From Candidatus Spongiisociaceae bacterium (lineage in GTDB: Bacteria; Actinomycetota; Acidimicrobiia; Spongiisociales; Spongiisociaceae): 64,000 nucleotides of DNA. The stretch lies in assembly GCA_965202665.1 (NCBI GenBank), contig OZ241841.1:2336001-2400000 (forward strand). The letters are read 5' to 3'. The position numbers and the translations under genes were made by a program. The notes beneath the pieces were generated by a model. The model made no database searches. It had not been told where the DNA came from and was given only the letters and a program-made list of their open reading frames with translations. This document shows, piece after piece, positions 1-64,000 of the stretch (within the stretch, counting starts at the first letter, position 1; each line of letters opens with the position of its first letter).

Positions 1-2
1 GG

Positions 3-278
3 GGACTGGCCGAGACCATCGCCCGCAAACAGTCGGAAATCGATGTCCAGTTGGCGGCGCAGGAGTCCCGCCGGGGCGAACTGACCCCGGCGGTCCCCCC
101 CGATTTGCTGGAATTGTACGAGGAGTTGCGGGCGCGGCGGGGCGGGGTGGTGGCGGGGGTTTTGAACGGACGCAGTTGCGGGGCCTGCCATATGGAAATG
201 TCCATGGCCGAATACGAAGAAGTGGTGGAGGAGTTTCCGCCCCGATGCATCCACTGCCAGGCCATAGTGGTCCCCTGA
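3..278 (+). CDS. C4-type zinc-ribbon domain protein (DUF164-like), 5'-partial
   Basis: Coiled-coil followed by CGACH...CIHC zinc ribbon; the frame is open from the window start. Confidence 0.8.
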   Translation, partial: GLAETIARKQSEIDVQLAAQESRRGELTPAVPPDLLELYEELRARRGGVVAGVLNGRSCGACHMEMSMAEYEEVVEEFPPRCIHCQAIVVP

Positions 279-785
279 ATGCTCTTTTGGCATCTGGGGG
301 GATCGCTGTTTCTGTTCCGCCACCTATTCCGAGACCCGGGGGTGGACGCAAGGTTCCTGCTGGCGGGAGCGATCCTCCCCGACCTGCTGGACAAACCAAT
401 AGGACTGGGCTTCCTAGGGTCGGGCCGCGTCTTCGCCCACACGCTGATTTTCGGCGGCGCCCTGCTAACGGCGGTGTTAATCACAACCCGCCGGGGCGGG
501 ACGGCCCGCAAACGATGGATGGCCCTGACGGTGGGAGTAATGTTCCATCTGCTGCTGGACGGAATGTGGGCAGCCCGCGAAATCCTGCTCTGGCCCCTCT
601 TCGGCTGGGAGTTCCCAACCGGAGCCCCCAACGACTGGACAATGCTCCGCTGGCCGCTCCTGATACAAGAAACAGCAGGCCTGGCCTACCTGATCTGGCT
701 ATGGCGCAAACACAACCTGTCCGCCCCCGCCCCCCGTCGCCGCTTCCTAAAAACCGGAACCCTCCCCACAGAAACCAAGGTATAG
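279..785 (+). CDS. Membrane-bound metal-dependent hydrolase (YdjM-like)
   Basis: H...LPDLLDKP...HT...HLLLD motifs and hydrophobic helices; starts immediately after the upstream stop. Confidence 0.75.
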   Translation: MLFWHLGGSLFLFRHLFRDPGVDARFLLAGAILPDLLDKPIGLGFLGSGRVFAHTLIFGGALLTAVLITTRRGGTARKRWMALTVGVMFHLLLDGMWAAREILLWPLFGWEFPTGAPNDWTMLRWPLLIQETAGLAYLIWLWRKHNLSAPAPRRRFLKTGTLPTETKV

Positions 786-813
786 TAGGTCGAGCAACCG
801 ACGAGGAAGAAAG

Positions 814-3261
814 ATGAGCATCCGCCAAGAAGCACAACAAGAGTTGTCTAATCTGGATTTGGACGAGGAAGTAGTCCAGTTGGCCCTAGCCGCTCTCGCT
901 GGCGAAGACGAGATAGAACGAGTCCTGTCCGGCGGAGAAGCGGATGTTCCCGAAGAACCGACGGATGCCAAAGCGCAGATTCCGACTATCTTTTTACAGA
1001 ATATAGCCGTTGCAGGATTTCGAGGTATTGGACCGGAAGCTACACTAGAAATCCCGCCGGGTCCCGGCCTAACGGTGGTGGTGGGCCGCAACGGTTCCGG
1101 CAAATCCAGCTTTTCGGAGGCCCTGGAGGTGTTGCTAACAGGAGACAGTTATCGCTGGAAAGACAAGCATAAGGCTTGGGAGAGAGGTTGGAAAAACCTC
1201 CACCAAGGCGATAACCCTAAAATAACTGCTCGCTTTCAGGTAGAAGGAATGAATAAACCGACCGTAGTTGAACGAACCTGGAACGAGGGTTCCGGAATAG
1301 CGGATTCCGAGTATTTTGCGCAACATCACGGTCAGCCCCGTTCTGATCTAGATGGAATAGGTTGGGAAGAACCGCTGAATCTTTACCGGCCCATTTTGTC
1401 GTATAATGAATTAAGTATGGTAGAGAGCCGTCCCACCACCCTGCATGATATACTAGCTGAAGTGCTAATGATCGGAGATTTATCCGTTGCCCCCAAAAAT
1501 TTAGCCCAAGTTCGACTTAAGAGGGAACGCTACAAAAAAGAAGTTGTCGAAGATTTGAAAGATAATATTCTTCCCGCACTGGAAGGCTCGGATGAGGAAA
1601 GAGCGATGAAGGTAAAGGAGGCTCTCACCAAGCGATCCTGGGATTTGAAAGTAATTACCGATCTTGGCTTGGAGCCCGATGCTGATTATAAAGTTTTACA
1701 AGATATAATGAACCTCGCAGTACCAGATGAAGAGAAGGTTACAGAAGTAGCCGAGGAGATTGATTTAGCCCATACCAGTTTGTCCAACAGATCCAGTACG
1801 GAAATAGAAAGCGCAGAACGCGTGAAGCGATTGTTGGAGACTGCGCTTAAACATTATGAATTGCCTCATAAGAACCAGCCTTGTCCCGTTTGCGGAGTGG
1901 GATTTCTTGATGATAGTTGGCATACAGGTGCTCTGGAACAGGTTAAACAACTGAAAGATATGACGCAAGGTTATCGGAAGGCTAAAAAAAATCTAGATCG
2001 GGCCTTAGATAAGGCCCGGCAACTGGCGGCTGTTCCAAAAACTAACCTGTCTTCCCGCGTCAAAAAACTGCGGGTCAGAATATCTATTTCTAATGTTCTT
2101 GACATCGATAGGTTAATTTCAGAGTGGGAACGGTGGAGTTCCTTTCCGGAGAGGGTAGATAAGACATTCGAACATTTTCGCTCACAATATTATACAGTCA
2201 AAAGGGAACGGAATATTGTTTCTAAACAGGCTAGAGAAATTTTCTCTGAACGAGAAGAAAAATGGAGAGCAATCTTGACTGAACTTCTAGAATGGGTTTC
2301 CAAGGCTCAAAAAGTTGTCAAAGAGAAACCGGAAATCGCTAAAATAAAGAAGGCCGAAGGGGCGATCAAAACTGTTACCGATAACATACGAAGCAGACGA
2401 TGGAGGCCTATAGAGTTACAAGCTTTAGATTTGTGGAATGATATTAAATTGGAGAGCAATGTAAATTTACGCTCTGTGGAACTTGCTGGTGCGCGCAACA
2501 TGAGAAGAGTCGATTTGCAAGTGGATGTAGACGGTATCAGAACAGAGGCCCTATCAGTGGTTAGCCAAGGGGAGTTAAGTTGTTTGGCATTGTCCCTTTT
2601 CTTCCCCCGTGCTATGTTGCCCGCCAGCCCTTTTCGTTTTTTGATGATTGATGATCCAGTTCAGGCTATGGATTCGGCCCGGGTTGACGGGCTAGCCCGA
2701 CTTTTTGCGAAGATAGCCGAGGATCGTCAGTTGATAGTGTTTACCCATGACAATCGTCTTCCCGAATCTTTACGTCTCCTCAATTTGGATCACCATTGTT
2801 TAGAGGTGGTTCGTCTAGCTAAATCGAAGGTGGAAGTTTCAGAAAAACGTGATCCTGTTATTCAGTATTTTTTTGATGCCCGCTCCATTATGAAAGACGA
2901 AAATTTTCCGGCAGATATGGCGAGGCGGGTAATCCCCGGTTTCTGCCGCGACGGTTTGGAGGCCGCCTGCGTAGAAGCAGTTTGGCGGAGAAGGCTGGGC
3001 AGAGGAAAGTCTCATCAGGCAATTGAAAAAGAGTTGCTTTATGCCAAAAAGTTGAGCCAAAAGGCCTCTTTAGTATTTTTTGATAAGATTGATAAGGGCG
3101 GTGAAGTTTTTAAAACAATTGCGGGTAAATGGGAAAGAAGGTTGGCCGACGCTTACAGCGATGCTAATAAAGGCACTCATAAAAAATATTCTGGCGAATT
3201 ACCCGCTCTGATAAATGACTGTCAAACGTTGGCGGAACGACTCCGTCGTCATAATGCTTAA
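814..3261 (+). CDS. Rad50/SbcC/RloC-like ABC ATPase with zinc hook and C-terminal extension
   Basis: Walker A GRNGSGKS, coiled coils with central CPVC, signature SQGE, Walker B LMIDDP, H-loop FTHD, C-terminal NKGTH; lower GC than flanks. Confidence 0.85.
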   Translation: MSIRQEAQQELSNLDLDEEVVQLALAALAGEDEIERVLSGGEADVPEEPTDAKAQIPTIFLQNIAVAGFRGIGPEATLEIPPGPGLTVVVGRNGSGKSSFSEALEVLLTGDSYRWKDKHKAWERGWKNLHQGDNPKITARFQVEGMNKPTVVERTWNEGSGIADSEYFAQHHGQPRSDLDGIGWEEPLNLYRPILSYNELSMVESRPTTLHDILAEVLMIGDLSVAPKNLAQVRLKRERYKKEVVEDLKDNILPALEGSDEERAMKVKEALTKRSWDLKVITDLGLEPDADYKVLQDIMNLAVPDEEKVTEVAEEIDLAHTSLSNRSSTEIESAERVKRLLETALKHYELPHKNQPCPVCGVGFLDDSWHTGALEQVKQLKDMTQGYRKAKKNLDRALDKARQLAAVPKTNLSSRVKKLRVRISISNVLDIDRLISEWERWSSFPERVDKTFEHFRSQYYTVKRERNIVSKQAREIFSEREEKWRAILTELLEWVSKAQKVVKEKPEIAKIKKAEGAIKTVTDNIRSRRWRPIELQALDLWNDIKLESNVNLRSVELAGARNMRRVDLQVDVDGIRTEALSVVSQGELSCLALSLFFPRAMLPASPFRFLMIDDPVQAMDSARVDGLARLFAKIAEDRQLIVFTHDNRLPESLRLLNLDHHCLEVVRLAKSKVEVSEKRDPVIQYFFDARSIMKDENFPADMARRVIPGFCRDGLEAACVEAVWRRRLGRGKSHQAIEKELLYAKKLSQKASLVFFDKIDKGGEVFKTIAGKWERRLADAYSDANKGTHKKYSGELPALINDCQTLAERLRRHNA

Positions 3262-3631
3262 TATAGAAGACATTCGTTTGTTGCTCGCTGGAAACCCAAG
3301 CTCAAAAGGAGTATGGCTCCGTGCTGCGGTATTTTTAACCCGTGGTGTGTTGGAAAGGGAGGTGGATAGATTATGGAGAGTTGCATTTGGCGGTAAGGGA
3401 CGCACGAATCGTCATACGCAGTTTATTTGCCTAAAGCAACTGGCGCGTGATGATCGTATTGACATGGATCCGGTGATGGCGGAAGACATACATTCTGCTT
3501 GGGCATCTCTCAGCAGAGCCTGTCATCATCACGAGTACGATTTGACGCCCACCGTTCCCGAACTGAAATTATGGATAAGACAAGTGGAGCGACTGGTTGA
3601 ACATTTGAAAGACAATTCTGAAGAGAAGTAG
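3254..3631 (+). CDS. Small helical protein, possible HEPN-like partner of the ATPase
   Basis: ATG at 3254 overlaps the ATPase stop; SRACHHHEY contains an Rx4H-like motif. Confidence 0.6.
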   Translation: MLNIEDIRLLLAGNPSSKGVWLRAAVFLTRGVLEREVDRLWRVAFGGKGRTNRHTQFICLKQLARDDRIDMDPVMAEDIHSAWASLSRACHHHEYDLTPTVPELKLWIRQVERLVEHLKDNSEEK

Positions 3632-3661
3632 GTGATCTTCCCAAACGGGGGGCGGTCTTCG

Positions 3662-4699
3662 TCAGGTGCCGGTGAGCAGAAGTTGTTGATTGTGTTCTTC
3701 GGTCTCAGCAGGTTCCGCGGGTTGGGGCGGGGCGGTGTTGGACACTGATGGTGAGGGGCTCAGCAGTGTTTTCAGTTCTTCGGGGGTTTGCGGGTTGGGC
3801 CAGGGTTGGGCTCCTTGTTCCCGTAGGGCGGTCAGTCCCGGACTGGGCAGGTCCCGCACATATACGGGGACCTGCTGGTCGGGATGCTTGTTTCTCTGCA
3901 GTTGGCTTTCGGCCCCCGCTTTGGTGCCGCCCTGCTCCGGGTGGGCGTCCACCACCAGGGCGGCGTCGGCCAGGTTGTAGATCAAAGCGTTGCGCCCCAT
4001 CGCCGTCCCGCGGCTAAACCCGGCCCCGGGATCGTAGGGCGAGACCATCAGCATCTGGTCGTTCACGATCCAGTCCCGCCGGTCGCGGGTCATTATTTCT
4101 TTTTCCAGTTTGGCCGCCAACACTCCGACTGTCCGCCCGCCCGCCTCCAAAGCCCCCGTCATCACCTCCCGGTCCGTCCCCCGCGCCCCGCCGGAAACCA
4201 CCGGGAGCGCGGCGCGGGCGGCCAGATCTCCCGTCCGCCGGGCGAAATCCAACGCCTCCTCGTCTGCCTCACGCGGCCCCACCACTGCCAGCCCGCTTTC
4301 GTTGAGAAGCGACCGGTCGCCGCACCCGTAGAGGATCGGGGGAGCGGAGCGGGGAAGGCGGTCCTGGAAATGGCGCGGGTATTCCTCGTCATAGGAACTT
4401 ATCACCCAGATGGCCCGCGTATGCCAATGGTCGACGGCCTGAGCCAAACGGCCGCCCCGCCCCAACAGGTCTTTGATGCGTTCCATACCGCCATCGCCCG
4501 ACGGGTAGTCGCCCAGGACCTCCTCCAGTCCCTCCAGTAGCAGGTCCGCCGGTTGGAATCCTTTCTCCCGCAAGTGCTCTTCCAGTTTCCGGTATTCCGG
4601 CAGACGCAGACGCTCGCTTGTTTCCCGATGTTTGCCCACATTGAGCGGCGCGGTCAGCAACAGGATGGCTTTAGTGTTGGGAAAAAGCGACCAGGTCAT
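3662..4699 (-). CDS. dprA: DprA/Smf (SLOG) DNA-processing protein
   Basis: LAVVGPRE, VVSGGARGTD, AMGRNALIY, GGT motifs; ATGA overlap with the RecQ-like stop. Confidence 0.85.
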   Translation of the reverse strand: MTWSLFPNTKAILLLTAPLNVGKHRETSERLRLPEYRKLEEHLREKGFQPADLLLEGLEEVLGDYPSGDGGMERIKDLLGRGGRLAQAVDHWHTRAIWVISSYDEEYPRHFQDRLPRSAPPILYGCGDRSLLNESGLAVVGPREADEEALDFARRTGDLAARAALPVVSGGARGTDREVMTGALEAGGRTVGVLAAKLEKEIMTRDRRDWIVNDQMLMVSPYDPGAGFSRGTAMGRNALIYNLADAALVVDAHPEQGGTKAGAESQLQRNKHPDQQVPVYVRDLPSPGLTALREQGAQPWPNPQTPEELKTLLSPSPSVSNTAPPQPAEPAETEEHNQQLLLTGT

Positions 4700-6791
4700 G
4701 AACTTCCCGCTTTCGCCAAAGCCAACGGCCACACTTCGCCCGCGCCGTGCGTGCGGAGCAACCAGGCGCATACGGTCATCGTCCACCGCGAATCCGCCAT
4801 ATCATCCACCAACAGTACCGGTTCCCGGAGGAGCCCGCCGGTCAGCCGGGAGTTCACTCGGAATGCCCCATCCAAGTTGCGGGCCTGCCAATAGCTGTTG
4901 CGCATCCCCTTTTGCTGTTTCTGTTTCCGGCCGGTGTCTTCCAAAACCATATGGAAGGGAATCCCCAGGGCGTCGGCCAGCCGCTGGGCGAAGTCGGGCA
5001 CTAGGTCGGGATGATCGCGCGACGGCACGCAGGTGACCCATTTCGGTTCCGGCTCGGGTTTCCAGTCCTGCAACAGTTTCACGCAGCCTTCCACCAGCTG
5101 GTCGGAGAAACGGTCGTCTTGATATTTTCCTCGCTCTACCAACCGTCCCAACGTTCCGTTTCCCCATTGACACAATATCTTGCCCGGCTGATGCCGGTGT
5201 TCTTGCTCGATCCGCCCTTCAACCTTGTAGAAAGACAGAACGTCCCCCGGCCACTTTTTGCGCGGTTCGATTACGTACCAATCCCGGCTCAGGAAATCCG
5301 CCGCCGCCGTCTTCATCTGATCGGACGCCGTTGTGGGCGGGGGAGGCAGATTGTGGGTGGGGGCGGTCGCGGAGTGTGTGTCGTCTAAAGCCTTGACCAG
5401 AAACTCCATATGCTCCTCCGACAGGGCGGCGTATTCCCGCATTTGGGCCTGTTCGCGGCGGCGTATCCGGTCGAGGCGCTCCACCCGTTCCCGAAACCCT
5501 TCGCCCAGAAGGTGCGGGGTCAGCTGATAGCGGTTGCCCTGTTTGGCCAGCGGAGCGGGGGTTTCCACTTCCAGCAATTTCAGGGTTTGGTTCAACCGTT
5601 TCGCATTGATGTTCACTGCGGCCTGGAGCCCGTGGTACGTTAGTCCCTCATCTGATTCTTGCAGGGCGTCCAACACTTCTTCCACTTCTTCCCGGCTGGG
5701 GAAGGCGGTTTCTCGGAAATAATTGATTATGTCCTGGTCTTCCGCCCCGCTCAGCAACACCCCGTAGGCCCCGCTGGTGCCGCGGCCGGCCCTGCCCACC
5801 TGCTGGTAGTAGGCGACCGCTGATCCGGGGGCCTGATAGTGGATGACGAACCCCAAGTCCGGTTTGTCGAATCCCATCCCCAGGGCGGAGGTGGCCGCCA
5901 AGGCTTTGACCCCGTTGTCGAGCAGGGCGTTTTCCAGGTGCGGACGTTCGTCGGGGTCGGTGGATCCGGTATAGGCGCGGACATCCAGCCCGCGGCTTTG
6001 CAACCATCGGGCCACCTGCTCCGCGTCCCGGATGGTCAAAGTGTAAATGATTCCGCTGCCGGGCAACTGCGGCAGATGCTCCGCCAGCCAGGCCAGACGT
6101 TCCCGGGGGTTGGGCATGGCCATGGTCTGCAAGAGCAGGGAGGGGCGGCGCAGGTCGCCGCGCACCACCTGCAACCCGGGCCCCAGCGTTTTTTGCACAT
6201 CTTCGATAACCCGGTCGTTGGCGGTGGCGGTAGTTGAAAGTACGGGAACATTGTCGGGCAACCCCCGCACCATGCTTTCTATCCGGCGGTAATCCGGCCG
6301 GAAGTCGTGTCCCCAGTCCGATATGCAATGGGCTTCGTCGACGACCCACATTCCGGGTCGGCTGAAATAGGGGGAATAAACCTCGTCGAGGAATTGCCGA
6401 TTACCCAGCCGTTCGGGGGACACCAGCAGTACATCCACTTCGTTGCGGGACAGCCGTTCGATGACCGAATCCCATTCCAACCTGTTGTCGGAGTTGATCG
6501 TGTCGGCCCTCACCTCCAAACGTTTGGTCATCTCAATCTGGTTGCGCATCAAAGCCAGCAGGGGCGATATGAGCAGAACCGGCCCGCTCCCCGCAAGCGC
6601 AGAAGCTTGGCGGCTATGAAATACACGAAGCTCTTGCCCCATCCGGTTTTCTGGACCAGCAACAGCTTTCTGCGGCCGCCGCCCTCCACCAAGAAGCGGA
6701 TGGTCTCTTCTTGGTCGGGGCGGAACGCGGCGTTGGGGTCGTCGGCTCCGGCGCGGAGCAGTCGATGGGCGAGTTGGGCGTCGTATGTCAT
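4696..6791 (-). pseudogene. RecQ-family helicase with C-terminal ComF/PRTase-like domain, frameshifted near 6585
   Basis: Walker A QKTGWGKS lies in ORF 6549..6944. SPLLALMRNQ, DEAHCISDWGHDFRPDY, QQVGRAGR and VLLVDD lie in ORF 4696..6987. One base is missing at the junction (mutation or sequencing error). Confidence 0.75.
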
Positions 6792-7459
6792 GGCGGTAAA
6801 CCTTATTCGGGGGGTGTGACGGAAATGAGGATGGGAGCGACGGGGACGGGTGTTGGGGACAAATCGAACCGTATGTGTCCGCCACCCAACAAATCCACAT
6901 AGAACCTGTCCGGTAACTCCGCCCATCCAACAATCCACTCGCACGGCACGCCATCACCGTCCGGGTCAAACTTGGAGTTCCACTCAAACCCAGCCAGCGC
7001 CGCCCCCACCGTCGTCATCCTCCACACCTGCCGAGATGCACCCTGCCATTCCCGGCATCTGGCGTATTTTGTCTGCGCCTCATCCCAGCACAGCATCATA
7101 AATCCCGTAGATATCGTGCCTTCGGTGATTGTCACCCTTGCCGCTCGCCGGGTCGGTTCGTAGTCGCAATCCCAGATGTGTTGGCCGCCTGCCGACCACC
7201 GAAGCCGCGATTCTCGGCCAGCGACGGGTATCGCACTAACTGCCAGAATCATCAGGGCGCACAAGGCGGCAGCCAGGCGCCTCATATGTCTCCTGGAGCC
7301 GCGGCCCTCCTCCAGGAAGCGGATGGCCTCTTCTTGGCCGGGGCGGAACGCGGCGTTTGGGTCGTCGGCTCCGGCGCGGAGCCGTTGATGGGTGTGTTGG
7401 TTGTCGTATGTCATAGTGGGAAACCTTATCCGGGGGGTGTGACAGAAACGGGGATGGGG
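6681..7459. repeat. Imperfect ~155-bp direct repeat of the recQ promoter and 5' end (about 6681-6836 and 7304-7459)
   Basis: Both copies encode MTYD...LRAGADDPNAAFRP.QEE.IRFL and share the upstream GTCACACCCCCC..ATAAGGTTT. Confidence 0.85.
6803..7285 (-). CDS. Secreted protein with an Excalibur-like Ca-binding motif
   Basis: AGGAG RBS, signal peptide MRRLAAALCALMILAVSA, C-terminal FDPDGDGVPCE. Confidence 0.55.
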   Translation of the reverse strand: MRRLAAALCALMILAVSAIPVAGRESRLRWSAGGQHIWDCDYEPTRRAARVTITEGTISTGFMMLCWDEAQTKYARCREWQGASRQVWRMTTVGAALAGFEWNSKFDPDGDGVPCEWIVGWAELPDRFYVDLLGGGHIRFDLSPTPVPVAPILISVTPPE

Positions 7460-7462
7460 CCG

Positions 7463-8704
7463 TCAGGGGGCGGGACCGGCGCGGGCGGGAGGCTGGCGCC
7501 GGGACGGGACGGGCGGCCCGGCGCGGGGGCGGGTCCGCCACTCGCCGCCGACTTTGGCCAACTCCAGGTTGCGTTCCTGCAACCTTCGGTGGTGGGCGCC
7601 GCACAGCGAAGCCAGGTTGTCGATGTCGGTTGCGCCCCCGGCGTGCCAGTCGAGCACATGATGCAGTTGGGTCTGGTGGGAGGGGGCGTCGCAGGGCAGC
7701 ACGCAACCCCGGTCGCGAATGGCCGCTACCAGTTTTTGCGAAGCGTTGGCCAGCCGACGGCTTCGTCCCAGCCACAGCGGGTTGCCCGACCGGTCGAATA
7801 TTGCCCCCGCTATGTGGGCGTCGGGGGACAGCAGGCGCAGGATGGAGGGCGGAACGGGCCCCGTATCCAAGATTTCGCATTTCCCGTCCGGGTTGGTTCC
7901 GTCGAACAGGCCCAGTTCGGCGGTGATGATCAGGCGGGTGGAGGCCTTGCCCCCCATCCCTTCCATAGGGCGGAGATGGTCGGCGTCCCGGCCGGTCAGC
8001 AGTTCGAACAAGGCATCGGCCCGGCGTTGGTCGCCGGTGCGGACATCGTCGGGCGGAACCTCGCCGCCGCCGTCGGCCCGGCGCAGGGCTTCGGCGCGGA
8101 GATCCAAGGCTTGCCGGACCTGTCCGAAGCGGATGGGGTCCAACTCGGCGTGCACCACGCCCATTTGTTTGGAGTGGTCCCAGAAGGCGTACGCTTTGCG
8201 CCGCGCCCGTTGCCGCTTCAACTGTTCTTCGCCGCGGTCCGGGGAGTTGGCGTTGGCCCATTGGCGGGCCCGTTTGCGGAAACGGTCCGGGTCGGCGGCC
8301 GCCGCGTCTTCCAGCAGGCCCCGGTCCCCGTCCACCCGGCGGGGGCCGCATTCCCCGGCGGCGGCGGCCAAGGCGGCGACGTGGTCCAAAGTGATCTCGC
8401 CCGCCTGCAATTTGGCGCGGGCGTTGGGCATTTCCTCCAACTTCTGCGCCACCTTGGTCATCTGCTTGGCGTCCCGCCGGGTTATCCGCAGGGCGTCCCG
8501 CAGTTCCTCCTCCGACCCGGTTGCGCCGTCTGCGGCCAGACGGGAGGCTATGGAGCATTCCAAGGCGGACAGTCCGGCTTTGAGCCGGCCCAGTTCCTCT
8601 CCCAAGCGGCGCACCTCCTCCAAAGTGAGGCGATGGCCGGCCTGTTCGGCCCAGGCGGGCAACCCTTCCCGGAAGGAACGGCATTGGCGAATAATTTCAT
8701 TCAT
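7463..8704 (-). CDS. DUF222 (13E12 repeat) HNH endonuclease
   Basis: QRRADAL, LWLGRSRRLA, RDRGC...C...LHHVLDWHAGGATDIDNLASLCGAHH. Confidence 0.9.
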   Translation of the reverse strand: MNEIIRQCRSFREGLPAWAEQAGHRLTLEEVRRLGEELGRLKAGLSALECSIASRLAADGATGSEEELRDALRITRRDAKQMTKVAQKLEEMPNARAKLQAGEITLDHVAALAAAAGECGPRRVDGDRGLLEDAAAADPDRFRKRARQWANANSPDRGEEQLKRQRARRKAYAFWDHSKQMGVVHAELDPIRFGQVRQALDLRAEALRRADGGGEVPPDDVRTGDQRRADALFELLTGRDADHLRPMEGMGGKASTRLIITAELGLFDGTNPDGKCEILDTGPVPPSILRLLSPDAHIAGAIFDRSGNPLWLGRSRRLANASQKLVAAIRDRGCVLPCDAPSHQTQLHHVLDWHAGGATDIDNLASLCGAHHRRLQERNLELAKVGGEWRTRPRAGPPVPSRRQPPARAGPAP

Positions 8705-8711
8705 AACCCCC

Positions 8712-8733
8712 AACTTAGGAGGGGGGTGTGACA
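8712..8733 (-). promoter_or_regulatory. PafBC/RecA-NDp-like DNA-damage promoter TGTCAC-N10-TAAGTT (leaderless)
   Basis: Motif lies 7 nt before the HNH ATG; the same motif and spacing occur before both recQ 5' copies. Confidence 0.55.
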
Positions 8734-8827
8734 TTTTTTGGCGGGATGTCCCCCAACGGACAAAATCAGGCAAAAAACCTGAATTTTCTCGGCGTTCCCG
8801 GCCCGAACGGGGCGAACCGGCCGGGGT

Positions 8828-9820
8828 TTATCCGTCGGCGACGGCGCGCAGGGCGGGCAGCACCTTGGCTCCCAGCAGGTCGATCAGGCCTTCCTGGTCG
8901 ACGGCGGCCATCTGGATGGTTACCACATCGGCGTCGATGTCTTTCACCAGCGGTTCGTAGACGTCGATGATGCCGGCGGCGTCGGCGGTTCGGGCGTAGC
9001 GGCCCAGCACCTCCTCGCGGGGCAGGTCGTCGGCCCGTTCCCGCAGGGTCATCGGATCCACCGCCTCCAACCGGCCCGGGGCCCGCAGCCCCCGCCAGGA
9101 AAACAGCGCCCGCCAGGCTTCGTCATCGTCCCCGGCCAGGATCGCCCACCGGGAGGTGAGGACGATGGGGGCCGGACGGCCATGGTCGGCGGCCTCTTCC
9201 CGAACGGGGCCGATCACCCGCTCCACGGCCTCCGCCGGGTCTTTCACCGACACGATCACCCCGTCCGCTTTGCGCCCCGCCAGCCGGGCCGACTTGGGGC
9301 CGCCCGCCGCCATCAGAATCGGCACCCGGGACAGAGGGGGGGAATAAAGTTTGGCCCGGTCGGTCACGTAATATTCGCCCCGGTAGGTGAGTTTTTCCCC
9401 GTCCAGCATGCGGCGCATTATTTGCAGGGCCTCGTCCATCCGGGCCGCCCGCTCGGCGTATTTGGGGAAATGGTATCCGAGGGGGCCTTCGTTGATGTTC
9501 TCCCCGGTTCCCACTCCCAGGTTGAACCGCCCGCCGCTCAGCCGGTCCAAAGTGGCGGCCGCCTGGGCGACCAGGGCCGGATGGAACCTCCACAGGGGAG
9601 TGGTCACCCCGGTGGTGAACTCCACCCGCTCGGTGGCCTGCGCCATGGCGGCGATGGTGGCGTAGGCGAACCCGGAGGCGGAGGCGTCGTCCACCCAGGG
9701 ATGAAAATGCTCGGAGACCACCAGCATGTCGAACCCGGCCTGCTCGGCCCGCACCGCATGCTCCACCAGCTGCTCCGGATGCCACTGCTCATGGCCGCAG
9801 AAATAAGCGAATTTGGTCAT
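8828..9820 (-). CDS. F420-dependent LLM-class oxidoreductase (G6PDH/TIGR03557-like)
   Basis: GHEQ, SEHFHPW, LGVGTGENINE, AAGGPKSA; AGGAGG RBS. Confidence 0.9.
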   Translation of the reverse strand: MTKFAYFCGHEQWHPEQLVEHAVRAEQAGFDMLVVSEHFHPWVDDASASGFAYATIAAMAQATERVEFTTGVTTPLWRFHPALVAQAAATLDRLSGGRFNLGVGTGENINEGPLGYHFPKYAERAARMDEALQIMRRMLDGEKLTYRGEYYVTDRAKLYSPPLSRVPILMAAGGPKSARLAGRKADGVIVSVKDPAEAVERVIGPVREEAADHGRPAPIVLTSRWAILAGDDDEAWRALFSWRGLRAPGRLEAVDPMTLRERADDLPREEVLGRYARTADAAGIIDVYEPLVKDIDADVVTIQMAAVDQEGLIDLLGAKVLPALRAVADG

Positions 9821-9886
9821 AGGTCCTCCTAGGGGGCATAGTGGATTTGGCATGCCTGCCCCGACCAGTCTAATATGGCCCCCGCT

Positions 9887-11770
9887 ATGACCCAAAACCC
9901 CAAATGGAAGTTCGCCGAAAACCAGGATGGTGCCATAGAAGGCCCGAACCATCCCGGCATCGCCAATTTTACGGGCGACCGGGCGACCGCCATTATCAGG
10001 GAAGCCATTCAGAACTCGCTGGATGCTAGGGAGGGTGATCGCCCCGTCTCTGTTATTTTCGAGAGGAAAATGTTGGATAGGAGTATTTTAGCGGCTGATG
10101 ATTTGTTGGAGCACATTGAATGGTCTATTGAATCCCCTGCCAACGATGATGAAAACAGGCCGGATTTCAAGAAAGCCCAAAGTCTATTGGGGGGGGGGGG
10201 TAGAGAAGTTACATGTCTCTGTATAACGGACAGCAATACAACCGGGGCCGTTGATACAGAAGAGGACACATCGCCATGGAAGGCTCTTACCAAAGGTTCC
10301 GGGTTTCCCCGTAAGGCTTCCAAAAGTGCTACCGGATCTTTTGGCATAGGAAAATTTGCTTCGTTCACTTCAACTTATCTACGAACAGTACTCTATTCTA
10401 CTGCTTTCCAAAACAACGGCAGGCTGGAACACAGGTTTCAAGGAAAAACGATTCTCGTTTCTCATAAAGACGGCAGTGGAAATCCATTGCAAAGTATAGG
10501 ATACCTCGGTGATGGATTCGACCCGCTGAAAGATCAAGAAGTTCTGGCTGAAGTAAAGAGACTTGAACCAGGAACCTCTTTGTATATCCCCTATTATAGT
10601 TTTGGTAAAATGAGGCAGTGGTTGCAGGATAGCACTAGCATAGTTTTGGAGAACTTTTTTCATGCTATTATCCATGGCAACTTGCAAGTTCAATTCAGGG
10701 ACTCTGTTGAAGATGCTTTTCCAACTAGAACTATAGACAAAAAAACAAGTAATAAATATCAGCGGGAAATAACAGGGGATAGCACAACATACAGGTTAAT
10801 GCAGGTTTCTAAAAAGAAACCGCTAGCGAAAAAGACCTTCCAAGATGTAGGTGATATTTCTATCCGAATTACTATAAATCCAGAAACTAGATGGAGGGAG
10901 ATCGGATTAGTACGGGATGCGGGAATGTTAATTACATCAGACAGAAAGAATATGTTCCCCAGCCTCAAGCGAATTCCTGCTCACTGGTGTGGGTTTACGG
11001 CAATAATTGAATGTCAATCCAAAGGGAAGTCCCTTTTACGCCAGGCAGAATCTCCCCGTCATGATCATATCTCAGCAGATTATATTAGAGGTGCAGATGT
11101 ACGGGCTAGTACCGAAGAGAAGTTTAAAGAAATAGGTGATTGGTGTTTAGAAGAAATTCGAAAATTAGCAGAGCCGGATCTAGGAAGCGAGTCAGTTAAT
11201 GTTGATGAACTTGCTCAGTTGTTAGGTGTTGGGGGTGATACTACTCTAGAAGCAGGTCAGGAAGTGCCTGATGAAGACGGAGATCCGGTGGTATCTGAGC
11301 CAGAAAAAGTCTTGCGGTCTCCCAATCAATACAAGAAAACATCCGTAAAGAAAGCTATTGAAGATTTAGTGGAAAGCATTGTTGATGATGAGACGGCTGA
11401 TGATGCGGAAGAAGTAGAACGAACTGACAAAAAAATAGATAAAAAAGCGGACAAGAAGCGTCAAGTGAGAGCAGTTCCTCAGTCTTATATAAAAACACGA
11501 TTTAGAACAGGATCAAAACCAACCCACTCTGTGATTGTATCTTTCGATCGTCCCGAAGGCAATCCCTCCAAAATTGAGTTAAATGCCATGGGTGAAGATG
11601 GTATCAGATATCTTATAGGTGTCAGTGAGGCAGTGTATGACGACAAATCTCTGTCAGTCGATAATGACCTTATTACTCTACCTGATACCACCCAGGAGCG
11701 CCAAAGTATTGAAATTTTTACTCGCGACCCTGTTCAAGGTAAATCATTCGATTTGAGATTCATAAAATGA
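9887..11770 (+). CDS. GHKL/HATPase-fold (MORC-like) ATPase, copy 1
   Basis: N-box REAIQNSLDA, G1 DSNTTG, G2 GSFGIGK; low GC; G12 tract at 10189-10200. Confidence 0.75.
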   Translation: MTQNPKWKFAENQDGAIEGPNHPGIANFTGDRATAIIREAIQNSLDAREGDRPVSVIFERKMLDRSILAADDLLEHIEWSIESPANDDENRPDFKKAQSLLGGGGREVTCLCITDSNTTGAVDTEEDTSPWKALTKGSGFPRKASKSATGSFGIGKFASFTSTYLRTVLYSTAFQNNGRLEHRFQGKTILVSHKDGSGNPLQSIGYLGDGFDPLKDQEVLAEVKRLEPGTSLYIPYYSFGKMRQWLQDSTSIVLENFFHAIIHGNLQVQFRDSVEDAFPTRTIDKKTSNKYQREITGDSTTYRLMQVSKKKPLAKKTFQDVGDISIRITINPETRWREIGLVRDAGMLITSDRKNMFPSLKRIPAHWCGFTAIIECQSKGKSLLRQAESPRHDHISADYIRGADVRASTEEKFKEIGDWCLEEIRKLAEPDLGSESVNVDELAQLLGVGGDTTLEAGQEVPDEDGDPVVSEPEKVLRSPNQYKKTSVKKAIEDLVESIVDDETADDAEEVERTDKKIDKKADKKRQVRAVPQSYIKTRFRTGSKPTHSVIVSFDRPEGNPSKIELNAMGEDGIRYLIGVSEAVYDDKSLSVDNDLITLPDTTQERQSIEIFTRDPVQGKSFDLRFIK

Positions 11771-12672
11771 AGCACGATCCCAATCGCCATTTTCTGTATC
11801 CGGTGGCTCGGCCATTGTCCGATGACTATCCGGATAGCAATATTACCGCTGATGTAAAGGCAAGCCTTGTATCAGATAGTGTGCAGATTACGGTCACATA
11901 CCAAGTTGACGATGCTTCCATCCGTCAGCAAGTGTTGGATTCCAAGGCGCGTTGTGTCGCCATGTTGTACTGCACGGACACGCTATATCGTCGCTCCATT
12001 CGAAAGACAGTTGATGGTAATCCCCTTGAGATAACGGATATAATCCCTCTGAATAGTTTACGAAATCGAGTGCAAGTGCACCCGGTCATTGTGGCTGATT
12101 GTGATATTGAAACACTTCCGCTTCAGACAGCGCATTCAGAATACAGAGGAATGTCTTTTAGCGTTAAGACAGGGCAACCTTTGGCTTTTGATTCTCCGAT
12201 GTATTTCAACGTTAATCCATCTCAAATGAAATTACAGAGCATTTTTAATTTAGTTACCGATACGGATGCTAGCAGGGTGCAGGCTGACGAATTTGAGATT
12301 GAGATGGATGCTACTCAACGATATATAAATATTATTGCCGACGAGGATACTATGTCTTGGTTTCAAGAGCTACGTCGCAATAGGAATATTACTTTTCCTA
12401 GTATTTATATGAGTGCATTGGTTACTGTACTATCGTATTTTAGAGAAATAGATGAAGGCAGTGATGAAGATATGCTCGACAAGATTTCTGCTGATGGATG
12501 GTTTTGGTGTATACGTAGGAAATTAGAAGATCAAAATATTACTTTGTCTGATGGTTCTAGTAAGGAACAAGTATCTTTAATCAAGGCAGCACAAAGTTTA
12601 CTAACAGTGCATCGTAATTCCCGCCCCTTTAAGCGTTTGCTTTGGCAGCAAGGAGTAGAGAGCGATGATTGA
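11767..12672 (+). CDS. Hypothetical protein coupled to GHKL ATPase 1
   Basis: ATGA overlap; N-terminal FLYPV..P.SDDYP; beta-rich then helical. Confidence 0.75.
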   Translation: MKHDPNRHFLYPVARPLSDDYPDSNITADVKASLVSDSVQITVTYQVDDASIRQQVLDSKARCVAMLYCTDTLYRRSIRKTVDGNPLEITDIIPLNSLRNRVQVHPVIVADCDIETLPLQTAHSEYRGMSFSVKTGQPLAFDSPMYFNVNPSQMKLQSIFNLVTDTDASRVQADEFEIEMDATQRYINIIADEDTMSWFQELRRNRNITFPSIYMSALVTVLSYFREIDEGSDEDMLDKISADGWFWCIRRKLEDQNITLSDGSSKEQVSLIKAAQSLLTVHRNSRPFKRLLWQQGVESDD

Positions 12673-13447
12673 AAACATCCCGTACATTAATGAGGTCGGC
12701 AATCAGATTTTGGAACGTCTTGTTCTGACTGATCCTAGTCTCTTTTTCGGAGGAAGGCATCTAAGAGACAAGCTGGAGGATTTGGCTGGTGACTTAGGTG
12801 AGTCTCCGTATTCTAACAAATCCATCAATCTTGAGACATCACTTGCACCGCTAAATCAGATTCGCGAGGATGGCCCAGGTACGGATGCGGATAATGCTCC
12901 GATACTTCGTCAGGCATTGTCCAGTGTGTCTCCTGCTGAGGCATCTGATGGCTTGCTATGGGCTTCCATCAACTGCTTTGCTTTGTCCCCCTATATTCCC
13001 GTTAGGTGGGGTACATCATCATTGAGGAGAGATGATCTGCAAAACACCGCTTTTGTAAAAAGGCACTGGCTTTGGCAGGGAACTGCAGGTAGAACCTGGA
13101 ATGCGTCTGCTCGGCTTTGGTGGCTGGCGGAATTGGCAACCCGCGCCAGCGAATATTCTAGAAATTCGGTTGAGACACTACTAGAAGCAATGGGAAACAA
13201 TGTGGGTTTATATCATCAACTGACCTCTCGTACGTTTCTGGCGGCAAATCCCCAGGTGGTGGCCGCGATTTATGATGTCGCTTTAGACGGAAGCCGACAT
13301 GTTTTTGAAAAAGCATACGCCAACCAGTTGATGAAGGCTTTGAATATGAGGGCGGGGAATATTAGTTTTGATGTTTTTGATTATGACGAGTTATATACGA
13401 TTGTTGAAAGTTGTTTGCCCCCAAAAGAACGGGGGGCCACCGACTAA
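12665..13447 (+). CDS. DUF6339-like protein 1
   Basis: LWASINCF...Y...RW...RTWNASARLWW motif; clearly paralogous to the three genes at 18059-20411. Confidence 0.7.
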   Translation: MIENIPYINEVGNQILERLVLTDPSLFFGGRHLRDKLEDLAGDLGESPYSNKSINLETSLAPLNQIREDGPGTDADNAPILRQALSSVSPAEASDGLLWASINCFALSPYIPVRWGTSSLRRDDLQNTAFVKRHWLWQGTAGRTWNASARLWWLAELATRASEYSRNSVETLLEAMGNNVGLYHQLTSRTFLAANPQVVAAIYDVALDGSRHVFEKAYANQLMKALNMRAGNISFDVFDYDELYTIVESCLPPKERGATD

Positions 13448-14289
13448 GGTCGGCCGCCCCTCCTGCGTTGCGGGTCGTTAGTTTGGGCGGGGGGATACAG
13501 AGCACCGTTATGTGCCTGCTGGCCGAGCAGGGGGCGTTCGGGGTCAAGCCGGATGTGGCCCTCTTCGCCGACACCGGGTGGGAGCCGCAGGGGGTGTATG
13601 ACACGGTGGAATGGTTGCGGTCGCAGGTTTCTTTTCCGATAGAAACAATCAGCAACGGGCGAAGCCTGCGGGAAGATGTTCGCGATGGGGTGAACGCGCA
13701 AGGCCAACCCTGGTTGACCATCCCGGCGTTTCTGGCCGAACGCAACGGCGACCCGGCGGGCATCAACTGGCGGCAATGCACCAAAAACTACAAGTTGGAT
13801 CCGATCCGGACCGCGGTGCGAAGGATGCTCGGCGTCCGTCCCCGGCAGATGCTGTCCTCAGACACCAACGTGGAAATGTGGCTGGGGATTTCCACCGACG
13901 AGATTATGCGGGCCAAGCCCAACCGCGAATGGTGGATCAAGCACCGGTTCCCGCTGATTGACGATGTGCCCATGTCCCGTCGGGAATGTCAAGCCTGGTT
14001 TGAGGAAAGGTACCCGGACCGCACCCTGTCCCGAAGCGCCTGCGTGGGATGCCCGTTTCGCAGCACGGCCAGCTGGCTGGAAGTGCGGGAAAGCGACCCC
14101 GACCTGTTTGAGGAAGCGGTGCGGATGGACGCCCAACTGCGCTCATCCGGCCACAACGCCGCCAAGATGTTCCGCAAACGGGCCTTCCTCCACCACCGCC
14201 GAATACCCCTCGCCGAAGCCATCCAAGCAGACCAAGCGGAAGAAGAAGATCACTTCATAAACGAATGCGAAGGCCACTGCGCCCTGTAA
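13411..14289 (+). CDS. PP-loop adenine-nucleotide alpha-hydrolase (PAPS reductase/DndC-like) with Cys clusters
   Basis: SLGGGIQST, FADTGWE, RQCT, LGISTDE, SACVGCPF, C-terminal ECEGHC; start uncertain, possibly reached by -1 frameshift. Confidence 0.75.
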   Translation: MFAPKRTGGHRLRSAAPPALRVVSLGGGIQSTVMCLLAEQGAFGVKPDVALFADTGWEPQGVYDTVEWLRSQVSFPIETISNGRSLREDVRDGVNAQGQPWLTIPAFLAERNGDPAGINWRQCTKNYKLDPIRTAVRRMLGVRPRQMLSSDTNVEMWLGISTDEIMRAKPNREWWIKHRFPLIDDVPMSRRECQAWFEERYPDRTLSRSACVGCPFRSTASWLEVRESDPDLFEEAVRMDAQLRSSGHNAAKMFRKRAFLHHRRIPLAEAIQADQAEEEDHFINECEGHCAL

Positions 14290-14311
14290 GGATAAAACCT
14301 TCTTGGTGTTC

Positions 14312-15172
14312 CTATGATTCGATACGCCCTGTGGAGCACATTTGTATAAGCTTTTCCATCGGATAGGTGGAGAAGTCCACCACCGGTGCCAACCTTCCCA
14401 GCCATCCTAGCCGATCTTCGACATTTTCTTGCCTGCTACGGTTGTTGTTGGCCACAGGCTTTTCCCTATCAAATGATAGAAGTGCCGCTACTAGCACCTG
14501 GGGGCTATTTAGGACAGCCAAGCGTCTCACCAACACACCCACAACTCCTCTCCAAACCGCTGAACCGTGTAATATCTTGTGTGCCTCATCAGAGGTGAGA
14601 TGTCCATCGGAAGCCTCTGCTACCCGGTCAGCCATGTGCGGTCTCCACCAAGCCTGTGCTATCGGGCAGTTAAAAACCGATACTGATCCACGTACATGAG
14701 AAAGGCCGCCTATTCGCCAGCCGATGAAGCGGGCTAAACTGTCATCATCGTCCATATTGTTTCCCGCTGTAGTCGTTATCCAGTCAGAGGGGACATATCC
14801 CTTCTCCCACCACAAGAGGGAAAGTGCCGTCCAAAGGGCAGGCCGGGAGGCTGCCGTTGGCACCACCGTTGGGGTCAGGGTTTGGTAAATCTCCCTTTCC
14901 AGTTCTACCGACGCGGCTCCCGTGAACTCTTTTGCCGACAGATTCTGGGGCAAAAGTGGAGGAGTGCCGCCTTCCAGGCCGTCTAGGCCAGAATTGACCC
15001 CCAGTTGGTCGAGCAGAATATCCAGTGCCTCCCCCGACCGGGCCGCTTCTGCCAGCAGTTGCGCCTTCTCCGTGGTCGCCCCTTCTCTAGTACTTCCTTT
15101 TGGCGTCGTCGCCATCCACCATTTTTGGCACGCCTCGTCAAAAACCCCGGTCGCTCGCAAGTAATCGGACAT
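14312..15172 (-). CDS. Divergent DUF6339-like protein (third gene of the inverted triad)
   Basis: AASRPALWTALS...CPIAQAWW resembles the EASDGLLW...ARLWW pattern; same operon position as 12665-13447. Confidence 0.55.
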   Translation of the reverse strand: MSDYLRATGVFDEACQKWWMATTPKGSTREGATTEKAQLLAEAARSGEALDILLDQLGVNSGLDGLEGGTPPLLPQNLSAKEFTGAASVELEREIYQTLTPTVVPTAASRPALWTALSLLWWEKGYVPSDWITTTAGNNMDDDDSLARFIGWRIGGLSHVRGSVSVFNCPIAQAWWRPHMADRVAEASDGHLTSDEAHKILHGSAVWRGVVGVLVRRLAVLNSPQVLVAALLSFDREKPVANNNRSRQENVEDRLGWLGRLAPVVDFSTYPMEKLIQMCSTGRIES

Positions 15173-16002
15173 CACTCCTCCATCCCCTCCGGCAGAAGCA
15201 TGAAAGCTTCCAAGCAGGTGGCAGCCTGCGCTGGGTCGTAATCTTCGTCCATCCAAGTAGGGACGTTTGCCTTTTGCAGGTGGGCGGCCATTTCCCCCAA
15301 CACTTGTGAGCCAGCAGGGTCGTCGCTTTTCTTAAGGCGAGCCAATGCCCCCACTAGGGCGGCGATCATGATGCCGCTTCGCCTTTCCCTTTTTACGCTC
15401 TGCAAAGTTGCCTGAGTCATGAAAACCTTGAAGTGGTAATAGGGGTCCGGGTCGGCGACTCGGATTTCCCCATTCCTTGTCATTTGCTTATCTACTACGA
15501 ATTCCAATATGGAGGCAACCGCCTCCTCCAGCGCAAACACTTCCCCTCGGGCCACCACCCGTCCTGGGGGGATGGTAAGCGAAGAAGCCCCATCTTGCCA
15601 CACAAAGCTCAACATTTCCTTTGATAAGATTATCTGCCCATGGGCGCACAGTTGCGTGATGAGGAAGGGGCGCGCCGTGCAATGGGCCGGGTCCCACTTC
15701 ACGGAGTACTCCCAAATACTCCTTTCAGCATCCGTACCTTCTTCCTCCAAACTATGAGTTACCGTCAGGTCGTCAAGTCGGTAAGTCGCGTATTCGGAGT
15801 AAAGGGTATGGGGGGATCGTATTTCGGAGACCCACGCCCCATTGTCCCAGACGGCTCTCGTGAAAGGGCCGACATCGGGGCCGCTCAGAATATTCACAAC
15901 CCGCGCTTCGCTTTCACCTGTTCTCTCGAAGGTGTTGCTGTAGGAAACACCGGGGAAGTCGTAACCCAAGCCGTCGGCTCGTAACATCGGACGGTGGATC
16001 AT
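15172..16002 (-). CDS. Hypothetical protein coupled to GHKL ATPase 2
   Basis: ATGA overlap; MIHRPMLRADGLGYDFP; positional counterpart of 11767-12672 (shared TLY motif and ALV helix). Confidence 0.65.
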   Translation of the reverse strand: MIHRPMLRADGLGYDFPGVSYSNTFERTGESEARVVNILSGPDVGPFTRAVWDNGAWVSEIRSPHTLYSEYATYRLDDLTVTHSLEEEGTDAERSIWEYSVKWDPAHCTARPFLITQLCAHGQIILSKEMLSFVWQDGASSLTIPPGRVVARGEVFALEEAVASILEFVVDKQMTRNGEIRVADPDPYYHFKVFMTQATLQSVKRERRSGIMIAALVGALARLKKSDDPAGSQVLGEMAAHLQKANVPTWMDEDYDPAQAATCLEAFMLLPEGMEE

Positions 16003-17903
16003 GGCCGCCTCTTTACGATGTCAAGGGCCAGCGGCCCGCGTCCGCGCTCGACGGGAATAGTCATTTCTATCTGGAATCTATGCAAGTCGGTGGGAACCAG
16101 CACCTCGAACGGGCCCATCTTCTTCAAGCCCGGGGAGCCGGGGGATATGCGGCAAAATTCCGGCCGCGGTGAGGAGTCGCAGGTTTCATCTCCGCCGGTG
16201 GCGCGAATTACCCGCACCCCCAACACCTCCTCTTTGTGCTGGCCGAGTTCCACTTGTATCGCTCTAATGTTGCCGTCCCGGCTATCGCCGAGCACTATCT
16301 CGCCGAAGGCGAAAGGCACCGAGATGGACTTCCCCGGCCGGGCGGTTGTATCTTCCTCCGTTGGTATGATGGGCCGCGGATGGGGGCCCGGACCGGGTCC
16401 GGGACCGGGTTCGGGCTCCGGTTCACCTGGTTCCAACCACGGGGTCTCCCCTTCGCCTTCGCCGGGAGTCCAGACCGGGGGACGCGGGGGGAGGGGACGC
16501 GGCCGCGGCCGCTCCGTTCCTTCTCCGTACGCGGCGAAACCGGTTGGCCGCCAGGAATCCCCGGTTACGCTCTCCGCCTCCGCTAGCAGAATATTCAGTA
16601 TCTCGTCCAGCATCCCCTTGAGTTCTTCTTTGTCCTCTTTAGGGAGGTTGGGGAGGTTGATGTCGTAATGCTCCGCCCCTTCGGAACGGCGTACCAGTTC
16701 GGAGAACCGCCGCCCATTTTCCGGGTCGGCCAGCACTACCGCGTCGAAACGTTCACGGTCGGCAAAATGGCCGGTAGGGTAATGGCTGTTGGTGATCCAC
16801 ATCCCCTCTCGGAAAAAGTTGACGCGGGTGCGGCCCCTATCCGTGTCATCCAGCTTTCGAAACAGGATGGTCGCCGTTTCCGAGGACAGTTGTTTTCCCT
16901 GATTGAGAGTGCGCCACGCCCGGTGCGCCATCCCCTCGGGGAACCGCCATCGCTCGGAGCGAACAATGTATCCGTCCTTTGACAAAGCCTTCCCCACCGA
17001 GTTCGGCGAGTCAAGCGTAATGCTTCTCTTCTCGTCTTTTACTTCCACCGCTATACGACCGTCGCAGATGGCGGGTGCGAAGTGGGCGGCGGCGGTGCGG
17101 GCGATGTAACGAAGCGCTTCGCCTGTTTCGGGGGGCTCTCCGAAGTGGTTGAAGCCCAGTATGGCCACCACCGTTCCGGTCTTGGCGGTTCCGGTCTCGG
17201 TTATGCGGTCAATATCCGGTTTGACAAGGGCGGGCGACTGGGAGACGTACTGGAAGGGAGAATCGAACATGCCGATTTTGTTTGGGTTGTCGCCTATGGC
17301 CAACGTTCCTTTGTGACTGCGGGTCTTTTGCTCCCCCCGCGGCAGGTGGGCGGCCAGCAGGCATCGCCCGGAGACAATCGGACCTTCGGGGCCGCGGGAT
17401 CCGTATATGACGTAGCGCAGGTCGGAGGCCCCGAAGGCGGTCAGGTGCCCCAACCCGACCGAGCCAGCCCCATGATCGGTTTTGGTGGTGTTTCCCTCCG
17501 ACAGCAGGCGGCTCATCGTATCGTCCGTCAGCCCTTGGCCGTCGTCTCGGCAAACCAACACCCACATCTCTCCGTCTTTGTCCCCCAGCACATCCTCGAT
17601 TCGGTTGGCGACCGTATTGTCGGTTTCGGAAAACCTGCCTGCCTCCTTGCGGTTGCGGACCACATCCTCAAAGGCCCGCTTGTATCCGCTCAAATCAGGG
17701 ATTTGCGATATCGGGACGCGGCGGATGGAGATGGAAACATCCACCCGCTGTCCGTTCTCGCGGGCGTCTAAGCAGTTTTGGAGCAACTCGCGAATTACCG
17801 GCTCGGCGTAGCCGCGCAAGGCGCGGTCGGCGTCGGCGGAGGCAAAGCCGGACTGGTCGGTGGGGTCTGGTGGGAAAATCAGCCGGGGGGTATGGGCGGT
17901 CAT
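15999..17903 (-). CDS. GHKL/HATPase-fold (MORC-like) ATPase, copy 2
   Basis: RELLQNCLDA, DDGQG, GSVGLGH; Pro/Gly linker before the C-terminal domain. Confidence 0.75.
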   Translation of the reverse strand: MTAHTPRLIFPPDPTDQSGFASADADRALRGYAEPVIRELLQNCLDARENGQRVDVSISIRRVPISQIPDLSGYKRAFEDVVRNRKEAGRFSETDNTVANRIEDVLGDKDGEMWVLVCRDDGQGLTDDTMSRLLSEGNTTKTDHGAGSVGLGHLTAFGASDLRYVIYGSRGPEGPIVSGRCLLAAHLPRGEQKTRSHKGTLAIGDNPNKIGMFDSPFQYVSQSPALVKPDIDRITETGTAKTGTVVAILGFNHFGEPPETGEALRYIARTAAAHFAPAICDGRIAVEVKDEKRSITLDSPNSVGKALSKDGYIVRSERWRFPEGMAHRAWRTLNQGKQLSSETATILFRKLDDTDRGRTRVNFFREGMWITNSHYPTGHFADRERFDAVVLADPENGRRFSELVRRSEGAEHYDINLPNLPKEDKEELKGMLDEILNILLAEAESVTGDSWRPTGFAAYGEGTERPRPRPLPPRPPVWTPGEGEGETPWLEPGEPEPEPGPGPGPGPHPRPIIPTEEDTTARPGKSISVPFAFGEIVLGDSRDGNIRAIQVELGQHKEEVLGVRVIRATGGDETCDSSPRPEFCRISPGSPGLKKMGPFEVLVPTDLHRFQIEMTIPVERGRGPLALDIVKRRP

Positions 17904-18058
17904 GTCCTTCCTTGTTGCGGAGGGCACGCAGTATACTTCCGCAGATTGTTCGGGGGAAAATCGGCGCATGGTTTGGCGCGTCGCCGGGTGTTGTGTTATA
18001 TTTGCGGGACTCCGGATGGCGGTTGCCCTGCCGGAGCGAGGCCGAAGGATTAGCTGAT

Positions 18059-18844
18059 ATGTTCAACAATGTTCTCAAACTCAACCAGAGCGGATACCAT
18101 ATTTTGGAGGAGTTAGCTGAGATTGTACCCTATATTTTCATAGAAGGGGGTACTAGGCTACTTAAGAAGAGTTTAGATTTTTTGGCCGCCAAACGGAACG
18201 AGCGGCCTTTTGATCCCCGCGACATCAAATTGAAGGTTCCGCTTGATACGTTGAATACCCAAATCACCGAGGAAGGACCCGGCACGGATGCCGATTTTGT
18301 TCCTCTGATACGCCAGGCGACAGCCGGTATTGCGATGGACCAAATCGATCAAAAGATGTTTTGGACTTCTATAAACTGCTTGGTTTTGTCACCCTATATC
18401 GCCGAACGATGGTCCACTAGTCATTTGCTCAAAAAAGAACCGAACAGGTTCGTCCAAAAACATTGGTTCTGGATGGGCACAGAAAGCAGATGTTGGAACG
18501 CATCCGCCCGATTGTGGTGGTTAGGGGAGATGTCGCTCCGGGCATCAGAGTTTTCCATTCACTCCACCGACACGCTGTTGAGAGTTATGGCGGGCAATGT
18601 AGGGTTGTATCATCAACTAATGTCACGTTCCTATGCAGTTAACGATCCGGTTTTGACAGCGGCTATTTACGACACAGCCTTGGCGGGAAATAAGCAGTTG
18701 TTCCAAACCGATAACGCCAACGAACTCTTTAAAAATCTCAAAGCCAAGGCGGGTACTTTCAACGGTTTAGACTATTATGAACTATGTCAGATAGTGGAAA
18801 ATAGCTTACCCGATACTTCTATGAGAACTGAGGATCGGCAGTGA
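18059..18844 (+). CDS. DUF6339-like protein 3
   Basis: FWTSINCL...RCWNASARLWW. Confidence 0.7.
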   Translation: MFNNVLKLNQSGYHILEELAEIVPYIFIEGGTRLLKKSLDFLAAKRNERPFDPRDIKLKVPLDTLNTQITEEGPGTDADFVPLIRQATAGIAMDQIDQKMFWTSINCLVLSPYIAERWSTSHLLKKEPNRFVQKHWFWMGTESRCWNASARLWWLGEMSLRASEFSIHSTDTLLRVMAGNVGLYHQLMSRSYAVNDPVLTAAIYDTALAGNKQLFQTDNANELFKNLKAKAGTFNGLDYYELCQIVENSLPDTSMRTEDRQ

Positions 18845-19602
18845 GTTTGAAAAACATTCCTCGCCTAAACGATAACGGATATCGCATTTTAGATGAAATG
18901 GCTGATAGCGCGCCTCATATTTTCACGTCGGGAGATACCGCTCAACTGATAGAAGAGTTGGAACAGAGGGCCCAACAACAGGGCGTACCGCCATATGTTG
19001 ATTCAAGGATCAACTTGAAGGTTTCTCTTGACCCCTTGAATCGGGTGGATAGGAAAGGGCCTTCCACCGATGCCCGCAACGTACCGATATTACGCCGAGC
19101 GGTTGCCGGAATTTCATCTGAACAGGCTGATCAGGGCTTATTTTGGACTTCCATAAGCTGTTTCCTGTTGTCTCCGTATATTTCACAACGCTGGAGTACC
19201 AAAAAACCTACTAGATTCGTCAAAAGGCATTTGCTGTGGATTGGGAAAAAGGGCAGGATTTCGAACTCTGCCGCTCGGCTGTGGTGGTTGGGAGAGATGG
19301 CCCTTCGCTCCTCCGAGTTTTCCATACATTCTTCTCGTACTTTACTCACTGTTATGGCAAATAATACAGGACTGTATCACGCTATTATGGATCGTAAATT
19401 TGCTTCTAACCCGGTTTTGGTAGCTGCCATATACGACACGGCTTTGGCTGGAAAAACCTATCTTCTCTACAAGGAACATGCTAACGACCTCTGTATAAAA
19501 CTTCGTGCCAAGGCTGACACCTATAATGTTTTAGACTATTATGAACTATACCAAATAGTGGAAAACTGCTTGCCCCTCAAAGCACCCCGATCACCTCGGT
19601 AA
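18841..19602 (+). CDS. DUF6339-like protein 4
   Basis: FWTSISCF...SNSAARLWW; GTGA overlap. Confidence 0.7.
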   Translation: MSLKNIPRLNDNGYRILDEMADSAPHIFTSGDTAQLIEELEQRAQQQGVPPYVDSRINLKVSLDPLNRVDRKGPSTDARNVPILRRAVAGISSEQADQGLFWTSISCFLLSPYISQRWSTKKPTRFVKRHLLWIGKKGRISNSAARLWWLGEMALRSSEFSIHSSRTLLTVMANNTGLYHAIMDRKFASNPVLVAAIYDTALAGKTYLLYKEHANDLCIKLRAKADTYNVLDYYELYQIVENCLPLKAPRSPR

Positions 19603-19631
19603 GTTGCCCGTACAGCGGTTAAGGTTAAGCA

Positions 19632-20411
19632 ATGAATAGCACCGTTTTAGGGCTGAATAGCGATGGTCTCCGTTTGGTGGAGAAACTGGCTTACACTGCT
19701 CCCCATCTTTTTTTCGAAGCCGATATGATACAATTCAAAAACGAACTGGATGAGTTAGCCGCCCAGGGGGAAGTGTCTCCCTATGACTCGCAAAATATCA
19801 AGTTGGTTGCTCCGATTGACTCTCTGAATCGACTTAAACGGAAAGGTCCGGGGTCTGATTTCCACTACGCGCCGATTATTCACCGGGCGTTAGCCGACAA
19901 CCCACCGGAATATATGAACCAAGGTTGGTTTTGGTCTTCTATCAACAGCTTCGTCTTGTCCTCCTACGTCTCAATGCGTTGGGACAGTGGGCTTAGAAGA
20001 TCAAACCCCGGCAAGTTTGTGAAGAGGCACTGGTTGTGGATTGGTGCCCATGGCAGACTTTGGAACGGTTCGGCGCGGCTGTGGTGGTTGGCGGAGTACG
20101 CTCATAGGGCATCTGAATTTTCCGAACATTCGGCTGAAACCCTTATCAACGCTATGGCCGACAACAGGGAGTTGTATACTCGAATCATGTCGCGGAGTTT
20201 TGCGATCAGAAATCCAACTGTGGTGGCCGCTATTTATGATGTAGTCTTGGCAGACAATAGCTATTTGTATAAAAGAAGTAATATTATACAGTTACTAAAG
20301 TCGTTAAAGATAAAGGCTGATACTTTCGATATTTTAGACTATGAAGAACTGCATCAAATTGTGATCAACAGCCTGCCGTCTCGATATGAAACTATGAGGA
20401 TGTTTCCGTAA
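19632..20411 (+). CDS. DUF6339-like protein 5
   Basis: FWSSINSF...WNGSARLWW. Confidence 0.7.
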   Translation: MNSTVLGLNSDGLRLVEKLAYTAPHLFFEADMIQFKNELDELAAQGEVSPYDSQNIKLVAPIDSLNRLKRKGPGSDFHYAPIIHRALADNPPEYMNQGWFWSSINSFVLSSYVSMRWDSGLRRSNPGKFVKRHWLWIGAHGRLWNGSARLWWLAEYAHRASEFSEHSAETLINAMADNRELYTRIMSRSFAIRNPTVVAAIYDVVLADNSYLYKRSNIIQLLKSLKIKADTFDILDYEELHQIVINSLPSRYETMRMFP

Positions 20412-20580
20412 CGGCGGTGGTTTCGGCGACGGTGGAGGTGACGGGGACGGGTTCGCCGGCGGGCGGCCCTCGGTCGGGCCAGAGGATGAACAACGCCAGC
20501 ATCACGGCCAAGGCCAAGGCGGCCAGCAACTGGGGCCAGCCGCTTACGGGTTGGGGAGGGGCGTTGGTCATCTCCGCCAT
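20392..20580 (-). CDS. Short single-TM ORF, possibly a gene truncated at the island boundary
   Basis: TM helix plus Thr-rich start; ends inside the 3' end of DUF6339-like 5 at the GC shift. Confidence 0.35.
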   Translation of the reverse strand: MAEMTNAPPQPVSGWPQLLAALALAVMLALFILWPDRGPPAGEPVPVTSTVAETTAVTETSS

Positions 20581-20611
20581 TCTAGCGACAGCACCCCTGC
20601 TTGCCCGGAAT

Positions 20612-21298
20612 CTACCAGACCGGCCAGGGGATGGGCGGGCGGTCCTCCGGCGGCGGGGGATGAACCGGGTTGTCCAGCAGGCCCTCCACCCGTCCGGTCA
20701 AAGCGTCCGCCTCCGGTTTGCCCAGCAACCGCATCACTTCCGCATACAACCACCCCCGCAAAGCCTCCCGCAACCGCCCCGCCGCCCCGACCATTTCCTC
20801 TGGCAAAGGGCGGCCCGCGAAGTTCCACAACACGGTGCGCAATTTGGCTTCGGAATGAAAAGTCACCCCATGGTCGATGCACCATAATCGACCCCCGGCG
20901 TCCTTCAGGAAATGCCCCGCTTTGCGGTCGGCGTTGTTTACCAAAACATCCAAAACCGCCACCGGCCACAGCGACGGATCCGCGTCATTAATAGGCCCGG
21001 CGGCGTCGAATTCAGGGTCGGCTTCCACGAAACGCTGGGCGGAACCCGGCCCGAAAGGCCCTTCGGCGAATAGGGTTTCCGGCACCACTTCCAGCCCGGC
21101 CGCCTGCGACGTCTGAAAGGTGAGCACTTCCCGGGCGGCCAAAGTCCCCGGGGTGAAATCCCACAGCGGGCGTTCCCCCCGTTCCGGTTTGTAAACCACC
21201 ATGTCCCCTTCTTCGGTGCGGGCCAGCAAAGTGGCGTTGGAGGCGTTGCGGAACCTGCCGATGATTTCGGTTACGACCGGCGCGGGGCGGATTTTCAC
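20612..21298 (-). CDS. SCO1664-family (PI3/4-kinase-like) protein
   Basis: ASNATLL, YKPERGERPLWDF, NNADRKAGH, IDHGVTF. Confidence 0.9.
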   Translation of the reverse strand: MKIRPAPVVTEIIGRFRNASNATLLARTEEGDMVVYKPERGERPLWDFTPGTLAAREVLTFQTSQAAGLEVVPETLFAEGPFGPGSAQRFVEADPEFDAAGPINDADPSLWPVAVLDVLVNNADRKAGHFLKDAGGRLWCIDHGVTFHSEAKLRTVLWNFAGRPLPEEMVGAAGRLREALRGWLYAEVMRLLGKPEADALTGRVEGLLDNPVHPPPPEDRPPIPWPVW

Positions 21299-21810
21299 CG
21301 GGCCGGCCGGTGGCCGTTGCCGGAGGGGCAGTCGTGGCCGTCGGGATTTTCCGGCAACAGGCACATGGGGCACAGCGGCCGCCCGGCGTTGACCGATTCC
21401 AACGCCATAATGGCCATCGCCCGCAACTGCTCGGGAGTGGTCATAAACAGCACCTCCTGCCCTTCTTCGGATCCGCGCAGCAGTATCTGAAAGAAATGGT
21501 CGGAGCTGATCCGCATGGCGATGGACTCCACCGGGAAAAAATGGTCGTGTTCGGACGGCCCGGTCATTTCCCCGGCGGTGGACACCATCCCTTCCACCGC
21601 CCCTTCGTCCACCGTTCGTTCCATGGCGCCCAAAATTTCGATGCTCTGCTGGGCGAGGGCCGCCGCCTGCTCCTTTTCGCATTTGAACCACACCGGGTCG
21701 CCCCCCATTTCGATCATCAGGTAGAAGGTGCGTTTGCCGGGCACGCCCACCGCCCCCACTCGGAACCAGTCGACCAGGCCGTAGTCGCGGGGAGTGAATT
21801 CGTGCGTCAA
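21295..21810 (-). CDS. DUF3090-family protein
   Basis: GAVGVPGKRTFYL, EKEQ, AGRPLCPMC..P.NPDGHDCPSGNGH. Confidence 0.9.
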   Translation of the reverse strand: MTHEFTPRDYGLVDWFRVGAVGVPGKRTFYLMIEMGGDPVWFKCEKEQAAALAQQSIEILGAMERTVDEGAVEGMVSTAGEMTGPSEHDHFFPVESIAMRISSDHFFQILLRGSEEGQEVLFMTTPEQLRAMAIMALESVNAGRPLCPMCLLPENPDGHDCPSGNGHRPAR

Positions 21811-22412
21811 TCGATTCCCCCCGTTCCCATTCGGTTGACGGAGGCCACCGCCGGCGGGCCCGGTCCCAGGATAATTTCCGACACCGACGCCGGGGAGACC
21901 ACCAGCCGTTGAAACAGGTCCAGCGGCTGGCCCAGGAAATGGGCGAGGACAAGTTTGATCACATCCGCATGGCTTACCGCCGCCGCCGTCCCCCGGCCCG
22001 CTCCGGCGGCGATCCGTTCCACCGCCGCCACCGCCCGCACCTGCGCTTCGGCGAACGATTCCCCGCCCGGGAAGCGGGCCCGGGAGGGGGTGTTCCGCAC
22101 CACCTCCCACAGTTTGGTGCGGCGCAGGGATTTGAGGGTGCGCCCCGTCCAAGACCCGAAATCCATTTCCACCAAGCCTTCTTCGATGACCGGTTCCAGC
22201 CGGTGGCGGGCGGCCACGATGCGGGCCGTTTCCAAGGTTCGTTCGATAGGGGAGGTGAACACGGCTTTGACGGCCCGGTCGGCCAGCAGGTCGGCGGTGC
22301 GGCGCGCGGCCGCCTCCCCGGCCTCCCCCAGGGAAACCCCGGGGGCCCGTCCGGTCAGCCGGACGCCGGTCTCGGGGGTGGGGGCGTGTCGGATGAGGAG
22401 TATGCGGGCCAT
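21807..22412 (-). CDS. Histidine phosphatase (MSMEG_4193-like phosphomutase)
   Basis: LIRHA, SPIERTLETA, FPGGES, VSHADVIK; conserved actinobacterial triad with DUF3090 and SCO1664. Confidence 0.9.
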   Translation of the reverse strand: MARILLIRHAPTPETGVRLTGRAPGVSLGEAGEAAARRTADLLADRAVKAVFTSPIERTLETARIVAARHRLEPVIEEGLVEMDFGSWTGRTLKSLRRTKLWEVVRNTPSRARFPGGESFAEAQVRAVAAVERIAAGAGRGTAAAVSHADVIKLVLAHFLGQPLDLFQRLVVSPASVSEIILGPGPPAVASVNRMGTGGID

Positions 22413-22446
22413 CGGCAACAGGCTAGTGGGATGGGGCGGGCGGCGG

Positions 22447-23130
22447 TCAGACCAGGTCCGCCGACCGGGGGGCGATGTTTTCCGGGAGGTTGTTGCGCAC
22501 GTTGTTCACCAGGTCGGAAACCGGATGTTCCGCCACCGCCTCCGACCGGAGCGGGGCCAGCAACGGTTCCAAAGCGGCCGGTTCCCGCATCTCCCGGTCC
22601 AGCCACATATCCCAGGATTCGGGTTCCAAGATGACCGGCATGCGGGTGTGGATGCCCGACAGGCGGCGGTTGGCGACGGTGGTGATGATGGCGCAACTGC
22701 GTGTCCAGCCGTCCGACTCCGGGTCCCGCCGCGCCGCCCATATTCCGGCGAACATCATCGGCTCCCCGGAGGCCAAAGTCACATAATGGGGGCGCCGCCC
22801 TTCCCGCTTCGGTTCCCATTCGTAGAAGCCGTCGGCGGGGATCAGGCACCGTTTGCGGCGCAACGAGTCCCGGAAGGCCGGTTTGACGGCCGCCGTTTCC
22901 GCCCGGGCGTTGATGTTGAGCGGGCCTTTGCGGTCCGGCGACCAGTGGGGGATGAGCCCCCATCGCATCGTCCCCAGCAGGCGCCGCCCCCGCTGTTCGG
23001 CCACCGCGTACACCGGATCGGTGGGGGCCACGTTGTAACTGGGCTCCAACTTTTCGGACGCCGCCTCCTCCGCCCCCAGGTAGGAGGCCAGGGCGCCCGG
23101 GTCCAAAGTCCGCGCGTAGCGTCCGCACAT
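22447..23130 (-). CDS. SOS response-associated peptidase (SRAP/HMCES/YedK)
   Basis: N-terminal MCGRY, INARAET, DGFYEW, HTRMPVIL. Confidence 0.95.
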   Translation of the reverse strand: MCGRYARTLDPGALASYLGAEEAASEKLEPSYNVAPTDPVYAVAEQRGRRLLGTMRWGLIPHWSPDRKGPLNINARAETAAVKPAFRDSLRRKRCLIPADGFYEWEPKREGRRPHYVTLASGEPMMFAGIWAARRDPESDGWTRSCAIITTVANRRLSGIHTRMPVILEPESWDMWLDREMREPAALEPLLAPLRSEAVAEHPVSDLVNNVRNNLPENIAPRSADLV

Positions 23131-23183
23131 GCGTCCATCTTAGGCCGTCCCGGGGGGTGCCGGCGCCTGCTATCCTGGTGGTC

Positions 23184-23558
23184 GGCGAGTTCGCCAGACG
23201 GTCGCGGCCGCCCCCGGCGTCGGGAGGCGGTCGAGGAAAGTCCGGACTCCGCAGGACAGGGAGCTGGGTAACGCCCAGGCGGGGCGACCCGACGGAAAGT
23301 GCCGCAGAAACCAGACCGCCGATGGCCCGTAACGGGCACAGGCAAGGGTGAAACGGTGGTGTAAGAGACCACCAGCATTCCGGGCGACCGGGGTGGCTGG
23401 TAAACCCCTCTCGGAGCAAGGTCAAGCAGAGGCGCCGGCGGTCCGCCGATTAAGCCTCGGGTGGACCGCGCGAGGTTTGCGGCAACGCAGATCCCAGATG
23501 GATGACCGTCGCCCGGGGGCAACCCGGGCACAGAATCCGGCTTATCGGCGAACTCGCC
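23184..23558 (+). ncRNA. rnpB: RNase P RNA (type A)
   Basis: GAGGAAAGTCCGGACTCC near the 5' end, ACAGAATCCGGCTTAT near the 3' end, terminal GGCGAGTTCGCC/GGCGAACTCGCC helix; TGcTATCCT extended -10 upstream. Confidence 0.97.
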
Positions 23559-23561
23559 CCT

Positions 23562-24002
23562 TCACCCGCCGTTTATCGTATTTTCCTTTTCCCGCTGTCG
23601 GCGGTCGCGGCGACCCGCCAGTTTCCCGCCGCCGTAACCTATCGCCACCGCCGCCGCCCCGAAAAAAAGCAGGGTTGCGACCCCGGCCGGGCTGCCCCCC
23701 AGCAGGCTGACAACCGCGAAGACGGCGTAGCAACCGACGGCGGCCATCCCCCCGTGGGCCCCCGCATAGGGACTGCGTGACAGGCGCCCCCCTACGTATC
23801 CGGCCAGAAACTGACCGGCGAGCAAGGACAGGGCCAGGCCGATCCAACCGGACAGGTTTTCCGGAACCCGGCCGGTGCGGTAGATGAGGGCCGTCAGAAT
23901 GTAGGCCACCAGGCTGATTATCAGGGTGGCGAACAGGCCGCTCACCGCCCCCAGCAGGACGGCGCTCCAGCGGGTGCGGGCGGGCGCGGCGACGGGGCTC
24001 AT
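23562..24002 (-). CDS. Four-TM membrane protein
   Basis: Four hydrophobic helices with AGYVGG and AHGG motifs. Confidence 0.65.
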   Translation of the reverse strand: MSPVAAPARTRWSAVLLGAVSGLFATLIISLVAYILTALIYRTGRVPENLSGWIGLALSLLAGQFLAGYVGGRLSRSPYAGAHGGMAAVGCYAVFAVVSLLGGSPAGVATLLFFGAAAVAIGYGGGKLAGRRDRRQREKENTINGG

Positions 24003-24148
24003 ACGCCCCCAATCTAGTTGAAGGCTCAAACGCCGTCCCCGTCCGGCGGGGCGAAACCGACCCAGATGTCGGAAATACCGGTTTTTGGGCCGCCGCGGTG
24101 GTAGATTTTCTCCCGGTAAGCGCAGACGGCCTGACGGGAGGTTTCGAA

Positions 24149-24823
24149 ATGGCGTCAATTCACAAGTACGTAGCCGAGATGCTGGGCACTTTCGTGCTGG
24201 TCGGCTTGGGCGGAATGTCCATTCTCTACGCCGACGGCGACAGGGTGATGGTCAGCTTCGGCTTCGGTTTGGCCCTGCTGGCGGCCCTGTACATGTTCGG
24301 CGGACGTTCGGGGGCCCATTGCAACCCGGTGGTGTCTTTGGCGATAATGATGCGCAAAGAGATAACGCCCGTTGAATTCGTCGGCTACGCGGTGGGCCAG
24401 TTTGTTGGGGGGCTGGCCGCGGCCGGATTGATTTTAGCCATCGGAAGCCAGAAGGCGGCTGACATGATCGTGGCCGGTCCCGGTTTCAACCCCGCCAATG
24501 TCCGTTTCGGGGCGGATGACATTCTGATTGTGGAAACGATTCTGACCGCAATCCTGGTGATGGTGATTTTGCGCACTACGGCCAGTCATCCGAAGGTCGC
24601 CCCCATCATTATCGCTTTGACGCTGACCGTGCTCCATCTGGCGGCGATTCCCATAACCGGGGCCTCGGCCAACCCGGCCCGCAATCTGGGCCCGGCCATC
24701 GTAGCCGGCGACTTCTCCTTTTTGTGGGCGTATTTCGTCGCCGCCCTGTTGGGTTCGGTGATCGCCTTCTACCTGGACAAGTACGTCAACGAATATGGGA
24801 TGATGTCCGGGGCCGAGGCCTAA
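24149..24823 (+). CDS. MIP/aquaporin channel 1 (NPV/NPA)
   Basis: AEMLGTF, SGAHCNPV, SANPAR. Confidence 0.92.
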   Translation: MASIHKYVAEMLGTFVLVGLGGMSILYADGDRVMVSFGFGLALLAALYMFGGRSGAHCNPVVSLAIMMRKEITPVEFVGYAVGQFVGGLAAAGLILAIGSQKAADMIVAGPGFNPANVRFGADDILIVETILTAILVMVILRTTASHPKVAPIIIALTLTVLHLAAIPITGASANPARNLGPAIVAGDFSFLWAYFVAALLGSVIAFYLDKYVNEYGMMSGAEA

Positions 24824-24910
24824 CCCCGGCCCGTCCGGCAAAAGCCGCAAGGAGCCGGGGAAGCCCGGTAAATTGAGTTCGCGCAACAGCCGGCGAACGG
24901 GAGGTTTCCC

Positions 24911-25609
24911 ATGGTTGCTTCAATGAACAAGTATTTGGCGGAGTTGCTGGGCACCTTCGTGCTGGTGGCGGTGGGTTCCATGTCCATCATCAGCTCCGAC
25001 GGCAACCTGCTGTTCATAGGCTTCGGGTTCGGTTTGGCCCTGCTGGGCGCCATCTACGTGTTCGGGGACCGGTCGGGGGCCCATTTCAACCCGGCGGTCA
25101 CTTTGGCGATGATGATGCGCAAAGACACTTCCCCCTCCGATCTGGTCGGCTATCTGATAGCCCAGACGGCCGGGGCGTTGCTGGCCGCCGGGTTGGTCTT
25201 CTACATCGCGGGCCAGCAGGCGGTGGAGTTCACTTTGACCCGGGCCCCCGATTTGGACATAGTGGAGTTGCTGGTGGTGGAGGGGATCCTCACCGCCATT
25301 TTCGTGATGGTCGTTCTCCGCACCACCGCCGCCCACAAGCGGGCCGCCCCGTTGGCCATTTCGTTGGTGCTGGTGGCCATCCATCTGGCGGCCATCCCCA
25401 TCACCGGGGCGTCGGTCAACCCGGCTCGCAGCCTGGGACCGGCCATCGTCGCCGGGGATTTCACCGACATCTGGGCCTACATCGTCGGTCCGGGGATCGG
25501 AGCGGCGGTCGGCTTCTACTTCGACAAGTTCATCAACGACGACCCGGTCCCCGCTACGCCGGCCGCCGCCGAATCCGCCGACTCCGGCGAACCGGGCGGC
25601 GACGCCTGA
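24911..25609 (+). CDS. MIP/aquaporin channel 2 (AqpZ-like)
   Basis: AELLGTF, SGAHFNPAVT, SVNPARS. Confidence 0.92.
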   Translation: MVASMNKYLAELLGTFVLVAVGSMSIISSDGNLLFIGFGFGLALLGAIYVFGDRSGAHFNPAVTLAMMMRKDTSPSDLVGYLIAQTAGALLAAGLVFYIAGQQAVEFTLTRAPDLDIVELLVVEGILTAIFVMVVLRTTAAHKRAAPLAISLVLVAIHLAAIPITGASVNPARSLGPAIVAGDFTDIWAYIVGPGIGAAVGFYFDKFINDDPVPATPAAAESADSGEPGGDA

Positions 25610-25663
25610 GCCGGCCCCCCTTCTCCATATAGAACCCGTCCCCCTCCCGCGGCGGGCCGAGGA

Positions 25664-26107
25664 TCAGGTGATGATGTGTTCGGCCAGGCCGGCCACCCAC
25701 CCGGTGGGCAGTTCCCAATGGCGGGCCCCGTTCACCACGATTTCCATGTAGTCGCTGGAGGGCTCCCCGGCGGTTTCCCCGCCCTCCGCCGACACATGGG
25801 TGAGCACCGCGTAACTGCGCCCCTGGCGGTCCACCGCTTTGAACTCCTCCGACGGTATCCGCCCTTCCGCTTTTTCAGCCCGGTCCAGGCCTTTGATTTC
25901 CGATTTGGGGACTTCGAACACCGCCCCCCACACCGTGTTGCCCCCCCGCGGGCGCACCGAGGGCAACGCCCCCTCCCAGTCCCGGTTGGTGATCGGAAAC
26001 AGCAGTTCCGTTTCCGGCAGATGGGCTATGAACTGAAACTCGGCGGATGGGGCCGCCTCAGCCAGCAGGTGGGGGGCGATCCGGGCGGTGTAAGCAAAGT
26101 ACAGCAT
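25664..26107 (-). CDS. Gamma-glutamylcyclotransferase-family protein
   Basis: MLYFAY, VWGAVFEV, LDRAE, PSSDY...GA. Confidence 0.8.
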   Translation of the reverse strand: MLYFAYTARIAPHLLAEAAPSAEFQFIAHLPETELLFPITNRDWEGALPSVRPRGGNTVWGAVFEVPKSEIKGLDRAEKAEGRIPSEEFKAVDRQGRSYAVLTHVSAEGGETAGEPSSDYMEIVVNGARHWELPTGWVAGLAEHIIT

Positions 26108-26256
26108 TTTTCCTCCGAGAGGGTCTGGCCCCCCAAGTTTAGCCTGCGCCGAAACTTATGGGACCACCCGGCGGTAGTAGGGTTTCCGCAGGCGACCCGC
26201 GGCTCCGCGGGGACGCCGCTACGCGATCAAAACCATCGGAACGGGGCAACGGAAAC

Positions 26257-27321
26257 ATGGAACAGGCCAACCACGCGCAGGGGGAAAGCGGGTTTTCGTG
26301 GGCGGAGATCCTGGGCGGGCTGGGGGAGGGCCGCCACCTGACCCGGGCCCAGGCCCGGGCGGCCATGGATCGGGTGATGACCGGAGAGGCGGCCCCTTCG
26401 CAAATCGCCGCCCTCATCGTCCTGTTGCGGGCCAAAGGGGAGACGGCGGAGGAAATTCTGGGGCTGGTGGAGGGAATGCGGGCGGCGGCGGTGGCGGTGG
26501 ACTTGGGGGACGCCGACCCGGTGGACATCGTGGGAACCGGAGGGGACCGTTCCGGAACTTTCAACGTGTCCACCACCGCCTCTTTTGCGGTCGCCGGGGC
26601 GGGGGTTCCGGTCGCCAAACACGGCAACCGTTCCATGTCTTCGCAATGCGGCTCGGCCGACCTGTTGGAAGAGTTGGGGGTGGCGATCGACCTGCCCCCG
26701 GAGCGCAACCGGGAACTTTTCCGCCGCACCGGCTACGCCTTTTTCCTGGCGCCCGTCTACCACCCGGCGATGCGCTGGGCGGGGCCGGTGCGCAAAGAGC
26801 TGGGCGTGCCCACCGTGTTCAATTTTCTGGGGCCGCTCAGCAACCCGGCCGGGGTGCGCCGCTTGGCGGTGGGGACGTCGGACGGCCGGATGGCGGAGCG
26901 GATGATAGAGACGTTGCGGGCGGCGGGGGCGGTGCGGGCCTTGGTCTTCCACGGCGAGGACGGGTTGGACGAGTTGAGTTTGGCCGGTCCGTCGGTGGTG
27001 TGGGGCCTGCGGGAGGGGCGGATCACCCGTTCCGTGCTGGAACCGGCGCAGGTCGGGTTGGCGACCGCCCCCTTGGAGTCGGTGCGGGGCGGGGGGGTTT
27101 CCGACAACGCGGCCATCGCCCGGGCGGTGCTGGAAGGGCGCCCCGGACCGGCCCGGGACATGACGGTGTTGAACGCGGCCGCCGCCATCCTGGTTTCCGG
27201 GGCGGCGGACGGGTGGGAGGAGGCGGCGGAGGCGGCCCGGCGCTCTTTGGACGGCGGAGCGGCGGCGGAGGCCCTGTCCCGGGTGGTTGCGGAGAGTCGG
27301 GAACTGGCCGGGTCTTCCTGA
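26257..27321 (+). CDS. trpD: Anthranilate phosphoribosyltransferase
   Basis: DIVGTGGD, FNVST, AKHGNRS..S.CGSADLLE, GLDE. Confidence 0.95.
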   Translation: MEQANHAQGESGFSWAEILGGLGEGRHLTRAQARAAMDRVMTGEAAPSQIAALIVLLRAKGETAEEILGLVEGMRAAAVAVDLGDADPVDIVGTGGDRSGTFNVSTTASFAVAGAGVPVAKHGNRSMSSQCGSADLLEELGVAIDLPPERNRELFRRTGYAFFLAPVYHPAMRWAGPVRKELGVPTVFNFLGPLSNPAGVRRLAVGTSDGRMAERMIETLRAAGAVRALVFHGEDGLDELSLAGPSVVWGLREGRITRSVLEPAQVGLATAPLESVRGGGVSDNAAIARAVLEGRPGPARDMTVLNAAAAILVSGAADGWEEAAEAARRSLDGGAAAEALSRVVAESRELAGSS

Positions 27322-27854
27322 TGGGGCGCCGGGCCTTCGCTTGCCTGTTGGCCGGGTCGGCGCTGGCCGCGGCCTGCGGAACGGGTGAGTTTTCCGAGCC
27401 GCCCGCATCATCCGTTCCGGCCACCGGGGCCTCCCAACCGGCCGAGCCGGCGGACGAACTTGTTCCGAACGTGACCTTGCAGTTGGACGATGGAAGCAGT
27501 TGGACGGCGAGGGAGGCGGCCCGGCCCGCCCTGCTGGTGTTCTGGGCGGAATGGTGAGGGGCCTGCCGGAGGGAGTTGCCTTCCGTAGACGGTTTGGCCC
27601 GGTTGTGGGCCGGGTCGGTGGATGTGATGGCGGTGGCCTGGCAGTCCGGCTGGGAGGAAACCCGGGCGGAGGCGGAGAAACTGTTGCGCACCGGCTGGAC
27701 GCGCTGGACTTTGGACGAGGCGGCGGTAGCGGCGTTCGGCGTGGCGTCGCAACCGGTGTCGATTCTGATAGCCGACGGACGGGAGGTGCGCCGCTGGCAC
27801 GGGCCGGTCGGCGGCGATGTAATCGGATTGGTACGGGATCTGACCCGCACCTGA
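27321..27854 (+). CDS. TlpA/thioredoxin-like lipoprotein selenoprotein 1 (FWAEW-U-GAC)
   Basis: Lipobox AAAC; in-frame TGA at 27555-27557 at the first CxxC position; frame continues as a redoxin fold; hairpin 27567-27585. Confidence 0.85.
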
Positions 27855-27985
27855 CCCCCCGCTACGAGCGAACCCCTTTTCCCCACGTATCCGGCCCGGC
27901 GGCCCCGGGTTTTCAGCATACGGGTGCGGGCGCAACGAAGCCCGGCCCGCTGGGGAACAGGCCGGGCTCGGTCGGGGGTGGCGGG

Positions 27986-28435
27986 TTACTTTTCCGCCGC
28001 GGATGGGTCGGCGATGGACCGGATCCTCTCCGGATTGTCCGGAACGGGGACGGACGGAGCCGGGCGGGGCGGAGCGGGTTCGGGAGGGACGGGATGGCCG
28101 TCGGTTATCCGCAACCGGTACATTACGACTTTCATGTTCCCCTCCACATCTCGAACTCGGTTATCAATGGTCAGCAGCCGGTCCTCGACTCGCTGAGTGC
28201 CGTTCGCCAGCCGGTTGGATTCCTCTCGGATTTTGCCTTCCAGGGAGGTTCTGGCCTCTTTGAGGTCGTCGGCAACCTTCTGGGTGTTGGCCTCCTGCCG
28301 GTTGGATTCCCGCAGGATCATATCCTCCAGTCCCTTCGCCAATTGGCGGGTGTCCTTCCGTTGCAAAACGAAGAACACCGTAAGCCCGCCGATGGTCGTC
28401 AGGGCGCCGGATATGCTGGCGTAGAACTCTTCCAT
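27986..28435 (-). CDS. Single-TM coiled-coil protein, related to the 38.9-43.8 kb array
   Basis: N-terminal TM, heptad repeats, MKVV..RL.I, C-terminal AAEK as in the array genes. Confidence 0.65.
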   Translation of the reverse strand: MEEFYASISGALTTIGGLTVFFVLQRKDTRQLAKGLEDMILRESNRQEANTQKVADDLKEARTSLEGKIREESNRLANGTQRVEDRLLTIDNRVRDVEGNMKVVMYRLRITDGHPVPPEPAPPRPAPSVPVPDNPERIRSIADPSAAEK

Positions 28436-28636
28436 GCTCGTACCTTACCCTTTCTGCGTCAGGGTGCGCGCCATTCGGGCCGCGCTTCTTACAATATGCA
28501 ACATAAGGTAAAAAAACGACGACGACAACCCCCTTGTTTCAAGAAACGGCCAAAACGCGAAAAAATCTTTAGCCCGTTGGGCGCCAACCACGGCAAAATC
28601 GTTCATATACCGCGCCGGACGGACTATTCTGGGGAT

Positions 28637-29179
28637 ATGAAACCCCGCATAGGTTTCGCAACGGCGATCGGTTTGATGCTGGCGGTCGCCGCCTGCGGGT
28701 CCGGATCCGAGCCAGCCGGGACGGCCTCCTCCGCCCCGCCGGTTCAGGAAACCCCCTCCGCCCCGTCGGGACCGGCCGCCCCCGCCGTCTCCTTGCAGTT
28801 GGACGACGGTTCCTCGTTTGATTCTTCGCAGGCCGTCCGGCCCACCCTGTACGTGTTCTGGGCGGAATGGTGACCGACCTGTCAGCGGGAGTTGCCCGCT
28901 GTGGACGGCCTGGCGGCGGAGTACGAGGGCCGGGCGGACGTGATCGCGGTGGCCTGGAAGGCGTCTTTGGCGGACACTTCCGCCGCCGCCCGGCGGCTGT
29001 TGACCAGCGGGGCGACGCGCTGGGCCTTGGATGAGGATGAAAGCGTGTTCGCCGCCTTCGAAGTCGGCTACCAGCCGGTGTCGGCCCTGGTCCATCAGGG
29101 CGTGGAAATCGGACGTTGGCACGGGGAGGTTCCCATCTCCGAGGTGCGCGCCCTGTTAGATGAGGCGGTGCGGCTGTGA
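28637..29179 (+). CDS. TlpA/thioredoxin-like lipoprotein selenoprotein 2 (FWAEW-U-PTC)
   Basis: Lipobox VAAC; in-frame TGA at 28871-28873; hairpin 28883-28901. Confidence 0.87.
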
Positions 29180-30285
29180 GCCGGGCCGGATGGGGGAGGG
29201 CCCTCGTCCTCCTGGCGATTCTGGCGGTGATCGCCGCCGCCTGCGGCTCCGGGGCCGCGCCCGAGTCGGCTTCTCCAACCGAAGCGGAGGCCCCGCCCGC
29301 CCCGGCGACGACCGCCGCCCCGCCCGCAACCACGGCGGACTCCGCGGCGCCGGGTTCAACCGCCGTTGCGCCCGAATCGCCCCAACCGGAAGTTTCCACT
29401 ACCCCCGCCCCCGCCCAACCCGAAGCCGAGGCCCCCGCCGAGGAAGCAACCGAGGATGTCCCCGCAACCACCGAAGCCCCTACCTCCACCACCGCAACGG
29501 AAACCACCGTCGCCGCGCCGGCCACTACATCGACCACCGCTACTTCCGCCGTCGCCTCCACCACCGCCGCGACGACCACCGCGGTGGTTTCCGCCGATCC
29601 CGATCCCACCACCACCGTTCCCGCAACCACCACGACCACTACGACCACGGCCGTCACCACCACGACCACGGCCGCCACCACTACCGTCGCAACCACCACT
29701 ACGACGACCGCTCCCACCACGACGACAACCACCACAACCACTACCGCTCCCGCCAGGACGACCACCACCAGGGCCGCCCCTGCCACCACCAGGGCCGCCC
29801 CTGCCACCACCAGGGCCGCGCCTACCACCACGACCACCACCACGCCTACCACCACGACCACCACCCGGCCCCGGCCGCAGGGTCCGGCCGCCCCGTCGGT
29901 GACGCTGGCCCTCGACGATGGTTCCACTTTTAGTTCAGCCAACGCCTCCCGGCCCATCCTCTACGTGTTCTGGGCGGAATGGTGACCGACCTGTCAGCGG
30001 GAGTTGCCCGCTGTGGACAATCTGGCGAGGGAGTACCGGGGGCGGGTGGACGTGATCGCGGTGGCCTGGAAAGCCTCCTACGACGACACGGCCTCCCGGG
30101 CCCGGAGCCTGCTGACCAGCGGCGCGGTGCGCTGGGGGCTGGACGAAGACCAGAGCATTTTCGGAGCGTTCGGTTTTTCCTACCAGCCCAATATGGCTTT
30201 GGTCAGCCAAGGCGTGCTGGTGAAAAAATGGATAGGGGCCGCCCCCATGCAGGATCTGCGGGCCGAAATAAACAATCTCTTGTGA
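29176..30285 (+). CDS. TlpA/thioredoxin-like lipoprotein selenoprotein 3 with long Thr/Ala/Pro stalk
   Basis: Lipobox AAAC; ~200-aa Thr-rich linker; in-frame TGA at 29983-29985; hairpin 29995-30013. Confidence 0.87.
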
Positions 30286-31499
30286 CAGCGCCACCCCCCA
30301 AAGTATTGGAGTCCCTCCCGCCGGCGGATGGACCCGCCGCGGACGGGGGCGGGACTCCCGAAGGAAACCCGCCGCTCCGGGTGGTCAAAGAGTTTTGGAC
30401 GGCCCGGCAAAGGCGGGGGCACAGCCTGCACGAGATAAGCTACCGGGCCTGTTTCAAGCCGCAACTGCCCGAATTTTTCATCGAAAAATACACCAGGCAG
30501 GGCGATTTGGTGGCGGACCCTTTTCTGGGACGGGGAACCACCCCGTTGCAAGCCCATCTGATGGATCGGCGGGCGGCGGGCAGCGACGTCAACCCGCTGT
30601 GCGTAATGCTGGCCCGCCCCCGGTTTGACCCGCCTCCCCTCCGCGAAGCGGAAGCCAGGTTGCGGGAAATCCTGGACGCCGGCGGCGATGTTGCGGACGC
30701 CGCCGCCCCCGAGGATGACCTGCTCGCCTTCTACCACCCGGACACCTTGTCGCAACTTTTGATCCTCCGGCGGTGGTTCATGGACCGGGAGCGGGAGGAC
30801 GGGTTGGATCGCACCGACGATTGGCTCCGCATGGTTTGCCTGAATCGCCTGAGCGGGCATTCGCCCGGGTTTTTCTCGGTGCGCACCATGCCGCCCAACC
30901 AGGCGGTGTCCGCCGAGTCGCAACGCCGCATCAACCAGCGGCAAGATCAAACCCCCGGCCCCAAGGACATCGTTGACATCGTGATGAGAAAATCCCGTTC
31001 GCTGTTGCGCACCGGATATCCCGCTCCGCAAACGCCGGCCCCTCCCATGTTGCGCACCGCCACCGCCGACCACCTCTTCTACCTAGCCGACGGCTCGGTT
31101 GATTTAGTAGTCACTTCTCCCCCTTTTCTCAACATTGTGGACTACCGCAAAGACAATTGGCTACGGTGTTGGTTCGCAGGCGTTGATGTTAGCGAAGTTC
31201 AAATAAGCGGTTTTTCCTCGGTCACCGAATGGAGGGGTTTTGTCCGCAACGCCCTGCGGGAAATGTCCCGGGTGGTGCGAGCGGGCGGCCACATAGCGTT
31301 TGAGGTGGGGGAGGTGCGCAACGGAGAGGTGCTGCTAGAAGAACAAGTGCTACAAGCATCGGAAGGGTTGCCCCTGATACCACGCGAGGTGCTGGTCAAC
31401 CAACAAAATTTCACAAAAACCTCCAACCTGTGGGGCGTAGACAACAACAACGGCGGCACCAACACCAACCGAGTAGTGCTTCTACAAAGAGCAAACTAA
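30282..31499 (+). CDS. Amino-DNA methyltransferase (probably m4C; motif I before motif IV)
   Basis: DPFLGRGTT followed by VTSPPF; GTGA overlap with the upstream gene. Confidence 0.85.
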   Translation: MTAPPPKVLESLPPADGPAADGGGTPEGNPPLRVVKEFWTARQRRGHSLHEISYRACFKPQLPEFFIEKYTRQGDLVADPFLGRGTTPLQAHLMDRRAAGSDVNPLCVMLARPRFDPPPLREAEARLREILDAGGDVADAAAPEDDLLAFYHPDTLSQLLILRRWFMDREREDGLDRTDDWLRMVCLNRLSGHSPGFFSVRTMPPNQAVSAESQRRINQRQDQTPGPKDIVDIVMRKSRSLLRTGYPAPQTPAPPMLRTATADHLFYLADGSVDLVVTSPPFLNIVDYRKDNWLRCWFAGVDVSEVQISGFSSVTEWRGFVRNALREMSRVVRAGGHIAFEVGEVRNGEVLLEEQVLQASEGLPLIPREVLVNQQNFTKTSNLWGVDNNNGGTNTNRVVLLQRAN

Positions 31500-32119
31500 T
31501 GACTACTAAGCCTTTCTATCAAGTTATCAAACACCTCACAGGATATAAGGTGTTTCCTTTGGCTAACGCTGATTTGGCTAACGCTGATTTGGCTAACGCT
31601 GATTCAGATTCGCCTGTTATCGATACGTTGCAACTCGTTGCGGATACGGTTGCTGAAGATATAACGCTAAACCCTATCACAAGGCCGCGTCCCAATGAAG
31701 TTGGCAATGACGTGAAGAAAAGAGTTGGTAAAGTATTAAAAGCAGAAAATAAAGTTAACATTATCCCTATGGCTAAAAAGGCAGATTATCTAGAGCCAGC
31801 AGGTTATCCAGATTTCAAGATTCGTATTGCTGACGAAATATATTTTTTGGAATGCAAGACCTTTCAATCTGACCAAAAGAAAAAATCAATGAGAAGTTTT
31901 TATTGTTCTGATGGTCCCTCTATACGAGAAAAAATTAACTGCGATGCTATTCATATTTTGATGTCCTTTGAAATGAGAAATCAAGGGAATAAATATACTC
32001 CGCTATCTTATAGATTGGTTGATTTATATGATTTGCCTTGCACGCTCAAAAAGGAGTGGAATTCAAGCAATACAGAATTATACGCGTCGGGCAGAATTTT
32101 AGCTAAAAAGAATGTATAG
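31499..32119 (+). CDS. PD-(D/E)xK restriction endonuclease-like protein
   Basis: GYPDFKI...FLECKT; AT-rich; overlaps the MTase stop. Confidence 0.75.
   Translation: MTTKPFYQVIKHLTGYKVFPLANADLANADLANADSDSPVIDTLQLVADTVAEDITLNPITRPRPNEVGNDVKKRVGKVLKAENKVNIIPMAKKADYLEPAGYPDFKIRIADEIYFLECKTFQSDQKKKSMRSFYCSDGPSIREKINCDAIHILMSFEMRNQGNKYTPLSYRLVDLYDLPCTLKKEWNSSNTELYASGRILAKKNV
31558..31603 (+). repeat. 15-bp tandem repeat x3 (TTTGGCTAACGCTGA; LANAD x3)
   Basis: Directly visible in the sequence. Confidence 0.9.
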
Positions 32120-32157
32120 ATTTCCTTAGCTGGGTTTGGTGGGGAAGGAGGCGGGGG

Positions 32158-32754
32158 TTAGGGTTGGTCGGGGTTTTGGCGGTATTCGCCTACCTGCCGG
32201 GCTTCCACCGTGGCCCCGGCCAGGATTTCCTCTACGGCGGAGCTTAGGGTGAGCGCGTCGGTTTCGCCTATGAGTTTTCCAACCACCATCCCGTCTCGCA
32301 GGAAAATCGTTTCCGGGATTCCGAACACCCCCAGCTCGATGGCCGCCCGGGAGCCGGGGTCGGTCAAATAAAGAGTGTTCCCCCCCCGGCCCGCCTCGTC
32401 CAGGTAGTCCCGGGCTTCCTCCGCGGATTCCAAGAAAACAATCCCCAGGAAACGCACCGACCGGTCGGCGTAAGCCTCCGCCGCGGCTATCAAATCGGCG
32501 TGTTCGTTGCGGCACTGCAGGCACCAGGAGGCGAAAAAGTTGACCGCCGTCGCCCGGTGGGCGGCCGCCTCCGACCGCAGGTTGACCGGCTCCCCCCCGT
32601 CCAGGGAGGGCAGGGTCAGGTCGGGGACGGCCACCCCCACCACCGGCGAAAGCTCCTGTTCGGCGTTGAAATCGAAGTTGGAGGCCAGCACCGCCGCCGC
32701 CAAACCGATGACCGCCAGCCCGCCCCCCAGCAGAAACAGCCCTTTGCGGCTCAT
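32158..32754 (-). CDS. ccmG: Thiol:disulfide oxidoreductase CcmG/DsbE
   Basis: NFFASWCLQC, GVFGIPET; last gene of the ccm operon. Confidence 0.85.
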   Translation of the reverse strand: MSRKGLFLLGGGLAVIGLAAAVLASNFDFNAEQELSPVVGVAVPDLTLPSLDGGEPVNLRSEAAAHRATAVNFFASWCLQCRNEHADLIAAAEAYADRSVRFLGIVFLESAEEARDYLDEAGRGGNTLYLTDPGSRAAIELGVFGIPETIFLRDGMVVGKLIGETDALTLSSAVEEILAGATVEARQVGEYRQNPDQP

Positions 32755-33524
32755 CCCCCGTCCTCCGCGCGGGCGCGGGCCGACTCCGCCGCCTCTTCCA
32801 CTATGGGACGCAAATCGTCGGGCAACTCCCCGCCCGCCAACAGGGGCTCCAGTTGCCGCAACGCCCCCTCCGGGTCGTCTTCTTCCAGCAGGAGCAGTCC
32901 CAGGAAAAGGCGGGTCTCCCCGTAGCCGGGGTCCGTCGCCTGCGCTTCGTCCAGGTAGCGCCGGGCGACATCGGGCGCTCCGGACTGATGGCTCATCCAC
33001 CCCACCCGGGCCAGCGCCCGCGCCCGCCGGGCGGCGTCCAAGGTTCCTTCCAAAGCCCCCAGATAGTGGGGGAGGGCGGTGGAGAAATCCCTCACCTCGA
33101 AGTAGCGGTCGGCCAAGGCCAGCCGCATCCCGGCTATTTCCGGCAGGTCCGGGTTGGCGGCGATCACCGCTTCCATCTGCGCATTGGTGACCTGCGCCAA
33201 ATCCACCGGTTCCCCGCCGGGCGGCCCGCCCGCCCGGTCTCCTATCCCCACCGCCAGCCACGCCCCGGCCGCGGCCGCCGCGAACAGCCCTACCAGAATC
33301 ACCGTCCCGGCGATGACCCGGCTCCGGGACGGCCCCGATGGCTTTTCCCGCGGAGGGCCGCCCGCTTCCCCGGCCAGCGAGGCCAGTTCCGCCCGGTAGC
33401 GGGCGGTGAGCAGGTCGGCGGTTTCCCGGTCCAGTTCCCCTTCGTCCAGTTGGCGCGCCACGTCGGCGATGTCGGCCCGGATGAGCTTTTCCCGCCCGGG
33501 GTCGGCGGCGGGCCGTTCAGTCAT
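32751..33524 (-). CDS. ccmI: CcmI/CycH-like TPR protein
   Basis: DV..QLDEGELD..A..L..RY, TM helix, TPR-like helices; operon context. Confidence 0.7.
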   Translation of the reverse strand: MTERPAADPGREKLIRADIADVARQLDEGELDRETADLLTARYRAELASLAGEAGGPPREKPSGPSRSRVIAGTVILVGLFAAAAAGAWLAVGIGDRAGGPPGGEPVDLAQVTNAQMEAVIAANPDLPEIAGMRLALADRYFEVRDFSTALPHYLGALEGTLDAARRARALARVGWMSHQSGAPDVARRYLDEAQATDPGYGETRLFLGLLLLEEDDPEGALRQLEPLLAGGELPDDLRPIVEEAAESARARAEDGG

Positions 33525-33948
33525 CGGGGTTTCCGCCGGGAGGGACCGGTTGCGGGCGGCGGAGGCGGCGGGCGATGAGCAAAGCCCCCGCCCCGGCGGC
33601 CGCCGCGGGCAGGATCCACAGCAACAAAGTCCCCCCCGCGAACGGGGGATCCAGCCGGATGCCCGCAAAGCGCTGTTCCAAGTGGTCCAGAATTTGTTCG
33701 TCCGACCATCCGTCGCCTACCCGGGCCGCCACGAGGTCCATCATATCCCGGGCGTACTGGGCGGGGGAGTCGGCGATGGATTCCCCTTGGCACACCGGGC
33801 ACCGGATGCGCGCCCCCAGGGCCGCCACCCGGTCCGCCTCCCCCGGCTCCCCGGTTATCAGGGCCCAGGCCACCACCCCCGCCAGCCCCAAAGCGAGGGC
33901 CCCGGCCAGCAGGCGGGACGGGCGGCGGGCGGCGGGCCGTTCAGGCAT
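33517..33948 (-). CDS. ccmH: Cytochrome c biogenesis protein CcmH
   Basis: IRCPVCQGESIADS, LLLWILP. Confidence 0.92.
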   Translation of the reverse strand: MPERPAARRPSRLLAGALALGLAGVVAWALITGEPGEADRVAALGARIRCPVCQGESIADSPAQYARDMMDLVAARVGDGWSDEQILDHLEQRFAGIRLDPPFAGGTLLLWILPAAAAGAGALLIARRLRRPQPVPPGGNPDD

Positions 33949-36010
33949 CGGCCTTCTCCCGGCGCCGGGGGCGGTCCCCGGCCGGGGCGGGACGGCGCGC
34001 GGCCAGCAGCGAAACCCCGGCCCCGGCGGCGGTGATCAGCCCGCCCGTCCACACCATCCACTGCAGGGGGTAAACCCACACGTCGGCGGCCAGCCCCCCG
34101 CTGTCCAAACGGGTGAGCGACACGTACAAATCCCGGCTGAAAGTGGAGTGGACGGCGGGGGTGACGATGGGGCTGGCCGAGTTGGGGTAGAGGTTGAGCC
34201 GGGGGGAAAGGGTCGCCACCCGCCGCCCGTCCCTGGTCACTTCGATCCGGGCCCCCACCGCCGACCTGTTCGATTCGGCGCGGGTGAACGGGGAGGCGTA
34301 TTCCAGTTCGTATCCGGCCAGGCGGGCCGTTTCCCCCGGGGCCAGCTGCATCTGGCCGCTGGTGGACAGGTTGGCGGAGGCGGCTATGCCGATGGCCAGC
34401 GCCGCCACCCCCAGGTGGGCGATTTGCCCGCCCCAGAAGCCGGGGTCGGCCCCCGCCAGCCGGAGCAGGGCCGTCCCCGCCCGCTCCCCGGTTTTGCGGC
34501 GCCGGGCCCGTATCAGGGAGTCCAGATGGCGGACGATGGCCGCCGCCGCCAAGCTGGTGAGAAAAGCGACGATGATCACGTGCCGGTTGCGGGTGGCCAG
34601 AAGCGCGGTGGCCGCCGTAACCGCCAGGGCGGCCAGCAACGGGAGGCGCAGGCGCTCCCACATCACCCGCGGGCGGGCCGTCCGGTAGGGGGTGACCGGC
34701 CCCAGTCCCATCGCCAGCAGCAACCCGTAGGAGAGGGGGACGGCCCACCGGTCGAAGAAAGGCCGCCCCACCCCCACCGCGGCGTCGGCGAAGGCTTCGG
34801 CGGCCAAAGGAAACAGGGTGCCGGCCAGCACCGCGAAGGCGAACACCGACAGGAGCAGGTTGTTGAGCAGAAAAGCCCCTTCCCGGCTGACCAGGGAGTC
34901 CAGGCGGGGGGAGTCCCCGATGCGGTGCGCCCGGGACGCCAGCAGGGCCAGGGAGCCGGCCAAAACGGCGATGAGGAAACCCAAAATAATGGGCCCGATG
35001 GCCGACTGGGTGAAACTGTGCACCGAAGCCACCACCCCGGAGCGGGTGAGGAAAGTCCCCAGGATGGTGGCTGCGAACACGCCGATGGCCAGCACGTAGT
35101 TCCAAGAAGACAGCACCCCCCGGCGCGACTGCACCACCGCCGAATGGAGGAAGGCGGTGGCCAGCAGCCAGGGAATGAAAGAGGCGTTTTCCACCGGATC
35201 CCACGCCCAGTAGCCGCCCCATCCCAGCACCTCGTAGCTCCACCATCCGCCCAGCACGATGCCGGCGGTGAGAAAAGACCAAGCCCCCAACGTCCAGCGG
35301 CGGGTGATTTTCACCCAGGAACGGTCGGCGGCGGCCCCCGGGCGGGCGGAGGCCAGGGAGGACATGGCGATGGCGAACGGAACCGACATTCCCACATATC
35401 CGAGGTAAAGGACGGGGGGGTGGACGATCATCAGAAAATGGTTCTGCAGCAGCGGGTTGGCCCCCCGCCCGTTCAGGGGGGCGTCGGCCGCCGACCAGGG
35501 GGCCCAGGCGGTTACGGCGCACCCCGCCCCTTCCGGGCCCGCCGCCGCGCACACCGCGAAAGGGTTGGCGGCGGTGGCCATCAACCCGAACCAGAATAAG
35601 GCGATCATTCCCAGCGCCGACAGGGCTCCCGCCCCCAGCCCGCCTGCTTCGGCGCGGAGCAGGGAACGGTGGAAAAACCAGATGTATCCGGCCAGCACCA
35701 GCCCCCACAGCACGATGGAGCCTTCCAGGGCGGCCCATCCGGCGGCGATGGCGTAGGGGAGGGGGGTTCCGGTGCGGTGATTGTCGGCGACGTAGGCCAG
35801 GTTGTAAGAGTCGGCAAGCAGGCCCGCTTCCAGGACCAGCATGGCGGCGACCGCCCCGAAGACCAGGACCCGCACCGCCGGGGCGAGGCGGGCGGGGTCG
35901 GTCGGCCTGCCCCGCAGGGCCGGAAATCCCCGCAAGGCCAGCATCAGGGCCCCTCCCAGGGCGGTCAGTATCGAACCCAGCCCCAGCCAGGGAAGAAGAA
36001 CGGCCAACAT
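33941..36010 (-). CDS. ccmF: Heme lyase CcmF
   Basis: WSYEVLGWGGYWAWDPVENAS, HPP, GTFLTRSG..SVHSF. Confidence 0.96.
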   Translation of the reverse strand: MLAVLLPWLGLGSILTALGGALMLALRGFPALRGRPTDPARLAPAVRVLVFGAVAAMLVLEAGLLADSYNLAYVADNHRTGTPLPYAIAAGWAALEGSIVLWGLVLAGYIWFFHRSLLRAEAGGLGAGALSALGMIALFWFGLMATAANPFAVCAAAGPEGAGCAVTAWAPWSAADAPLNGRGANPLLQNHFLMIVHPPVLYLGYVGMSVPFAIAMSSLASARPGAAADRSWVKITRRWTLGAWSFLTAGIVLGGWWSYEVLGWGGYWAWDPVENASFIPWLLATAFLHSAVVQSRRGVLSSWNYVLAIGVFAATILGTFLTRSGVVASVHSFTQSAIGPIILGFLIAVLAGSLALLASRAHRIGDSPRLDSLVSREGAFLLNNLLLSVFAFAVLAGTLFPLAAEAFADAAVGVGRPFFDRWAVPLSYGLLLAMGLGPVTPYRTARPRVMWERLRLPLLAALAVTAATALLATRNRHVIIVAFLTSLAAAAIVRHLDSLIRARRRKTGERAGTALLRLAGADPGFWGGQIAHLGVAALAIGIAASANLSTSGQMQLAPGETARLAGYELEYASPFTRAESNRSAVGARIEVTRDGRRVATLSPRLNLYPNSASPIVTPAVHSTFSRDLYVSLTRLDSGGLAADVWVYPLQWMVWTGGLITAAGAGVSLLAARRPAPAGDRPRRREKADA

Positions 36011-36014
36011 ATCG

Positions 36015-36428
36015 CTACGTCCCACCGTTGGGGACTTGGTAGGGGCCGTCGCCGTCCGGCGCCCGGTACTGTTCATCGTGGTTGACCAGCAACAGGTCAG
36101 AGTGGAACTCCCCTCCCCGCCAGGCCCCCTCCACCACCACCCCCACCCCTTCGCGGAAAAGTTGCGGGGGGGCTCCGGAGTGCACCACGGTAATGGAGGC
36201 CGCCCCGTCCCCGACGGCGAACACCGCCCCGTTTTCCCGCTGGACGACGCTCCCCGTCTCCACCAGTCCGCCCAGCCGGAACCGCTCCCCGTCCTCCCGG
36301 GGCCGTTCCACCGCTTCGCTGGGAGTCAGGTAATAAACCAGGTTGTCGCCCAGGCCGGTCCAAATCAGGTATGCGATCGCCGCCGCCAGCGCCCCCAGGC
36401 ACAGGAGCAAAAAGCGCCGGTTGATCAT
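36015..36428 (-). CDS. ccmE: Heme chaperone CcmE
   Basis: YYLTPSE, RLGGLV, PQLFREG.GVVVEG, NHDEQY. Confidence 0.93.
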   Translation of the reverse strand: MINRRFLLLCLGALAAAIAYLIWTGLGDNLVYYLTPSEAVERPREDGERFRLGGLVETGSVVQRENGAVFAVGDGAASITVVHSGAPPQLFREGVGVVVEGAWRGGEFHSDLLLVNHDEQYRAPDGDGPYQVPNGGT

Positions 36429-36556
36429 CTTTCCGAATCGGCAGGGGGCGATTCCGGCCGGGGGAGCGCCCGTCCCAGCCGGACCAGGTGGATCACGTAG
36501 GCGGCCAACCCTCCGAAGACGGCCAGATACCCCGAAATCACCCAGCAGTTATCCAC
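36425..36556 (-). CDS. ccmD: CcmD-like 43-aa membrane peptide (not in ORF track)
   Basis: MDNCWVISGYLAVFGGLAAYVIHLVRLGR...; overlaps the ccmC stop and ccmE start. Confidence 0.7.
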   Translation of the reverse strand: MDNCWVISGYLAVFGGLAAYVIHLVRLGRALPRPESPPADSER

Positions 36557-37283
36557 CGGCGACCCCTCCCGGATTTCCCAATTCGGGGGCGGCCACCGCC
36601 CGCCCGGCCGGTTCCGAAGAGACGGCCGCTTCCTCCCAGGCGGCTTCCCGTCGGGCCAAATCCAAGCGGACGGCCAGCAACGAGGCGAACAGGAAAAGAA
36701 AAGCCAGGATCATCACCCCCAGCGCCCGCCCGTACACCGGGTCGATGGGGGCGGCTCCCAAGTCGGGGCGGAGAATGGTCGGGCCCTGATGCAAAGTTCG
36801 GAACCACTGCACCGAAAAATGCACGATGGGCACTTGCGCGAAGGCGATCAGTGCCAGCGCCGAACAACGCACCGCCCGCCGCTCCGGGTCGGTCACCGAG
36901 CGGCGCAGGGCCAGATAGGACAGGCAGAAGAAAAACAGGACGGCGGTGGACATCATCCGGGCGTCCCCCCAGTCCCACCACACCCCCCAGGTGGGCCGCC
37001 CCCAGATCATCCCGGTGAGCAGGGTCAGGCCGGTGAAAACGGTCCCGATTTCCACCGCCGAGGCGGAAACCCGGTCGGCGGCGGGGGAGCGGCGGATGAT
37101 GTAGAAGAGAGCGGCCGCCATTCCCGTCGCCAGGGCGGCGTAGGCGGCGATCACCGTCGGAACGTGCACGAACAGCAACCGCCCCAGGTCGCCCTGGGTT
37201 TCCTCGGCCGGGGCGGCGGCGGCCAAGGCCAGCCCGGCTCCCAGCGACAGGGCGGTGATGACGTGCAAGATGCGCCGGGTCAT
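36549..37283 (-). CDS. ccmC: Heme exporter CcmC
   Basis: HVP, WGRPTWGVWWDWGDAR (WWD domain), SVQWFRTLHQ. Confidence 0.93.
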   Translation of the reverse strand: MTRRILHVITALSLGAGLALAAAAPAEETQGDLGRLLFVHVPTVIAAYAALATGMAAALFYIIRRSPAADRVSASAVEIGTVFTGLTLLTGMIWGRPTWGVWWDWGDARMMSTAVLFFFCLSYLALRRSVTDPERRAVRCSALALIAFAQVPIVHFSVQWFRTLHQGPTILRPDLGAAPIDPVYGRALGVMILAFLFLFASLLAVRLDLARREAAWEEAAVSSEPAGRAVAAPELGNPGGVAGG

Positions 37284-37319
37284 AGTCGGGCTTCCGTTTT
37301 TCCTCAGCGGGTCGGTTTG

Positions 37320-38009
37320 CTATCCGGCGGCTTCCTCCAACGGGTGGGACAGCAAAATTCCGGCGATGGCCAGAGCCAGGTCCATTCCCGCCAGCAGGAG
37401 CAACCATAGGATGATGTTACCGCCCCCGCCGAGGGCCGCGTTCGTCCCGGACGCCCCCGCCAGCAACACCGGGGCCGCCAAAGGCGTCGCCAGCAGAGGG
37501 GCGAGGGCGGTGCGGGCGCGCAGTCCGGCGGTCAGGGCGGCCGCCGCGGTCCCCAGCAGGGCGATCCCCAGGGCGGCCAAGACGGTGAGGGCGGCCAGGG
37601 CGGGCCATTCCGCCGGGTCGGGGGCCCGTTCGGGGGAGTAAAACACGACCATCACCGGCGTCAAAATCAGGGCGAATCCGCACAGCAGGACGCCGGAGGC
37701 CAGGCTGCGCCCGATGAAGGCGGGGGCGGGATGCAGTCCGCTCAGGCGGAGCAAATCCCGGACGGGCGGGGGGTCCGCGGCCGTGGAGCGGACGGCGATG
37801 GTCGTTCCGAACAGGAGCATCACCAGCCACAGCATTCCCGGTCCGATGCGCCGCAACATTCCGGCTTCGGTTCCGATGGCCAACGGGGCCAGCAACAGGG
37901 CCAGGGCCCCGAACGGGGCGATCATCCACAGGGCTTCCCCCGCCCGCAGTTCCACCCGCAGGTCTTTGCGCAACGTCCACAGGACCTGCCGCCAGAAACG
38001 GGGGGCCAT
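37320..38009 (-). CDS. ccmB: Heme exporter CcmB
   Basis: LRKDLRVELR, PGMLW, LAPLLATPLAAPVLL. Confidence 0.85.
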   Translation of the reverse strand: MAPRFWRQVLWTLRKDLRVELRAGEALWMIAPFGALALLLAPLAIGTEAGMLRRIGPGMLWLVMLLFGTTIAVRSTAADPPPVRDLLRLSGLHPAPAFIGRSLASGVLLCGFALILTPVMVVFYSPERAPDPAEWPALAALTVLAALGIALLGTAAAALTAGLRARTALAPLLATPLAAPVLLAGASGTNAALGGGGNIILWLLLLAGMDLALAIAGILLSHPLEEAAG

Positions 38010-38677
38010 CAGGCGGCGGCGGGAGGGTCGGCCAAAGTTCCGTCTTCCACGCTCACGGCGCGGGTGAGCAGGGGGGCAATCCGGCGGGGGTCGTGGGAGA
38101 CCAGCACCGCCGCCCCGCCCGCCTGCAAGGTTCGGTTCACCGCCAGTTCCACCAGCGGGGCGGAGGCGGCGTCCAGGCCGGCGTGCGGTTCGTCCAACAA
38201 CAACAGCCGGGGGGTCCAGGTCAGCAGGCGGGCGAATTCGGCCCGGCGCCGCATGCCCGCCGAGCAGTCCCCCGCCCGCCGGTGGGCCGCCTCCGCCAGC
38301 CCCGCCGTCCGCAACGGGTCGGGAGGGGGGGAGGGGGGGAGGGGGCCGCGCAACCGGTGGATTATTTCCAGGTTTTCCCGCAGGGTGAGTTCCGGCCACA
38401 GGGCCGGGACATGGCCGATGAGGGCGATGCGGCGGCGGATGGAGGCCGTCCGGTCGGGGTCGGAGTGGCCGGTCAGTCCCAAAATGTCATAGCGTCCGGA
38501 GGAGGGTTTGACGAGGGCGGCCAGCAACCGGAGCAAGGTGGTTTTCCCCGCCCCGTTGGGGCCGGAAACGCCCAGCGCCTCGCCCGGATGCAGGACGAGG
38601 GCCAGGTCGCGCAGGATCACCGTGCGTGCGGTGCGATATGAGACATCCTGCAGGGAAACCAACGGGGGAGCGGCCAC
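38009..38677 (-). CDS. ccmA: Heme ABC exporter ATPase CcmA
   Basis: GPNGAGKTT, SAGMRRR, LLLDEP; TACACT -10 lies 7 nt before the GTG (leaderless). Confidence 0.88.
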   Translation of the reverse strand: MAAPPLVSLQDVSYRTARTVILRDLALVLHPGEALGVSGPNGAGKTTLLRLLAALVKPSSGRYDILGLTGHSDPDRTASIRRRIALIGHVPALWPELTLRENLEIIHRLRGPLPPSPPPDPLRTAGLAEAAHRRAGDCSAGMRRRAEFARLLTWTPRLLLLDEPHAGLDAASAPLVELAVNRTLQAGGAAVLVSHDPRRIAPLLTRAVSVEDGTLADPPAAA

Positions 38678-38921
38678 CTAGCGGAGTGTAGAGGGTGTCG
38701 CCGCCCGCAGGCGCGCATTGGGCGGCGATGAGGGGCGCCGATCGGGGCGGGGTGCCTGTCATCCGGTCCGATTTTCCCAGGTGAGAGGGGTTTTTCGCTA
38801 TTTTTGCATGATGTTTGTAGAAGGGGGTTGTTTTTTGTCATTGTTTTAGGTTATATTAGTAGGTAATGATACGGCGCGGGCGAAATCCCGTGTATACTGG
38901 CCGAGAGCAAAGGAGCATGCC

Positions 38922-39485
38922 GTGAACGGTGAATTCCTATACAACCTGTATTTGATAGTCGGGCTGTTCGTAGCCCTGACCACGGTGGTCTGGCTGTTCA
39001 CCGCCGCCAACCGGCGAGCTATCCAGCAGGTCAAGGCCGACCTGGAGCGGGATATCCGCCGGGTGGACAAGAACGTCCGTCGGGTGGAGAAAGGCGTCCG
39101 TCGGGACATCCGCCGGGTGGACAAGCGGCTGTCGCGGGAGATCCGGAAGACGAATCGGGAGGCTCGGGAGACGAATAAGTCGGTGTGGCGGTTGCGGGTG
39201 GATATGCAGGTGGTCAAGGATCGCTTGAACATAGGGGAGGATTCCCGCCCGGTCGATTCCGCTCCGGTTGAGGCTGGTCCCGAGGCGGAGTTGTCCGTAT
39301 CGTCTGATTCGGCTGCGACTGGCCCGGCGCCTGGGTCGCCTGAGTCGGGTTCGGGTGTTTCCGTTCCGGTTGCGGATGACGCTGTGTCGAGGCCTGTCGG
39401 TTCGCGGGCGGCTGCGCACCGGCAGGGCGGGGCCGGGGCGGTTCCGTCTGGGATCACCGCCCCTCTCCCGGCTGCTGAAAAGTAA
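38922..39485 (+). CDS. TM-anchored coiled-coil repeat protein 1
   Basis: TATACT -10, AAGGAG RBS, GTG start; MNGEFLYNLY...DIRRVDK repeats...AAEK. Confidence 0.75.
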   Translation: MNGEFLYNLYLIVGLFVALTTVVWLFTAANRRAIQQVKADLERDIRRVDKNVRRVEKGVRRDIRRVDKRLSREIRKTNREARETNKSVWRLRVDMQVVKDRLNIGEDSRPVDSAPVEAGPEAELSVSSDSAATGPAPGSPESGSGVSVPVADDAVSRPVGSRAAAHRQGGAGAVPSGITAPLPAAEK

Positions 39486-39742
39486 TCCTGCCGAGTTCCG
39501 GGAAACCAGCGGGGGTGTTGCCGTCGGGAGGCGCGCATTGGCTGGCGATGAGGGGGCGTCGATCGGGGCGGGGTCCCCGTCATTCAGTCTGATTTTCCCA
39601 GGTGAGAGGGGTTTTTCGCTATTTTCGCATGATGTTTGTAGAAGGGGGTTGTTTTTTGTCATTGTTTTAGGTTATATTAGTAGGTAATGATACGGCGCGG
39701 GCGAAATCCCGTGTATACTGGCCGAGAGCAAAGGAGCATGCC

Positions 39743-40294
39743 GTGAACGGTGAATTCCTATACAACCTGTATTTGATAGTCGGGCTGTTCGTAGCCTTGA
39801 CCACGGTCATAGGGGTGGTCGCCATCGTCGGCTGGCGCGCTTTCCAGCGGCTGGAGGGTGACATCCGCCGGGTGGAGAAGGGCGTCCGTCGGGTGGAGAA
39901 GGGCGTCCGTCGGGACATCCGCCGGGTGGACAAGAACGTTCGTCGGGTGGACAAGCGGCTGTCGCGGGAGATCCGGGAGACGAATAAGTCGGTATGGCGG
40001 TTGCGGGTGGATATGCAGGTGGTCAAGGATCGCTTGAACATAGGGGAGGATTCCCGCCCGGTCGCTTCCGCTCCGGTTGAGGCCGATCCCGAGGCGGGTT
40101 CGTCCGCATCGTCTGATTCGGTTGCGGTTGGTCCGGCGCCTGGGTCGTCTGAGTCGGGTTCGGGTGTTTCCGTTCCGGTTGCGGATGACGCTGTGTCGAG
40201 GCCTGTCGGTTCGCGGGCGGCTGCGCATCGGCAGGGCGGGGCCGGGGCGGTTCCGTCTGGAATCACCGCCCCCCTCCCGGCGGCTGAAAAGTAG
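39743..40294 (+). CDS. TM-anchored coiled-coil repeat protein 2
   Basis: Paralog of 38922-39485. Confidence 0.75.
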   Translation: MNGEFLYNLYLIVGLFVALTTVIGVVAIVGWRAFQRLEGDIRRVEKGVRRVEKGVRRDIRRVDKNVRRVDKRLSREIRETNKSVWRLRVDMQVVKDRLNIGEDSRPVASAPVEADPEAGSSASSDSVAVGPAPGSSESGSGVSVPVADDAVSRPVGSRAAAHRQGGAGAVPSGITAPLPAAEK

Positions 40295-40353
40295 TCTCGC
40301 CGTGTTCTGCCTTGCTTCGGCCCCTTCTCAGACTGGGGGCAAAGGAGCATGCC

Positions 40354-40740
40354 GTGAACGGTGAATTCCTATACAACCTGTATTTGGTAGGCGGGCTGTT
40401 CGTCGCCATGACCACGGTCATAGGGCTGGTCGCCACCGTCGGTTGGCGAGCTATCCAGGGGCTGGCGGCCGACATCAAGGAGACCAAGGACGATGTCAAG
40501 GAGGTCAAGGCTGACCTCAAGAAGACCAAGGACGACCTGGAGCGGGACATCCGCCGGGTGGACGAGAACGTCCGTCGCCTCCGCCGCGCACGCCTCCGCC
40601 GCGCAAGTACGGCGCATCTTCACCACCGGTTGCGCCGAGTTGGAAATCTCCGTTGCCGAAACCGGCCAATCGGCGACCGCGCGGGCGGTATGAACCCGGC
40701 ATGCGGCCCACCCGCTCCAACCCCCGGTTGCGGACCATAG
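40354..40740 (+). pseudogene. TM-anchored coiled-coil paralog 3, 5' half interrupted by an insertion near 40580
   Basis: Family similarity stops after DIRRVDENVRR; matching 3' half resumes near 42205. Confidence 0.6.
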
Positions 40741-40828
40741 CCCGGAGCCGCCGTCCAAATGAGCGACATAGGGGCAACGTTAACCGATCGACGGCCAATA
40801 TGGACGGGTTTGCCCCCCGGGCGTTAAT

Positions 40829-41446
40829 ATGGGGGGCGCGACGCGGAGACGAGGTGGTAACGTTGGAGAGCGGACGAAAGGAGGCGAACTGGCCGGCGGG
40901 GATTCCCGGGTTCGCCTGGAGATGGGGAGCGTCCCCGGCAGTCGCAACCCGCCCCTCTCCCCGCAGCCGACCGAAGGCGTAGCGGTTGCGTTGGATGGGG
41001 ACAGCTTCGACCGGGCCTCCTACATTGCGGGGTTCGCTGCGACCGACGAGGCTCGGCCCGTGCTTATGCAGGTGGAGATATTCCAGGAGATGGGCGTGGT
41101 GCGGCTGGCCGCCACCGACTCCTATCGGCTGGGAGTCCACCGGGTGGAGCGCATCTCCCCGCCCGGCAAATTCCGGGCCTGGATGCCCGCCGTGCTGATC
41201 AAGGCGGCGGCCAAGTTGGACGGGGATGAAGTGAAAGTGGAGATAGACGGGGAACGGGCGGTGGTAACCCGCGGCCCGGCCCGGCTGTGGGCGGGGCATC
41301 TCCACCGGGCGGACAGCGACTTCCCCTACGTCAACTGGCGCGGTTTTATGAAGAAACGCCCGGCCCGGGTCGGCGCGGTTCTCAAAAACCCCCGGGAGAC
41401 GGCGGAGCGGATTCGCAGCCCGTTTAGGTTATCCCAGCGTTCGTAG
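40829..41446 (+). pseudogene. DNA polymerase III beta-clamp (DnaN)-like fragment
   Basis: FAATDEARPVL...VRLAATDSYRL...FP resembles the DnaN middle domain; too short for a full clamp. Confidence 0.6.
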
Positions 41447-41580
41447 TTCAAGCGTTTAACATACCAAATATGCTGTTCTTATCTTACGGGCAGGTTTACG
41501 CCGGGGAATCCCGCGAAGACCCTCAGGCGCGTCCCGTCTCCGTTCCCGGCCTGGGAGATGGACGACTGAAAGAGAAAAAA

Positions 41581-42024
41581 ATGTCGACCCGCGACCCGGG
41601 CGGCTACTGGTGGAACAAAAACTCCGAGGACGGCTGCCGTCTTTACGTGGGCGGCGGGCACCGCCAAGACGGACTGTTCCTGCTCAGCGACGGCTGGCTG
41701 TTCTCCCTCCAAGACCCCAGCGAGGACGGAACGGAAGCCGTTTTGGAAAGACTGACCCTCTCCGCAACCCCCCCGCTGTCACCGTCCGACAGCCTGCAGG
41801 GAGCGTTTACAGATCCGGAGGGGAAAGAGGTGGCGGTGTCCTGGTCGAGGGCTATGGGAACCGGAAGGAGAGGCAAATTGAAGCGGGGTCACGCCCCCTC
41901 TTCCGCCATCAAATCCTATCAGAGCCGCACCGCCGACATCTGGACCGGTGCGGAAACGAGGCGGCGGAGCGGGGGTATTCGGGGCCGTTCGGGGGGAGGA
42001 TTTTCTTTGACGGGAAAGAGGTGA
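41581..42024 (+). CDS. Hypothetical protein within the insertion
   Basis: ATG after a purine-rich stretch; no recognised motif. Confidence 0.35.
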   Translation: MSTRDPGGYWWNKNSEDGCRLYVGGGHRQDGLFLLSDGWLFSLQDPSEDGTEAVLERLTLSATPPLSPSDSLQGAFTDPEGKEVAVSWSRAMGTGRRGKLKRGHAPSSAIKSYQSRTADIWTGAETRRRSGGIRGRSGGGFSLTGKR

Positions 42025-42204
42025 CCGCCTCCGGCCCCGCCGCCGAGGGTTTGCCGGAACGCACCCGGAGGTTGTATACGGATAACCTCACTAATCACGA
42101 TCGGGCGGAGCGGAAGCATTGTTACGAGCTGTTGCGGGACGGGCGGGCTAAGCATCCGTGGCAACACGAGGAATCGTCCGAGCCGGGTTCGGGTGTTTCC
42201 GCAA

Positions 42205-42586
42205 CGACCTGGAGCGGGACATCCGCCGGGTGGGTAAGCGGCTGTCGCGGGAGATCCGGAAGACGAATAAGTCGGTGTGGTCGTCGCGGGTGGAAATGGT
42301 GGATATGCAGGCGGTCAAGGATCGATTGAACATAGGAACCGATTTCCGCCCGGTCGCTCCCGCTCCGGTTGAGGCCGATCCCGAGGCGGGTTCGTCCGCA
42401 TCGCCTGATTCGGTTGCGACTGGTCCGGCGCCTGGGTTGTCTGAGTCGGGTTCGGGTATTTCCGTTCCGGTTGCGGATGACGCTGTGTCGAGGCCTGTCG
42501 GTTCGCGGGCGGCTGCGCACCGGCAGGGTGGGGCCGGGGCGGTTCCGTTTGGGATCACCGCCCCCCTCCCGGCGGCTGAAAAGTAG
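42205..42586 (+). pseudogene. 3' half of a TM/coiled-coil paralog (no TM or start)
   Basis: DLERDIRRV...AAEK, near-identical to the array gene 3' ends. Confidence 0.6.
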
Positions 42587-42864
42587 TCCCTGCTGAGTTC
42601 CAGCGGGGGAGCGGCTAGCTAGCGGAGTGTAGAGGGTGTCGCCGCCCGCAGGCGCGCATTGGTCGGCGACGAGGGGGCGCCGATCGGGGCGGGGTGCCTG
42701 TCATTCAGTCTGATTTTCCCAGGTGAGAGGGGTTTTTCGCTATTTTTGCGTGAGATTTGTAGAAAGGGGGTTGTTTTTTGTCATTGTTTTAGGTTATATT
42801 AGTAGGTAATGATACGGCGCGGGCGAAATCCCGTGTATACTGGCCGAGAGCAAAGGAGCATGCC

Positions 42865-43395
42865 GTGAACGGTGAATTCCTATACAACCTGTATTTGATA
42901 GTCGGGCTGTTCGTAGCCTTGACCACGGTCATAGGGGTGGTCGCCATCGTCGGTTGGCGAGCTTTCCAGCGGCTGGAGAGTGACATCCGTCGGGTGGAGA
43001 AGGGTGTCCGTCGGGACATCCGTCGGGTGGACAAGCGGCTGTCGCGGGAGATCCGGAAGACGAATCGGCAGGTTCGGAAGACGAATGAGTCGGTGTGGTG
43101 GTTGTGGGCGGATATGCAGGTGGTCAAGGATCGCTTGAACATAGGAGCCGATTCCCGCCCGGTCGCTTCCGCTCCGGTTGCGTCCGATCCCGAGGCGGGT
43201 TCGTCCGCATCGTCCGATTCGGTTGTGACTGGTCCGGCGCCTGGGTCGTCCGAGTCGGGTTCGGGTGTTTCCGTTCCGGTTGCGGATGACACTGTGTCGA
43301 GGCCTGTCGGTTCGCGGGCGGCTGCGCATCGGCAGGGCGGGGCCGGGGCGGTTCCGTCTGGAATCGTCGCCCCCCTCCCGGCGGCTGAAAAGTAA
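42865..43395 (+). CDS. TM-anchored coiled-coil repeat protein 4
   Basis: Paralog with the full leader. Confidence 0.75.
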   Translation: MNGEFLYNLYLIVGLFVALTTVIGVVAIVGWRAFQRLESDIRRVEKGVRRDIRRVDKRLSREIRKTNRQVRKTNESVWWLWADMQVVKDRLNIGADSRPVASAPVASDPEAGSSASSDSVVTGPAPGSSESGSGVSVPVADDTVSRPVGSRAAAHRQGGAGAVPSGIVAPLPAAEK

Positions 43396-43455
43396 TCGGG
43401 CCGTGTTCCGACTCGCCTCGCCCTCTTCTTGGATTGGGGAGCAAGGAGCGATGTC

Positions 43456-43839
43456 TTGAGGGGTGATTTCCTACAAAACCTGTATCTGATGATTGGGCTG
43501 TTCGTCGCCTTGACCACGGTCATCTGGCTGTTCGCCGTAGCCGAGCGGCGCGCTATCCGGCGGTTGGCGGACGACGTCAAGGGTTTGAAAGCCGTCGTTA
43601 AGGATTTAGATGGTGGCCTGAAACGGGAAATCCGCCGGCTGGGGAAGAGCGTCCGTCGGATGGACGAGGGGTTGTCAGGGGAGTTCCGGGGGCTGTTGCG
43701 GGAAGCTCGGAAAATGAGGAAGGGCGTGAAACATTTGCAGAAGGACATGCGGGAGGTCAAGGAGCTCTTGGGCATCGAAACCGAATCTTGCCCGAAACGG
43801 CCCCGTTCCGGCGCGGATGATCGCGGTCGGGGCCGATAG
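43456..43839 (+). CDS. TM-anchored coiled-coil repeat protein 5 (divergent)
   Basis: AAGGAG RBS, TTG start, GDFLQNLYLMIGLFVALTTV. Confidence 0.65.
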   Translation: MRGDFLQNLYLMIGLFVALTTVIWLFAVAERRAIRRLADDVKGLKAVVKDLDGGLKREIRRLGKSVRRMDEGLSGEFRGLLREARKMRKGVKHLQKDMREVKELLGIETESCPKRPRSGADDRGRGR

Positions 43840-43905
43840 TTCCCGATTGGGACGCTCGCCGGGGGACGGCCCCGGTCCGGCTAGGATGGGGGGCGGAGGT
43901 GATGG

Positions 43906-45138
43906 TTGGCTGGTAACCCGCATGTGATCGCGATGGTGTTGGCCGGGGGGGAGGGCAAACGCCTCTATCCGCTGACCCGCGACCGGGCCAAACCGGCCGT
44001 GCCGTTCGCCGGCAGCTACCGGATCATCGACTTCGTGCTGTCCAATCTGGTCAACGGCTTCTTCCGCCGCATCGCGGTGCTCACCCAGTACAAGAGCCAC
44101 AGCCTGGACCGCCACCTGGCCCAAACTTGGCGGCTGTCCCCCCTGCTCGGTTCCTATGTGGCGCCCAGTCCGGCCCAGATGCGGCGCGGCCCGCACTGGT
44201 ACGCCGGTTCGGCCGACGCCATCTACCAAAACATGAACCTGATCACCGACGAACGGCCCGACTACGTGCTGGTGTTCGGGGCCGATCACATCTACCGAAT
44301 GGACCCCCGCCAGATGCTGGACCACCATATGGAAACCGGGGCGACCGCCACCGTGGCCGCCATCCCCGTCCCCATAGCGGAGGCCTCCGCCTTCGGGGTG
44401 ATCGAATCCGACACCTCCAACCGAATTGTGCGATTCCACGAGAAGGTCCCCGATCCGCCTCCCATGCCCGGCGACCCTTCCCGGGCCTTCGCTTCCATGG
44501 GCAACTACATTTTCACCGCCGAGGCCCTAGTGGAGGCGGTCCACGCCGACGCCGCGCAATCTTCTTCCCGGCACGACATGGGGGGCGATGTCATTCCGGC
44601 CCTCACCGAAGAGGGGGGAGCCTACGTCTACGACTTCGCCCGCAACCAAGTGCCCGGCCAGCGCGGACCGGAACGGGGATATTGGCGGGACATCGGAACC
44701 ATCGACTCCTATTACGAGGCGTCGATGAATTTGACGGCGGTGGAGCCGGTGTTCAACTTCTACAACCGGCGCTGGCCGATTTTCACCTGGAATTTCCCCG
44801 ATCCGCCCGCCAAGTTCGTGCACGACGACGACCGGCGGCGGGGGCGGGCGGTGGATTCCATCGTGGCCAACGGCTGCATCGTGTCGGGGGGGACGGTGCG
44901 CCGCTCCATCCTTTCCCCCCGGGTGCGGGTCAACTCTTTTTCGGAGGTGTCCGATTCCATTCTGTTCAACGAGGTGACGGTGGGGCGGGGGGCGGTGGTG
45001 CGCCGGGCGGTGGTGGACAAGCAGGTGGACATCCCGGAAGGTTTTCAAATCGGGGTGGACCCGGCCGCCGACGCCGAACGTTTCACCGTCTCCCCGCAGG
45101 GGGTGGTGGTGATCGGCAAAGGGGACTCTTTGCGGTAA
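43906..45138 (+). CDS. glgC: Glucose-1-phosphate adenylyltransferase
   Basis: [36 protein letters not shown]. Confidence 0.97.
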
Positions 45139-45157
45139 CCCGGCTCCGCGGAGCCCA

Positions 45158-45790
45158 TCAGCGGCGGCGGGAGGCCAGCTCTTCCATCACCAGTTCCGGC
45201 TCCACCCCCCGTTCGGCCAGCAAAACCAGCAGGTGGTAGAGCACATCGGCCGCTTCTTCCGCCAACCGCCCCGCCCCGCCCCGCCCCGCCTCCAGGTCCA
45301 GCGCCGCTTCCGCCGCCTCCGCCGCTTCTTCAATGATTTTCCGGCTGACGGCGGCCGCCCCGCCGGAGGCCAGCCGGGCCGTGTAGGAGCCTTCCCCCCC
45401 GGAGGCCAGCCGTTCCCCGATGGTCCGCCACAGGGGCTCCAGGTCGTGGAAACCCTGCGGGCGCCGGTCGGTGAAACAGGTGCGGCGCCCGGTGTGGCAG
45501 ACCGGTCCGGCGGGAAGGGCCGACGCCAACAGGACGTCCCCGTCGCAGTCGGCGGCCAAGCCGGTGAGGCGCAGCACGTTGCCGCTGGTTTCCCCTTTTT
45601 GCCACAGGACGCGCCGGGAGCGGGACCAGAAATGCACCAGCCCGGAGGCGCGGGTGGCCGCCAGGGCCTCGGCGTTCATCCAGGCGCACATTAAAACTTC
45701 CCCGGTGCGGGCGTGTTGCACCACGGCCAAAACCAGCCCGTCGTCGTTCCACGCCACCTCCGGCTCGGGCGCCGCGTCGATTTCAGCCAT
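45158..45790 (-). CDS. hisIE: Bifunctional phosphoribosyl-AMP cyclohydrolase / phosphoribosyl-ATP pyrophosphatase
   Basis: WSRSR..LWQKGETSGN, DCDGD, CHTG..TCF, SYTARL, EAADVLYH. Confidence 0.93.
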   Translation of the reverse strand: MAEIDAAPEPEVAWNDDGLVLAVVQHARTGEVLMCAWMNAEALAATRASGLVHFWSRSRRVLWQKGETSGNVLRLTGLAADCDGDVLLASALPAGPVCHTGRRTCFTDRRPQGFHDLEPLWRTIGERLASGGEGSYTARLASGGAAAVSRKIIEEAAEAAEAALDLEAGRGGAGRLAEEAADVLYHLLVLLAERGVEPELVMEELASRRR

Positions 45791-46592
45791 GGCGGTCGGA
45801 CTGGGCGAAGTCGAACACATCGGGGTGGACGTCCAAGCGGGTGGGGATTCCGGCGGCGGCCATGGCCCGTTTGACGGCGTCGATGGACACCTGCCCGCGA
45901 TGGAATATCCCGGCGGCCAGCGCCGCCGACGCCCCGGCTTCCAGCACCGCCTCCGCAAAATGGGCCGGTTCGCCCGCCCCGCCGGAGGCGATCACCGGCA
46001 CGTCCACCGCTTCGGCGACGGCCGCCGTCAGGGGAATGTCGAAGCCGATGTTGGTCCCGTCCCGGTCCATGGAGGTGAGCAGGATTTCCCCCGCCCCCCG
46101 CCGGACGCCCTCCGCCGCCCACTGCAGCGCGTCCCGCCCGGTATCGTCCCGCCCGCCGGTGATGAAAACGTTCCAGCCGCCGTCCCCCCTCGCTTTGCCG
46201 TCGATGGCCAGCACCACGCACTGCGAACCGAAAGCGGCCGCGCATTCATCGATCAGGCCGGGGCGGAGCACGGCGGCCGTGTTCAAAGACACCTTGTCGG
46301 CCCCGGCCCGCAACGCGGCCCGCATGTCCTCCGGGCTGCGCACCCCTCCCCCCACCGTCAGCGGCACGAACACGTTCCCGGCGGTGCGGCGCACCGCGTC
46401 CAACAGGGCCCCCCGCCCCTGCGGGGAGGCGGCGATGTCCAAATACACGATTTCGTCGATGCCCCCGGAGGCGTAGCGGGCGGCCAGCTCCACCGGGTCG
46501 CCTTCGTCGGTCAAGTCGACGAAGTTGACCCCTTTCACCACCCGCCCTTCCCGCACGTCCAGACAGGCTATGACCCGGGTGCGCAAAGTCAT
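45783..46592 (-). CDS. hisF: Imidazole glycerol phosphate synthase cyclase subunit
   Basis: RVIACLDV..GRVVKGVNF, GAGEILLTSMDRDGT. Confidence 0.96.
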   Translation of the reverse strand: MTLRTRVIACLDVREGRVVKGVNFVDLTDEGDPVELAARYASGGIDEIVYLDIAASPQGRGALLDAVRRTAGNVFVPLTVGGGVRSPEDMRAALRAGADKVSLNTAAVLRPGLIDECAAAFGSQCVVLAIDGKARGDGGWNVFITGGRDDTGRDALQWAAEGVRRGAGEILLTSMDRDGTNIGFDIPLTAAVAEAVDVPVIASGGAGEPAHFAEAVLEAGASAALAAGIFHRGQVSIDAVKRAMAAAGIPTRLDVHPDVFDFAQSDRHG

Positions 46593-47215
46593 CGTCCGCG
46601 CCCCCCGCCCGCTTCGGCGACGAAGTTGGACAGCAGGCGCAGGCCCGGCCCGCCGCTGCGCTCCGGATGAAACTGCACGCCCACCCGCCGTCCCCGGCGC
46701 ACCGCGGCCGCAAACGGGCGGGGATATTCGGCCCAGGCGATGACCAGGGACGGATCCTCCGGAACCGGGGCGTAGCTGTGCACGAAGTAGAAGGCGGCGC
46801 CGGGGGGGATGCCCGCGAACAGCGGGTCGTCGCCGAACCGCATATCGTTCCAGCCGATGTGGGGGAGGAGCGGAGCCCCCCGCAATCGCCGCACCGTCCC
46901 CCGCTCCAAGTTGAGGCACTGCGAGCCGTCTTCTTCGCTGGAGGCGAAAAAGAGCTGCATGCCCACGCAGATGCCCAGCAACGGCCCCTCCCAGGCCCGC
47001 AACGGCTCCGCCAATCCGGCTTCCCGCAGGCGGCTCATGGTGGCCCCGGTGGTTCCCACCCCGGGCAGGACCAGGGCTTCCTTCCCGGCCAGGTCGCCGG
47101 GGCCGGAGACGACCGACACCGCCGCCCCGGCCCGTTCCAGCCCGCGTCCGATGGAAACCAGGTTGCCCGCCCCGTGGTCGATCAACCCGGCCCGCAGGCC
47201 CGTGCCGCCGGTCAC
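46589..47215 (-). CDS. hisH: Imidazole glycerol phosphate synthase glutaminase subunit
   Basis: LPGVG, GICVGMQ, PHIGWN, YFVHSY, QFHPERS. Confidence 0.96.
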   Translation of the reverse strand: MTGGTGLRAGLIDHGAGNLVSIGRGLERAGAAVSVVSGPGDLAGKEALVLPGVGTTGATMSRLREAGLAEPLRAWEGPLLGICVGMQLFFASSEEDGSQCLNLERGTVRRLRGAPLLPHIGWNDMRFGDDPLFAGIPPGAAFYFVHSYAPVPEDPSLVIAWAEYPRPFAAAVRRGRRVGVQFHPERSGGPGLRLLSNFVAEAGGGRGR

Positions 47216-47811
47216 AGGGACCCTTTGGCGGAGGCCAGCCCCCGGCGCCGTTCGTCCCAGGCCACCGCGGCCCGCATGGCCCGGGCCAGGGCTTTGAAAG
47301 CCGCCTCGGCAACGTGGTGGTCGTTGCGTCCGGAGGCCCGCAGGTGCAAGGTGGCGCCCGCGGTGCGGGTGAAAGCCTCCAAGGCGTGGGGGATGTTCTG
47401 CGCGGTCAGCGAGCCGATGCGGGGGTTGGCAAATTCCAGGTCGGCGACGCAGAAGGGGCGCCCCCCTACGTCCACCGCCGCCCGCGCCAGGGCCTCGTCC
47501 ATCGGCGCCGCCGCGTCCCCGAAGCGGGCGATTCCCGTCCGGTCGCCCAAAGCCTCCCCCGCGGCCGAACCGAGCACCAGGGCGACGTCCTCCACCGTGT
47601 GGTGGTCGTCCACCTCCAGGTCGCCCGCCGCGGCGACCGTCAGGTCGAACAGGGCGTGGTGGGCGAAGGAGGCCAGCAGGTGGTCGTAGAAGCCGATCCC
47701 GGTGGACACTTCGGCCAGGCCGGAGCCGTCCAGGTTGATTTCCACTTCCACTTTGGTTTCCGCCGTTTCCCGCGCGCGACGGGCGGTGCGGGCCGGTTTT
47801 TGGTCAGTCAC
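47212..47811 (-). CDS. hisB: Imidazoleglycerol-phosphate dehydratase
   Basis: DDHHTVED, PMDEA, NDHHVAEA. Confidence 0.97.
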   Translation of the reverse strand: MTDQKPARTARRARETAETKVEVEINLDGSGLAEVSTGIGFYDHLLASFAHHALFDLTVAAAGDLEVDDHHTVEDVALVLGSAAGEALGDRTGIARFGDAAAPMDEALARAAVDVGGRPFCVADLEFANPRIGSLTAQNIPHALEAFTRTAGATLHLRASGRNDHHVAEAAFKALARAMRAAVAWDERRRGLASAKGSL

Positions 47812-49174
47812 TTTGGCCTCCTAGGTCGGATGAGTCGGATGAGTCGGATGGTTTTTCCAGTTGGTCGGTGAATCTGAGGGAGGAGGCCAGCCGGTGGGCG
47901 TCCAAACCTTCGGCGGCGGCCAGTTCCTCAATGACCGGGCGCAGGCCGCTCAAGCCTTCCCGGGTGAGGGTTTGCACCTGCCGCCACGACCCGAAGTCCT
48001 CCACTCCCAGCGGACTGCAGCACCGGGCCAGGCCGCCGGTGGGCAGCACGTGGTTGCCGCCGGTGGCGTAGTCGCCCGCCGACTCCGGCGACCAGCGCCC
48101 CACGTACACCGAACCGGCGTTGACGATGCGGGCCGCGTCTTCCTCCGGGCGGGCGGTCATCACCGTGGCGTGTTCGGGAGCGTAGCCGTTGGCGAACCCG
48201 ATGGCCTCTTCCAGGGAGCTGGCGATGAGCATTTCCCCATGTTCGGACAGGGCGGCTCGCAGAATGTCCCGCCGGGGGAGCGCGGCCAGCAGGTCGGCGA
48301 TTTCGGCTTCCACCCGGGCCGGGAGGCCGGGGTCGGTGGTCACTAAAACGGCCGGGGAGTCGGGGCCGTGTTCCGCCTGGCACAGCAGGTCGATGGCCGC
48401 CAGGCGGGGGGAGGCGGTTCGGTCGGCCAGCACCAGGGCTTCGCTCGGCCCGGCGGGGAGGTCGATGGCGCACCGCCCGGTCACTTCCAGTTTGGCGGCC
48501 GTCACCCAGGCGTTGCCCGGCCCCACTATTTTGTCCACCGCCGGGATGGTTTCGGTGCCGTACGCCAAAGCGGCCACCGCCTGGGCGCCGCCCATGGCGT
48601 ACAATTCGTCCACTTCCAGCAGGGCGGCCGCCGCCAGCATCGTCGGGTCCATTTCCCCGTCCGCGCCGCAGGGGGAGGCGACCGCTATTTCCCCCACCCC
48701 GGCAACCAAGGCGGGGACGACGGTCATCACCAGGGTGGACGGGTAGGCGGCTTTGCCCCCGGGGACGTAGGCCCCCGCCCGCCGCAACGGGGCCCAGCGG
48801 CGCTCGATGCGCACCCCCGGCTGCGCCTCGGAAACGGCATCGGCCGGAATCTGGGCGGAGTGGTGGGCCCGCACCGCCTCCACGGCCCGTTCCAGGGCGG
48901 TCCGCACCGCCGGGGACAGGCCTCCCAAGGCGGCGGCTTTTTCATCCTGCGGGACCAGCGGGTCGGGCCGTCCGCCCCCGTAGCGGGCTCCGGCCCGGCG
49001 CAGGGCCCGGTCGCCTTCCATTTCCACCATGCGGCAGATTTCCGAGGCGCGGTCCCGCACCCGCCGGTCGGGGACGGCGGAGCGGCGCAACAGCCGGGCC
49101 CGGCGCCCGGGGGGGAGGTCGGCCAGGACGGCGGTGCGCAACAGCGGGCGGGAGCCGGTTAGGGGTTTTGTCAT
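47804..49174 (-). CDS. hisD: Histidinol dehydrogenase
   Basis: YVPGGKAAYPST, GPGNAWV, AGPSE, QAEH, GDYATGGNHVLPT. Confidence 0.97.
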   Translation of the reverse strand: MTKPLTGSRPLLRTAVLADLPPGRRARLLRRSAVPDRRVRDRASEICRMVEMEGDRALRRAGARYGGGRPDPLVPQDEKAAALGGLSPAVRTALERAVEAVRAHHSAQIPADAVSEAQPGVRIERRWAPLRRAGAYVPGGKAAYPSTLVMTVVPALVAGVGEIAVASPCGADGEMDPTMLAAAALLEVDELYAMGGAQAVAALAYGTETIPAVDKIVGPGNAWVTAAKLEVTGRCAIDLPAGPSEALVLADRTASPRLAAIDLLCQAEHGPDSPAVLVTTDPGLPARVEAEIADLLAALPRRDILRAALSEHGEMLIASSLEEAIGFANGYAPEHATVMTARPEEDAARIVNAGSVYVGRWSPESAGDYATGGNHVLPTGGLARCCSPLGVEDFGSWRQVQTLTREGLSGLRPVIEELAAAEGLDAHRLASSLRFTDQLEKPSDSSDSSDLGGQSD

Positions 49175-49191
49175 AATGTCACTCCCCGGCG

Positions 49192-50055
49192 CTACGGCGC
49201 CAGCTGGCCGATGGGCAGCACCAGGATGTCCCGTCCGCCCGCCGCTTTCAGCCGGGACAGCAATCCCAGCAGGTCGTCGGCGTCCACCACCGAATGCACC
49301 GCCGCCATGCCGTCTTCGGCCAGCGGCACCACGGTCGGCCCGCCCAGGCCGGGGATCAGGGAAACGATTTCGTCCAATTCGGAGCGGGGGGCGTTCAGCA
49401 ACAGGTAACGCTTGTCTTTGGCGGCGACCACCGAGCGCAGGCCGATGGCCAAAGTTTCGCCCGCTTCCCGCCGCTGGTCGGGGATGGGCTCTTTGCGGAC
49501 CAGCACCGCCTCGCTTTTCAGGATGGAGGCGATGGGACGCAGGCCGTTCACCCGCAGGGTGCTGCCGGTGGCCGCCAGGTCCGCCACCGCTTCGGCCACC
49601 CCCAGCCGGGGGGCCACTTCCACCGACCCGCTCAGTTTGACCACCTCCGCCCCCACCCCCCGTTCGGCGAAGAATCGGCGGACGATGTTGGGGTGGGAGG
49701 TGGCCACCCGCAATCCCCGGCAGTCCTCCGGGCGGGAGATGTCGGAACTGACCGGGGAGGCCAAAGTCAACTCGCACCGCCCGAAGCCCAGTTCCAGCAT
49801 TACCGCCACATCCGGCGGGCGGATTTCCTCCAGCAGGTCGCGGCCGGTGATCCCCCAGTCGGCGTTGCCGTCCGACACCAGTTGCAGCACATCGGCGGTG
49901 CGGACGAACAGCAGTTCCAGTTCGGCGTTGCGCACCGGCACCGCCAGGGCCCCGGCGGTCGGTTCGAACACCAGCCCCGCCTGCCGGAGCAGGGCGGTGG
50001 CCGGTTCCCGCATCCTCCCTTTGCTGGGGACGGCCATCCGAAACCGGGGGTTCAC
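49192..50055 (-). CDS. hisG: ATP phosphoribosyltransferase (long form)
   Basis: AVPSKGR, GITGRD, GSVEVAP, TGSTL, PGLGGPTV. Confidence 0.96.
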   Translation of the reverse strand: MNPRFRMAVPSKGRMREPATALLRQAGLVFEPTAGALAVPVRNAELELLFVRTADVLQLVSDGNADWGITGRDLLEEIRPPDVAVMLELGFGRCELTLASPVSSDISRPEDCRGLRVATSHPNIVRRFFAERGVGAEVVKLSGSVEVAPRLGVAEAVADLAATGSTLRVNGLRPIASILKSEAVLVRKEPIPDQRREAGETLAIGLRSVVAAKDKRYLLLNAPRSELDEIVSLIPGLGGPTVVPLAEDGMAAVHSVVDADDLLGLLSRLKAAGGRDILVLPIGQLAP

Positions 50056-50384
50056 GGCCGTTCTCCGGCTATCCGGTCCAAGGTCAGGCGGTAGCCGCCC
50101 GTCCCGTGTTTGAGCCATTCGTTGACCCGGCTGATGGTGGTGGTGGACATCCCGGTCCGTTCGGCGATTACCCGGTAGGGGAGGCCGGCGTCCAGCAGGG
50201 AGGCCACCGTCATCCGGCGGGCCATTTCGTCCAGTTCGGTGCGGGTGCACAGGTCGCGCAGCAAACGGGCCATTTCCTCGACGGAGCGCATGGCGAGCAA
50301 CGCCCGGCACAGTTCCGGCAGGTAGCCGGAACCCAAATCCCCCAGTCGGGGATCGTTTTCCGTTATATCTGTTTTCGCAGTCAT
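50052..50384 (-). CDS. TrpR-like YerC/YecD repressor (HisR)
   Basis: DLCTRTEL..MARR...YRVI...G.STTTISRV..WL.HG.GGY; first gene of the his operon. Confidence 0.9.
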   Translation of the reverse strand: MTAKTDITENDPRLGDLGSGYLPELCRALLAMRSVEEMARLLRDLCTRTELDEMARRMTVASLLDAGLPYRVIAERTGMSTTTISRVNEWLKHGTGGYRLTLDRIAGERP

Positions 50385-50432
50385 GGTCTTTCGGTTTCCC
50401 GCCCGCGGGCTTTGGCAGTTATTTGATTAACT

Positions 50433-50465
50433 TGTTAGCATACTAACACGCTAACAGGCTGTCAA
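50433..50465 (-). promoter_or_regulatory. his operon promoter TTGACA-N17-TATGCT overlapped by palindromic operator TGTTAG-N4-CTAACA
   Basis: Perfect 17-nt spacing; palindrome at 50433-50448 plus an extra CTAACA half-site at 50451-50456. Confidence 0.75.
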
Positions 50466-50532
50466 ACCGACCCCCATCAGGGGGGCCGAATGCGGACAGG
50501 AATAAGAACTCAAGGACAAAGGAGCAGCAGGT

Positions 50533-51243
50533 ATGGAGATTCTTCCCGCAGTGGACGTGCTGGGCGGGGAGGTGGTGAGGTTGTGGCAGGGGGATTACGG
50601 GGCGGCCACCAGTTACGGGGATTCGCCGGAGGAGCAGGTGGATGCCTGGCGGCGGGCGGGGGCCGAATGGGTGCACATCATCGATCTGGACGGGGCCCGC
50701 TCCGGGACGCCCGACCGGTCCCTGTGGCGGCGGACGGCGGGGCGGGGGGCGGCGGTGCAGTGGGGCGGCGGGATTAGGGGGGCGGAGGAGGCGGCGGCCG
50801 CCCTGGAGGCGGGAATAACGCGGGTGATCATGGGCACCGCCGCGGTGTGGGAGCCGTCCGTGCTGGCGGAAACGGTGGCTTTGGGCTCCCCGGAGCGGGT
50901 GGCGGCCGCGGTCGACGTACGGGACGGCCGGGCCTCGGGCCAAGGATGGTTGGACGGGGGGCGGCGGTTTGAGGAGGTGGTGGAGTCGGCGCTGGAGGCG
51001 GGGGTAGGGTCGCTGCTGGTGACCGCGGTGCGCCGGGATGGAACCATGCAGGGCCCCGATCTGGAACTGCTGGACCGGATACGGCGGCTGGCCCCCGACG
51101 CCCATCTGCAGGCGGCGGGCGGCATCGCCGGGATGGACGACCTGCGCCGCCTGGCCGCGGCCGGAATGGACGGGGCGGTAATAGGACGGGCCCTCTACGA
51201 AGGGGCCATCGACCTATCCCAGGCCCTATCTGAGTTCGGATAA
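50533..51243 (+). CDS. hisA: ProFAR isomerase HisA
   Basis: ILPAVD..GG.VVRL.QG, HIIDLDGA, GGGIR, RDGTMQGPD, IGRALYEG. Confidence 0.93.
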   Translation: MEILPAVDVLGGEVVRLWQGDYGAATSYGDSPEEQVDAWRRAGAEWVHIIDLDGARSGTPDRSLWRRTAGRGAAVQWGGGIRGAEEAAAALEAGITRVIMGTAAVWEPSVLAETVALGSPERVAAAVDVRDGRASGQGWLDGGRRFEEVVESALEAGVGSLLVTAVRRDGTMQGPDLELLDRIRRLAPDAHLQAAGGIAGMDDLRRLAAAGMDGAVIGRALYEGAIDLSQALSEFG

Positions 51244-51637
51244 CCGGACTTAGCCAAAGGCCGGAGCCCCTAAACCGGGGGGAGGGTGTGCTTTCTCGCG
51301 GAACGCGCCGTTCCCGCTTCTCTTGTCGGGGTATCTTGTCACGGCGAGGGGCCGTTGCGTGGTGTGGGTTTGGGATTTGTGGATGGTGTCGTAATGGTGT
51401 ATGTGGATAACGTTGTGTCGACCTGGGGTGATATGTCGTTGCTGTTGAGGCATGTGGAGTTGCGTCTGTCGCAGATGGGTTCGTGCGTTGTGGGCCGGTG
51501 CGTATTACAATTGGTATGGAGTTGGCGAAACCGTATGTTAGTGGTTTTGATGATGTTGAGTTACCGTTTGAGGGTGTCGTCTGATGGCGGAGCGGGCGGG
51601 TATCTGTCATAATGGCCGCTCCGGCCAAAGGAGGGCT

Positions 51638-52696
51638 ATGAAGAACAAAGAGTTGGAGAGGTTGTTTGCGGCGGTGATGGAGGCCGCTCCCCCGTCTAAC
51701 GAGACGGAGGTGGAGTACAACATTTTAGGGCCTGCGTTGGAAGCGCTCGGGTGGGACAAGTATTCCCAGATTGCCTGGCGGCACCGCACTGGCGGTGAGG
51801 CCAAAGGGGAGGGCGGGGTGGTGGACGCCTCGTTGCATAGCGGGAACGGGGTGCCGCGGGTGCTGCTGGAGGCGAAGGCCTGGGATGCGGATCTTACTCG
51901 GCATATGTCGCAGATGCTCCGCTACGCGTTTCATGAGGCGGCGGAGGTGTGCGTGCTTACCAACGGCAAAGAGTGGAGGTTTTATCTGCCCAGAGCCCGC
52001 GGGGAGGTCAAAGATCGCATGTTTGCGCACGCTCATCTGGAGTTGGATGGCACAGCTGGCGCATCGGCGGTGGTGGCCCGTTACCTGTCAGCGGACAGGG
52101 TGCTGGACGGGACGGCGCTGGAGGATGCGGAGAGGTCGCTGGGGGAGTTCAAAGCCAAGCGGGAGGCGGTGAAGATACTGCCCCGGGTGTGGGACAAGAT
52201 GCGTGCCGACGCCGATCGGGATCTGCTCCGTCTGGTAACCCGGCGGGTTGAGGCGGAGACTGGACAGCCCCCGCCAGCGGACAAGGTAGCGGAGGTTATC
52301 CGTCATGCTCAGCCGATACCGGGAACGCACACCAGACTCGCCCCGGAGCCGGAGACCGACATGACTCCGCGTCGTATGGCGGCTCCGCCAACGCCCTCGC
52401 CCGAACGTGTTCTAACCCCTGATAAAACGTTGGAGGCGGGCAGCTGGAAGAAGGCCACTGAAGCAGTAGTTGCGGAGGTGTCTCGGAGGTACCCTGGGTC
52501 GGACAAGTGGAACGAGTTGAGGTTCGTTAAGGCAGAACCGCCAAAACATGCTCCTTTAGAGGTAATCCCTGGTGCGTTTATCGGGTTGTCTTTAAGTGCC
52601 AGGCATCACCGGCGGCTTATGGGGGAAGTTTTGAAGACCTTCGGGCAAGTCGGTTGGCGTTTAGAGTTCGAGGACGGTCATGTGGAACTCATATAG
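51638..52696 (+). CDS. HsdR_N-like (type I restriction enzyme R N-terminal) nuclease domain protein
   Basis: NETEV...P.LEALGW, VD.....LLEAK, Q..RYA, VLTNGKEWRFY. Confidence 0.75.
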   Translation: MKNKELERLFAAVMEAAPPSNETEVEYNILGPALEALGWDKYSQIAWRHRTGGEAKGEGGVVDASLHSGNGVPRVLLEAKAWDADLTRHMSQMLRYAFHEAAEVCVLTNGKEWRFYLPRARGEVKDRMFAHAHLELDGTAGASAVVARYLSADRVLDGTALEDAERSLGEFKAKREAVKILPRVWDKMRADADRDLLRLVTRRVEAETGQPPPADKVAEVIRHAQPIPGTHTRLAPEPETDMTPRRMAAPPTPSPERVLTPDKTLEAGSWKKATEAVVAEVSRRYPGSDKWNELRFVKAEPPKHAPLEVIPGAFIGLSLSARHHRRLMGEVLKTFGQVGWRLEFEDGHVELI

Positions 52697-52852
52697 ACGG
52701 CTGCTACGGCACCCGATGAAGGGTTCTCCACGAAATCCACTTTGCCGTCCTCGTAGCCTTCCTCGTATGCATCTTGACCTATGTCATCACGATGTCAGAC
52801 ATTTGGGTTCTGGTCGCAGCCTGTCTCTTCGGCGGCCAAATGGCGGCCAGTA

Positions 52853-53185
52853 TCATCGACCGGCGGCTGGCGTGTTGGCCACCACCTCGGCGTAATACTC
52901 CACGTTGGCCGTCGACGGGACGAAGTCCAGCAGGTCGCTCAAAAAGGGCACTCCCCCGATGCGCTCCAAATCGCCGGACCGTTGCAGGACGTCGCTTATG
53001 GTCACCGGGTCGATGGGTTGCCGGTTGTGATAGAGCTCGGCGACCGCCCGGAAGACGATCTGGTGGGCCGGTACGTAGAAGTCCTCCGGGCGTAGCGCGC
53101 CTGCTATCTGGTCGAGGGCTTCGGGGGAGCGTAGTATCGCCCCCAGCACCGACTTTTCGGCTTCCGTTATGCGGGCCGGGGTCAT
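52853..53185 (-). pseudogene. Stand-alone DnaB helicase N-terminal domain
   Basis: EAEKSVLGAIL...EDFYVPAHQIVF...PIDPVT...IGGVPFL...PSTANVEYYAEVV, then a stop; no RecA-like ATPase domain. Confidence 0.7.
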
Positions 53186-54123
53186 CGGCGACCGCCTTTA
53201 GTGGGGTAGCGGTGGGTCCATTTGCGGGCGGCGGCGGAGCGTCGCTTCCGGTGGTAAGCCCGATGGTTTCCGAGGTGGAGGCACTGGCCGCATACGCTTA
53301 CCATCTGATGGCTGATCATCATCATCCCGCCGCATCTGCTGCAGTCGGTGATGTCACCCTCGAGCGGTTGGGGGTTCGGTGTCATCGGCGGGCGCCGTTC
53401 CGGTTCGGCCTGCGGGTTTACGGCCCGGCGCATGCGGTCGCCTACTGCGGGGCTGATGTCGTAGGCTTGCCGGATGATTCGGGGCCGCCAGTCAGCGACC
53501 TGGGTGTGTCGGCTGGGTTTCCGCCGATGGTGGGGCGGGGCAGGTGTTTCATGCGGGTTCCTTTCTGGTTGCGTTTATGCGGGTTAGTGTCTGATACAGC
53601 TCGGGATGGTCGGTCTTCATTCGGCGCATGTTGTTTTCGTGAGCGGAGATTTCTTCGGGGGTGGGGCTGGCGGGTTCGTCCCCCGGAGGCGGCTGGAAGA
53701 CTGAGGTCAATCCGTCAGTTCTGTCAGCCGTGTATCCCCAGGCTTCCGCTATGGCTTCTGTGCGTGCTTGCTCTTTTGCCAGCCAGGACTGTTCGAGGCA
53801 AGGCGCGTTGCCGGCCTAGCCGGTTTGGAGTATCGGTGTTCGGGTTTTGCCGTAGTCTGCCGGGGGGAGTGCGGGCTTGGTAGGGGGCTCGTAACTGGGG
53901 GGAGGGTGTGTTTCGTGCGGTGTGCGCCGTTGCCGGTTCCTTTGTCAGGGTATTCCGTCGGGGGGTGCGTTACTTTCGGTGTCCCGGCTCGGTTTTGGCG
54001 GTTGAGCGGTTGATTCAGTTTTCGCGACCTAGATTCGGTTTTCGCGTTCTCTCAAATTTTGGGGTCCGCCCCTCCGCCCGCCCTCGTTTGGGTCCGGGTT
54101 TGCTTGGTTTGCCGGATCTCAAT

Positions 54124-54153
54124 TTGCTTTCCCCCCCCCCCCCTCTTTATCAT
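54124..54153 (+). promoter_or_regulatory. Putative promoter TTGCTT-N18-TATCAT with a C13 homopolymer in the spacer
   Basis: C13 at 54131-54143 between the hexamers, ~100 nt upstream of the giant ORF. Confidence 0.55.
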
Positions 54154-54255
54154 ATGGCGTCTATCCGATCTAAGGGTTGGCGATTTGCGTCCTGACCTGT
54201 CCTGGTTTTAGGTCTGTTGTGCGGGTTTCCTGGGACCCGTTGGGAAAGGTTATTG

Positions 54256-57200
54256 GTGACAGGCTACTGTAAATCCGGGTATGCCGGATTTGTTGGACAA
54301 CCTGGAGTAAGGCGAAGACAGGGCAGACGAACGCTGGCCCTGGCGTTGGCGTGCGCCCTGGTTGCGTCTTTGTTTCCCAATCTTTCTCTTACGCCGGCGT
54401 TGGCGCAGGCCGCCAACAGCGCCGTTTTGACCGTCTCGCCGGCTACGGTGGACGAGGACGGCGGAGCCCAACGCATCGTCGTCACCGCCACCCTCGCGCA
54501 GGCCGACCCTGCGAATCCGATCACCGTCGACTTGGCGGTGGAGGCGGAGGCGGGCACGGGTACCGTCGAGGGGACTCATTTTACTGCGGTGGATGACTCT
54601 GATCTTCGTATCACCATCCCGGCGACCGCGACCACCGGCACCGCCTGGTTTGATTTGATTCCGGTTGACGACCTCACCCTCCAGTCAGCCAACCGTTCAG
54701 TTACGGTAACCGGCTCTTCAACTGGTTTGGGGGGCGGTTCCGTCACCGGGACGTCGGTTACCATCGACGACGACGAGGCGGCCGCCGTCAACCTCAGCCT
54801 GGACCGGACTTCGGTGGATGAGGACGCGGGGACGGTGGCGGTGAAAGTCACGGCCGCCTTCGCCTTCCCGGACGAGCAAAGGCGCGCCGCCGCCACCGAC
54901 ATAGCCGTCACGGTGGGGGCGGAATCCGACACCGCAACAGGCGGAACCGACTACGCCACGCCCTCCCCGTTCACTATCACCATCCCCGCCAACCAGACCA
55001 GCGCCACCGCCTCCTTCAACCTCCCCGTTTCCGACAACTTGGCCGCCAACCCCGACAAAACGCTGACCGTTACCGGGGTCAACCGCACCCCCGGATGGCC
55101 GGTCGCGCCCGCCTCCCTCACCATCCTGGACAACGAATCCGCCATCCGGTTGTCGCTGGACAAAACGGAAGTGTCGGAGGGGGACGGGGCGCAGACCATC
55201 ACCGTCACCGCCGCCCTGTCGGAGGGGCGCACCGAAACGACCGCCACCGAAGTCACGGTGGATGTGGTGGGGGAGTCGGGCGGTTTTGCGGCGGTGCCCC
55301 GGTTCACCATCACCATTCCCGACCGCACCCGCTCCGCCACCGGCTCCTTCACTTTCACGCCCGACGTTGATACGACGGCGGAAGGCGTGTCCAGGGTCAC
55401 CGTACAGGGAACTTCGGATCGGTTGGATGTGTATCCGGCCTACCTGTCCATCATCGACGACGACAACCTGATTACCTTGTCGGTCGACACCGCTTTGGTG
55501 GCGGAAGGGACGGCCGCCGAAGTGGAAGTGACGGCCGCCCTGCCCGCCGCAACCACCCCCCTGCCCCGGGACATGCGGGTTCGGGTGGGGGTTCTGTCCG
55601 GGTCTTCCACGGCGGTGGCGGGGGAGGACTACCAAGCCGTCCCCGATTTTGACGTGGAGATCGAAGGCGGCTCCCGCAGCGGCTCGGCCACTTTCACGCT
55701 CACCACCTTCGCCGACCAAGCGGATGAGGTTGCGGAAAACATAACTTTGGGGGTGATTTCGGTTTCACGGCGGGACCCGGACGTGGACGACCCGGACATT
55801 CCGGGGGAAACCATGGAGGCGGAAACCTTCACCGCCCTGTCCATTTTCCGCACCGAATCCGCCGACCTGCACATCACCGCCCCCCGCCTGCTGACCGTGG
55901 CCGTTTCCCCCTCCCGGGTGACCGAAGGCTCCACCACCACTTTGACGGCCTCGGCCGCCTTGCCGGAGGGCATGGATCCGATTACCGAAAACGTTGCGGT
56001 GACGGTGTCGCTGGCGGCGGACGGAACGGAGGCGGGCGGTTCGGCGGAGGCGGCTGATTTCACCCCGGTGTCCGCGGTCATCAACATCACCGCCAGCCCC
56101 GGTTCCCCTTTCACTTCAGCCTCCCCGGCGGCGACCCAGGATTTCACGCTGGTGGCCGCCTCCGACGCCGACCGGGACGATGAAACCATCAAAGTGTCGG
56201 CATCGGCTTCCGGATACGGCATCGCCTCCTCTTTCGTAACCATCGCCGACGACGGCGCCCCTCCTCCCCGCCCCGACCCTCCGGCCATCAACCTGCGGGC
56301 GGATGTGCTGCGGGTGGGGGAGGACAGCGGAACCACCGCGGTGACGGTTACCGCCGAATACGCGGACGGGGCCTCCCGCGCCGCTCCCGTCATAGTGGAA
56401 ACGGAGTTGGCGAACTACGCCGGTTACGCAACCGCCCCGGACGACTACGCGGCGGTGGCGAAATTCAACATCACCATTCCCGCCAACGCAACCAAAGCCT
56501 CGGGTTCCTTCAATTTGACGGTGGTGGACGATGCGTTGGCGGAAGGGGATGAGCGGGTGCGCATCATCGGGCGGGAAACGGCGGCCTCCCCCGGCCCGGC
56601 CACCGGTTCCATTCCGCCCGGCACGGACAGCGGCCTGACCGGATATGCGGTGAACGCGGCGGACATCGTCATAACCGACAACGACGACACCCTGTTTTTC
56701 TCCCTCACCCCCCTGTTTTTGGACGAAGCGGCGGGTGCCGCCCAACTCGCATACGAGGTGGGTTTGGCATCGGGGGTGACCCCGCTCACCGAAGACCTGG
56801 AAATAACCATCTCCGCGGCGAGCGGCACCGCCGTTTTGGGGACCGATTTCACCGCCGCCGCCCAGTGGGTGGTTTCTTTGCCCCAAAACACCCGCACCGT
56901 TTCCGGCTTTTTGGATGTGACGCTGATCGAAGACGACTTGGCGGAAGGATATGAGTTTTTCGAAACCTCGGCGGCGGCGCCGGGCCTGAAAACCTCCGCC
57001 ATTTCGGTGTTTATCAACGATGACGATCAGCGCATCAACCTGTCGGTGGATCCCTATCGGATCAGCGAAGACAGCGGTTCCGGGGCGGCTTCCCGAATCA
57101 CCGAGGTGACGGTTACCGCCTTCCTGCCCGGTTCGACGCCGGGGGTTGTCCTCCCGGGCGAGCCGGTGCGGGCCACCCCTCTCAAAATCCCGGTGTCGGT

Positions 57201-60200
57201 GGCGGCGGACACCGCCGGGAGCGCCGATTTCACGGCTGCGCCGGACTCTTTCACCATCACCATCCCGGCGGGCGCCAGCGAAGGTTCGGCTTCTTTCAAC
57301 CTGACCGTCGCCGATGACCGCGTGGCGGAAGGCGGGGAGAACATCATCGTGCGGGCCGGGGATCCGTTCCAGGTTCATTCCCCGGTTTACACCTCGGTCC
57401 GCTCCATCACCACTTCCAGCCTGGCGCCCGGCCATCCGACGGTGACCATCGTGGACGACGACGCGGAGGACATCGTGCTGTCGGTGAGCCGCTCGTCGGC
57501 GGCGGAAAACGACGGGCCGATACCGCTGACGGTCACCGCCACTTTGCGGGAAAGCGTGGCCCGGTTGCGCACCGCGGCCGAAGTAACCCTTTCCACCTCG
57601 GGCAGTTCCGCCGCCCCCAACGCCGATTTTTCTTTGACGGACGGAACGGGCGGGACGGGGCCTTTCACGATCACCATCCCCGCCGGGCAAAGAAGCGCCT
57701 CCGCCGACCTGACCTTGTCGCTGGTGAACGACCGGAGCCGGGAAGGGTCGGAGGCGGTGGTGTTTTCCGGTTCGGCCCCCACTTTCAACGTCGTCCCGGC
57801 CGCCCCGCTCATCATCTTCGACGACGACACCGCCATCGCCCTGTCGGTTTCCCCGGCGGCCCTGGAAGAAGATTCCGGCGCCACTTCCCTGACCGTCACC
57901 GCCGCTTTGCCGCCGGGGGAGACCGCCCCGGCCGGCGGGCCGATCACGGTGGCCCTGACCGCGGCCGGGGATTCCGCCCCCGGCCGGGCGGAGGAGGGGG
58001 CGGGCAAAGATTTCACCGCCGTCCGCCCCGACCCGTTTCAGATCACCATCCCGGCCGGCATAAACGCCGCTTCCGTAATTTTCACCCTCACCGTTCTCAA
58101 CGACGCCGTCTCCGAAGGGGCCGAAACGGTAACCATTTCCGGCGCAGCGCCAGGTCGGGCGGTCTCCCCGGCGACGGTGACCATTTTGGGCAACGACGGG
58201 GAGACGGCCGCTTTGGGTTCCGGCGGATGTTCGGACGGAACTTGGGTGGCCGACCCGGCCTCGGCGCTGGTCGGCGACTGCCAACAGTTGGTCGCGATGC
58301 GCAATCTCTGGCTGGCCAACCCGGACAACGCCGGGCTCCCCGCCGACCATCCGTTGCGTTTGTGGGGGAGCGGGCTGGTGGATTCTTGGCCGGGGGTGAC
58401 GGCGACCGGCGGGCGGGTAACCGGCCTGAACCTGTCCAACGGAAATCTGGCGGGCAAAATCCCCGGCCAAATAAGTTCTTTGACGGCCCTCACCAGCCTG
58501 AATCTGGGCGGGAATAACCTGTCGGGTTCCATCCCGTCTCTGTCCGCCCTGACGGCCTTGACCAGCCTGAATTTGGGCGGGAATAACCTGTCGGGTTCCA
58601 TCCCGGCGTTGTCCGCGTTGACGGCCCTAACCAGCCTAAACCTGGGCGGCAACAACCTGTCAGGGGCGATCCCGGCCGCGGTAACATCGCTTTCTTCGCT
58701 GACCAGCCTGGATTTGGGCGGGAATAACCTGTCGGGTTCCATCCCGGCGTTGTCCGCGTTGACGGCCTTGACCAGCCTGAATTTGGGCGGCAACGACCTG
58801 TCGGGCGCCTTCCCGCCGGTGACCGCCCTCACTTCCCTGGAAGGGCTGGATGTAAGCGACAACAAGTTGAGCGGCCCCCTGCCCTCCGCTTGGAGTTCTT
58901 TGACCGCCTTGGCCCGCCTGGACGTGAGCGGCAACCGTTTGACCGGTTCCATTCCCGCCGGGCTGGGCGGCCTGTCCGCGTTGACGGAGTTCGGTTTCTG
59001 CGGCAACGGTTTCACCGGCGCCCTGCCCGCCGGCCTGGCCTCCGGGGCGGTTTTGCCCGGTTACGACCCGGCCGCCGGAGTGGGGGGATGCCGGCGGGGG
59101 GTGGCTTTGCGGGTAAGCCCGGACGGCATGGCAGAAGGGGAGGACGGGGAGATAACGGTCACCGCCGAGTTGGTCGGCTTCGGAGGGGAGGGGGAACCGG
59201 GCTTGCCCGGACTGGACACGCCGGTGTCGGTGTCGGTCGGCGGCGGCACGGCGGCGGCCAGTGATTTTCGGGGAGCGGGAGCGGGGGGAGCGGTGGATAA
59301 TTTCGTCATCACCATTCCGGCCGGTTCCACCAGCGGGAAGGCAAGTTTCCGGCTGGAAGCCTTGGATGATACGTTGTTCGAAGGCTCGGAGTTCATAAAC
59401 CTGTCGGGCTCCTCCGCCGGGTTGACGGTGTTCGGGGAGGAGCTGTTCATCTTGGACGGGGACAGCAAAATTGCGTTGACCGTCGATCCCGGCTCCGTAA
59501 CGGAAGGAGCGGCCGCGGCGGAAATCACGGTCACCGCCACTTTGACCGGATTCGGGGGCGCGTCTCAGCCGACGGCCCCTACAGCCGCCCTGTCGGTGCC
59601 GGTGTCGGTGGTGGCCGGCACGGCGGCAGTGGGGGATTTCACGCCGGTGGATGATTTTGCCATCACCATTCCGGCCGGTTCCACCAGCGGGACGGGTACC
59701 TTCCGGTTGGAGACGGTGGATGATGTTTTGCGGGAGGGGGAGGAGATTATTTCAGTGACGGGCCCGGCCACCGGGGCGACGGCTTCGGGAGGGCGGCTGG
59801 GGGTGTCCCCGGCGGAACTGCGGGTGGTTGACAACGAGCAGTGGGTCCGGATTGTCCTCCCCAGCGGGAGCTTCGTGCGGGAGGGGCAAACTTTTCAACG
59901 TTTTATTACGGGAGGGTTGGTTGGGTTTGGGGGACCCGGGCAACCGGCCTTTCCCCAAACTACGCAGGTGCAGTTGTCGGTGGCTGATTCGGCCGATGTC
60001 CACGGTTGGTCCGACTCTATACAATATTTTGGGGTAAGCAGGAGGTTTGCGATTGGATCGGAGGTTCAAATTCGGGCGAAGCAAGATGAATTGTTTGAAG
60101 GTCCGGAGGTGGTGACGGTTACCGGTACAGCTAGAATTCCAGCGACGGGGATGAGTGTGGTGGTGGAACCGGTGGAGGTGGCGCTGGTGGACAGGGAAAG

Positions 60201-63200
60201 CCGGGTGGAGTTGTCGGTTAGTCCGGCGCAGACGGTGCGGGAGGGCGGAGGCGCGGTGCGGGTGGCGGTGTCGGCGACTTTGGTCGGCTTCGGCGGACCG
60301 GGCCAGCCGGCGCGGCCGGAGGGGGATATGGCGGTGCAGGTGTGGGTCACCAACGGTTCGGCGACGGTGTCCCAAGATTTCGCGACGGTGAACCCCTTCA
60401 CGGTTACCATTCCGGCCGGCAAGATGGCGGGGAGCGCAACCTTTGATCTGCTGACGATAGACGACGCGGATACGGAGGGTCCGGAGACGGTGCTGGTGGG
60501 AGGCCTGCATGGAGTGGCTTACGGCCCATGGGGGGTGCTGGATGTGCTGGGAACGGAAGTGCTGATCGAGGACAATGAAAGGGGGCAGAAGGAGATTATT
60601 CTGTCGGTCGATCAGCTCCGGGTGGCGGAGGGCGGGTCGGATCAGACGGTTACCGTAACGGCTACATTGCCGGGCATGGAAGCGAGTCCGGTACTTTTGG
60701 GATTGAATCTGGCGGACGGAACAGCCAAGGCGGCCAATAAAGATTACACGGCGTTGACGGGCAATGTTGATTTACTCATTCCGGCAGGCCAAACGCGGGC
60801 TATCGTGGATGTGACGGTGGCGATCCCCAATGACACCGCCGCCGAGCAGGACAAAACAGTGTTGCTTAGGGCGTTCGCCCCATTCGGGTTCGAGGCCTCC
60901 CCATCCGAATTCGCGATAACAATTGCCGATGACGACGCCTCCATCACGCCTTTGGATCCGGCCCGGTGCGACGACGGGACTTTTGTGGAGGACACCTCCA
61001 ACACCGCTCTGATCGCCGACTGCAAGGCCTTGGTGGACATCCGCAACCATTTCACCGCCCACCCCGCCAACCAGAACCTGCCGACGGACGACCCGGCCAC
61101 CTCCGACGTGGATGAAACCCATGTGCTCCGCGCCTGGGGGGCGACCGGATACGCCCCTTGGCCCTCCCCGGTCGTTTCCCCCACCCGCCTGGCCGGAAGG
61201 GCGTTGGACAGCATGTTCGAAACCCGGGACATCCGAATATGGCCGGGGGTGACTTTGGAAAGAGTCGGGGGCGTTTTGCGGGTGACGGGAATAAATCTGC
61301 ACAACCAGGGATTGAAAGGTTTAGTTCCGGTCGACTCCATCCACGAGCGTTGCGAAGAGCCGTATTTCTCGCTTTCCTCCACCCCGCCCTGCACCAACGA
61401 CCGGGGGGAGAGCTCCAACTTCCACTACACCGCCAGGCGGGCGTTTCCCATCCTCCCCAGCGCCGAGGCGGAGGCGAACCGGATCTCAGGCACGGTCCCC
61501 GCTCAGATTGGCGATTTGGCGGCTTTGACCAGATTGGACTTGGGGGGCAACCGCCTCACCGGCCCCCTCCCCGCCCCAGTGTTGTCTGCCGGGCTGACCT
61601 CTTTGGTTTTGTCGGGCAACGACCTGGCGTTGGCGGATTTGGACGTGACGGACCTGACCGGCCTTTCCGAGTTGCGGGCCGGGGGCAACCGGCTGACTTC
61701 CTGGCCCGTCGGACTGAACGCCAACCTGGAAATACTGGACTTGTCCGACACCGGCCTAACCGGTGCCCTCCCCTCCGGCCCCTCCGGCGTAACCACCCTG
61801 ACCGGCCTCACCTACCTGGACCTGTCCGGAAACGGCTTCACCGGTGCCCTTCTCTCCGATTGGGGCGGGCTGGAGGAGCTGGCCGTTTTGGTTTTGTCGG
61901 ACAACCAGCTGACCGGCCCCATCCCCGCCACTTGGCGGACCCTGACCAAGTTGGAGAGGCTGGACCTGGGCGGCAACCGCCTCACCGGCGCGATTTCCTC
62001 TCAGTTCCGCTCCCGCTGGGACGACACTCCGGGCGCCACCCGCCGGCTGGGCTGGGGTTCTTTGACCGATCTGGATTTGTCGGGCAACCAGTTTTCAGGG
62101 GAGATTCCCGCCTGGGTGGGCGGCCTGGCCGACTTGGAACGACTGAACCTTTCCGACAACGATTTCTCCTGGGGCTTGCCCCGTTTGGAGGGGTCCACCG
62201 GCCTGGTGTACGTGAACTTGTCCAACAACCGGTTGCAGGGTTCGGTGCCGTCGGCGTGGGCGGCGTTGACCGGCCTGCAACAGTTGCGGCTGGGCGGCAA
62301 CCGGCTGTCGGGCCCCTTCCCGGCCTGGGTGGGAAGATTGCCCGACCTGCGGCATCTCCACCTGAACGACAACCGGCTGACCGGCCTCCTCCCGGCCAGT
62401 CTGGGGGATCTGGATCTGATTCATTTGGACCTGTCGGGGAACCGGCTGCGGGGCCCCGTCCCGGCCTCCTGGGCGGCTTTGACCGGTTTGACCATGTTAA
62501 ATTTGGGCGGCAACCGGCTGACCGGCCCCATCCCGGCCGCGCTGGGAGGTTTCACCGGTTTGACCCTTTTGGATTTGGGCGGCAACCAGTTCGCCGGTTC
62601 CATCCCCGCCGCCCTGACTTCGCTAACCCGGTTGCGGGTTCTGGATTTGGGCGGCAACCGGCTGACCGGTCCCATCCCCGCCCGGATAGGGGATCTGTCC
62701 CGCCTGGAGAAGCTGAGTTTGGGCGACAACGGCTTGACCGGCGGCCTCCCCGCATCTTTCTCTTCGCTGACGGAGCTGACCCATTTCGACGCGGGCGGCA
62801 ACCCGGTTCTCTGGCCGACCGGCGGAATCCCCGCCGGGGTTCTCGGCGTAACAACCTGGCCGTCCGCCGTGGACAAGCTGACCTTTTTGGATCTGAGCGA
62901 AACGGGGATGGCCTCCGTCTTCCCGGCCGGGCTGGAGACGCTGGACGGCCTCACCTACCTGGACCTTTCCGGCAACCGGCTCACCGGCCCCCTCCCCGTC
63001 GCCGTGAGCTCCCTAACCAAGTTGCGGACCCTGTTGGCCTCGGACAACCGGTTTACCGGTTCCGTTCCCTCCGCCTGGGGTTCCCTGTCCCCGGCGGCGG
63101 GCGGCTCCCTGTCCCGGCTCGGTTTCTGCGGCAACGGGATCACCGGCCCCCTGCCTCTCCTGCTCCGTTCCGGGGTGGAACTGGTCGGGTTCCCTTCCGG

Positions 63201-64000
63201 GGCCCGGGAGACGGGGGCGTGCGCCGGGGCGTTGGCCGTTCTAACCGTTTCCCCGGCTTTGACGGGCGAAGAGGACGGGCCCGTCGAGGTGGCCGTCACC
63301 GCCGTCCGCCCCGAATACGGCGGCCCGGGCGGCAACCTGTCCGAGCGGGACACGCGGATTTTCTTAACGTTGCTGGGGGATACGGCCGTGCTGGGAGCGA
63401 CCGGGGATTTCACTTTCCGGGATCCGAACGGGACCGTTTTCCAACCACCGCAACCGACGGGACGGGTGCGGTTGACCTCCGACGCCGCCCGGCCTTTGCC
63501 GGAGGGTACGGCGGCGGACATCGCGGTCACCGCCTCTTTCGCCTCCGGCGCCGTCAGCAGCCGCCCCACCCGGGTCAGCCTGCGGGTGGGGGCGGAGGGG
63601 GACGTCGCAACCCCCGGCGACACAATCGGCGAAGGCGATTTCTCCTACCGGTGGACGGGGACGACCGCCCCGGAGGTGGTGATACCGGCCGGTCAGAACA
63701 GCGCCGCCGTAACCCTGCGCGTATCGCCTTTCTCCGACGGGAAGTTGGAGGGGACGGAGTCTTTCACCATCGCCGGGAGCACCGCGGACTGCAGCCTCGG
63801 TTTGGGCCGCGGCGACTGTTCGGTGGGTTCCACGCAGGCGGCCATCGCCGATCCGGGTTCCCCCATCGTGGCGGAGGTGGTGATACCGGCCGGGAAACGG
63901 AGCGGAACGGCAACGCTGGAGGTGACGCCCGTCGACGACGCCGCCTCCGAGCCGGTGGTGGAAAAACTGAGGGTGGTCGGCGAGGCCGGCTCGTTGCCGG
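54256..64000 (+). CDS. Giant secreted Calx-beta-like / leucine-rich-repeat surface protein, 3'-partial (>3,200 aa)
   Basis: GAAAGG RBS and GTG, signal peptide (..LTPALAQA), repeated TITIPAG..S..F.L...DD...EG.E modules, LRR blocks (LTSLNLGGNNLSGSIP) at ~58430-59020 and ~61480-63150; frame 1 is open in every segment I checked and has no + frame-1 ORF in the track because it lacks a stop. Confidence 0.88.
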   Translation, partial: MTGYCKSGYAGFVGQPGVRRRQGRRTLALALACALVASLFPNLSLTPALAQAANSAVLTVSPATVDEDGGAQRIVVTATLAQADPANPITVDLAVEAEAGTGTVEGTHFTAVDDSDLRITIPATATTGTAWFDLIPVDDLTLQSANRSVTVTGSSTGLGGGSVTGTSVTIDDDEAAAVNLSLDRTSVDEDAGTVAVKVTAAFAFPDEQRRAAATDIAVTVGAESDTATGGTDYATPSPFTITIPANQTSATASFNLPVSDNLAANPDKTLTVTGVNRTPGWPVAPASLTILDNESAIRLSLDKTEVSEGDGAQTITVTAALSEGRTETTATEVTVDVVGESGGFAAVPRFTITIPDRTRSATGSFTFTPDVDTTAEGVSRVTVQGTSDRLDVYPAYLSIIDDDNLITLSVDTALVAEGTAAEVEVTAALPAATTPLPRDMRVRVGVLSGSSTAVAGEDYQAVPDFDVEIEGGSRSGSATFTLTTFADQADEVAENITLGVISVSRRDPDVDDPDIPGETMEAETFTALSIFRTESADLHITAPRLLTVAVSPSRVTEGSTTTLTASAALPEGMDPITENVAVTVSLAADGTEAGGSAEAADFTPVSAVINITASPGSPFTSASPAATQDFTLVAASDADRDDETIKVSASASGYGIASSFVTIADDGAPPPRPDPPAINLRADVLRVGEDSGTTAVTVTAEYADGASRAAPVIVETELANYAGYATAPDDYAAVAKFNITIPANATKASGSFNLTVVDDALAEGDERVRIIGRETAASPGPATGSIPPGTDSGLTGYAVNAADIVITDNDDTLFFSLTPLFLDEAAGAAQLAYEVGLASGVTPLTEDLEITISAASGTAVLGTDFTAAAQWVVSLPQNTRTVSGFLDVTLIEDDLAEGYEFFETSAAAPGLKTSAISVFINDDDQRINLSVDPYRISEDSGSGAASRITEVTVTAFLPGSTPGVVLPGEPVRATPLKIPVSVAADTAGSADFTAAPDSFTITIPAGASEGSASFNLTVADDRVAEGGENIIVRAGDPFQVHSPVYTSVRSITTSSLAPGHPTVTIVDDDAEDIVLSVSRSSAAENDGPIPLTVTATLRESVARLRTAAEVTLSTSGSSAAPNADFSLTDGTGGTGPFTITIPAGQRSASADLTLSLVNDRSREGSEAVVFSGSAPTFNVVPAAPLIIFDDDTAIALSVSPAALEEDSGATSLTVTAALPPGETAPAGGPITVALTAAGDSAPGRAEEGAGKDFTAVRPDPFQITIPAGINAASVIFTLTVLNDAVSEGAETVTISGAAPGRAVSPATVTILGNDGETAALGSGGCSDGTWVADPASALVGDCQQLVAMRNLWLANPDNAGLPADHPLRLWGSGLVDSWPGVTATGGRVTGLNLSNGNLAGKIPGQISSLTALTSLNLGGNNLSGSIPSLSALTALTSLNLGGNNLSGSIPALSALTALTSLNLGGNNLSGAIPAAVTSLSSLTSLDLGGNNLSGSIPALSALTALTSLNLGGNDLSGAFPPVTALTSLEGLDVSDNKLSGPLPSAWSSLTALARLDVSGNRLTGSIPAGLGGLSALTEFGFCGNGFTGALPAGLASGAVLPGYDPAAGVGGCRRGVALRVSPDGMAEGEDGEITVTAELVGFGGEGEPGLPGLDTPVSVSVGGGTAAASDFRGAGAGGAVDNFVITIPAGSTSGKASFRLEALDDTLFEGSEFINLSGSSAGLTVFGEELFILDGDSKIALTVDPGSVTEGAAAAEITVTATLTGFGGASQPTAPTAALSVPVSVVAGTAAVGDFTPVDDFAITIPAGSTSGTGTFRLETVDDVLREGEEIISVTGPATGATASGGRLGVSPAELRVVDNEQWVRIVLPSGSFVREGQTFQRFITGGLVGFGGPGQPAFPQTTQVQLSVADSADVHGWSDSIQYFGVSRRFAIGSEVQIRAKQDELFEGPEVVTVTGTARIPATGMSVVVEPVEVALVDRESRVELSVSPAQTVREGGGAVRVAVSATLVGFGGPGQPARPEGDMAVQVWVTNGSATVSQDFATVNPFTVTIPAGKMAGSATFDLLTIDDADTEGPETVLVGGLHGVAYGPWGVLDVLGTEVLIEDNERGQKEIILSVDQLRVAEGGSDQTVTVTATLPGMEASPVLLGLNLADGTAKAANKDYTALTGNVDLLIPAGQTRAIVDVTVAIPNDTAAEQDKTVLLRAFAPFGFEASPSEFAITIADDDASITPLDPARCDDGTFVEDTSNTALIADCKALVDIRNHFTAHPANQNLPTDDPATSDVDETHVLRAWGATGYAPWPSPVVSPTRLAGRALDSMFETRDIRIWPGVTLERVGGVLRVTGINLHNQGLKGLVPVDSIHERCEEPYFSLSSTPPCTNDRGESSNFHYTARRAFPILPSAEAEANRISGTVPAQIGDLAALTRLDLGGNRLTGPLPAPVLSAGLTSLVLSGNDLALADLDVTDLTGLSELRAGGNRLTSWPVGLNANLEILDLSDTGLTGALPSGPSGVTTLTGLTYLDLSGNGFTGALLSDWGGLEELAVLVLSDNQLTGPIPATWRTLTKLERLDLGGNRLTGAISSQFRSRWDDTPGATRRLGWGSLTDLDLSGNQFSGEIPAWVGGLADLERLNLSDNDFSWGLPRLEGSTGLVYVNLSNNRLQGSVPSAWAALTGLQQLRLGGNRLSGPFPAWVGRLPDLRHLHLNDNRLTGLLPASLGDLDLIHLDLSGNRLRGPVPASWAALTGLTMLNLGGNRLTGPIPAALGGFTGLTLLDLGGNQFAGSIPAALTSLTRLRVLDLGGNRLTGPIPARIGDLSRLEKLSLGDNGLTGGLPASFSSLTELTHFDAGGNPVLWPTGGIPAGVLGVTTWPSAVDKLTFLDLSETGMASVFPAGLETLDGLTYLDLSGNRLTGPLPVAVSSLTKLRTLLASDNRFTGSVPSAWGSLSPAAGGSLSRLGFCGNGITGPLPLLLRSGVELVGFPSGARETGACAGALAVLTVSPALTGEEDGPVEVAVTAVRPEYGGPGGNLSERDTRIFLTLLGDTAVLGATGDFTFRDPNGTVFQPPQPTGRVRLTSDAARPLPEGTAADIAVTASFASGAVSSRPTRVSLRVGAEGDVATPGDTIGEGDFSYRWTGTTAPEVVIPAGQNSAAVTLRVSPFSDGKLEGTESFTIAGSTADCSLGLGRGDCSVGSTQAAIADPGSPIVAEVVIPAGKRSGTATLEVTPVDDAASEPVVEKLRVVGEAGSLP

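Follow-up and report, generated by a model that had tools for sequence, protein, structure and literature searches.

Three genes stored as fragments in a Spongiisociaceae bacterium most likely encode intact, cell-surface thioredoxin-like selenoenzymes of a family that appears to have returned to cysteine in related genomes

Introduction

The question raised by this locus is whether the TGA codons interrupting three neighbouring paralogous reading frames end them or are decoded as selenocysteine (Sec) and, if decoded, what the resulting proteins do. The locus lies in a window of 64,000 nucleotides from Candidatus Spongiisociaceae bacterium (assembly GCA_965202665.1, contig OZ241841.1, positions 2,336,001 to 2,400,000). 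A preliminary description, drawn from the sequence alone, had proposed three exported UxxC redoxins, a selenoprotein class that is indeed already described, and expected standard annotation to yield six fragments. An exact look-up recovered five of these six from the protein collection; the sixth, the N-terminal part of copy 3, for which a single start was tried, did not turn up. The N-terminal fragment of copy 1, which ends at the TGA, belongs to a 16-member cluster. This amounts to a systematic annotation error, since a gene present order-wide, in 227 of the 301 genomes sampled, is stored as unnamed halves lacking the active site. Each of the three database-fragmented genes is most likely a single, intact gene whose product is a thioredoxin-like enzyme predicted to lie at the cell surface.

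Architecture of the three copies

All three paralogs comprise a lipobox, a Pro/Thr/Ala linker and a TlpA/ResA-type domain with FWAEW-TGA-xx-C, and their frames, as first described, run on beyond the TGA for 98, 101 and 99 open codons in copies 1, 2 and 3, respectively (Table 1). With the TGA read through, each passes the Pfam Redoxin cut-off (PF08534; 29, 44 and 44.7 bits against 26.6). The motif W-x-x-W-TGA-x-x-C occurs only six times among the 58,373 six-frame TGAs of the genome and three of these occurrences are the present copies, so that the motif array is not due to chance. The start of copy 1 overlaps the trpD stop, and copy 3 begins with a GTG overlapping the stop of copy 2. The term cluster used in the preliminary description holds for neighbouring paralogs but not for contiguous ones, as an opposite-strand ORF without a Pfam or NCBIfam match lies between copies 1 and 2.

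Table 1. Coordinates of the features discussed, as positions in the window.
Feature	Coordinates	Strand	Details
trpD	26158..27321	+	Anthranilate phosphoribosyltransferase family; commonly found upstream of family members; start codon provisional
Copy 1	27321..27854	+	Predicted lipoprotein, 177 aa with Sec79 (U-G-A-C)
Sec codon, copy 1	27555..27557	+
SECIS-type hairpin, copy 1	27567..27585	+	7 bp, AGUUG loop, -9.7 kcal/mol
Intervening ORF	27986..28435	-	149 codons; interrupts the array between copies 1 and 2
Copy 2	28637..29179	+	Predicted lipoprotein, 180 aa with Sec79 (U-P-T-C)
Sec codon, copy 2	28871..28873	+
SECIS-type hairpin, copy 2	28883..28901	+	7 bp, AGUUG loop, -12.2 kcal/mol
Copy 3	29176..30285	+	Predicted lipoprotein, 369 aa with Sec270 (U-P-T-C)
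Linker, copy 3	29245..29874	+	210 aa; 40% Thr, 24% Ala, 13% Pro
Sec codon, copy 3	29983..29985	+
SECIS-type hairpin, copy 3	29995..30013	+	Identical to the copy 2 hairpin
CxxC (CLQC) redoxin of the ccm operon	32158..32751	-	Occupies the CcmG position as the final gene of the convergent ccm operon

Pattern matching placed the lipobox Cys codons at 27375, 28694 and 29242, bearing out the lipoboxes reported for all three copies, and found an upstream lipobox in 33 of 33 family copies; on this basis the proteins are very probably exported lipoproteins. The motif RRAF near the start of copy 1 marks a candidate Tat route. The low-complexity linkers of copies 1 and 2 span 23 and 22 aa, against 210 aa in copy 3, whose linker shows length differences in contigs from the X3 and X6 runs; the Sec codon of copy 1 is identical in both.

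The array arose by local duplication, most members of the order having just one copy of the gene. Copy 1 is the most divergent; given its long branch and dN/dS of 0.45-0.74 to the other copies, it may be in the course of diverging or under relaxed constraint. The dN/dS values against the L046 orthologs are 0.14 for copy 2 and 0.19 for copy 3, and 18 of the 21 strain differences listed for the three genes are synonymous, both signs of constraint.

Decoding of the in-frame TGA

A search for selA, selB, selD and tRNA-Sec had been set beforehand as the refuting test, and all are present in the genome, including a Sec-type selD, with scores above curated cut-offs. The selD gene itself carries an in-frame TGA, a codon missed by both genome-wide Sec scans, which are thus not exhaustive. 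In each copy, a SECIS-type hairpin is spaced 16 nt after the TGA. Bacterial SECIS elements have been defined by a loop of 3-9 nt, a G in its first two positions, a stem of 4-16 bp, a distance of 16-37 nt after the UGA and an MFE <= -7.5 (PMC13188914), and all five features are found in these hairpins. The hairpin recurs in 33 of 33 family copies, that of copy 1 with a two-sided change at one pair compared with the family norm. Across 32 distinct sequences, 97.8% of cells are paired and three of the seven pairs show two-sided changes, giving a covariation score, uncorrected for kinship and protein-level constraint, that was reached by none of 500 shuffles (slid controls, 35-79%). The Leu codon in the loop is TTR in 33/33 copies, compared with 59 of 330 Leu codons elsewhere in these domains. 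Departures from the hairpin were seen at 2 of 17 TGA-form loci in one set and at two further, distant loci, one with an altered loop and one with a 4-bp stem. Two TGA-form drafts, G026 and G039 (~160 and ~120 contigs, respectively), contain Sec-type selD and tRNA-Sec; selA and selB gave no match in either draft.

Alternatively, the TGAs could be true stops, in pseudogenes or split genes, or encode Trp under a changed genetic code. The databases do store the pieces as separate proteins, one database protein (P0083) has W at the site, and UGA-to-Trp reassignment is reported for one actinobacterial family (PMC13462651). However, the TGA occupies a single site order-wide, with an open frame before and after it and a covarying hairpin behind it; Cys takes its place in orthologs mostly lacking selA; TGA serves as the stop of ordinary genes, among them trpD and the three copies themselves; and the only tRNA with a TCA anticodon called in the genome is tRNA-Sec. 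Stops or Trp codons are therefore extremely improbable, and decoding as Sec is, as far as sequence can tell, close to certain. By the established bacterial pathway, SelB would bind the hairpin and bring Sec-tRNA to the UGA.

Distribution of the family and replacement of selenocysteine by cysteine

The TGA was proposed to fall at the nucleophilic Cys position, in agreement with full-length database matches, 71/72 of which have C at this site, the remaining one being the W of P0083. TGA is found in 57 of 57 matches scoring >= 65 bits (61 genomes) and, within the order, is kept in 140 of the 150 matches listed, out of 258 matches in 301 genomes. The ten exceptions among those listed belong to a single genus (g56) and are all TGY. 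The comparison with Cys homologs that had been suggested at the outset thus yielded Cys orthologs, with TGY confirmed in DNA at the ten g56 loci and in G065. All ten g56 orthologs have CTN at the loop Leu and stems of 1-3 bp, the hairpin being lost, and selA is found in 2/10 g56 genomes versus all 20 TGA-form genomes compared from that family. A further Cys lineage is independent (AU p=0.0005), in trees built on 140 columns, in which many forks are open; the tree had 45 rows, 10 genomes having been thinned out, and contained neither the database proteins nor the second copy from G039. Taken from these sequences, related genomes appear to have swapped Sec back to Cys at least twice.

A full-length single-sequence search with copy 2 gave no match at E 1e-10 among 3,132 candidates, a result that is not informative on absence since a domain profile later found 572 proteins. 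A related-locus search of genome contigs returned one locus from 255 pattern matches.

According to a 2026 review, bacteria rarely change in the Sec-to-Cys direction, the documented cases being mainly FdhA and SelD; the present family would add one more. Natural Sec and Cys orthologs occupying one and the same locus form matched pairs for a direct test of the benefit of Sec in an extracytoplasmic thioredoxin-fold enzyme and of how a SECIS decays after becoming dispensable. As a tentative synthesis, possible rather than probable, this may be an order-wide, ancestrally Sec-dependent family of envelope thiol-redox lipoproteins without a curated model, with at least two independent Cys reversions accompanied by SECIS decay and mostly by loss of the Sec machinery; here, three selenoenzymes on short and very long Thr-rich stalks might act at different cell-surface depths or on host-derived oxidants.

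Genomic context and the ccm operon

The preliminary description placed the array next to a convergent ccm operon and suggested a role in extracytoplasmic thiol redox. The convergence is confirmed, whereas adjacency is not, as the operon ends ~1.9 kb away from copy 3, with a nuclease-like ORF and a DNA methyltransferase in between; likewise, exported redox activity is the best reading of fold and lipobox, but the implied tie to ccm is weak. The copies could in principle be dedicated accessory reductants for the Ccm system, keeping apocytochrome CxxCH motifs reduced. ResA, a joint best fold match (see below), has such a role in Bacillus, where it serves cytochrome c maturation by keeping apocytochromes reduced, and ccm is found in the fetched region of 15 of 20 family loci and of nine of the ten Cys-form loci, with the remaining one on a contig of just 3 kb. 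Nevertheless, the family gene is convergent with ccm in all 15 loci that have both, which leaves no possibility of a shared transcript; ccm has its own CcmG-type CxxC redoxin and is absent nearby in 5/20 loci; and conservation of trpD (14/20 loci) and further unrelated neighbours is similar, which makes the block a matter of plain synteny. A rough scan found CxxCH in only 9 ORFs among 2,085, several of them not cytochromes, leaving little call for three extra reductants. A dedicated Ccm role is accordingly a distinctly doubtful reading. A promoter and terminator scan of 27200-30500 gave no promoter-like and one terminator-like signal, at or below shuffle levels.

Fold and proposed function

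The domain model of copy 2, the copy modelled, is a thioredoxin fold with an N-terminal hairpin and an inserted helix-strand (pLDDT 95). By this model ResA (Z 20.5, rmsd 1.7, 135 aligned residues) and DsbF (Z 19.5) tie as the closest by fold, together spanning Z 19-20.5 over 132-135 residues. By sequence, Mycobacterium tuberculosis DsbF (3IOS) is the top match among solved structures, with phmmer and with a profile (E 4e-16; 27-28% identity, compared with ~20% for ResA), and it also ranks first by Foldseek E-value. The NCBIfam ResA, TlpA, DsbE, StoA and WAxxUGC models gave best scores of 18-38 bits against cut-offs of 97-522, and none was reached.

We lean towards the reading that the copies are intact, lipid-anchored, outward-facing TlpA/ResA-type selenoenzymes that reduce or repair disulfides of envelope proteins, and the reductive direction, taken separately, is on balance the probable one. 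The prolipoprotein would be exported and then lipidated at the lipobox Cys, as in the established bacterial pathway, and the linker would set the reach of the domain from the membrane, short in copies 1 and 2 and long in copy 3. The selenolate would attack a substrate disulfide, the second Cys would resolve the intermediate to a Se-S bond, and the single CcdA of the genome could re-reduce this bond using cytoplasmic electrons. The one CcdA-type gene lies ~210 kb from the copies, and ccdA was seen beside the Sec gene in none of the fetched family loci. A partnership in MsrA repair, as known for pneumococcal Etrx, was considered and set aside, the genome having a single MsrA without an evident signal peptide.

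The same selenoproteins might work in the opposite direction, as Sec-containing DsbE/DsbF-type oxidases introducing disulfides into exported proteins. The rank of DsbF among the sequence matches is consistent with this, as is a Gln-Pro loop that is invariant in 29/29 rows and aligns with the QQP of DsbF. Structural scores, however, do not tell DsbF from ResA, and elsewhere in the genome a DsbB-like gene adjoins a separate CPHC redoxin, so that a candidate oxidase pair exists apart from the Sec genes. Moreover, a Se-S bond formed by a first-position Sec is generally more resistant to reduction, a property befitting a reductant. DsbE and DsbF are reported to oxidise hirudin in vitro, and DsbF to be an oxidant without insulin-reductase activity in vitro (PMC3853704). 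An oxidase role is, overall, unlikely, and envelope disulfide reduction is the reading retained here.

Comparison with known systems

M. tuberculosis DsbF and DsbE/MPT53 (1LU4) resemble the copies as exported actinobacterial TlpA-fold domains, with W-C-P-T-C where W-U-P-T-C is found here and a Gln before the loop Pro in both; they differ in having Cys rather than Sec, in their low identity and in their demonstrated oxidase activity, which for the copies is a hypothesis. Bacillus subtilis ResA (2F9S, 1ST9) and CcmG share the fold, the membrane-tethered extracytoplasmic domain and an invariant Glu three residues past the second Cys. The ResA model, however, scores 32 bits against a cut-off of 170 and the copies lie outside the cytochrome c maturation operon, of which CcmG of system I is a co-directional member. 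Lipid-anchored exported Sec proteins have been described before as SaoX and SaoC (10.1101/2022.07.06.499078), which belong to an ABC-transport substrate-binding system, bear CU/CC motifs and are unrelated in fold and function. The ResA-like WAxxUGC selenoprotein (NF041054) also has Sec in a TlpA-like domain after WAxx, but as UGC and not UxxC, and its model scores 18.6 bits on copy 1 against a cut-off of 300, while neither copy 2 nor copy 3 has a listed match.

The literature search found no description of the family, and online entries of BSepDB, which screened Acidimicrobiia genomes (at least 181 occurrences in its genome table), may already hold members. The closest UxxC families on record (PMC13188914, Table 1), 'Thiol-disulfide isomerase-like' and 'Redoxin family protein', likened to the copies by motif and domain class only, have UxxC in a TlpA-like/Redoxin domain, one Sec and Cys homologs, and were likewise found via Sec/Cys pairs and SECIS logic; unlike for the copies, neither a lipoprotein anchor nor a linker nor an occurrence in Acidimicrobiia is indicated for them in that table. 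UxxC redoxins and lipoprotein selenoproteins being already described, what is new here is the triple array together with its Sec-to-Cys control.

Three predicted selenoprotein redoxins

The three paralogous TlpA/ResA-type genes of the window (copies 1, 2 and 3) have a common layout, in which a hydrophobic segment with a terminal lipobox Cys is followed by a Pro/Thr/Ala/Ser-rich linker and FWAEW-TGA-xx-C. As claimed in the preliminary description, the frames, lipobox Cys and TGA could be located in all three, and the reading continues in frame into a redoxin fold, each readthrough product exceeding the Pfam Redoxin cut-off. The domains are 47-64% identical, and copies 1-3 account for three of the six W-x-x-W-TGA-x-x-C instances among 58,373 TGAs counted genome-wide in six frames. 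Annotation as six fragments had been expected; five exist as separate database proteins, and the active site is missing from 48 of the 120 family-profile matches listed, all short pieces. Copy 1 starts with MGRRAF (window 27321-27338), absent from copies 2 and 3, which we take to resemble a twin-arginine motif.

Features of the window, with other Sec-like in-frame TGAs of the genome containing it (G000)
Feature	Position	Strand	Details
Copy 1	27321-27854	+	lipobox Cys 27375; linker 23 residues; TGA 27555
149-codon ORF	27986-28435	-	breaks up array; hydrophobic N-terminus, heptad-like repeats
Copy 2	28637-29179	+	lipobox Cys 28694; linker 22 residues; TGA 28871
Copy 3	29176-30285	+	lipobox Cys 29242; linker 210 residues; TGA 29983
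N6/N4 DNA methyltransferase (PF01555)	about 30282-31499	+	likely GTG start overlaps copy 3 stop
Nuclease-like unannotated ORF	31499-32119	+	directly after methyltransferase
CLQC redoxin of ccm operon	32158-32751	-	
CUAEP radical SAM protein	G000:C1 469075		Sec-like TGA
UGSC-like protein	G000:C1 839283		Sec-like TGA (UGAC)
SelD	G000:C1 1360373		Sec-like TGA
PrdB-like protein	G000:C1 1545658		Sec-like TGA
Formate dehydrogenase	G000:C1 2010235		Sec-like TGA

An AGUUG loop on a 7-pair stem lies 16 bases past each TGA (-9.7, -12.2 and -12.2 kcal/mol for copies 1, 2 and 3), and on all five of its criteria these hairpins agree with the bacterial SECIS model in the accessible text of PMC13188914. An AGUUR loop with a 6-7 bp stem was found in 33/33 family copies; in 32 distinct rows, 97.8% of hairpin cells are paired, with two-sided changes at three of seven pairs, and copy 1 carries such a change. 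The covariation score was reached by none of 500 shuffles and slid controls pair at 35-79%, statistics that ignore kinship and protein constraint; RNAalifold recovers six of the seven pairs unprompted. Since the loop sequence forces it, the loop-encoded Leu is TTR in all 33 copies, compared with 59/330 other Leu codons in the same domains. Exceptions, with an altered loop or short stem, comprise 2 of 17 TGA copies of one sample and two distant loci. Around the TGA and hairpin, copies 2 and 3 are identical over 57 bases (28850-28906 and 29962-30018) despite a synonymous divergence of ~0.74, which may reflect SECIS constraint or gene conversion; the two copies of L046, a fetched locus, share 61 identical bases there, with a Glu codon differing from the window copies.

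The Sec genes proposed for a search were all found, namely selA (E 1e-109), selB, tRNA-Sec, and a selD bearing its own in-frame TGA. Of 61 related genomes, one of them unpublished (G043), 58 gave a selA match and 57 a tRNA-Sec match. A second, orphan stretch of the SelB C-terminal domain, flanked by two long paralogous surface-protein genes, lies ~7 kb from selB (G000:C1:1779858-1780031; 3862-4086 of fetched locus L010). A scan picked out 130 TGAs with a hairpin of the searched type behind them; five of these lay in a long open frame with a positive coding score before and after the TGA, and copies 1-3 supply three of the five. That the TGAs of copies 1-3 are true stops or Trp codons is extremely improbable. 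Other likely selenoproteins of the genome are a formate dehydrogenase subunit, the CUAEP radical SAM protein (above its own NCBIfam cut-off), and PrdB-like and UGSC-like proteins (under theirs); three of the five other Sec-like TGAs have an AGUUR loop like that of the redoxins.

Distribution and Sec/Cys forms

The family occurs in 227 of 301 genomes of the order; among the matches listed (150 of 258), 140 have the TGA and 10 lack it, and in the 61 related genomes all 57 matches of at least 65 bits carry a single TGA. Named database homologs come from Acidimicrobiia, and the single related locus found in a collection of named genomes (69% identity) is from a Ca. Spongiisociaceae MAG. Outside the order, four genomes of a class-wide sample of 201 match at ~70 bits. 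Weak one-TGA matches of ~70 bits in other orders (G341:C24:25239-25634 and G373:C31:19956-20339, both genomes with selB), which the motif pattern did not detect, probably represent a sister Sec redoxin family.

All ten TGA-less matches among those listed come from one genus, g56, whose orthologs supply the Cys homologs wanted for alignment, with TGY at the Sec site, a CTN Leu codon and a 1-3 bp stem in 10/10. selA was found in 2/10 g56 genomes versus 20/20 TGA-form genomes of the same family, these 30 being mutually related and picked after the codon state was known. Strong tRNA-Sec matches in g56 are restricted to the same two genomes, five others giving just matches of 50-56 bits, comparable to the cross-match that tRNA-Ser gives in G000. 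G065, a Cys-form genome of another family, has TGC at the site and a 3-bp stem, and searches for selB and selD gave no match in it. The g56 clade nests inside the Sec forms of its own family and G065 inside those of its own, and a single Cys clade (eight Cys rows together) was rejected in a 45-row tree (p-AU 0.0005). The simplest reading, on a tree whose root is not fixed, would be that Sec is ancestral and has reverted to Cys at least twice, a change termed rare in bacteria in the accessible text of PMC13188914. Reversion need not follow machinery loss, since selA is still present in two g56 genomes with the Cys form. Against ancestral Sec with reversion counts the absence of selA and selB matches from the TGA-form genomes G026 and G039, which have a Sec-type selD and tRNA-Sec; in G000 selA and selB are neighbours, so a single gap in each of these fragmented assemblies could account for the missing matches.

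Most genomes have one family copy, and genus g79 shows a separate expansion to 2-3. Copy 2 and copy 3 each have a partner of their own in the related genome G001, and their duplication is therefore older than the species split; copy 1 has a long branch and no G001 counterpart. Among 40 listed of the 114 strain differences in the stretch compared, 18 of the 21 in the three genes are synonymous, and copy 1 in contigs of runs X3 and X6 shows four differences, all of them before the TGA. All three copies appear to be maintained, the two-sided change in the copy 1 hairpin being a further sign of this, although the dN/dS of copy 1 against the others (0.45-0.74) would be compatible with relaxed constraint or a new role. 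Repeated Sec-to-Cys reversion combined with stalk-differentiated paralogs is a tentative, rather doubtful scenario.

Gene context and predicted function

Of 20 fetched loci, 14 have trpD near the family gene and 15 have ccm genes there, convergent in every one. The convergent position noted in the preliminary description thus stands; the functional tie is weak, as adjacency carries little weight where unrelated genes are conserved over a wider block as well. A Ccm accessory role is improbable, given the five loci without ccm, the operon's own redoxin and the few CxxCH proteins of the genome. The 149-codon ORF has no Pfam or NCBIfam match; in G001 the corresponding position behind trpD is occupied by five tandem relatives (10426-13676 of fetched locus L047). 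At window 38659-43794, a unit of ~800 bp that contains 21-nt repeats occurs in 4-5 copies with 60-94% similarity, possibly more such small repeat-protein genes. The nuclease-like ORF is strain-variable, since contigs of runs X3, X4 and X6 skip 31493-32152.

By structure, the modelled copy 2 domain (pLDDT 95) matches ResA (Z 20.5, rmsd 1.7, 135 residues aligned) about as well as it does M. tuberculosis DsbF (Z 19.5, rmsd 2.5, 132 residues aligned). We lean towards an enzyme that reduces or repairs envelope disulfides, to which CcdA would feed electrons, because members of the TlpA/ResA fold class are mostly reductants, the genome seems to have a separate oxidase pair, and first-position Sec tends to lower the redox potential. 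The genome has one CcdA-type gene. Sec would be the better nucleophile owing to its lower selenol pKa (5.2 vs 8.3, accessible text of PMC10779653). The main rival, a DsbF-like oxidase, is appreciably less likely: DsbF leads ResA by sequence and by Foldseek E-value, and the activity of this M. tuberculosis protein is described (PMC3853704, accessible text), but a DsbB-like gene adjoining a CPHC redoxin already forms a candidate oxidase pair.

Relation to known selenoproteins

No NCBIfam model fits copies 1-3, and a literature search returned no paper on this redoxin family; BSepDB, for which Acidimicrobiia were screened (PMC13326102, accessible text), may hold members online. Sec machinery has been reported for another marine actinobacterial order (10.64898/2026.04.03.716425), in an accessible text where the words redoxin and TlpA are absent. 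As far as the accessible parts of these sources go, lipoprotein selenoproteins have already been described (10.1101/2022.07.06.499078), a UxxC isomerase-like family dates from PMC1088965, a UxxC Redoxin entry is found in PMC9312934, and UxxC selenoproteins of TlpA-like and Redoxin classes stand in Table 1 of PMC13188914. The three-gene selenoprotein case is well supported as real, within a UxxC redoxin class that is itself known.

Follow-up and report, generated by a model that had tools for sequence, protein, structure and literature searches.

In three redoxin/TlpA-like genes of the window (the whole 64,000-nucleotide stretch of DNA analysed), an in-frame TGA stands where the first cysteine of a CxxC motif would be encoded, followed each time at a fixed distance by a small hairpin. 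Judging from the sequence, we put at about 0.93 the probability that each hairpin is a standard bacterial SECIS element, with UGA read as selenocysteine (Sec) via predicted SelB binding. The features, in window coordinates, are as follows.

27321..27854, + strand: redoxin/TlpA-like gene 1, 177 aa with UGA read as Sec; U79-G-A-C82; lipobox-like Cys19 (by eye)
27555..27557, + strand: in-frame TGA of gene 1, first Cys position of CxxC, predicted Sec codon
27567..27585, + strand: predicted SECIS hairpin 1, 7-bp stem with one G-U pair; loop 27574-27578
28637..29179, + strand: redoxin/TlpA-like gene 2, 180 aa; U79-P-T-C82; lipobox-like Cys20 (by eye)
28871..28873, + strand: in-frame TGA of gene 2, first Cys position of CxxC, predicted Sec codon
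28883..28901, + strand: predicted SECIS hairpin 2, 7 Watson-Crick pairs; loop 28890-28894
29176..30285, + strand: redoxin/TlpA-like gene 3, 369 aa; U270-P-T-C273; lipobox-like Cys23 (by eye)
29983..29985, + strand: in-frame TGA of gene 3, first Cys position of CxxC, predicted Sec codon
29995..30013, + strand: predicted SECIS hairpin 3, identical in sequence to hairpin 2; loop 30002-30006

The start of gene 1 overlaps the trpD stop, that of gene 3 overlaps the gene 2 stop, and all three products have the motif WAEW-U-x-x-C in common. Each hairpin is 19 nt long, lies 9 nt past the in-frame TGA and consists of a 7-bp stem and an AGTTG loop, which starts at the 17th nt after the TGA in 3/3 copies (16 nt between UGA and loop). 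The original prediction, which described three hairpins with a fixed UGA offset and the same loop, is correct at these positions. Relative to hairpin 1, hairpins 2 and 3 are changed on both sides of pair 2 (G-C to A-U) and pair 4 (A-U to C-G) and carry G-C instead of G-U at pair 5, the peptide over the hairpin reading RRELPS in copy 1 and QRELPA in copies 2 and 3. The further claim that the stem is kept despite amino-acid-changing substitutions on both arms is thus borne out, for two independent hairpin versions only and not three, since the sequence surrounding the UGA does not differ between copies 2 and 3. Contigs from three other runs (X3, X4 and X6) span all three sites, with TGAs and hairpins unchanged among the rows listed.

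Such a hairpin could be a by-product of the C-x-R-E-L-P peptide in a GC-rich genome, multiplied by recent duplication and devoid of any function in the RNA. Indeed, the three copies are paralogs, two of them with the identity just described, and the loop A and second U are dictated by Glu and Leu, GAG-TTG alone having P ~0.17. The folding z-scores are also weak (-0.27 to -1.53, not significant), and the unremarkable folding energy was not used as support for the SECIS reading; the hairpin is present in 4/6 minimum-energy folds and absent from 2/6. The free energies of the 39 nt after the UGA (-13.5, -18.5 and -14.3 kcal/mol for copies 1-3) lie below the limit of -7.5 kcal/mol, which is not discriminating since 37/45 distant Cys controls pass it too. 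An Rfam scan of the 64-kb window found no SECIS family at gathering score, RNase P being the only hit. On the other hand, given the peptide and the genome codon usage, a stem of at least 7 bp is expected with P = 0.007-0.011 per window version, and synonymous recoding yields stem and AGTT loop together with P ~0.001 per version, which argues against a by-product, as do the compensations that change amino acids. Genome-wide, 10 AGTTG hairpins have a stem of at least 7 bp, and 4 of them lie 17-19 nt after a TGA versus 0.32 expected, though 3 of these 4 had themselves defined the motif.

Of 61 genomes searched, 51 have an ortholog whose TGA occupies the corresponding position, comprising this genome, 26/28 in the family and 24/32 in other families of the order; the unpublished genome G043 is counted in tallies only, such as this one and the 41-genome mining below. 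In a search of 301 genomes of the class, only members of this order gave matches better than E 1e-16, three of which had Cys. Neighbourhood is partly kept among 54 ortholog loci, with trpD in the fetched flank of 33 and a convergent ccmG in 25, an association that is positional only. Since orthologs are kin, ortholog counts overstate the number of independent events.

Across these orthologs, the pattern points to selection at the RNA level. When 29 distinct ortholog peptides were recoded synonymously, a stem of at least 6 bp, present in 26 of them, was expected in 1.1, again disfavouring a by-product of the peptide. This test applied the codon usage of the present genome (G000) to all genomes and left out 4 TGA rows (1 spurious, 3 of another thioredoxin-like clade) and 8 Cys rows failing the motif filter. 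The loop Glu codon is GAG in 57/57 rows versus 54% genome-wide, the loop Leu codon is TTR in 56/57, and the rare CGA (3.5% genome-wide), whose bases pair with the 3' arm, occurs in 30/57. Since the A and second U of the loop are fixed by Glu and Leu, only the loop G and U are RNA-level choices in the redoxin gene. Among 49 distinct hairpins, 94.2% of cells are paired and 5/7 pairs change on both sides; none of 500 shuffles reaches any of the five measures, slid partners pair at 36-73%, and RNAalifold recovers six of the seven pairs unaided. The two innermost pairs are invariant and the outermost is broken in 15/49 hairpins. Of the 81 distinct close orthologs with TGA, 77 form a stem of at least 6 bp and 79 carry an AGTT loop, the exceptions being a contiguous stem below 6 bp in 4 and an AGCUY loop in 2.

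The original prediction had named retention of the hairpin by Cys homologs as evidence against a SECIS. We found a stem or AGTT loop in 0/5 close and 0/45 distant Cys homologs, so the hairpin withstands this check. In a tree of 114/146 rows (minimum length 90; every row of at least 55 bits and one in three of the others), four Cys rows nest at three places within an 85-row Sec clade (support 100/99), and all of these nested orthologs lack stem and loop. Two of the four still encode E-L-P, but by different codons and with only 1-2 bp of stem, which further opposes the idea that the peptide itself generates the hairpin. The independent Sec-to-Cys changes seen number only 2-3, one on a long branch (L269). 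Taken with the same geometry in unrelated Sec genes that use other frames, described below, these data largely refute the by-product explanation, which we regard as extremely improbable.

The genome contains selA, selB, selC and selD, with SelB above cut-off, a tRNA-Sec scoring 77.8 bits and a selD that itself carries an in-frame TGA. At its C-terminus, SelB matches 2PLY, 1LVA and 1WSU, solved structures of winged-helix fragments that bind SECIS elements. Global reassignment of UGA was rejected, since TGA is the commonest stop, ending 1196/2089 predicted genes. A functional hairpin could nonetheless act without SelB, by driving near-cognate incorporation of Trp or Cys at the UGA or by merely pausing ribosomes, and stems 3' of stop codons can stimulate generic readthrough. 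However, the loop G-U is kept by synonymous choice, which argues for base-specific recognition, and the only UCA tRNA reported by ARAGORN at default settings scores as tRNA-Sec. The UGA form was also not seen in two genomes with a nested Cys ortholog in which selA and tRNA-Sec (selC) were not found (G149 and G113, 95 and 97% complete); the third such genome, G232, has both selA and tRNA-Sec. Finally, the spacing agrees with that of the FdhA SECIS of this genome and of E. coli fdhF (NC_000913.3), the loop G-U lying at +20/+21 in both of these and at +18/+19 in the redoxin genes. We therefore consider readthrough or pausing independent of SelB quite improbable. That the hairpin is a bacterial SECIS, the central claim of the original prediction, is supported by the Sec machinery, the UGA at CxxC across the 51 genomes, the covariation and the loss in Cys orthologs.

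A different objection is that the UGA is a real stop, leaving either a lipopeptide and a separate C-terminal fragment restarted at the loop TTG, or a pseudogene. Public gene calls do keep the C-terminal halves apart as separate proteins of 79-95 aa, and among 5.8 billion proteins we found no close full-length relative, only 2 distant matches and 24 C-terminal fragments; several of the fragments inspected start at the TTG inside the hairpin loop. Nevertheless, the same TGA occupies the same catalytic position order-wide with both halves conserved, Cys orthologs are continuous, and a split would remove both active-site residues. A genuine stop is thus hardly credible, and the occurrence of fragments only, several starting at the loop TTG, indicates that gene callers split these genes.

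The SECIS reading is also consistent with known systems. The bacterial consensus given in PMC13188914 and PMC4605307 comprises a loop of 3-9 nt, an upper stem of 4-16 bp, a UGA-loop distance of 16-37 nt, an energy of at most -7.5 kcal/mol, and a G at loop position 1 or 2, with G or U usually next to it on the 3' side; a published constraint specifies a 6-8 bp stem with the loop G ~20 nt after the UGA. The redoxin hairpins share with bacterial SECIS elements an in-frame UGA aligned with a conserved Cys, the 7-bp stem, the 5-nt loop, the 16-nt spacing, a second-position loop G followed by U, an energy below -7.5 kcal/mol, selection together with the UGA, loss with Cys, and a full selA/selB/selC/selD set. 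Nothing in them falls outside the consensus. A 7-bp stem with a G-containing loop is expected in Gram-positive species according to 10.1101/2022.07.06.499078, and reviews state that few features are common to bacterial SECIS elements. In the Actinomarina preprint, Rfam SECIS models failed as well (10.64898/2026.04.03.716425), and a paper on mycobacterial FDH SECIS elements is a near neighbour in the literature (PMC13449736). The fdhF element of E. coli differs in having a longer stem interrupted by bulges and a GGUC-type loop, where the redoxin hairpin is one short uninterrupted stem. A bulged U17 has a role in the E. coli fdhF SECIS; no conserved bulged U was seen in the redoxin hairpins, unlike fdhF-type elements. 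Since the hairpin is mechanistically a textbook bacterial SECIS, it would not surprise a specialist.

Comparison with the other Sec genes shows how far the loop itself is conserved. Genome scans revealed AGUUG loops in a PrdB-like gene (contig C1, +1545658; loop at +18) and a UGSC-family gene (C1 +839283; loop at +19), and the redoxin, PrdB-like and UGSC genes write AGUUG in three different reading frames; in the literature searched, we found no other case of one loop, AGUUG, recurring in three unrelated genes and in as many frames. The TGA is kept in relatives of both genes (46/46 PrdB-like and 21/21 UGSC matches listed). The PrdB-like loop is built with the rare codons TCA-GTT in 28/36 rows, and the UGSC loop uses the rare AGT in 6/6 close rows. 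Since the UGSC loop is mostly fixed by Ser and Cys, and the A and second U of the redoxin loop by its peptide, PrdB alone speaks for a preference that goes further than G-U. Other loops occur as well, namely GGUCU at +19 in FdhA (30/30 loci), mostly GGUCG in distant PrdB-like genes, five of which have no hairpin at that place, AGUGU in a second UGSC paralog (15/15), and a GGG or GGU triloop in GrdB. SelD has a differently placed hairpin, with a 6-bp stem and a loop beginning just 13 nt after the UGA, and Sec thioredoxin-like genes of other orders carry either AGGCU/AAGCU loops at the offset seen in the redoxin genes or hairpins that lie more distally. What the Sec genes have in common is a stem of 5-8 bp whose loop bears a G (mostly as G-U) at +18 to +20. 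In the redoxin genes, the RNA itself appears to need a stem of 6-7 bp and a G in the loop, usually as part of G-U, at +18 to +20, while the peptide largely dictates the other bases of AGUUG. The proposal of a lineage-specific SECIS therefore holds only in part, since the hairpin conforms to the general bacterial consensus and other Sec genes use other loops.

A stronger, joint reading, which we regard as doubtful, is that the SelB of Ca. Spongiisociales is tuned to an AGUUR pentaloop and that the redoxin proteins belong to a family of exported, DsbF/ResA-like selenolipoproteins that spans the order and has not been catalogued. Unrelated genes would then have converged on AGUUR in three frames, with the rare codons of PrdB exceeding the G-U rule, and the family would have tripled in this sponge-associated genome while being hidden from protein databases by the UGA cut.

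The hairpin had also been proposed as a tool to mine further selenoproteins. A descriptor (loop N-G-G/U-N-N at +17 to +19; stem either of 6 or of 4 with a bulge) matched 303/58,373 TGAs of the genome, of which 10 were left after a coding filter; 6 of these are homology-confirmed Sec sites (including PrdB-like, UGSC and FdhA) and 4 are low-scoring. The descriptor thus recovers six of the seven known Sec sites, SelD being missed. Its background is ~0.5%, since at predicted gene ends it matches 5/893 TAA/TAG and 12/1196 TGA, 6 of the latter being Sec sites. Pattern mining in 41 genomes gave 70 inspected matches (30 loci from the program and 40 hand-picked outside known genes), of which 11 are redoxin/UGSC sites; the other 59 lacked the combination of stem and coding context, and no new selenoprotein family was found among them. 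Five readthrough candidates on C1 (+1830164, +870854, -2472968, +287862 and -854711) were rejected by inspection as gene junctions, upstream extensions or antisense frames. In the suggested covariance-model scan, a model of 49 redoxin hairpins gave a meaningful score only to the three training genes in this genome and is therefore too gene-specific for mining. No general covariance model was built because mixed-family alignments gapped the stem or shifted the loops. Usefulness for mining is thus seen for known sites of this genome, with no family added by the matches inspected.

All three products pass the cut-off of Pfam Redoxin (PF08534; 28.9, 43.9 and 44.7 bits versus 26.6), the match running through the TGA, and that of Pfam Thioredoxin. 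Against NCBIfam, the best score is 37.6 bits and every model stays under its cut-off, StoA included, with TlpA, ResA, DsbE and WAxxUGC_long far below. The best PDB match is the mycobacterial lipoprotein DsbF (3IOS; E 8e-10, residues 3-118 of 140), whose W-C-P-T-C and downstream Q-P align with the U-P-T-C region of the redoxin product; DsbE/MPT53 (1LU4) and ResA (4NMU) are further relatives, and all three have Cys at the attacking position. As this similarity is distant only, redox direction and substrate are not transferable from them. Each N-terminus shows, by eye, a basic start, a hydrophobic run and then A-A-C, and gene 3 contains in addition a Thr/Ala/Pro-rich linker of ~200 aa. Since signal-like N-termini with a lipobox-like Cys are combined with likeness to DsbF/DsbE/ResA, the products are predicted to be extracytoplasmic lipoproteins, that is, membrane-anchored thiol-disulfide oxidoreductases with Sec as the putative attacking residue. 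A single-sequence AlphaFold model (pLDDT 47) was not used.

Related selenoproteins are already on record. Table 1 of PMC13188914 lists PF08534 UxxC redoxin, cd02966 thiol-disulfide isomerase-like and Prx-like thiol:disulfide oxidoreductase selenoproteins, together with PrdB, UGSC, FdhA and SelD. By its table description, the UxxC redoxin entry shares the thioredoxin-type family match and UxxC with the present clade, which differs in having no NCBIfam cut-off match and, among the 301 class genomes, strong matches only within this order. No description of SECIS elements or selenoproteins of this order was found in the literature searched, mostly outside subscription papers. BSepDB covers 16,621 species (PMC13326102), and it or paper supplements may hold these proteins already.

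[quoted passage not shown] The outcome would be full-length U-x-x-C redoxins, lipid-anchored outside the membrane, with Sec as the nucleophile. These SelB steps are drawn from established SelB biology, and the geometry, conservation, UGA dependence and machinery were observed here.

Collectively, the hairpins very likely represent functional bacterial SECIS elements in a well-conserved and unannotated selenoprotein clade. The host bacterium is likely a sponge-associated member of Ca. Spongiisociaceae (Acidimicrobiia); matching DNA occurs in sponge and marine metagenomes, among others, and no RNA data set appeared among the sequencing runs listed. The finding corrects the annotation of a selenoprotein family that is present in most genomes of an Acidimicrobiia order and represented by fragments only among the 5.8 billion proteins searched. 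It also provides a clean natural experiment, in which amino-acid-changing covariation is combined with hairpin decay after independent Sec-to-Cys changes. Furthermore, one five-base loop written in three frames offers a small, ready panel for probing what a non-enterobacterial SelB reads.

Hairpins with the AGUUG loop, a short stem-loop downstream of the UGA, are found in the G000 genome under study at two loci besides the redoxin genes, L019 and L020, which lie on its contig C1 as follows.

G000:C1:839283, + strand: predicted UGSC-family selenoprotein gene (L019)
G000:C1:1545658, + strand: PrdB-like (D-proline reductase selenoprotein B-like) gene (L020)

The UGSC-family gene carries a U-G-A-C motif (U, predicted selenocysteine), with the hairpin at +19 relative to the TGA, while the PrdB-like gene carries U-P-V-C, with the hairpin at +18. 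The TGA of the latter is kept in all 46 of the matches listed, which come from 38 of the 61 genomes searched. Clustered with the UGSC-family gene are one gene of the AtuA family and another, of 351 aa, that is unclassified.

The SelD of G000 is itself a selenoprotein, as predicted from its in-frame UGA. Its hairpin is conserved, with a loop beginning just 13 nt past the UGA, a distance below the 16-37 nt of the consensus. Cys takes the place of Sec in the SelD of five of the order's genomes, most of which lack the SelD-type hairpin. A broken copy of the selB 3' end is observed about 7 kb away from the intact selA-selB pair.

G000:C1:1360373, + strand: selD (L010)
G000:C1:1779858-1780031, - strand: selB 3'-end remnant (L008)

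Thioredoxin-like genes of a second clade, separate from the redoxin genes, also have an in-frame TGA in some family members (L077, G014:C1:1335000-1337800; L078; L079). In the relative G014 (L077), two such TGA genes stand in tandem. The hairpins of these second-clade genes are of another kind or weak.

Within the window, the redoxin genes and their surroundings include the following features.

23186-23560, + strand: class A RNase P RNA
24149-25609, + strand: two tandem, putatively aquaporin-like genes upstream of trpD, identified by eye on the basis of NPA-like motifs
27986-28435, - strand: 149-aa ORF, an insertion separating redoxin gene 1 from gene 2
29240-29880, + strand: Thr/Ala/Pro-rich linker of redoxin gene 3
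30330-32119, + strand: DNA methyltransferase (PF01555) and low-GC ORF

The 149-aa ORF has no Pfam match, and its N-terminus is similar to short ORFs at 38922, 39743 and 43489. The methyltransferase and the low-GC ORF, the latter without a trusted Pfam match, separate redoxin gene 3 from the ccm operon, which runs convergently. In many relatives, ccmG directly adjoins the redoxin gene. The linker of redoxin gene 3 differs in length among strains.
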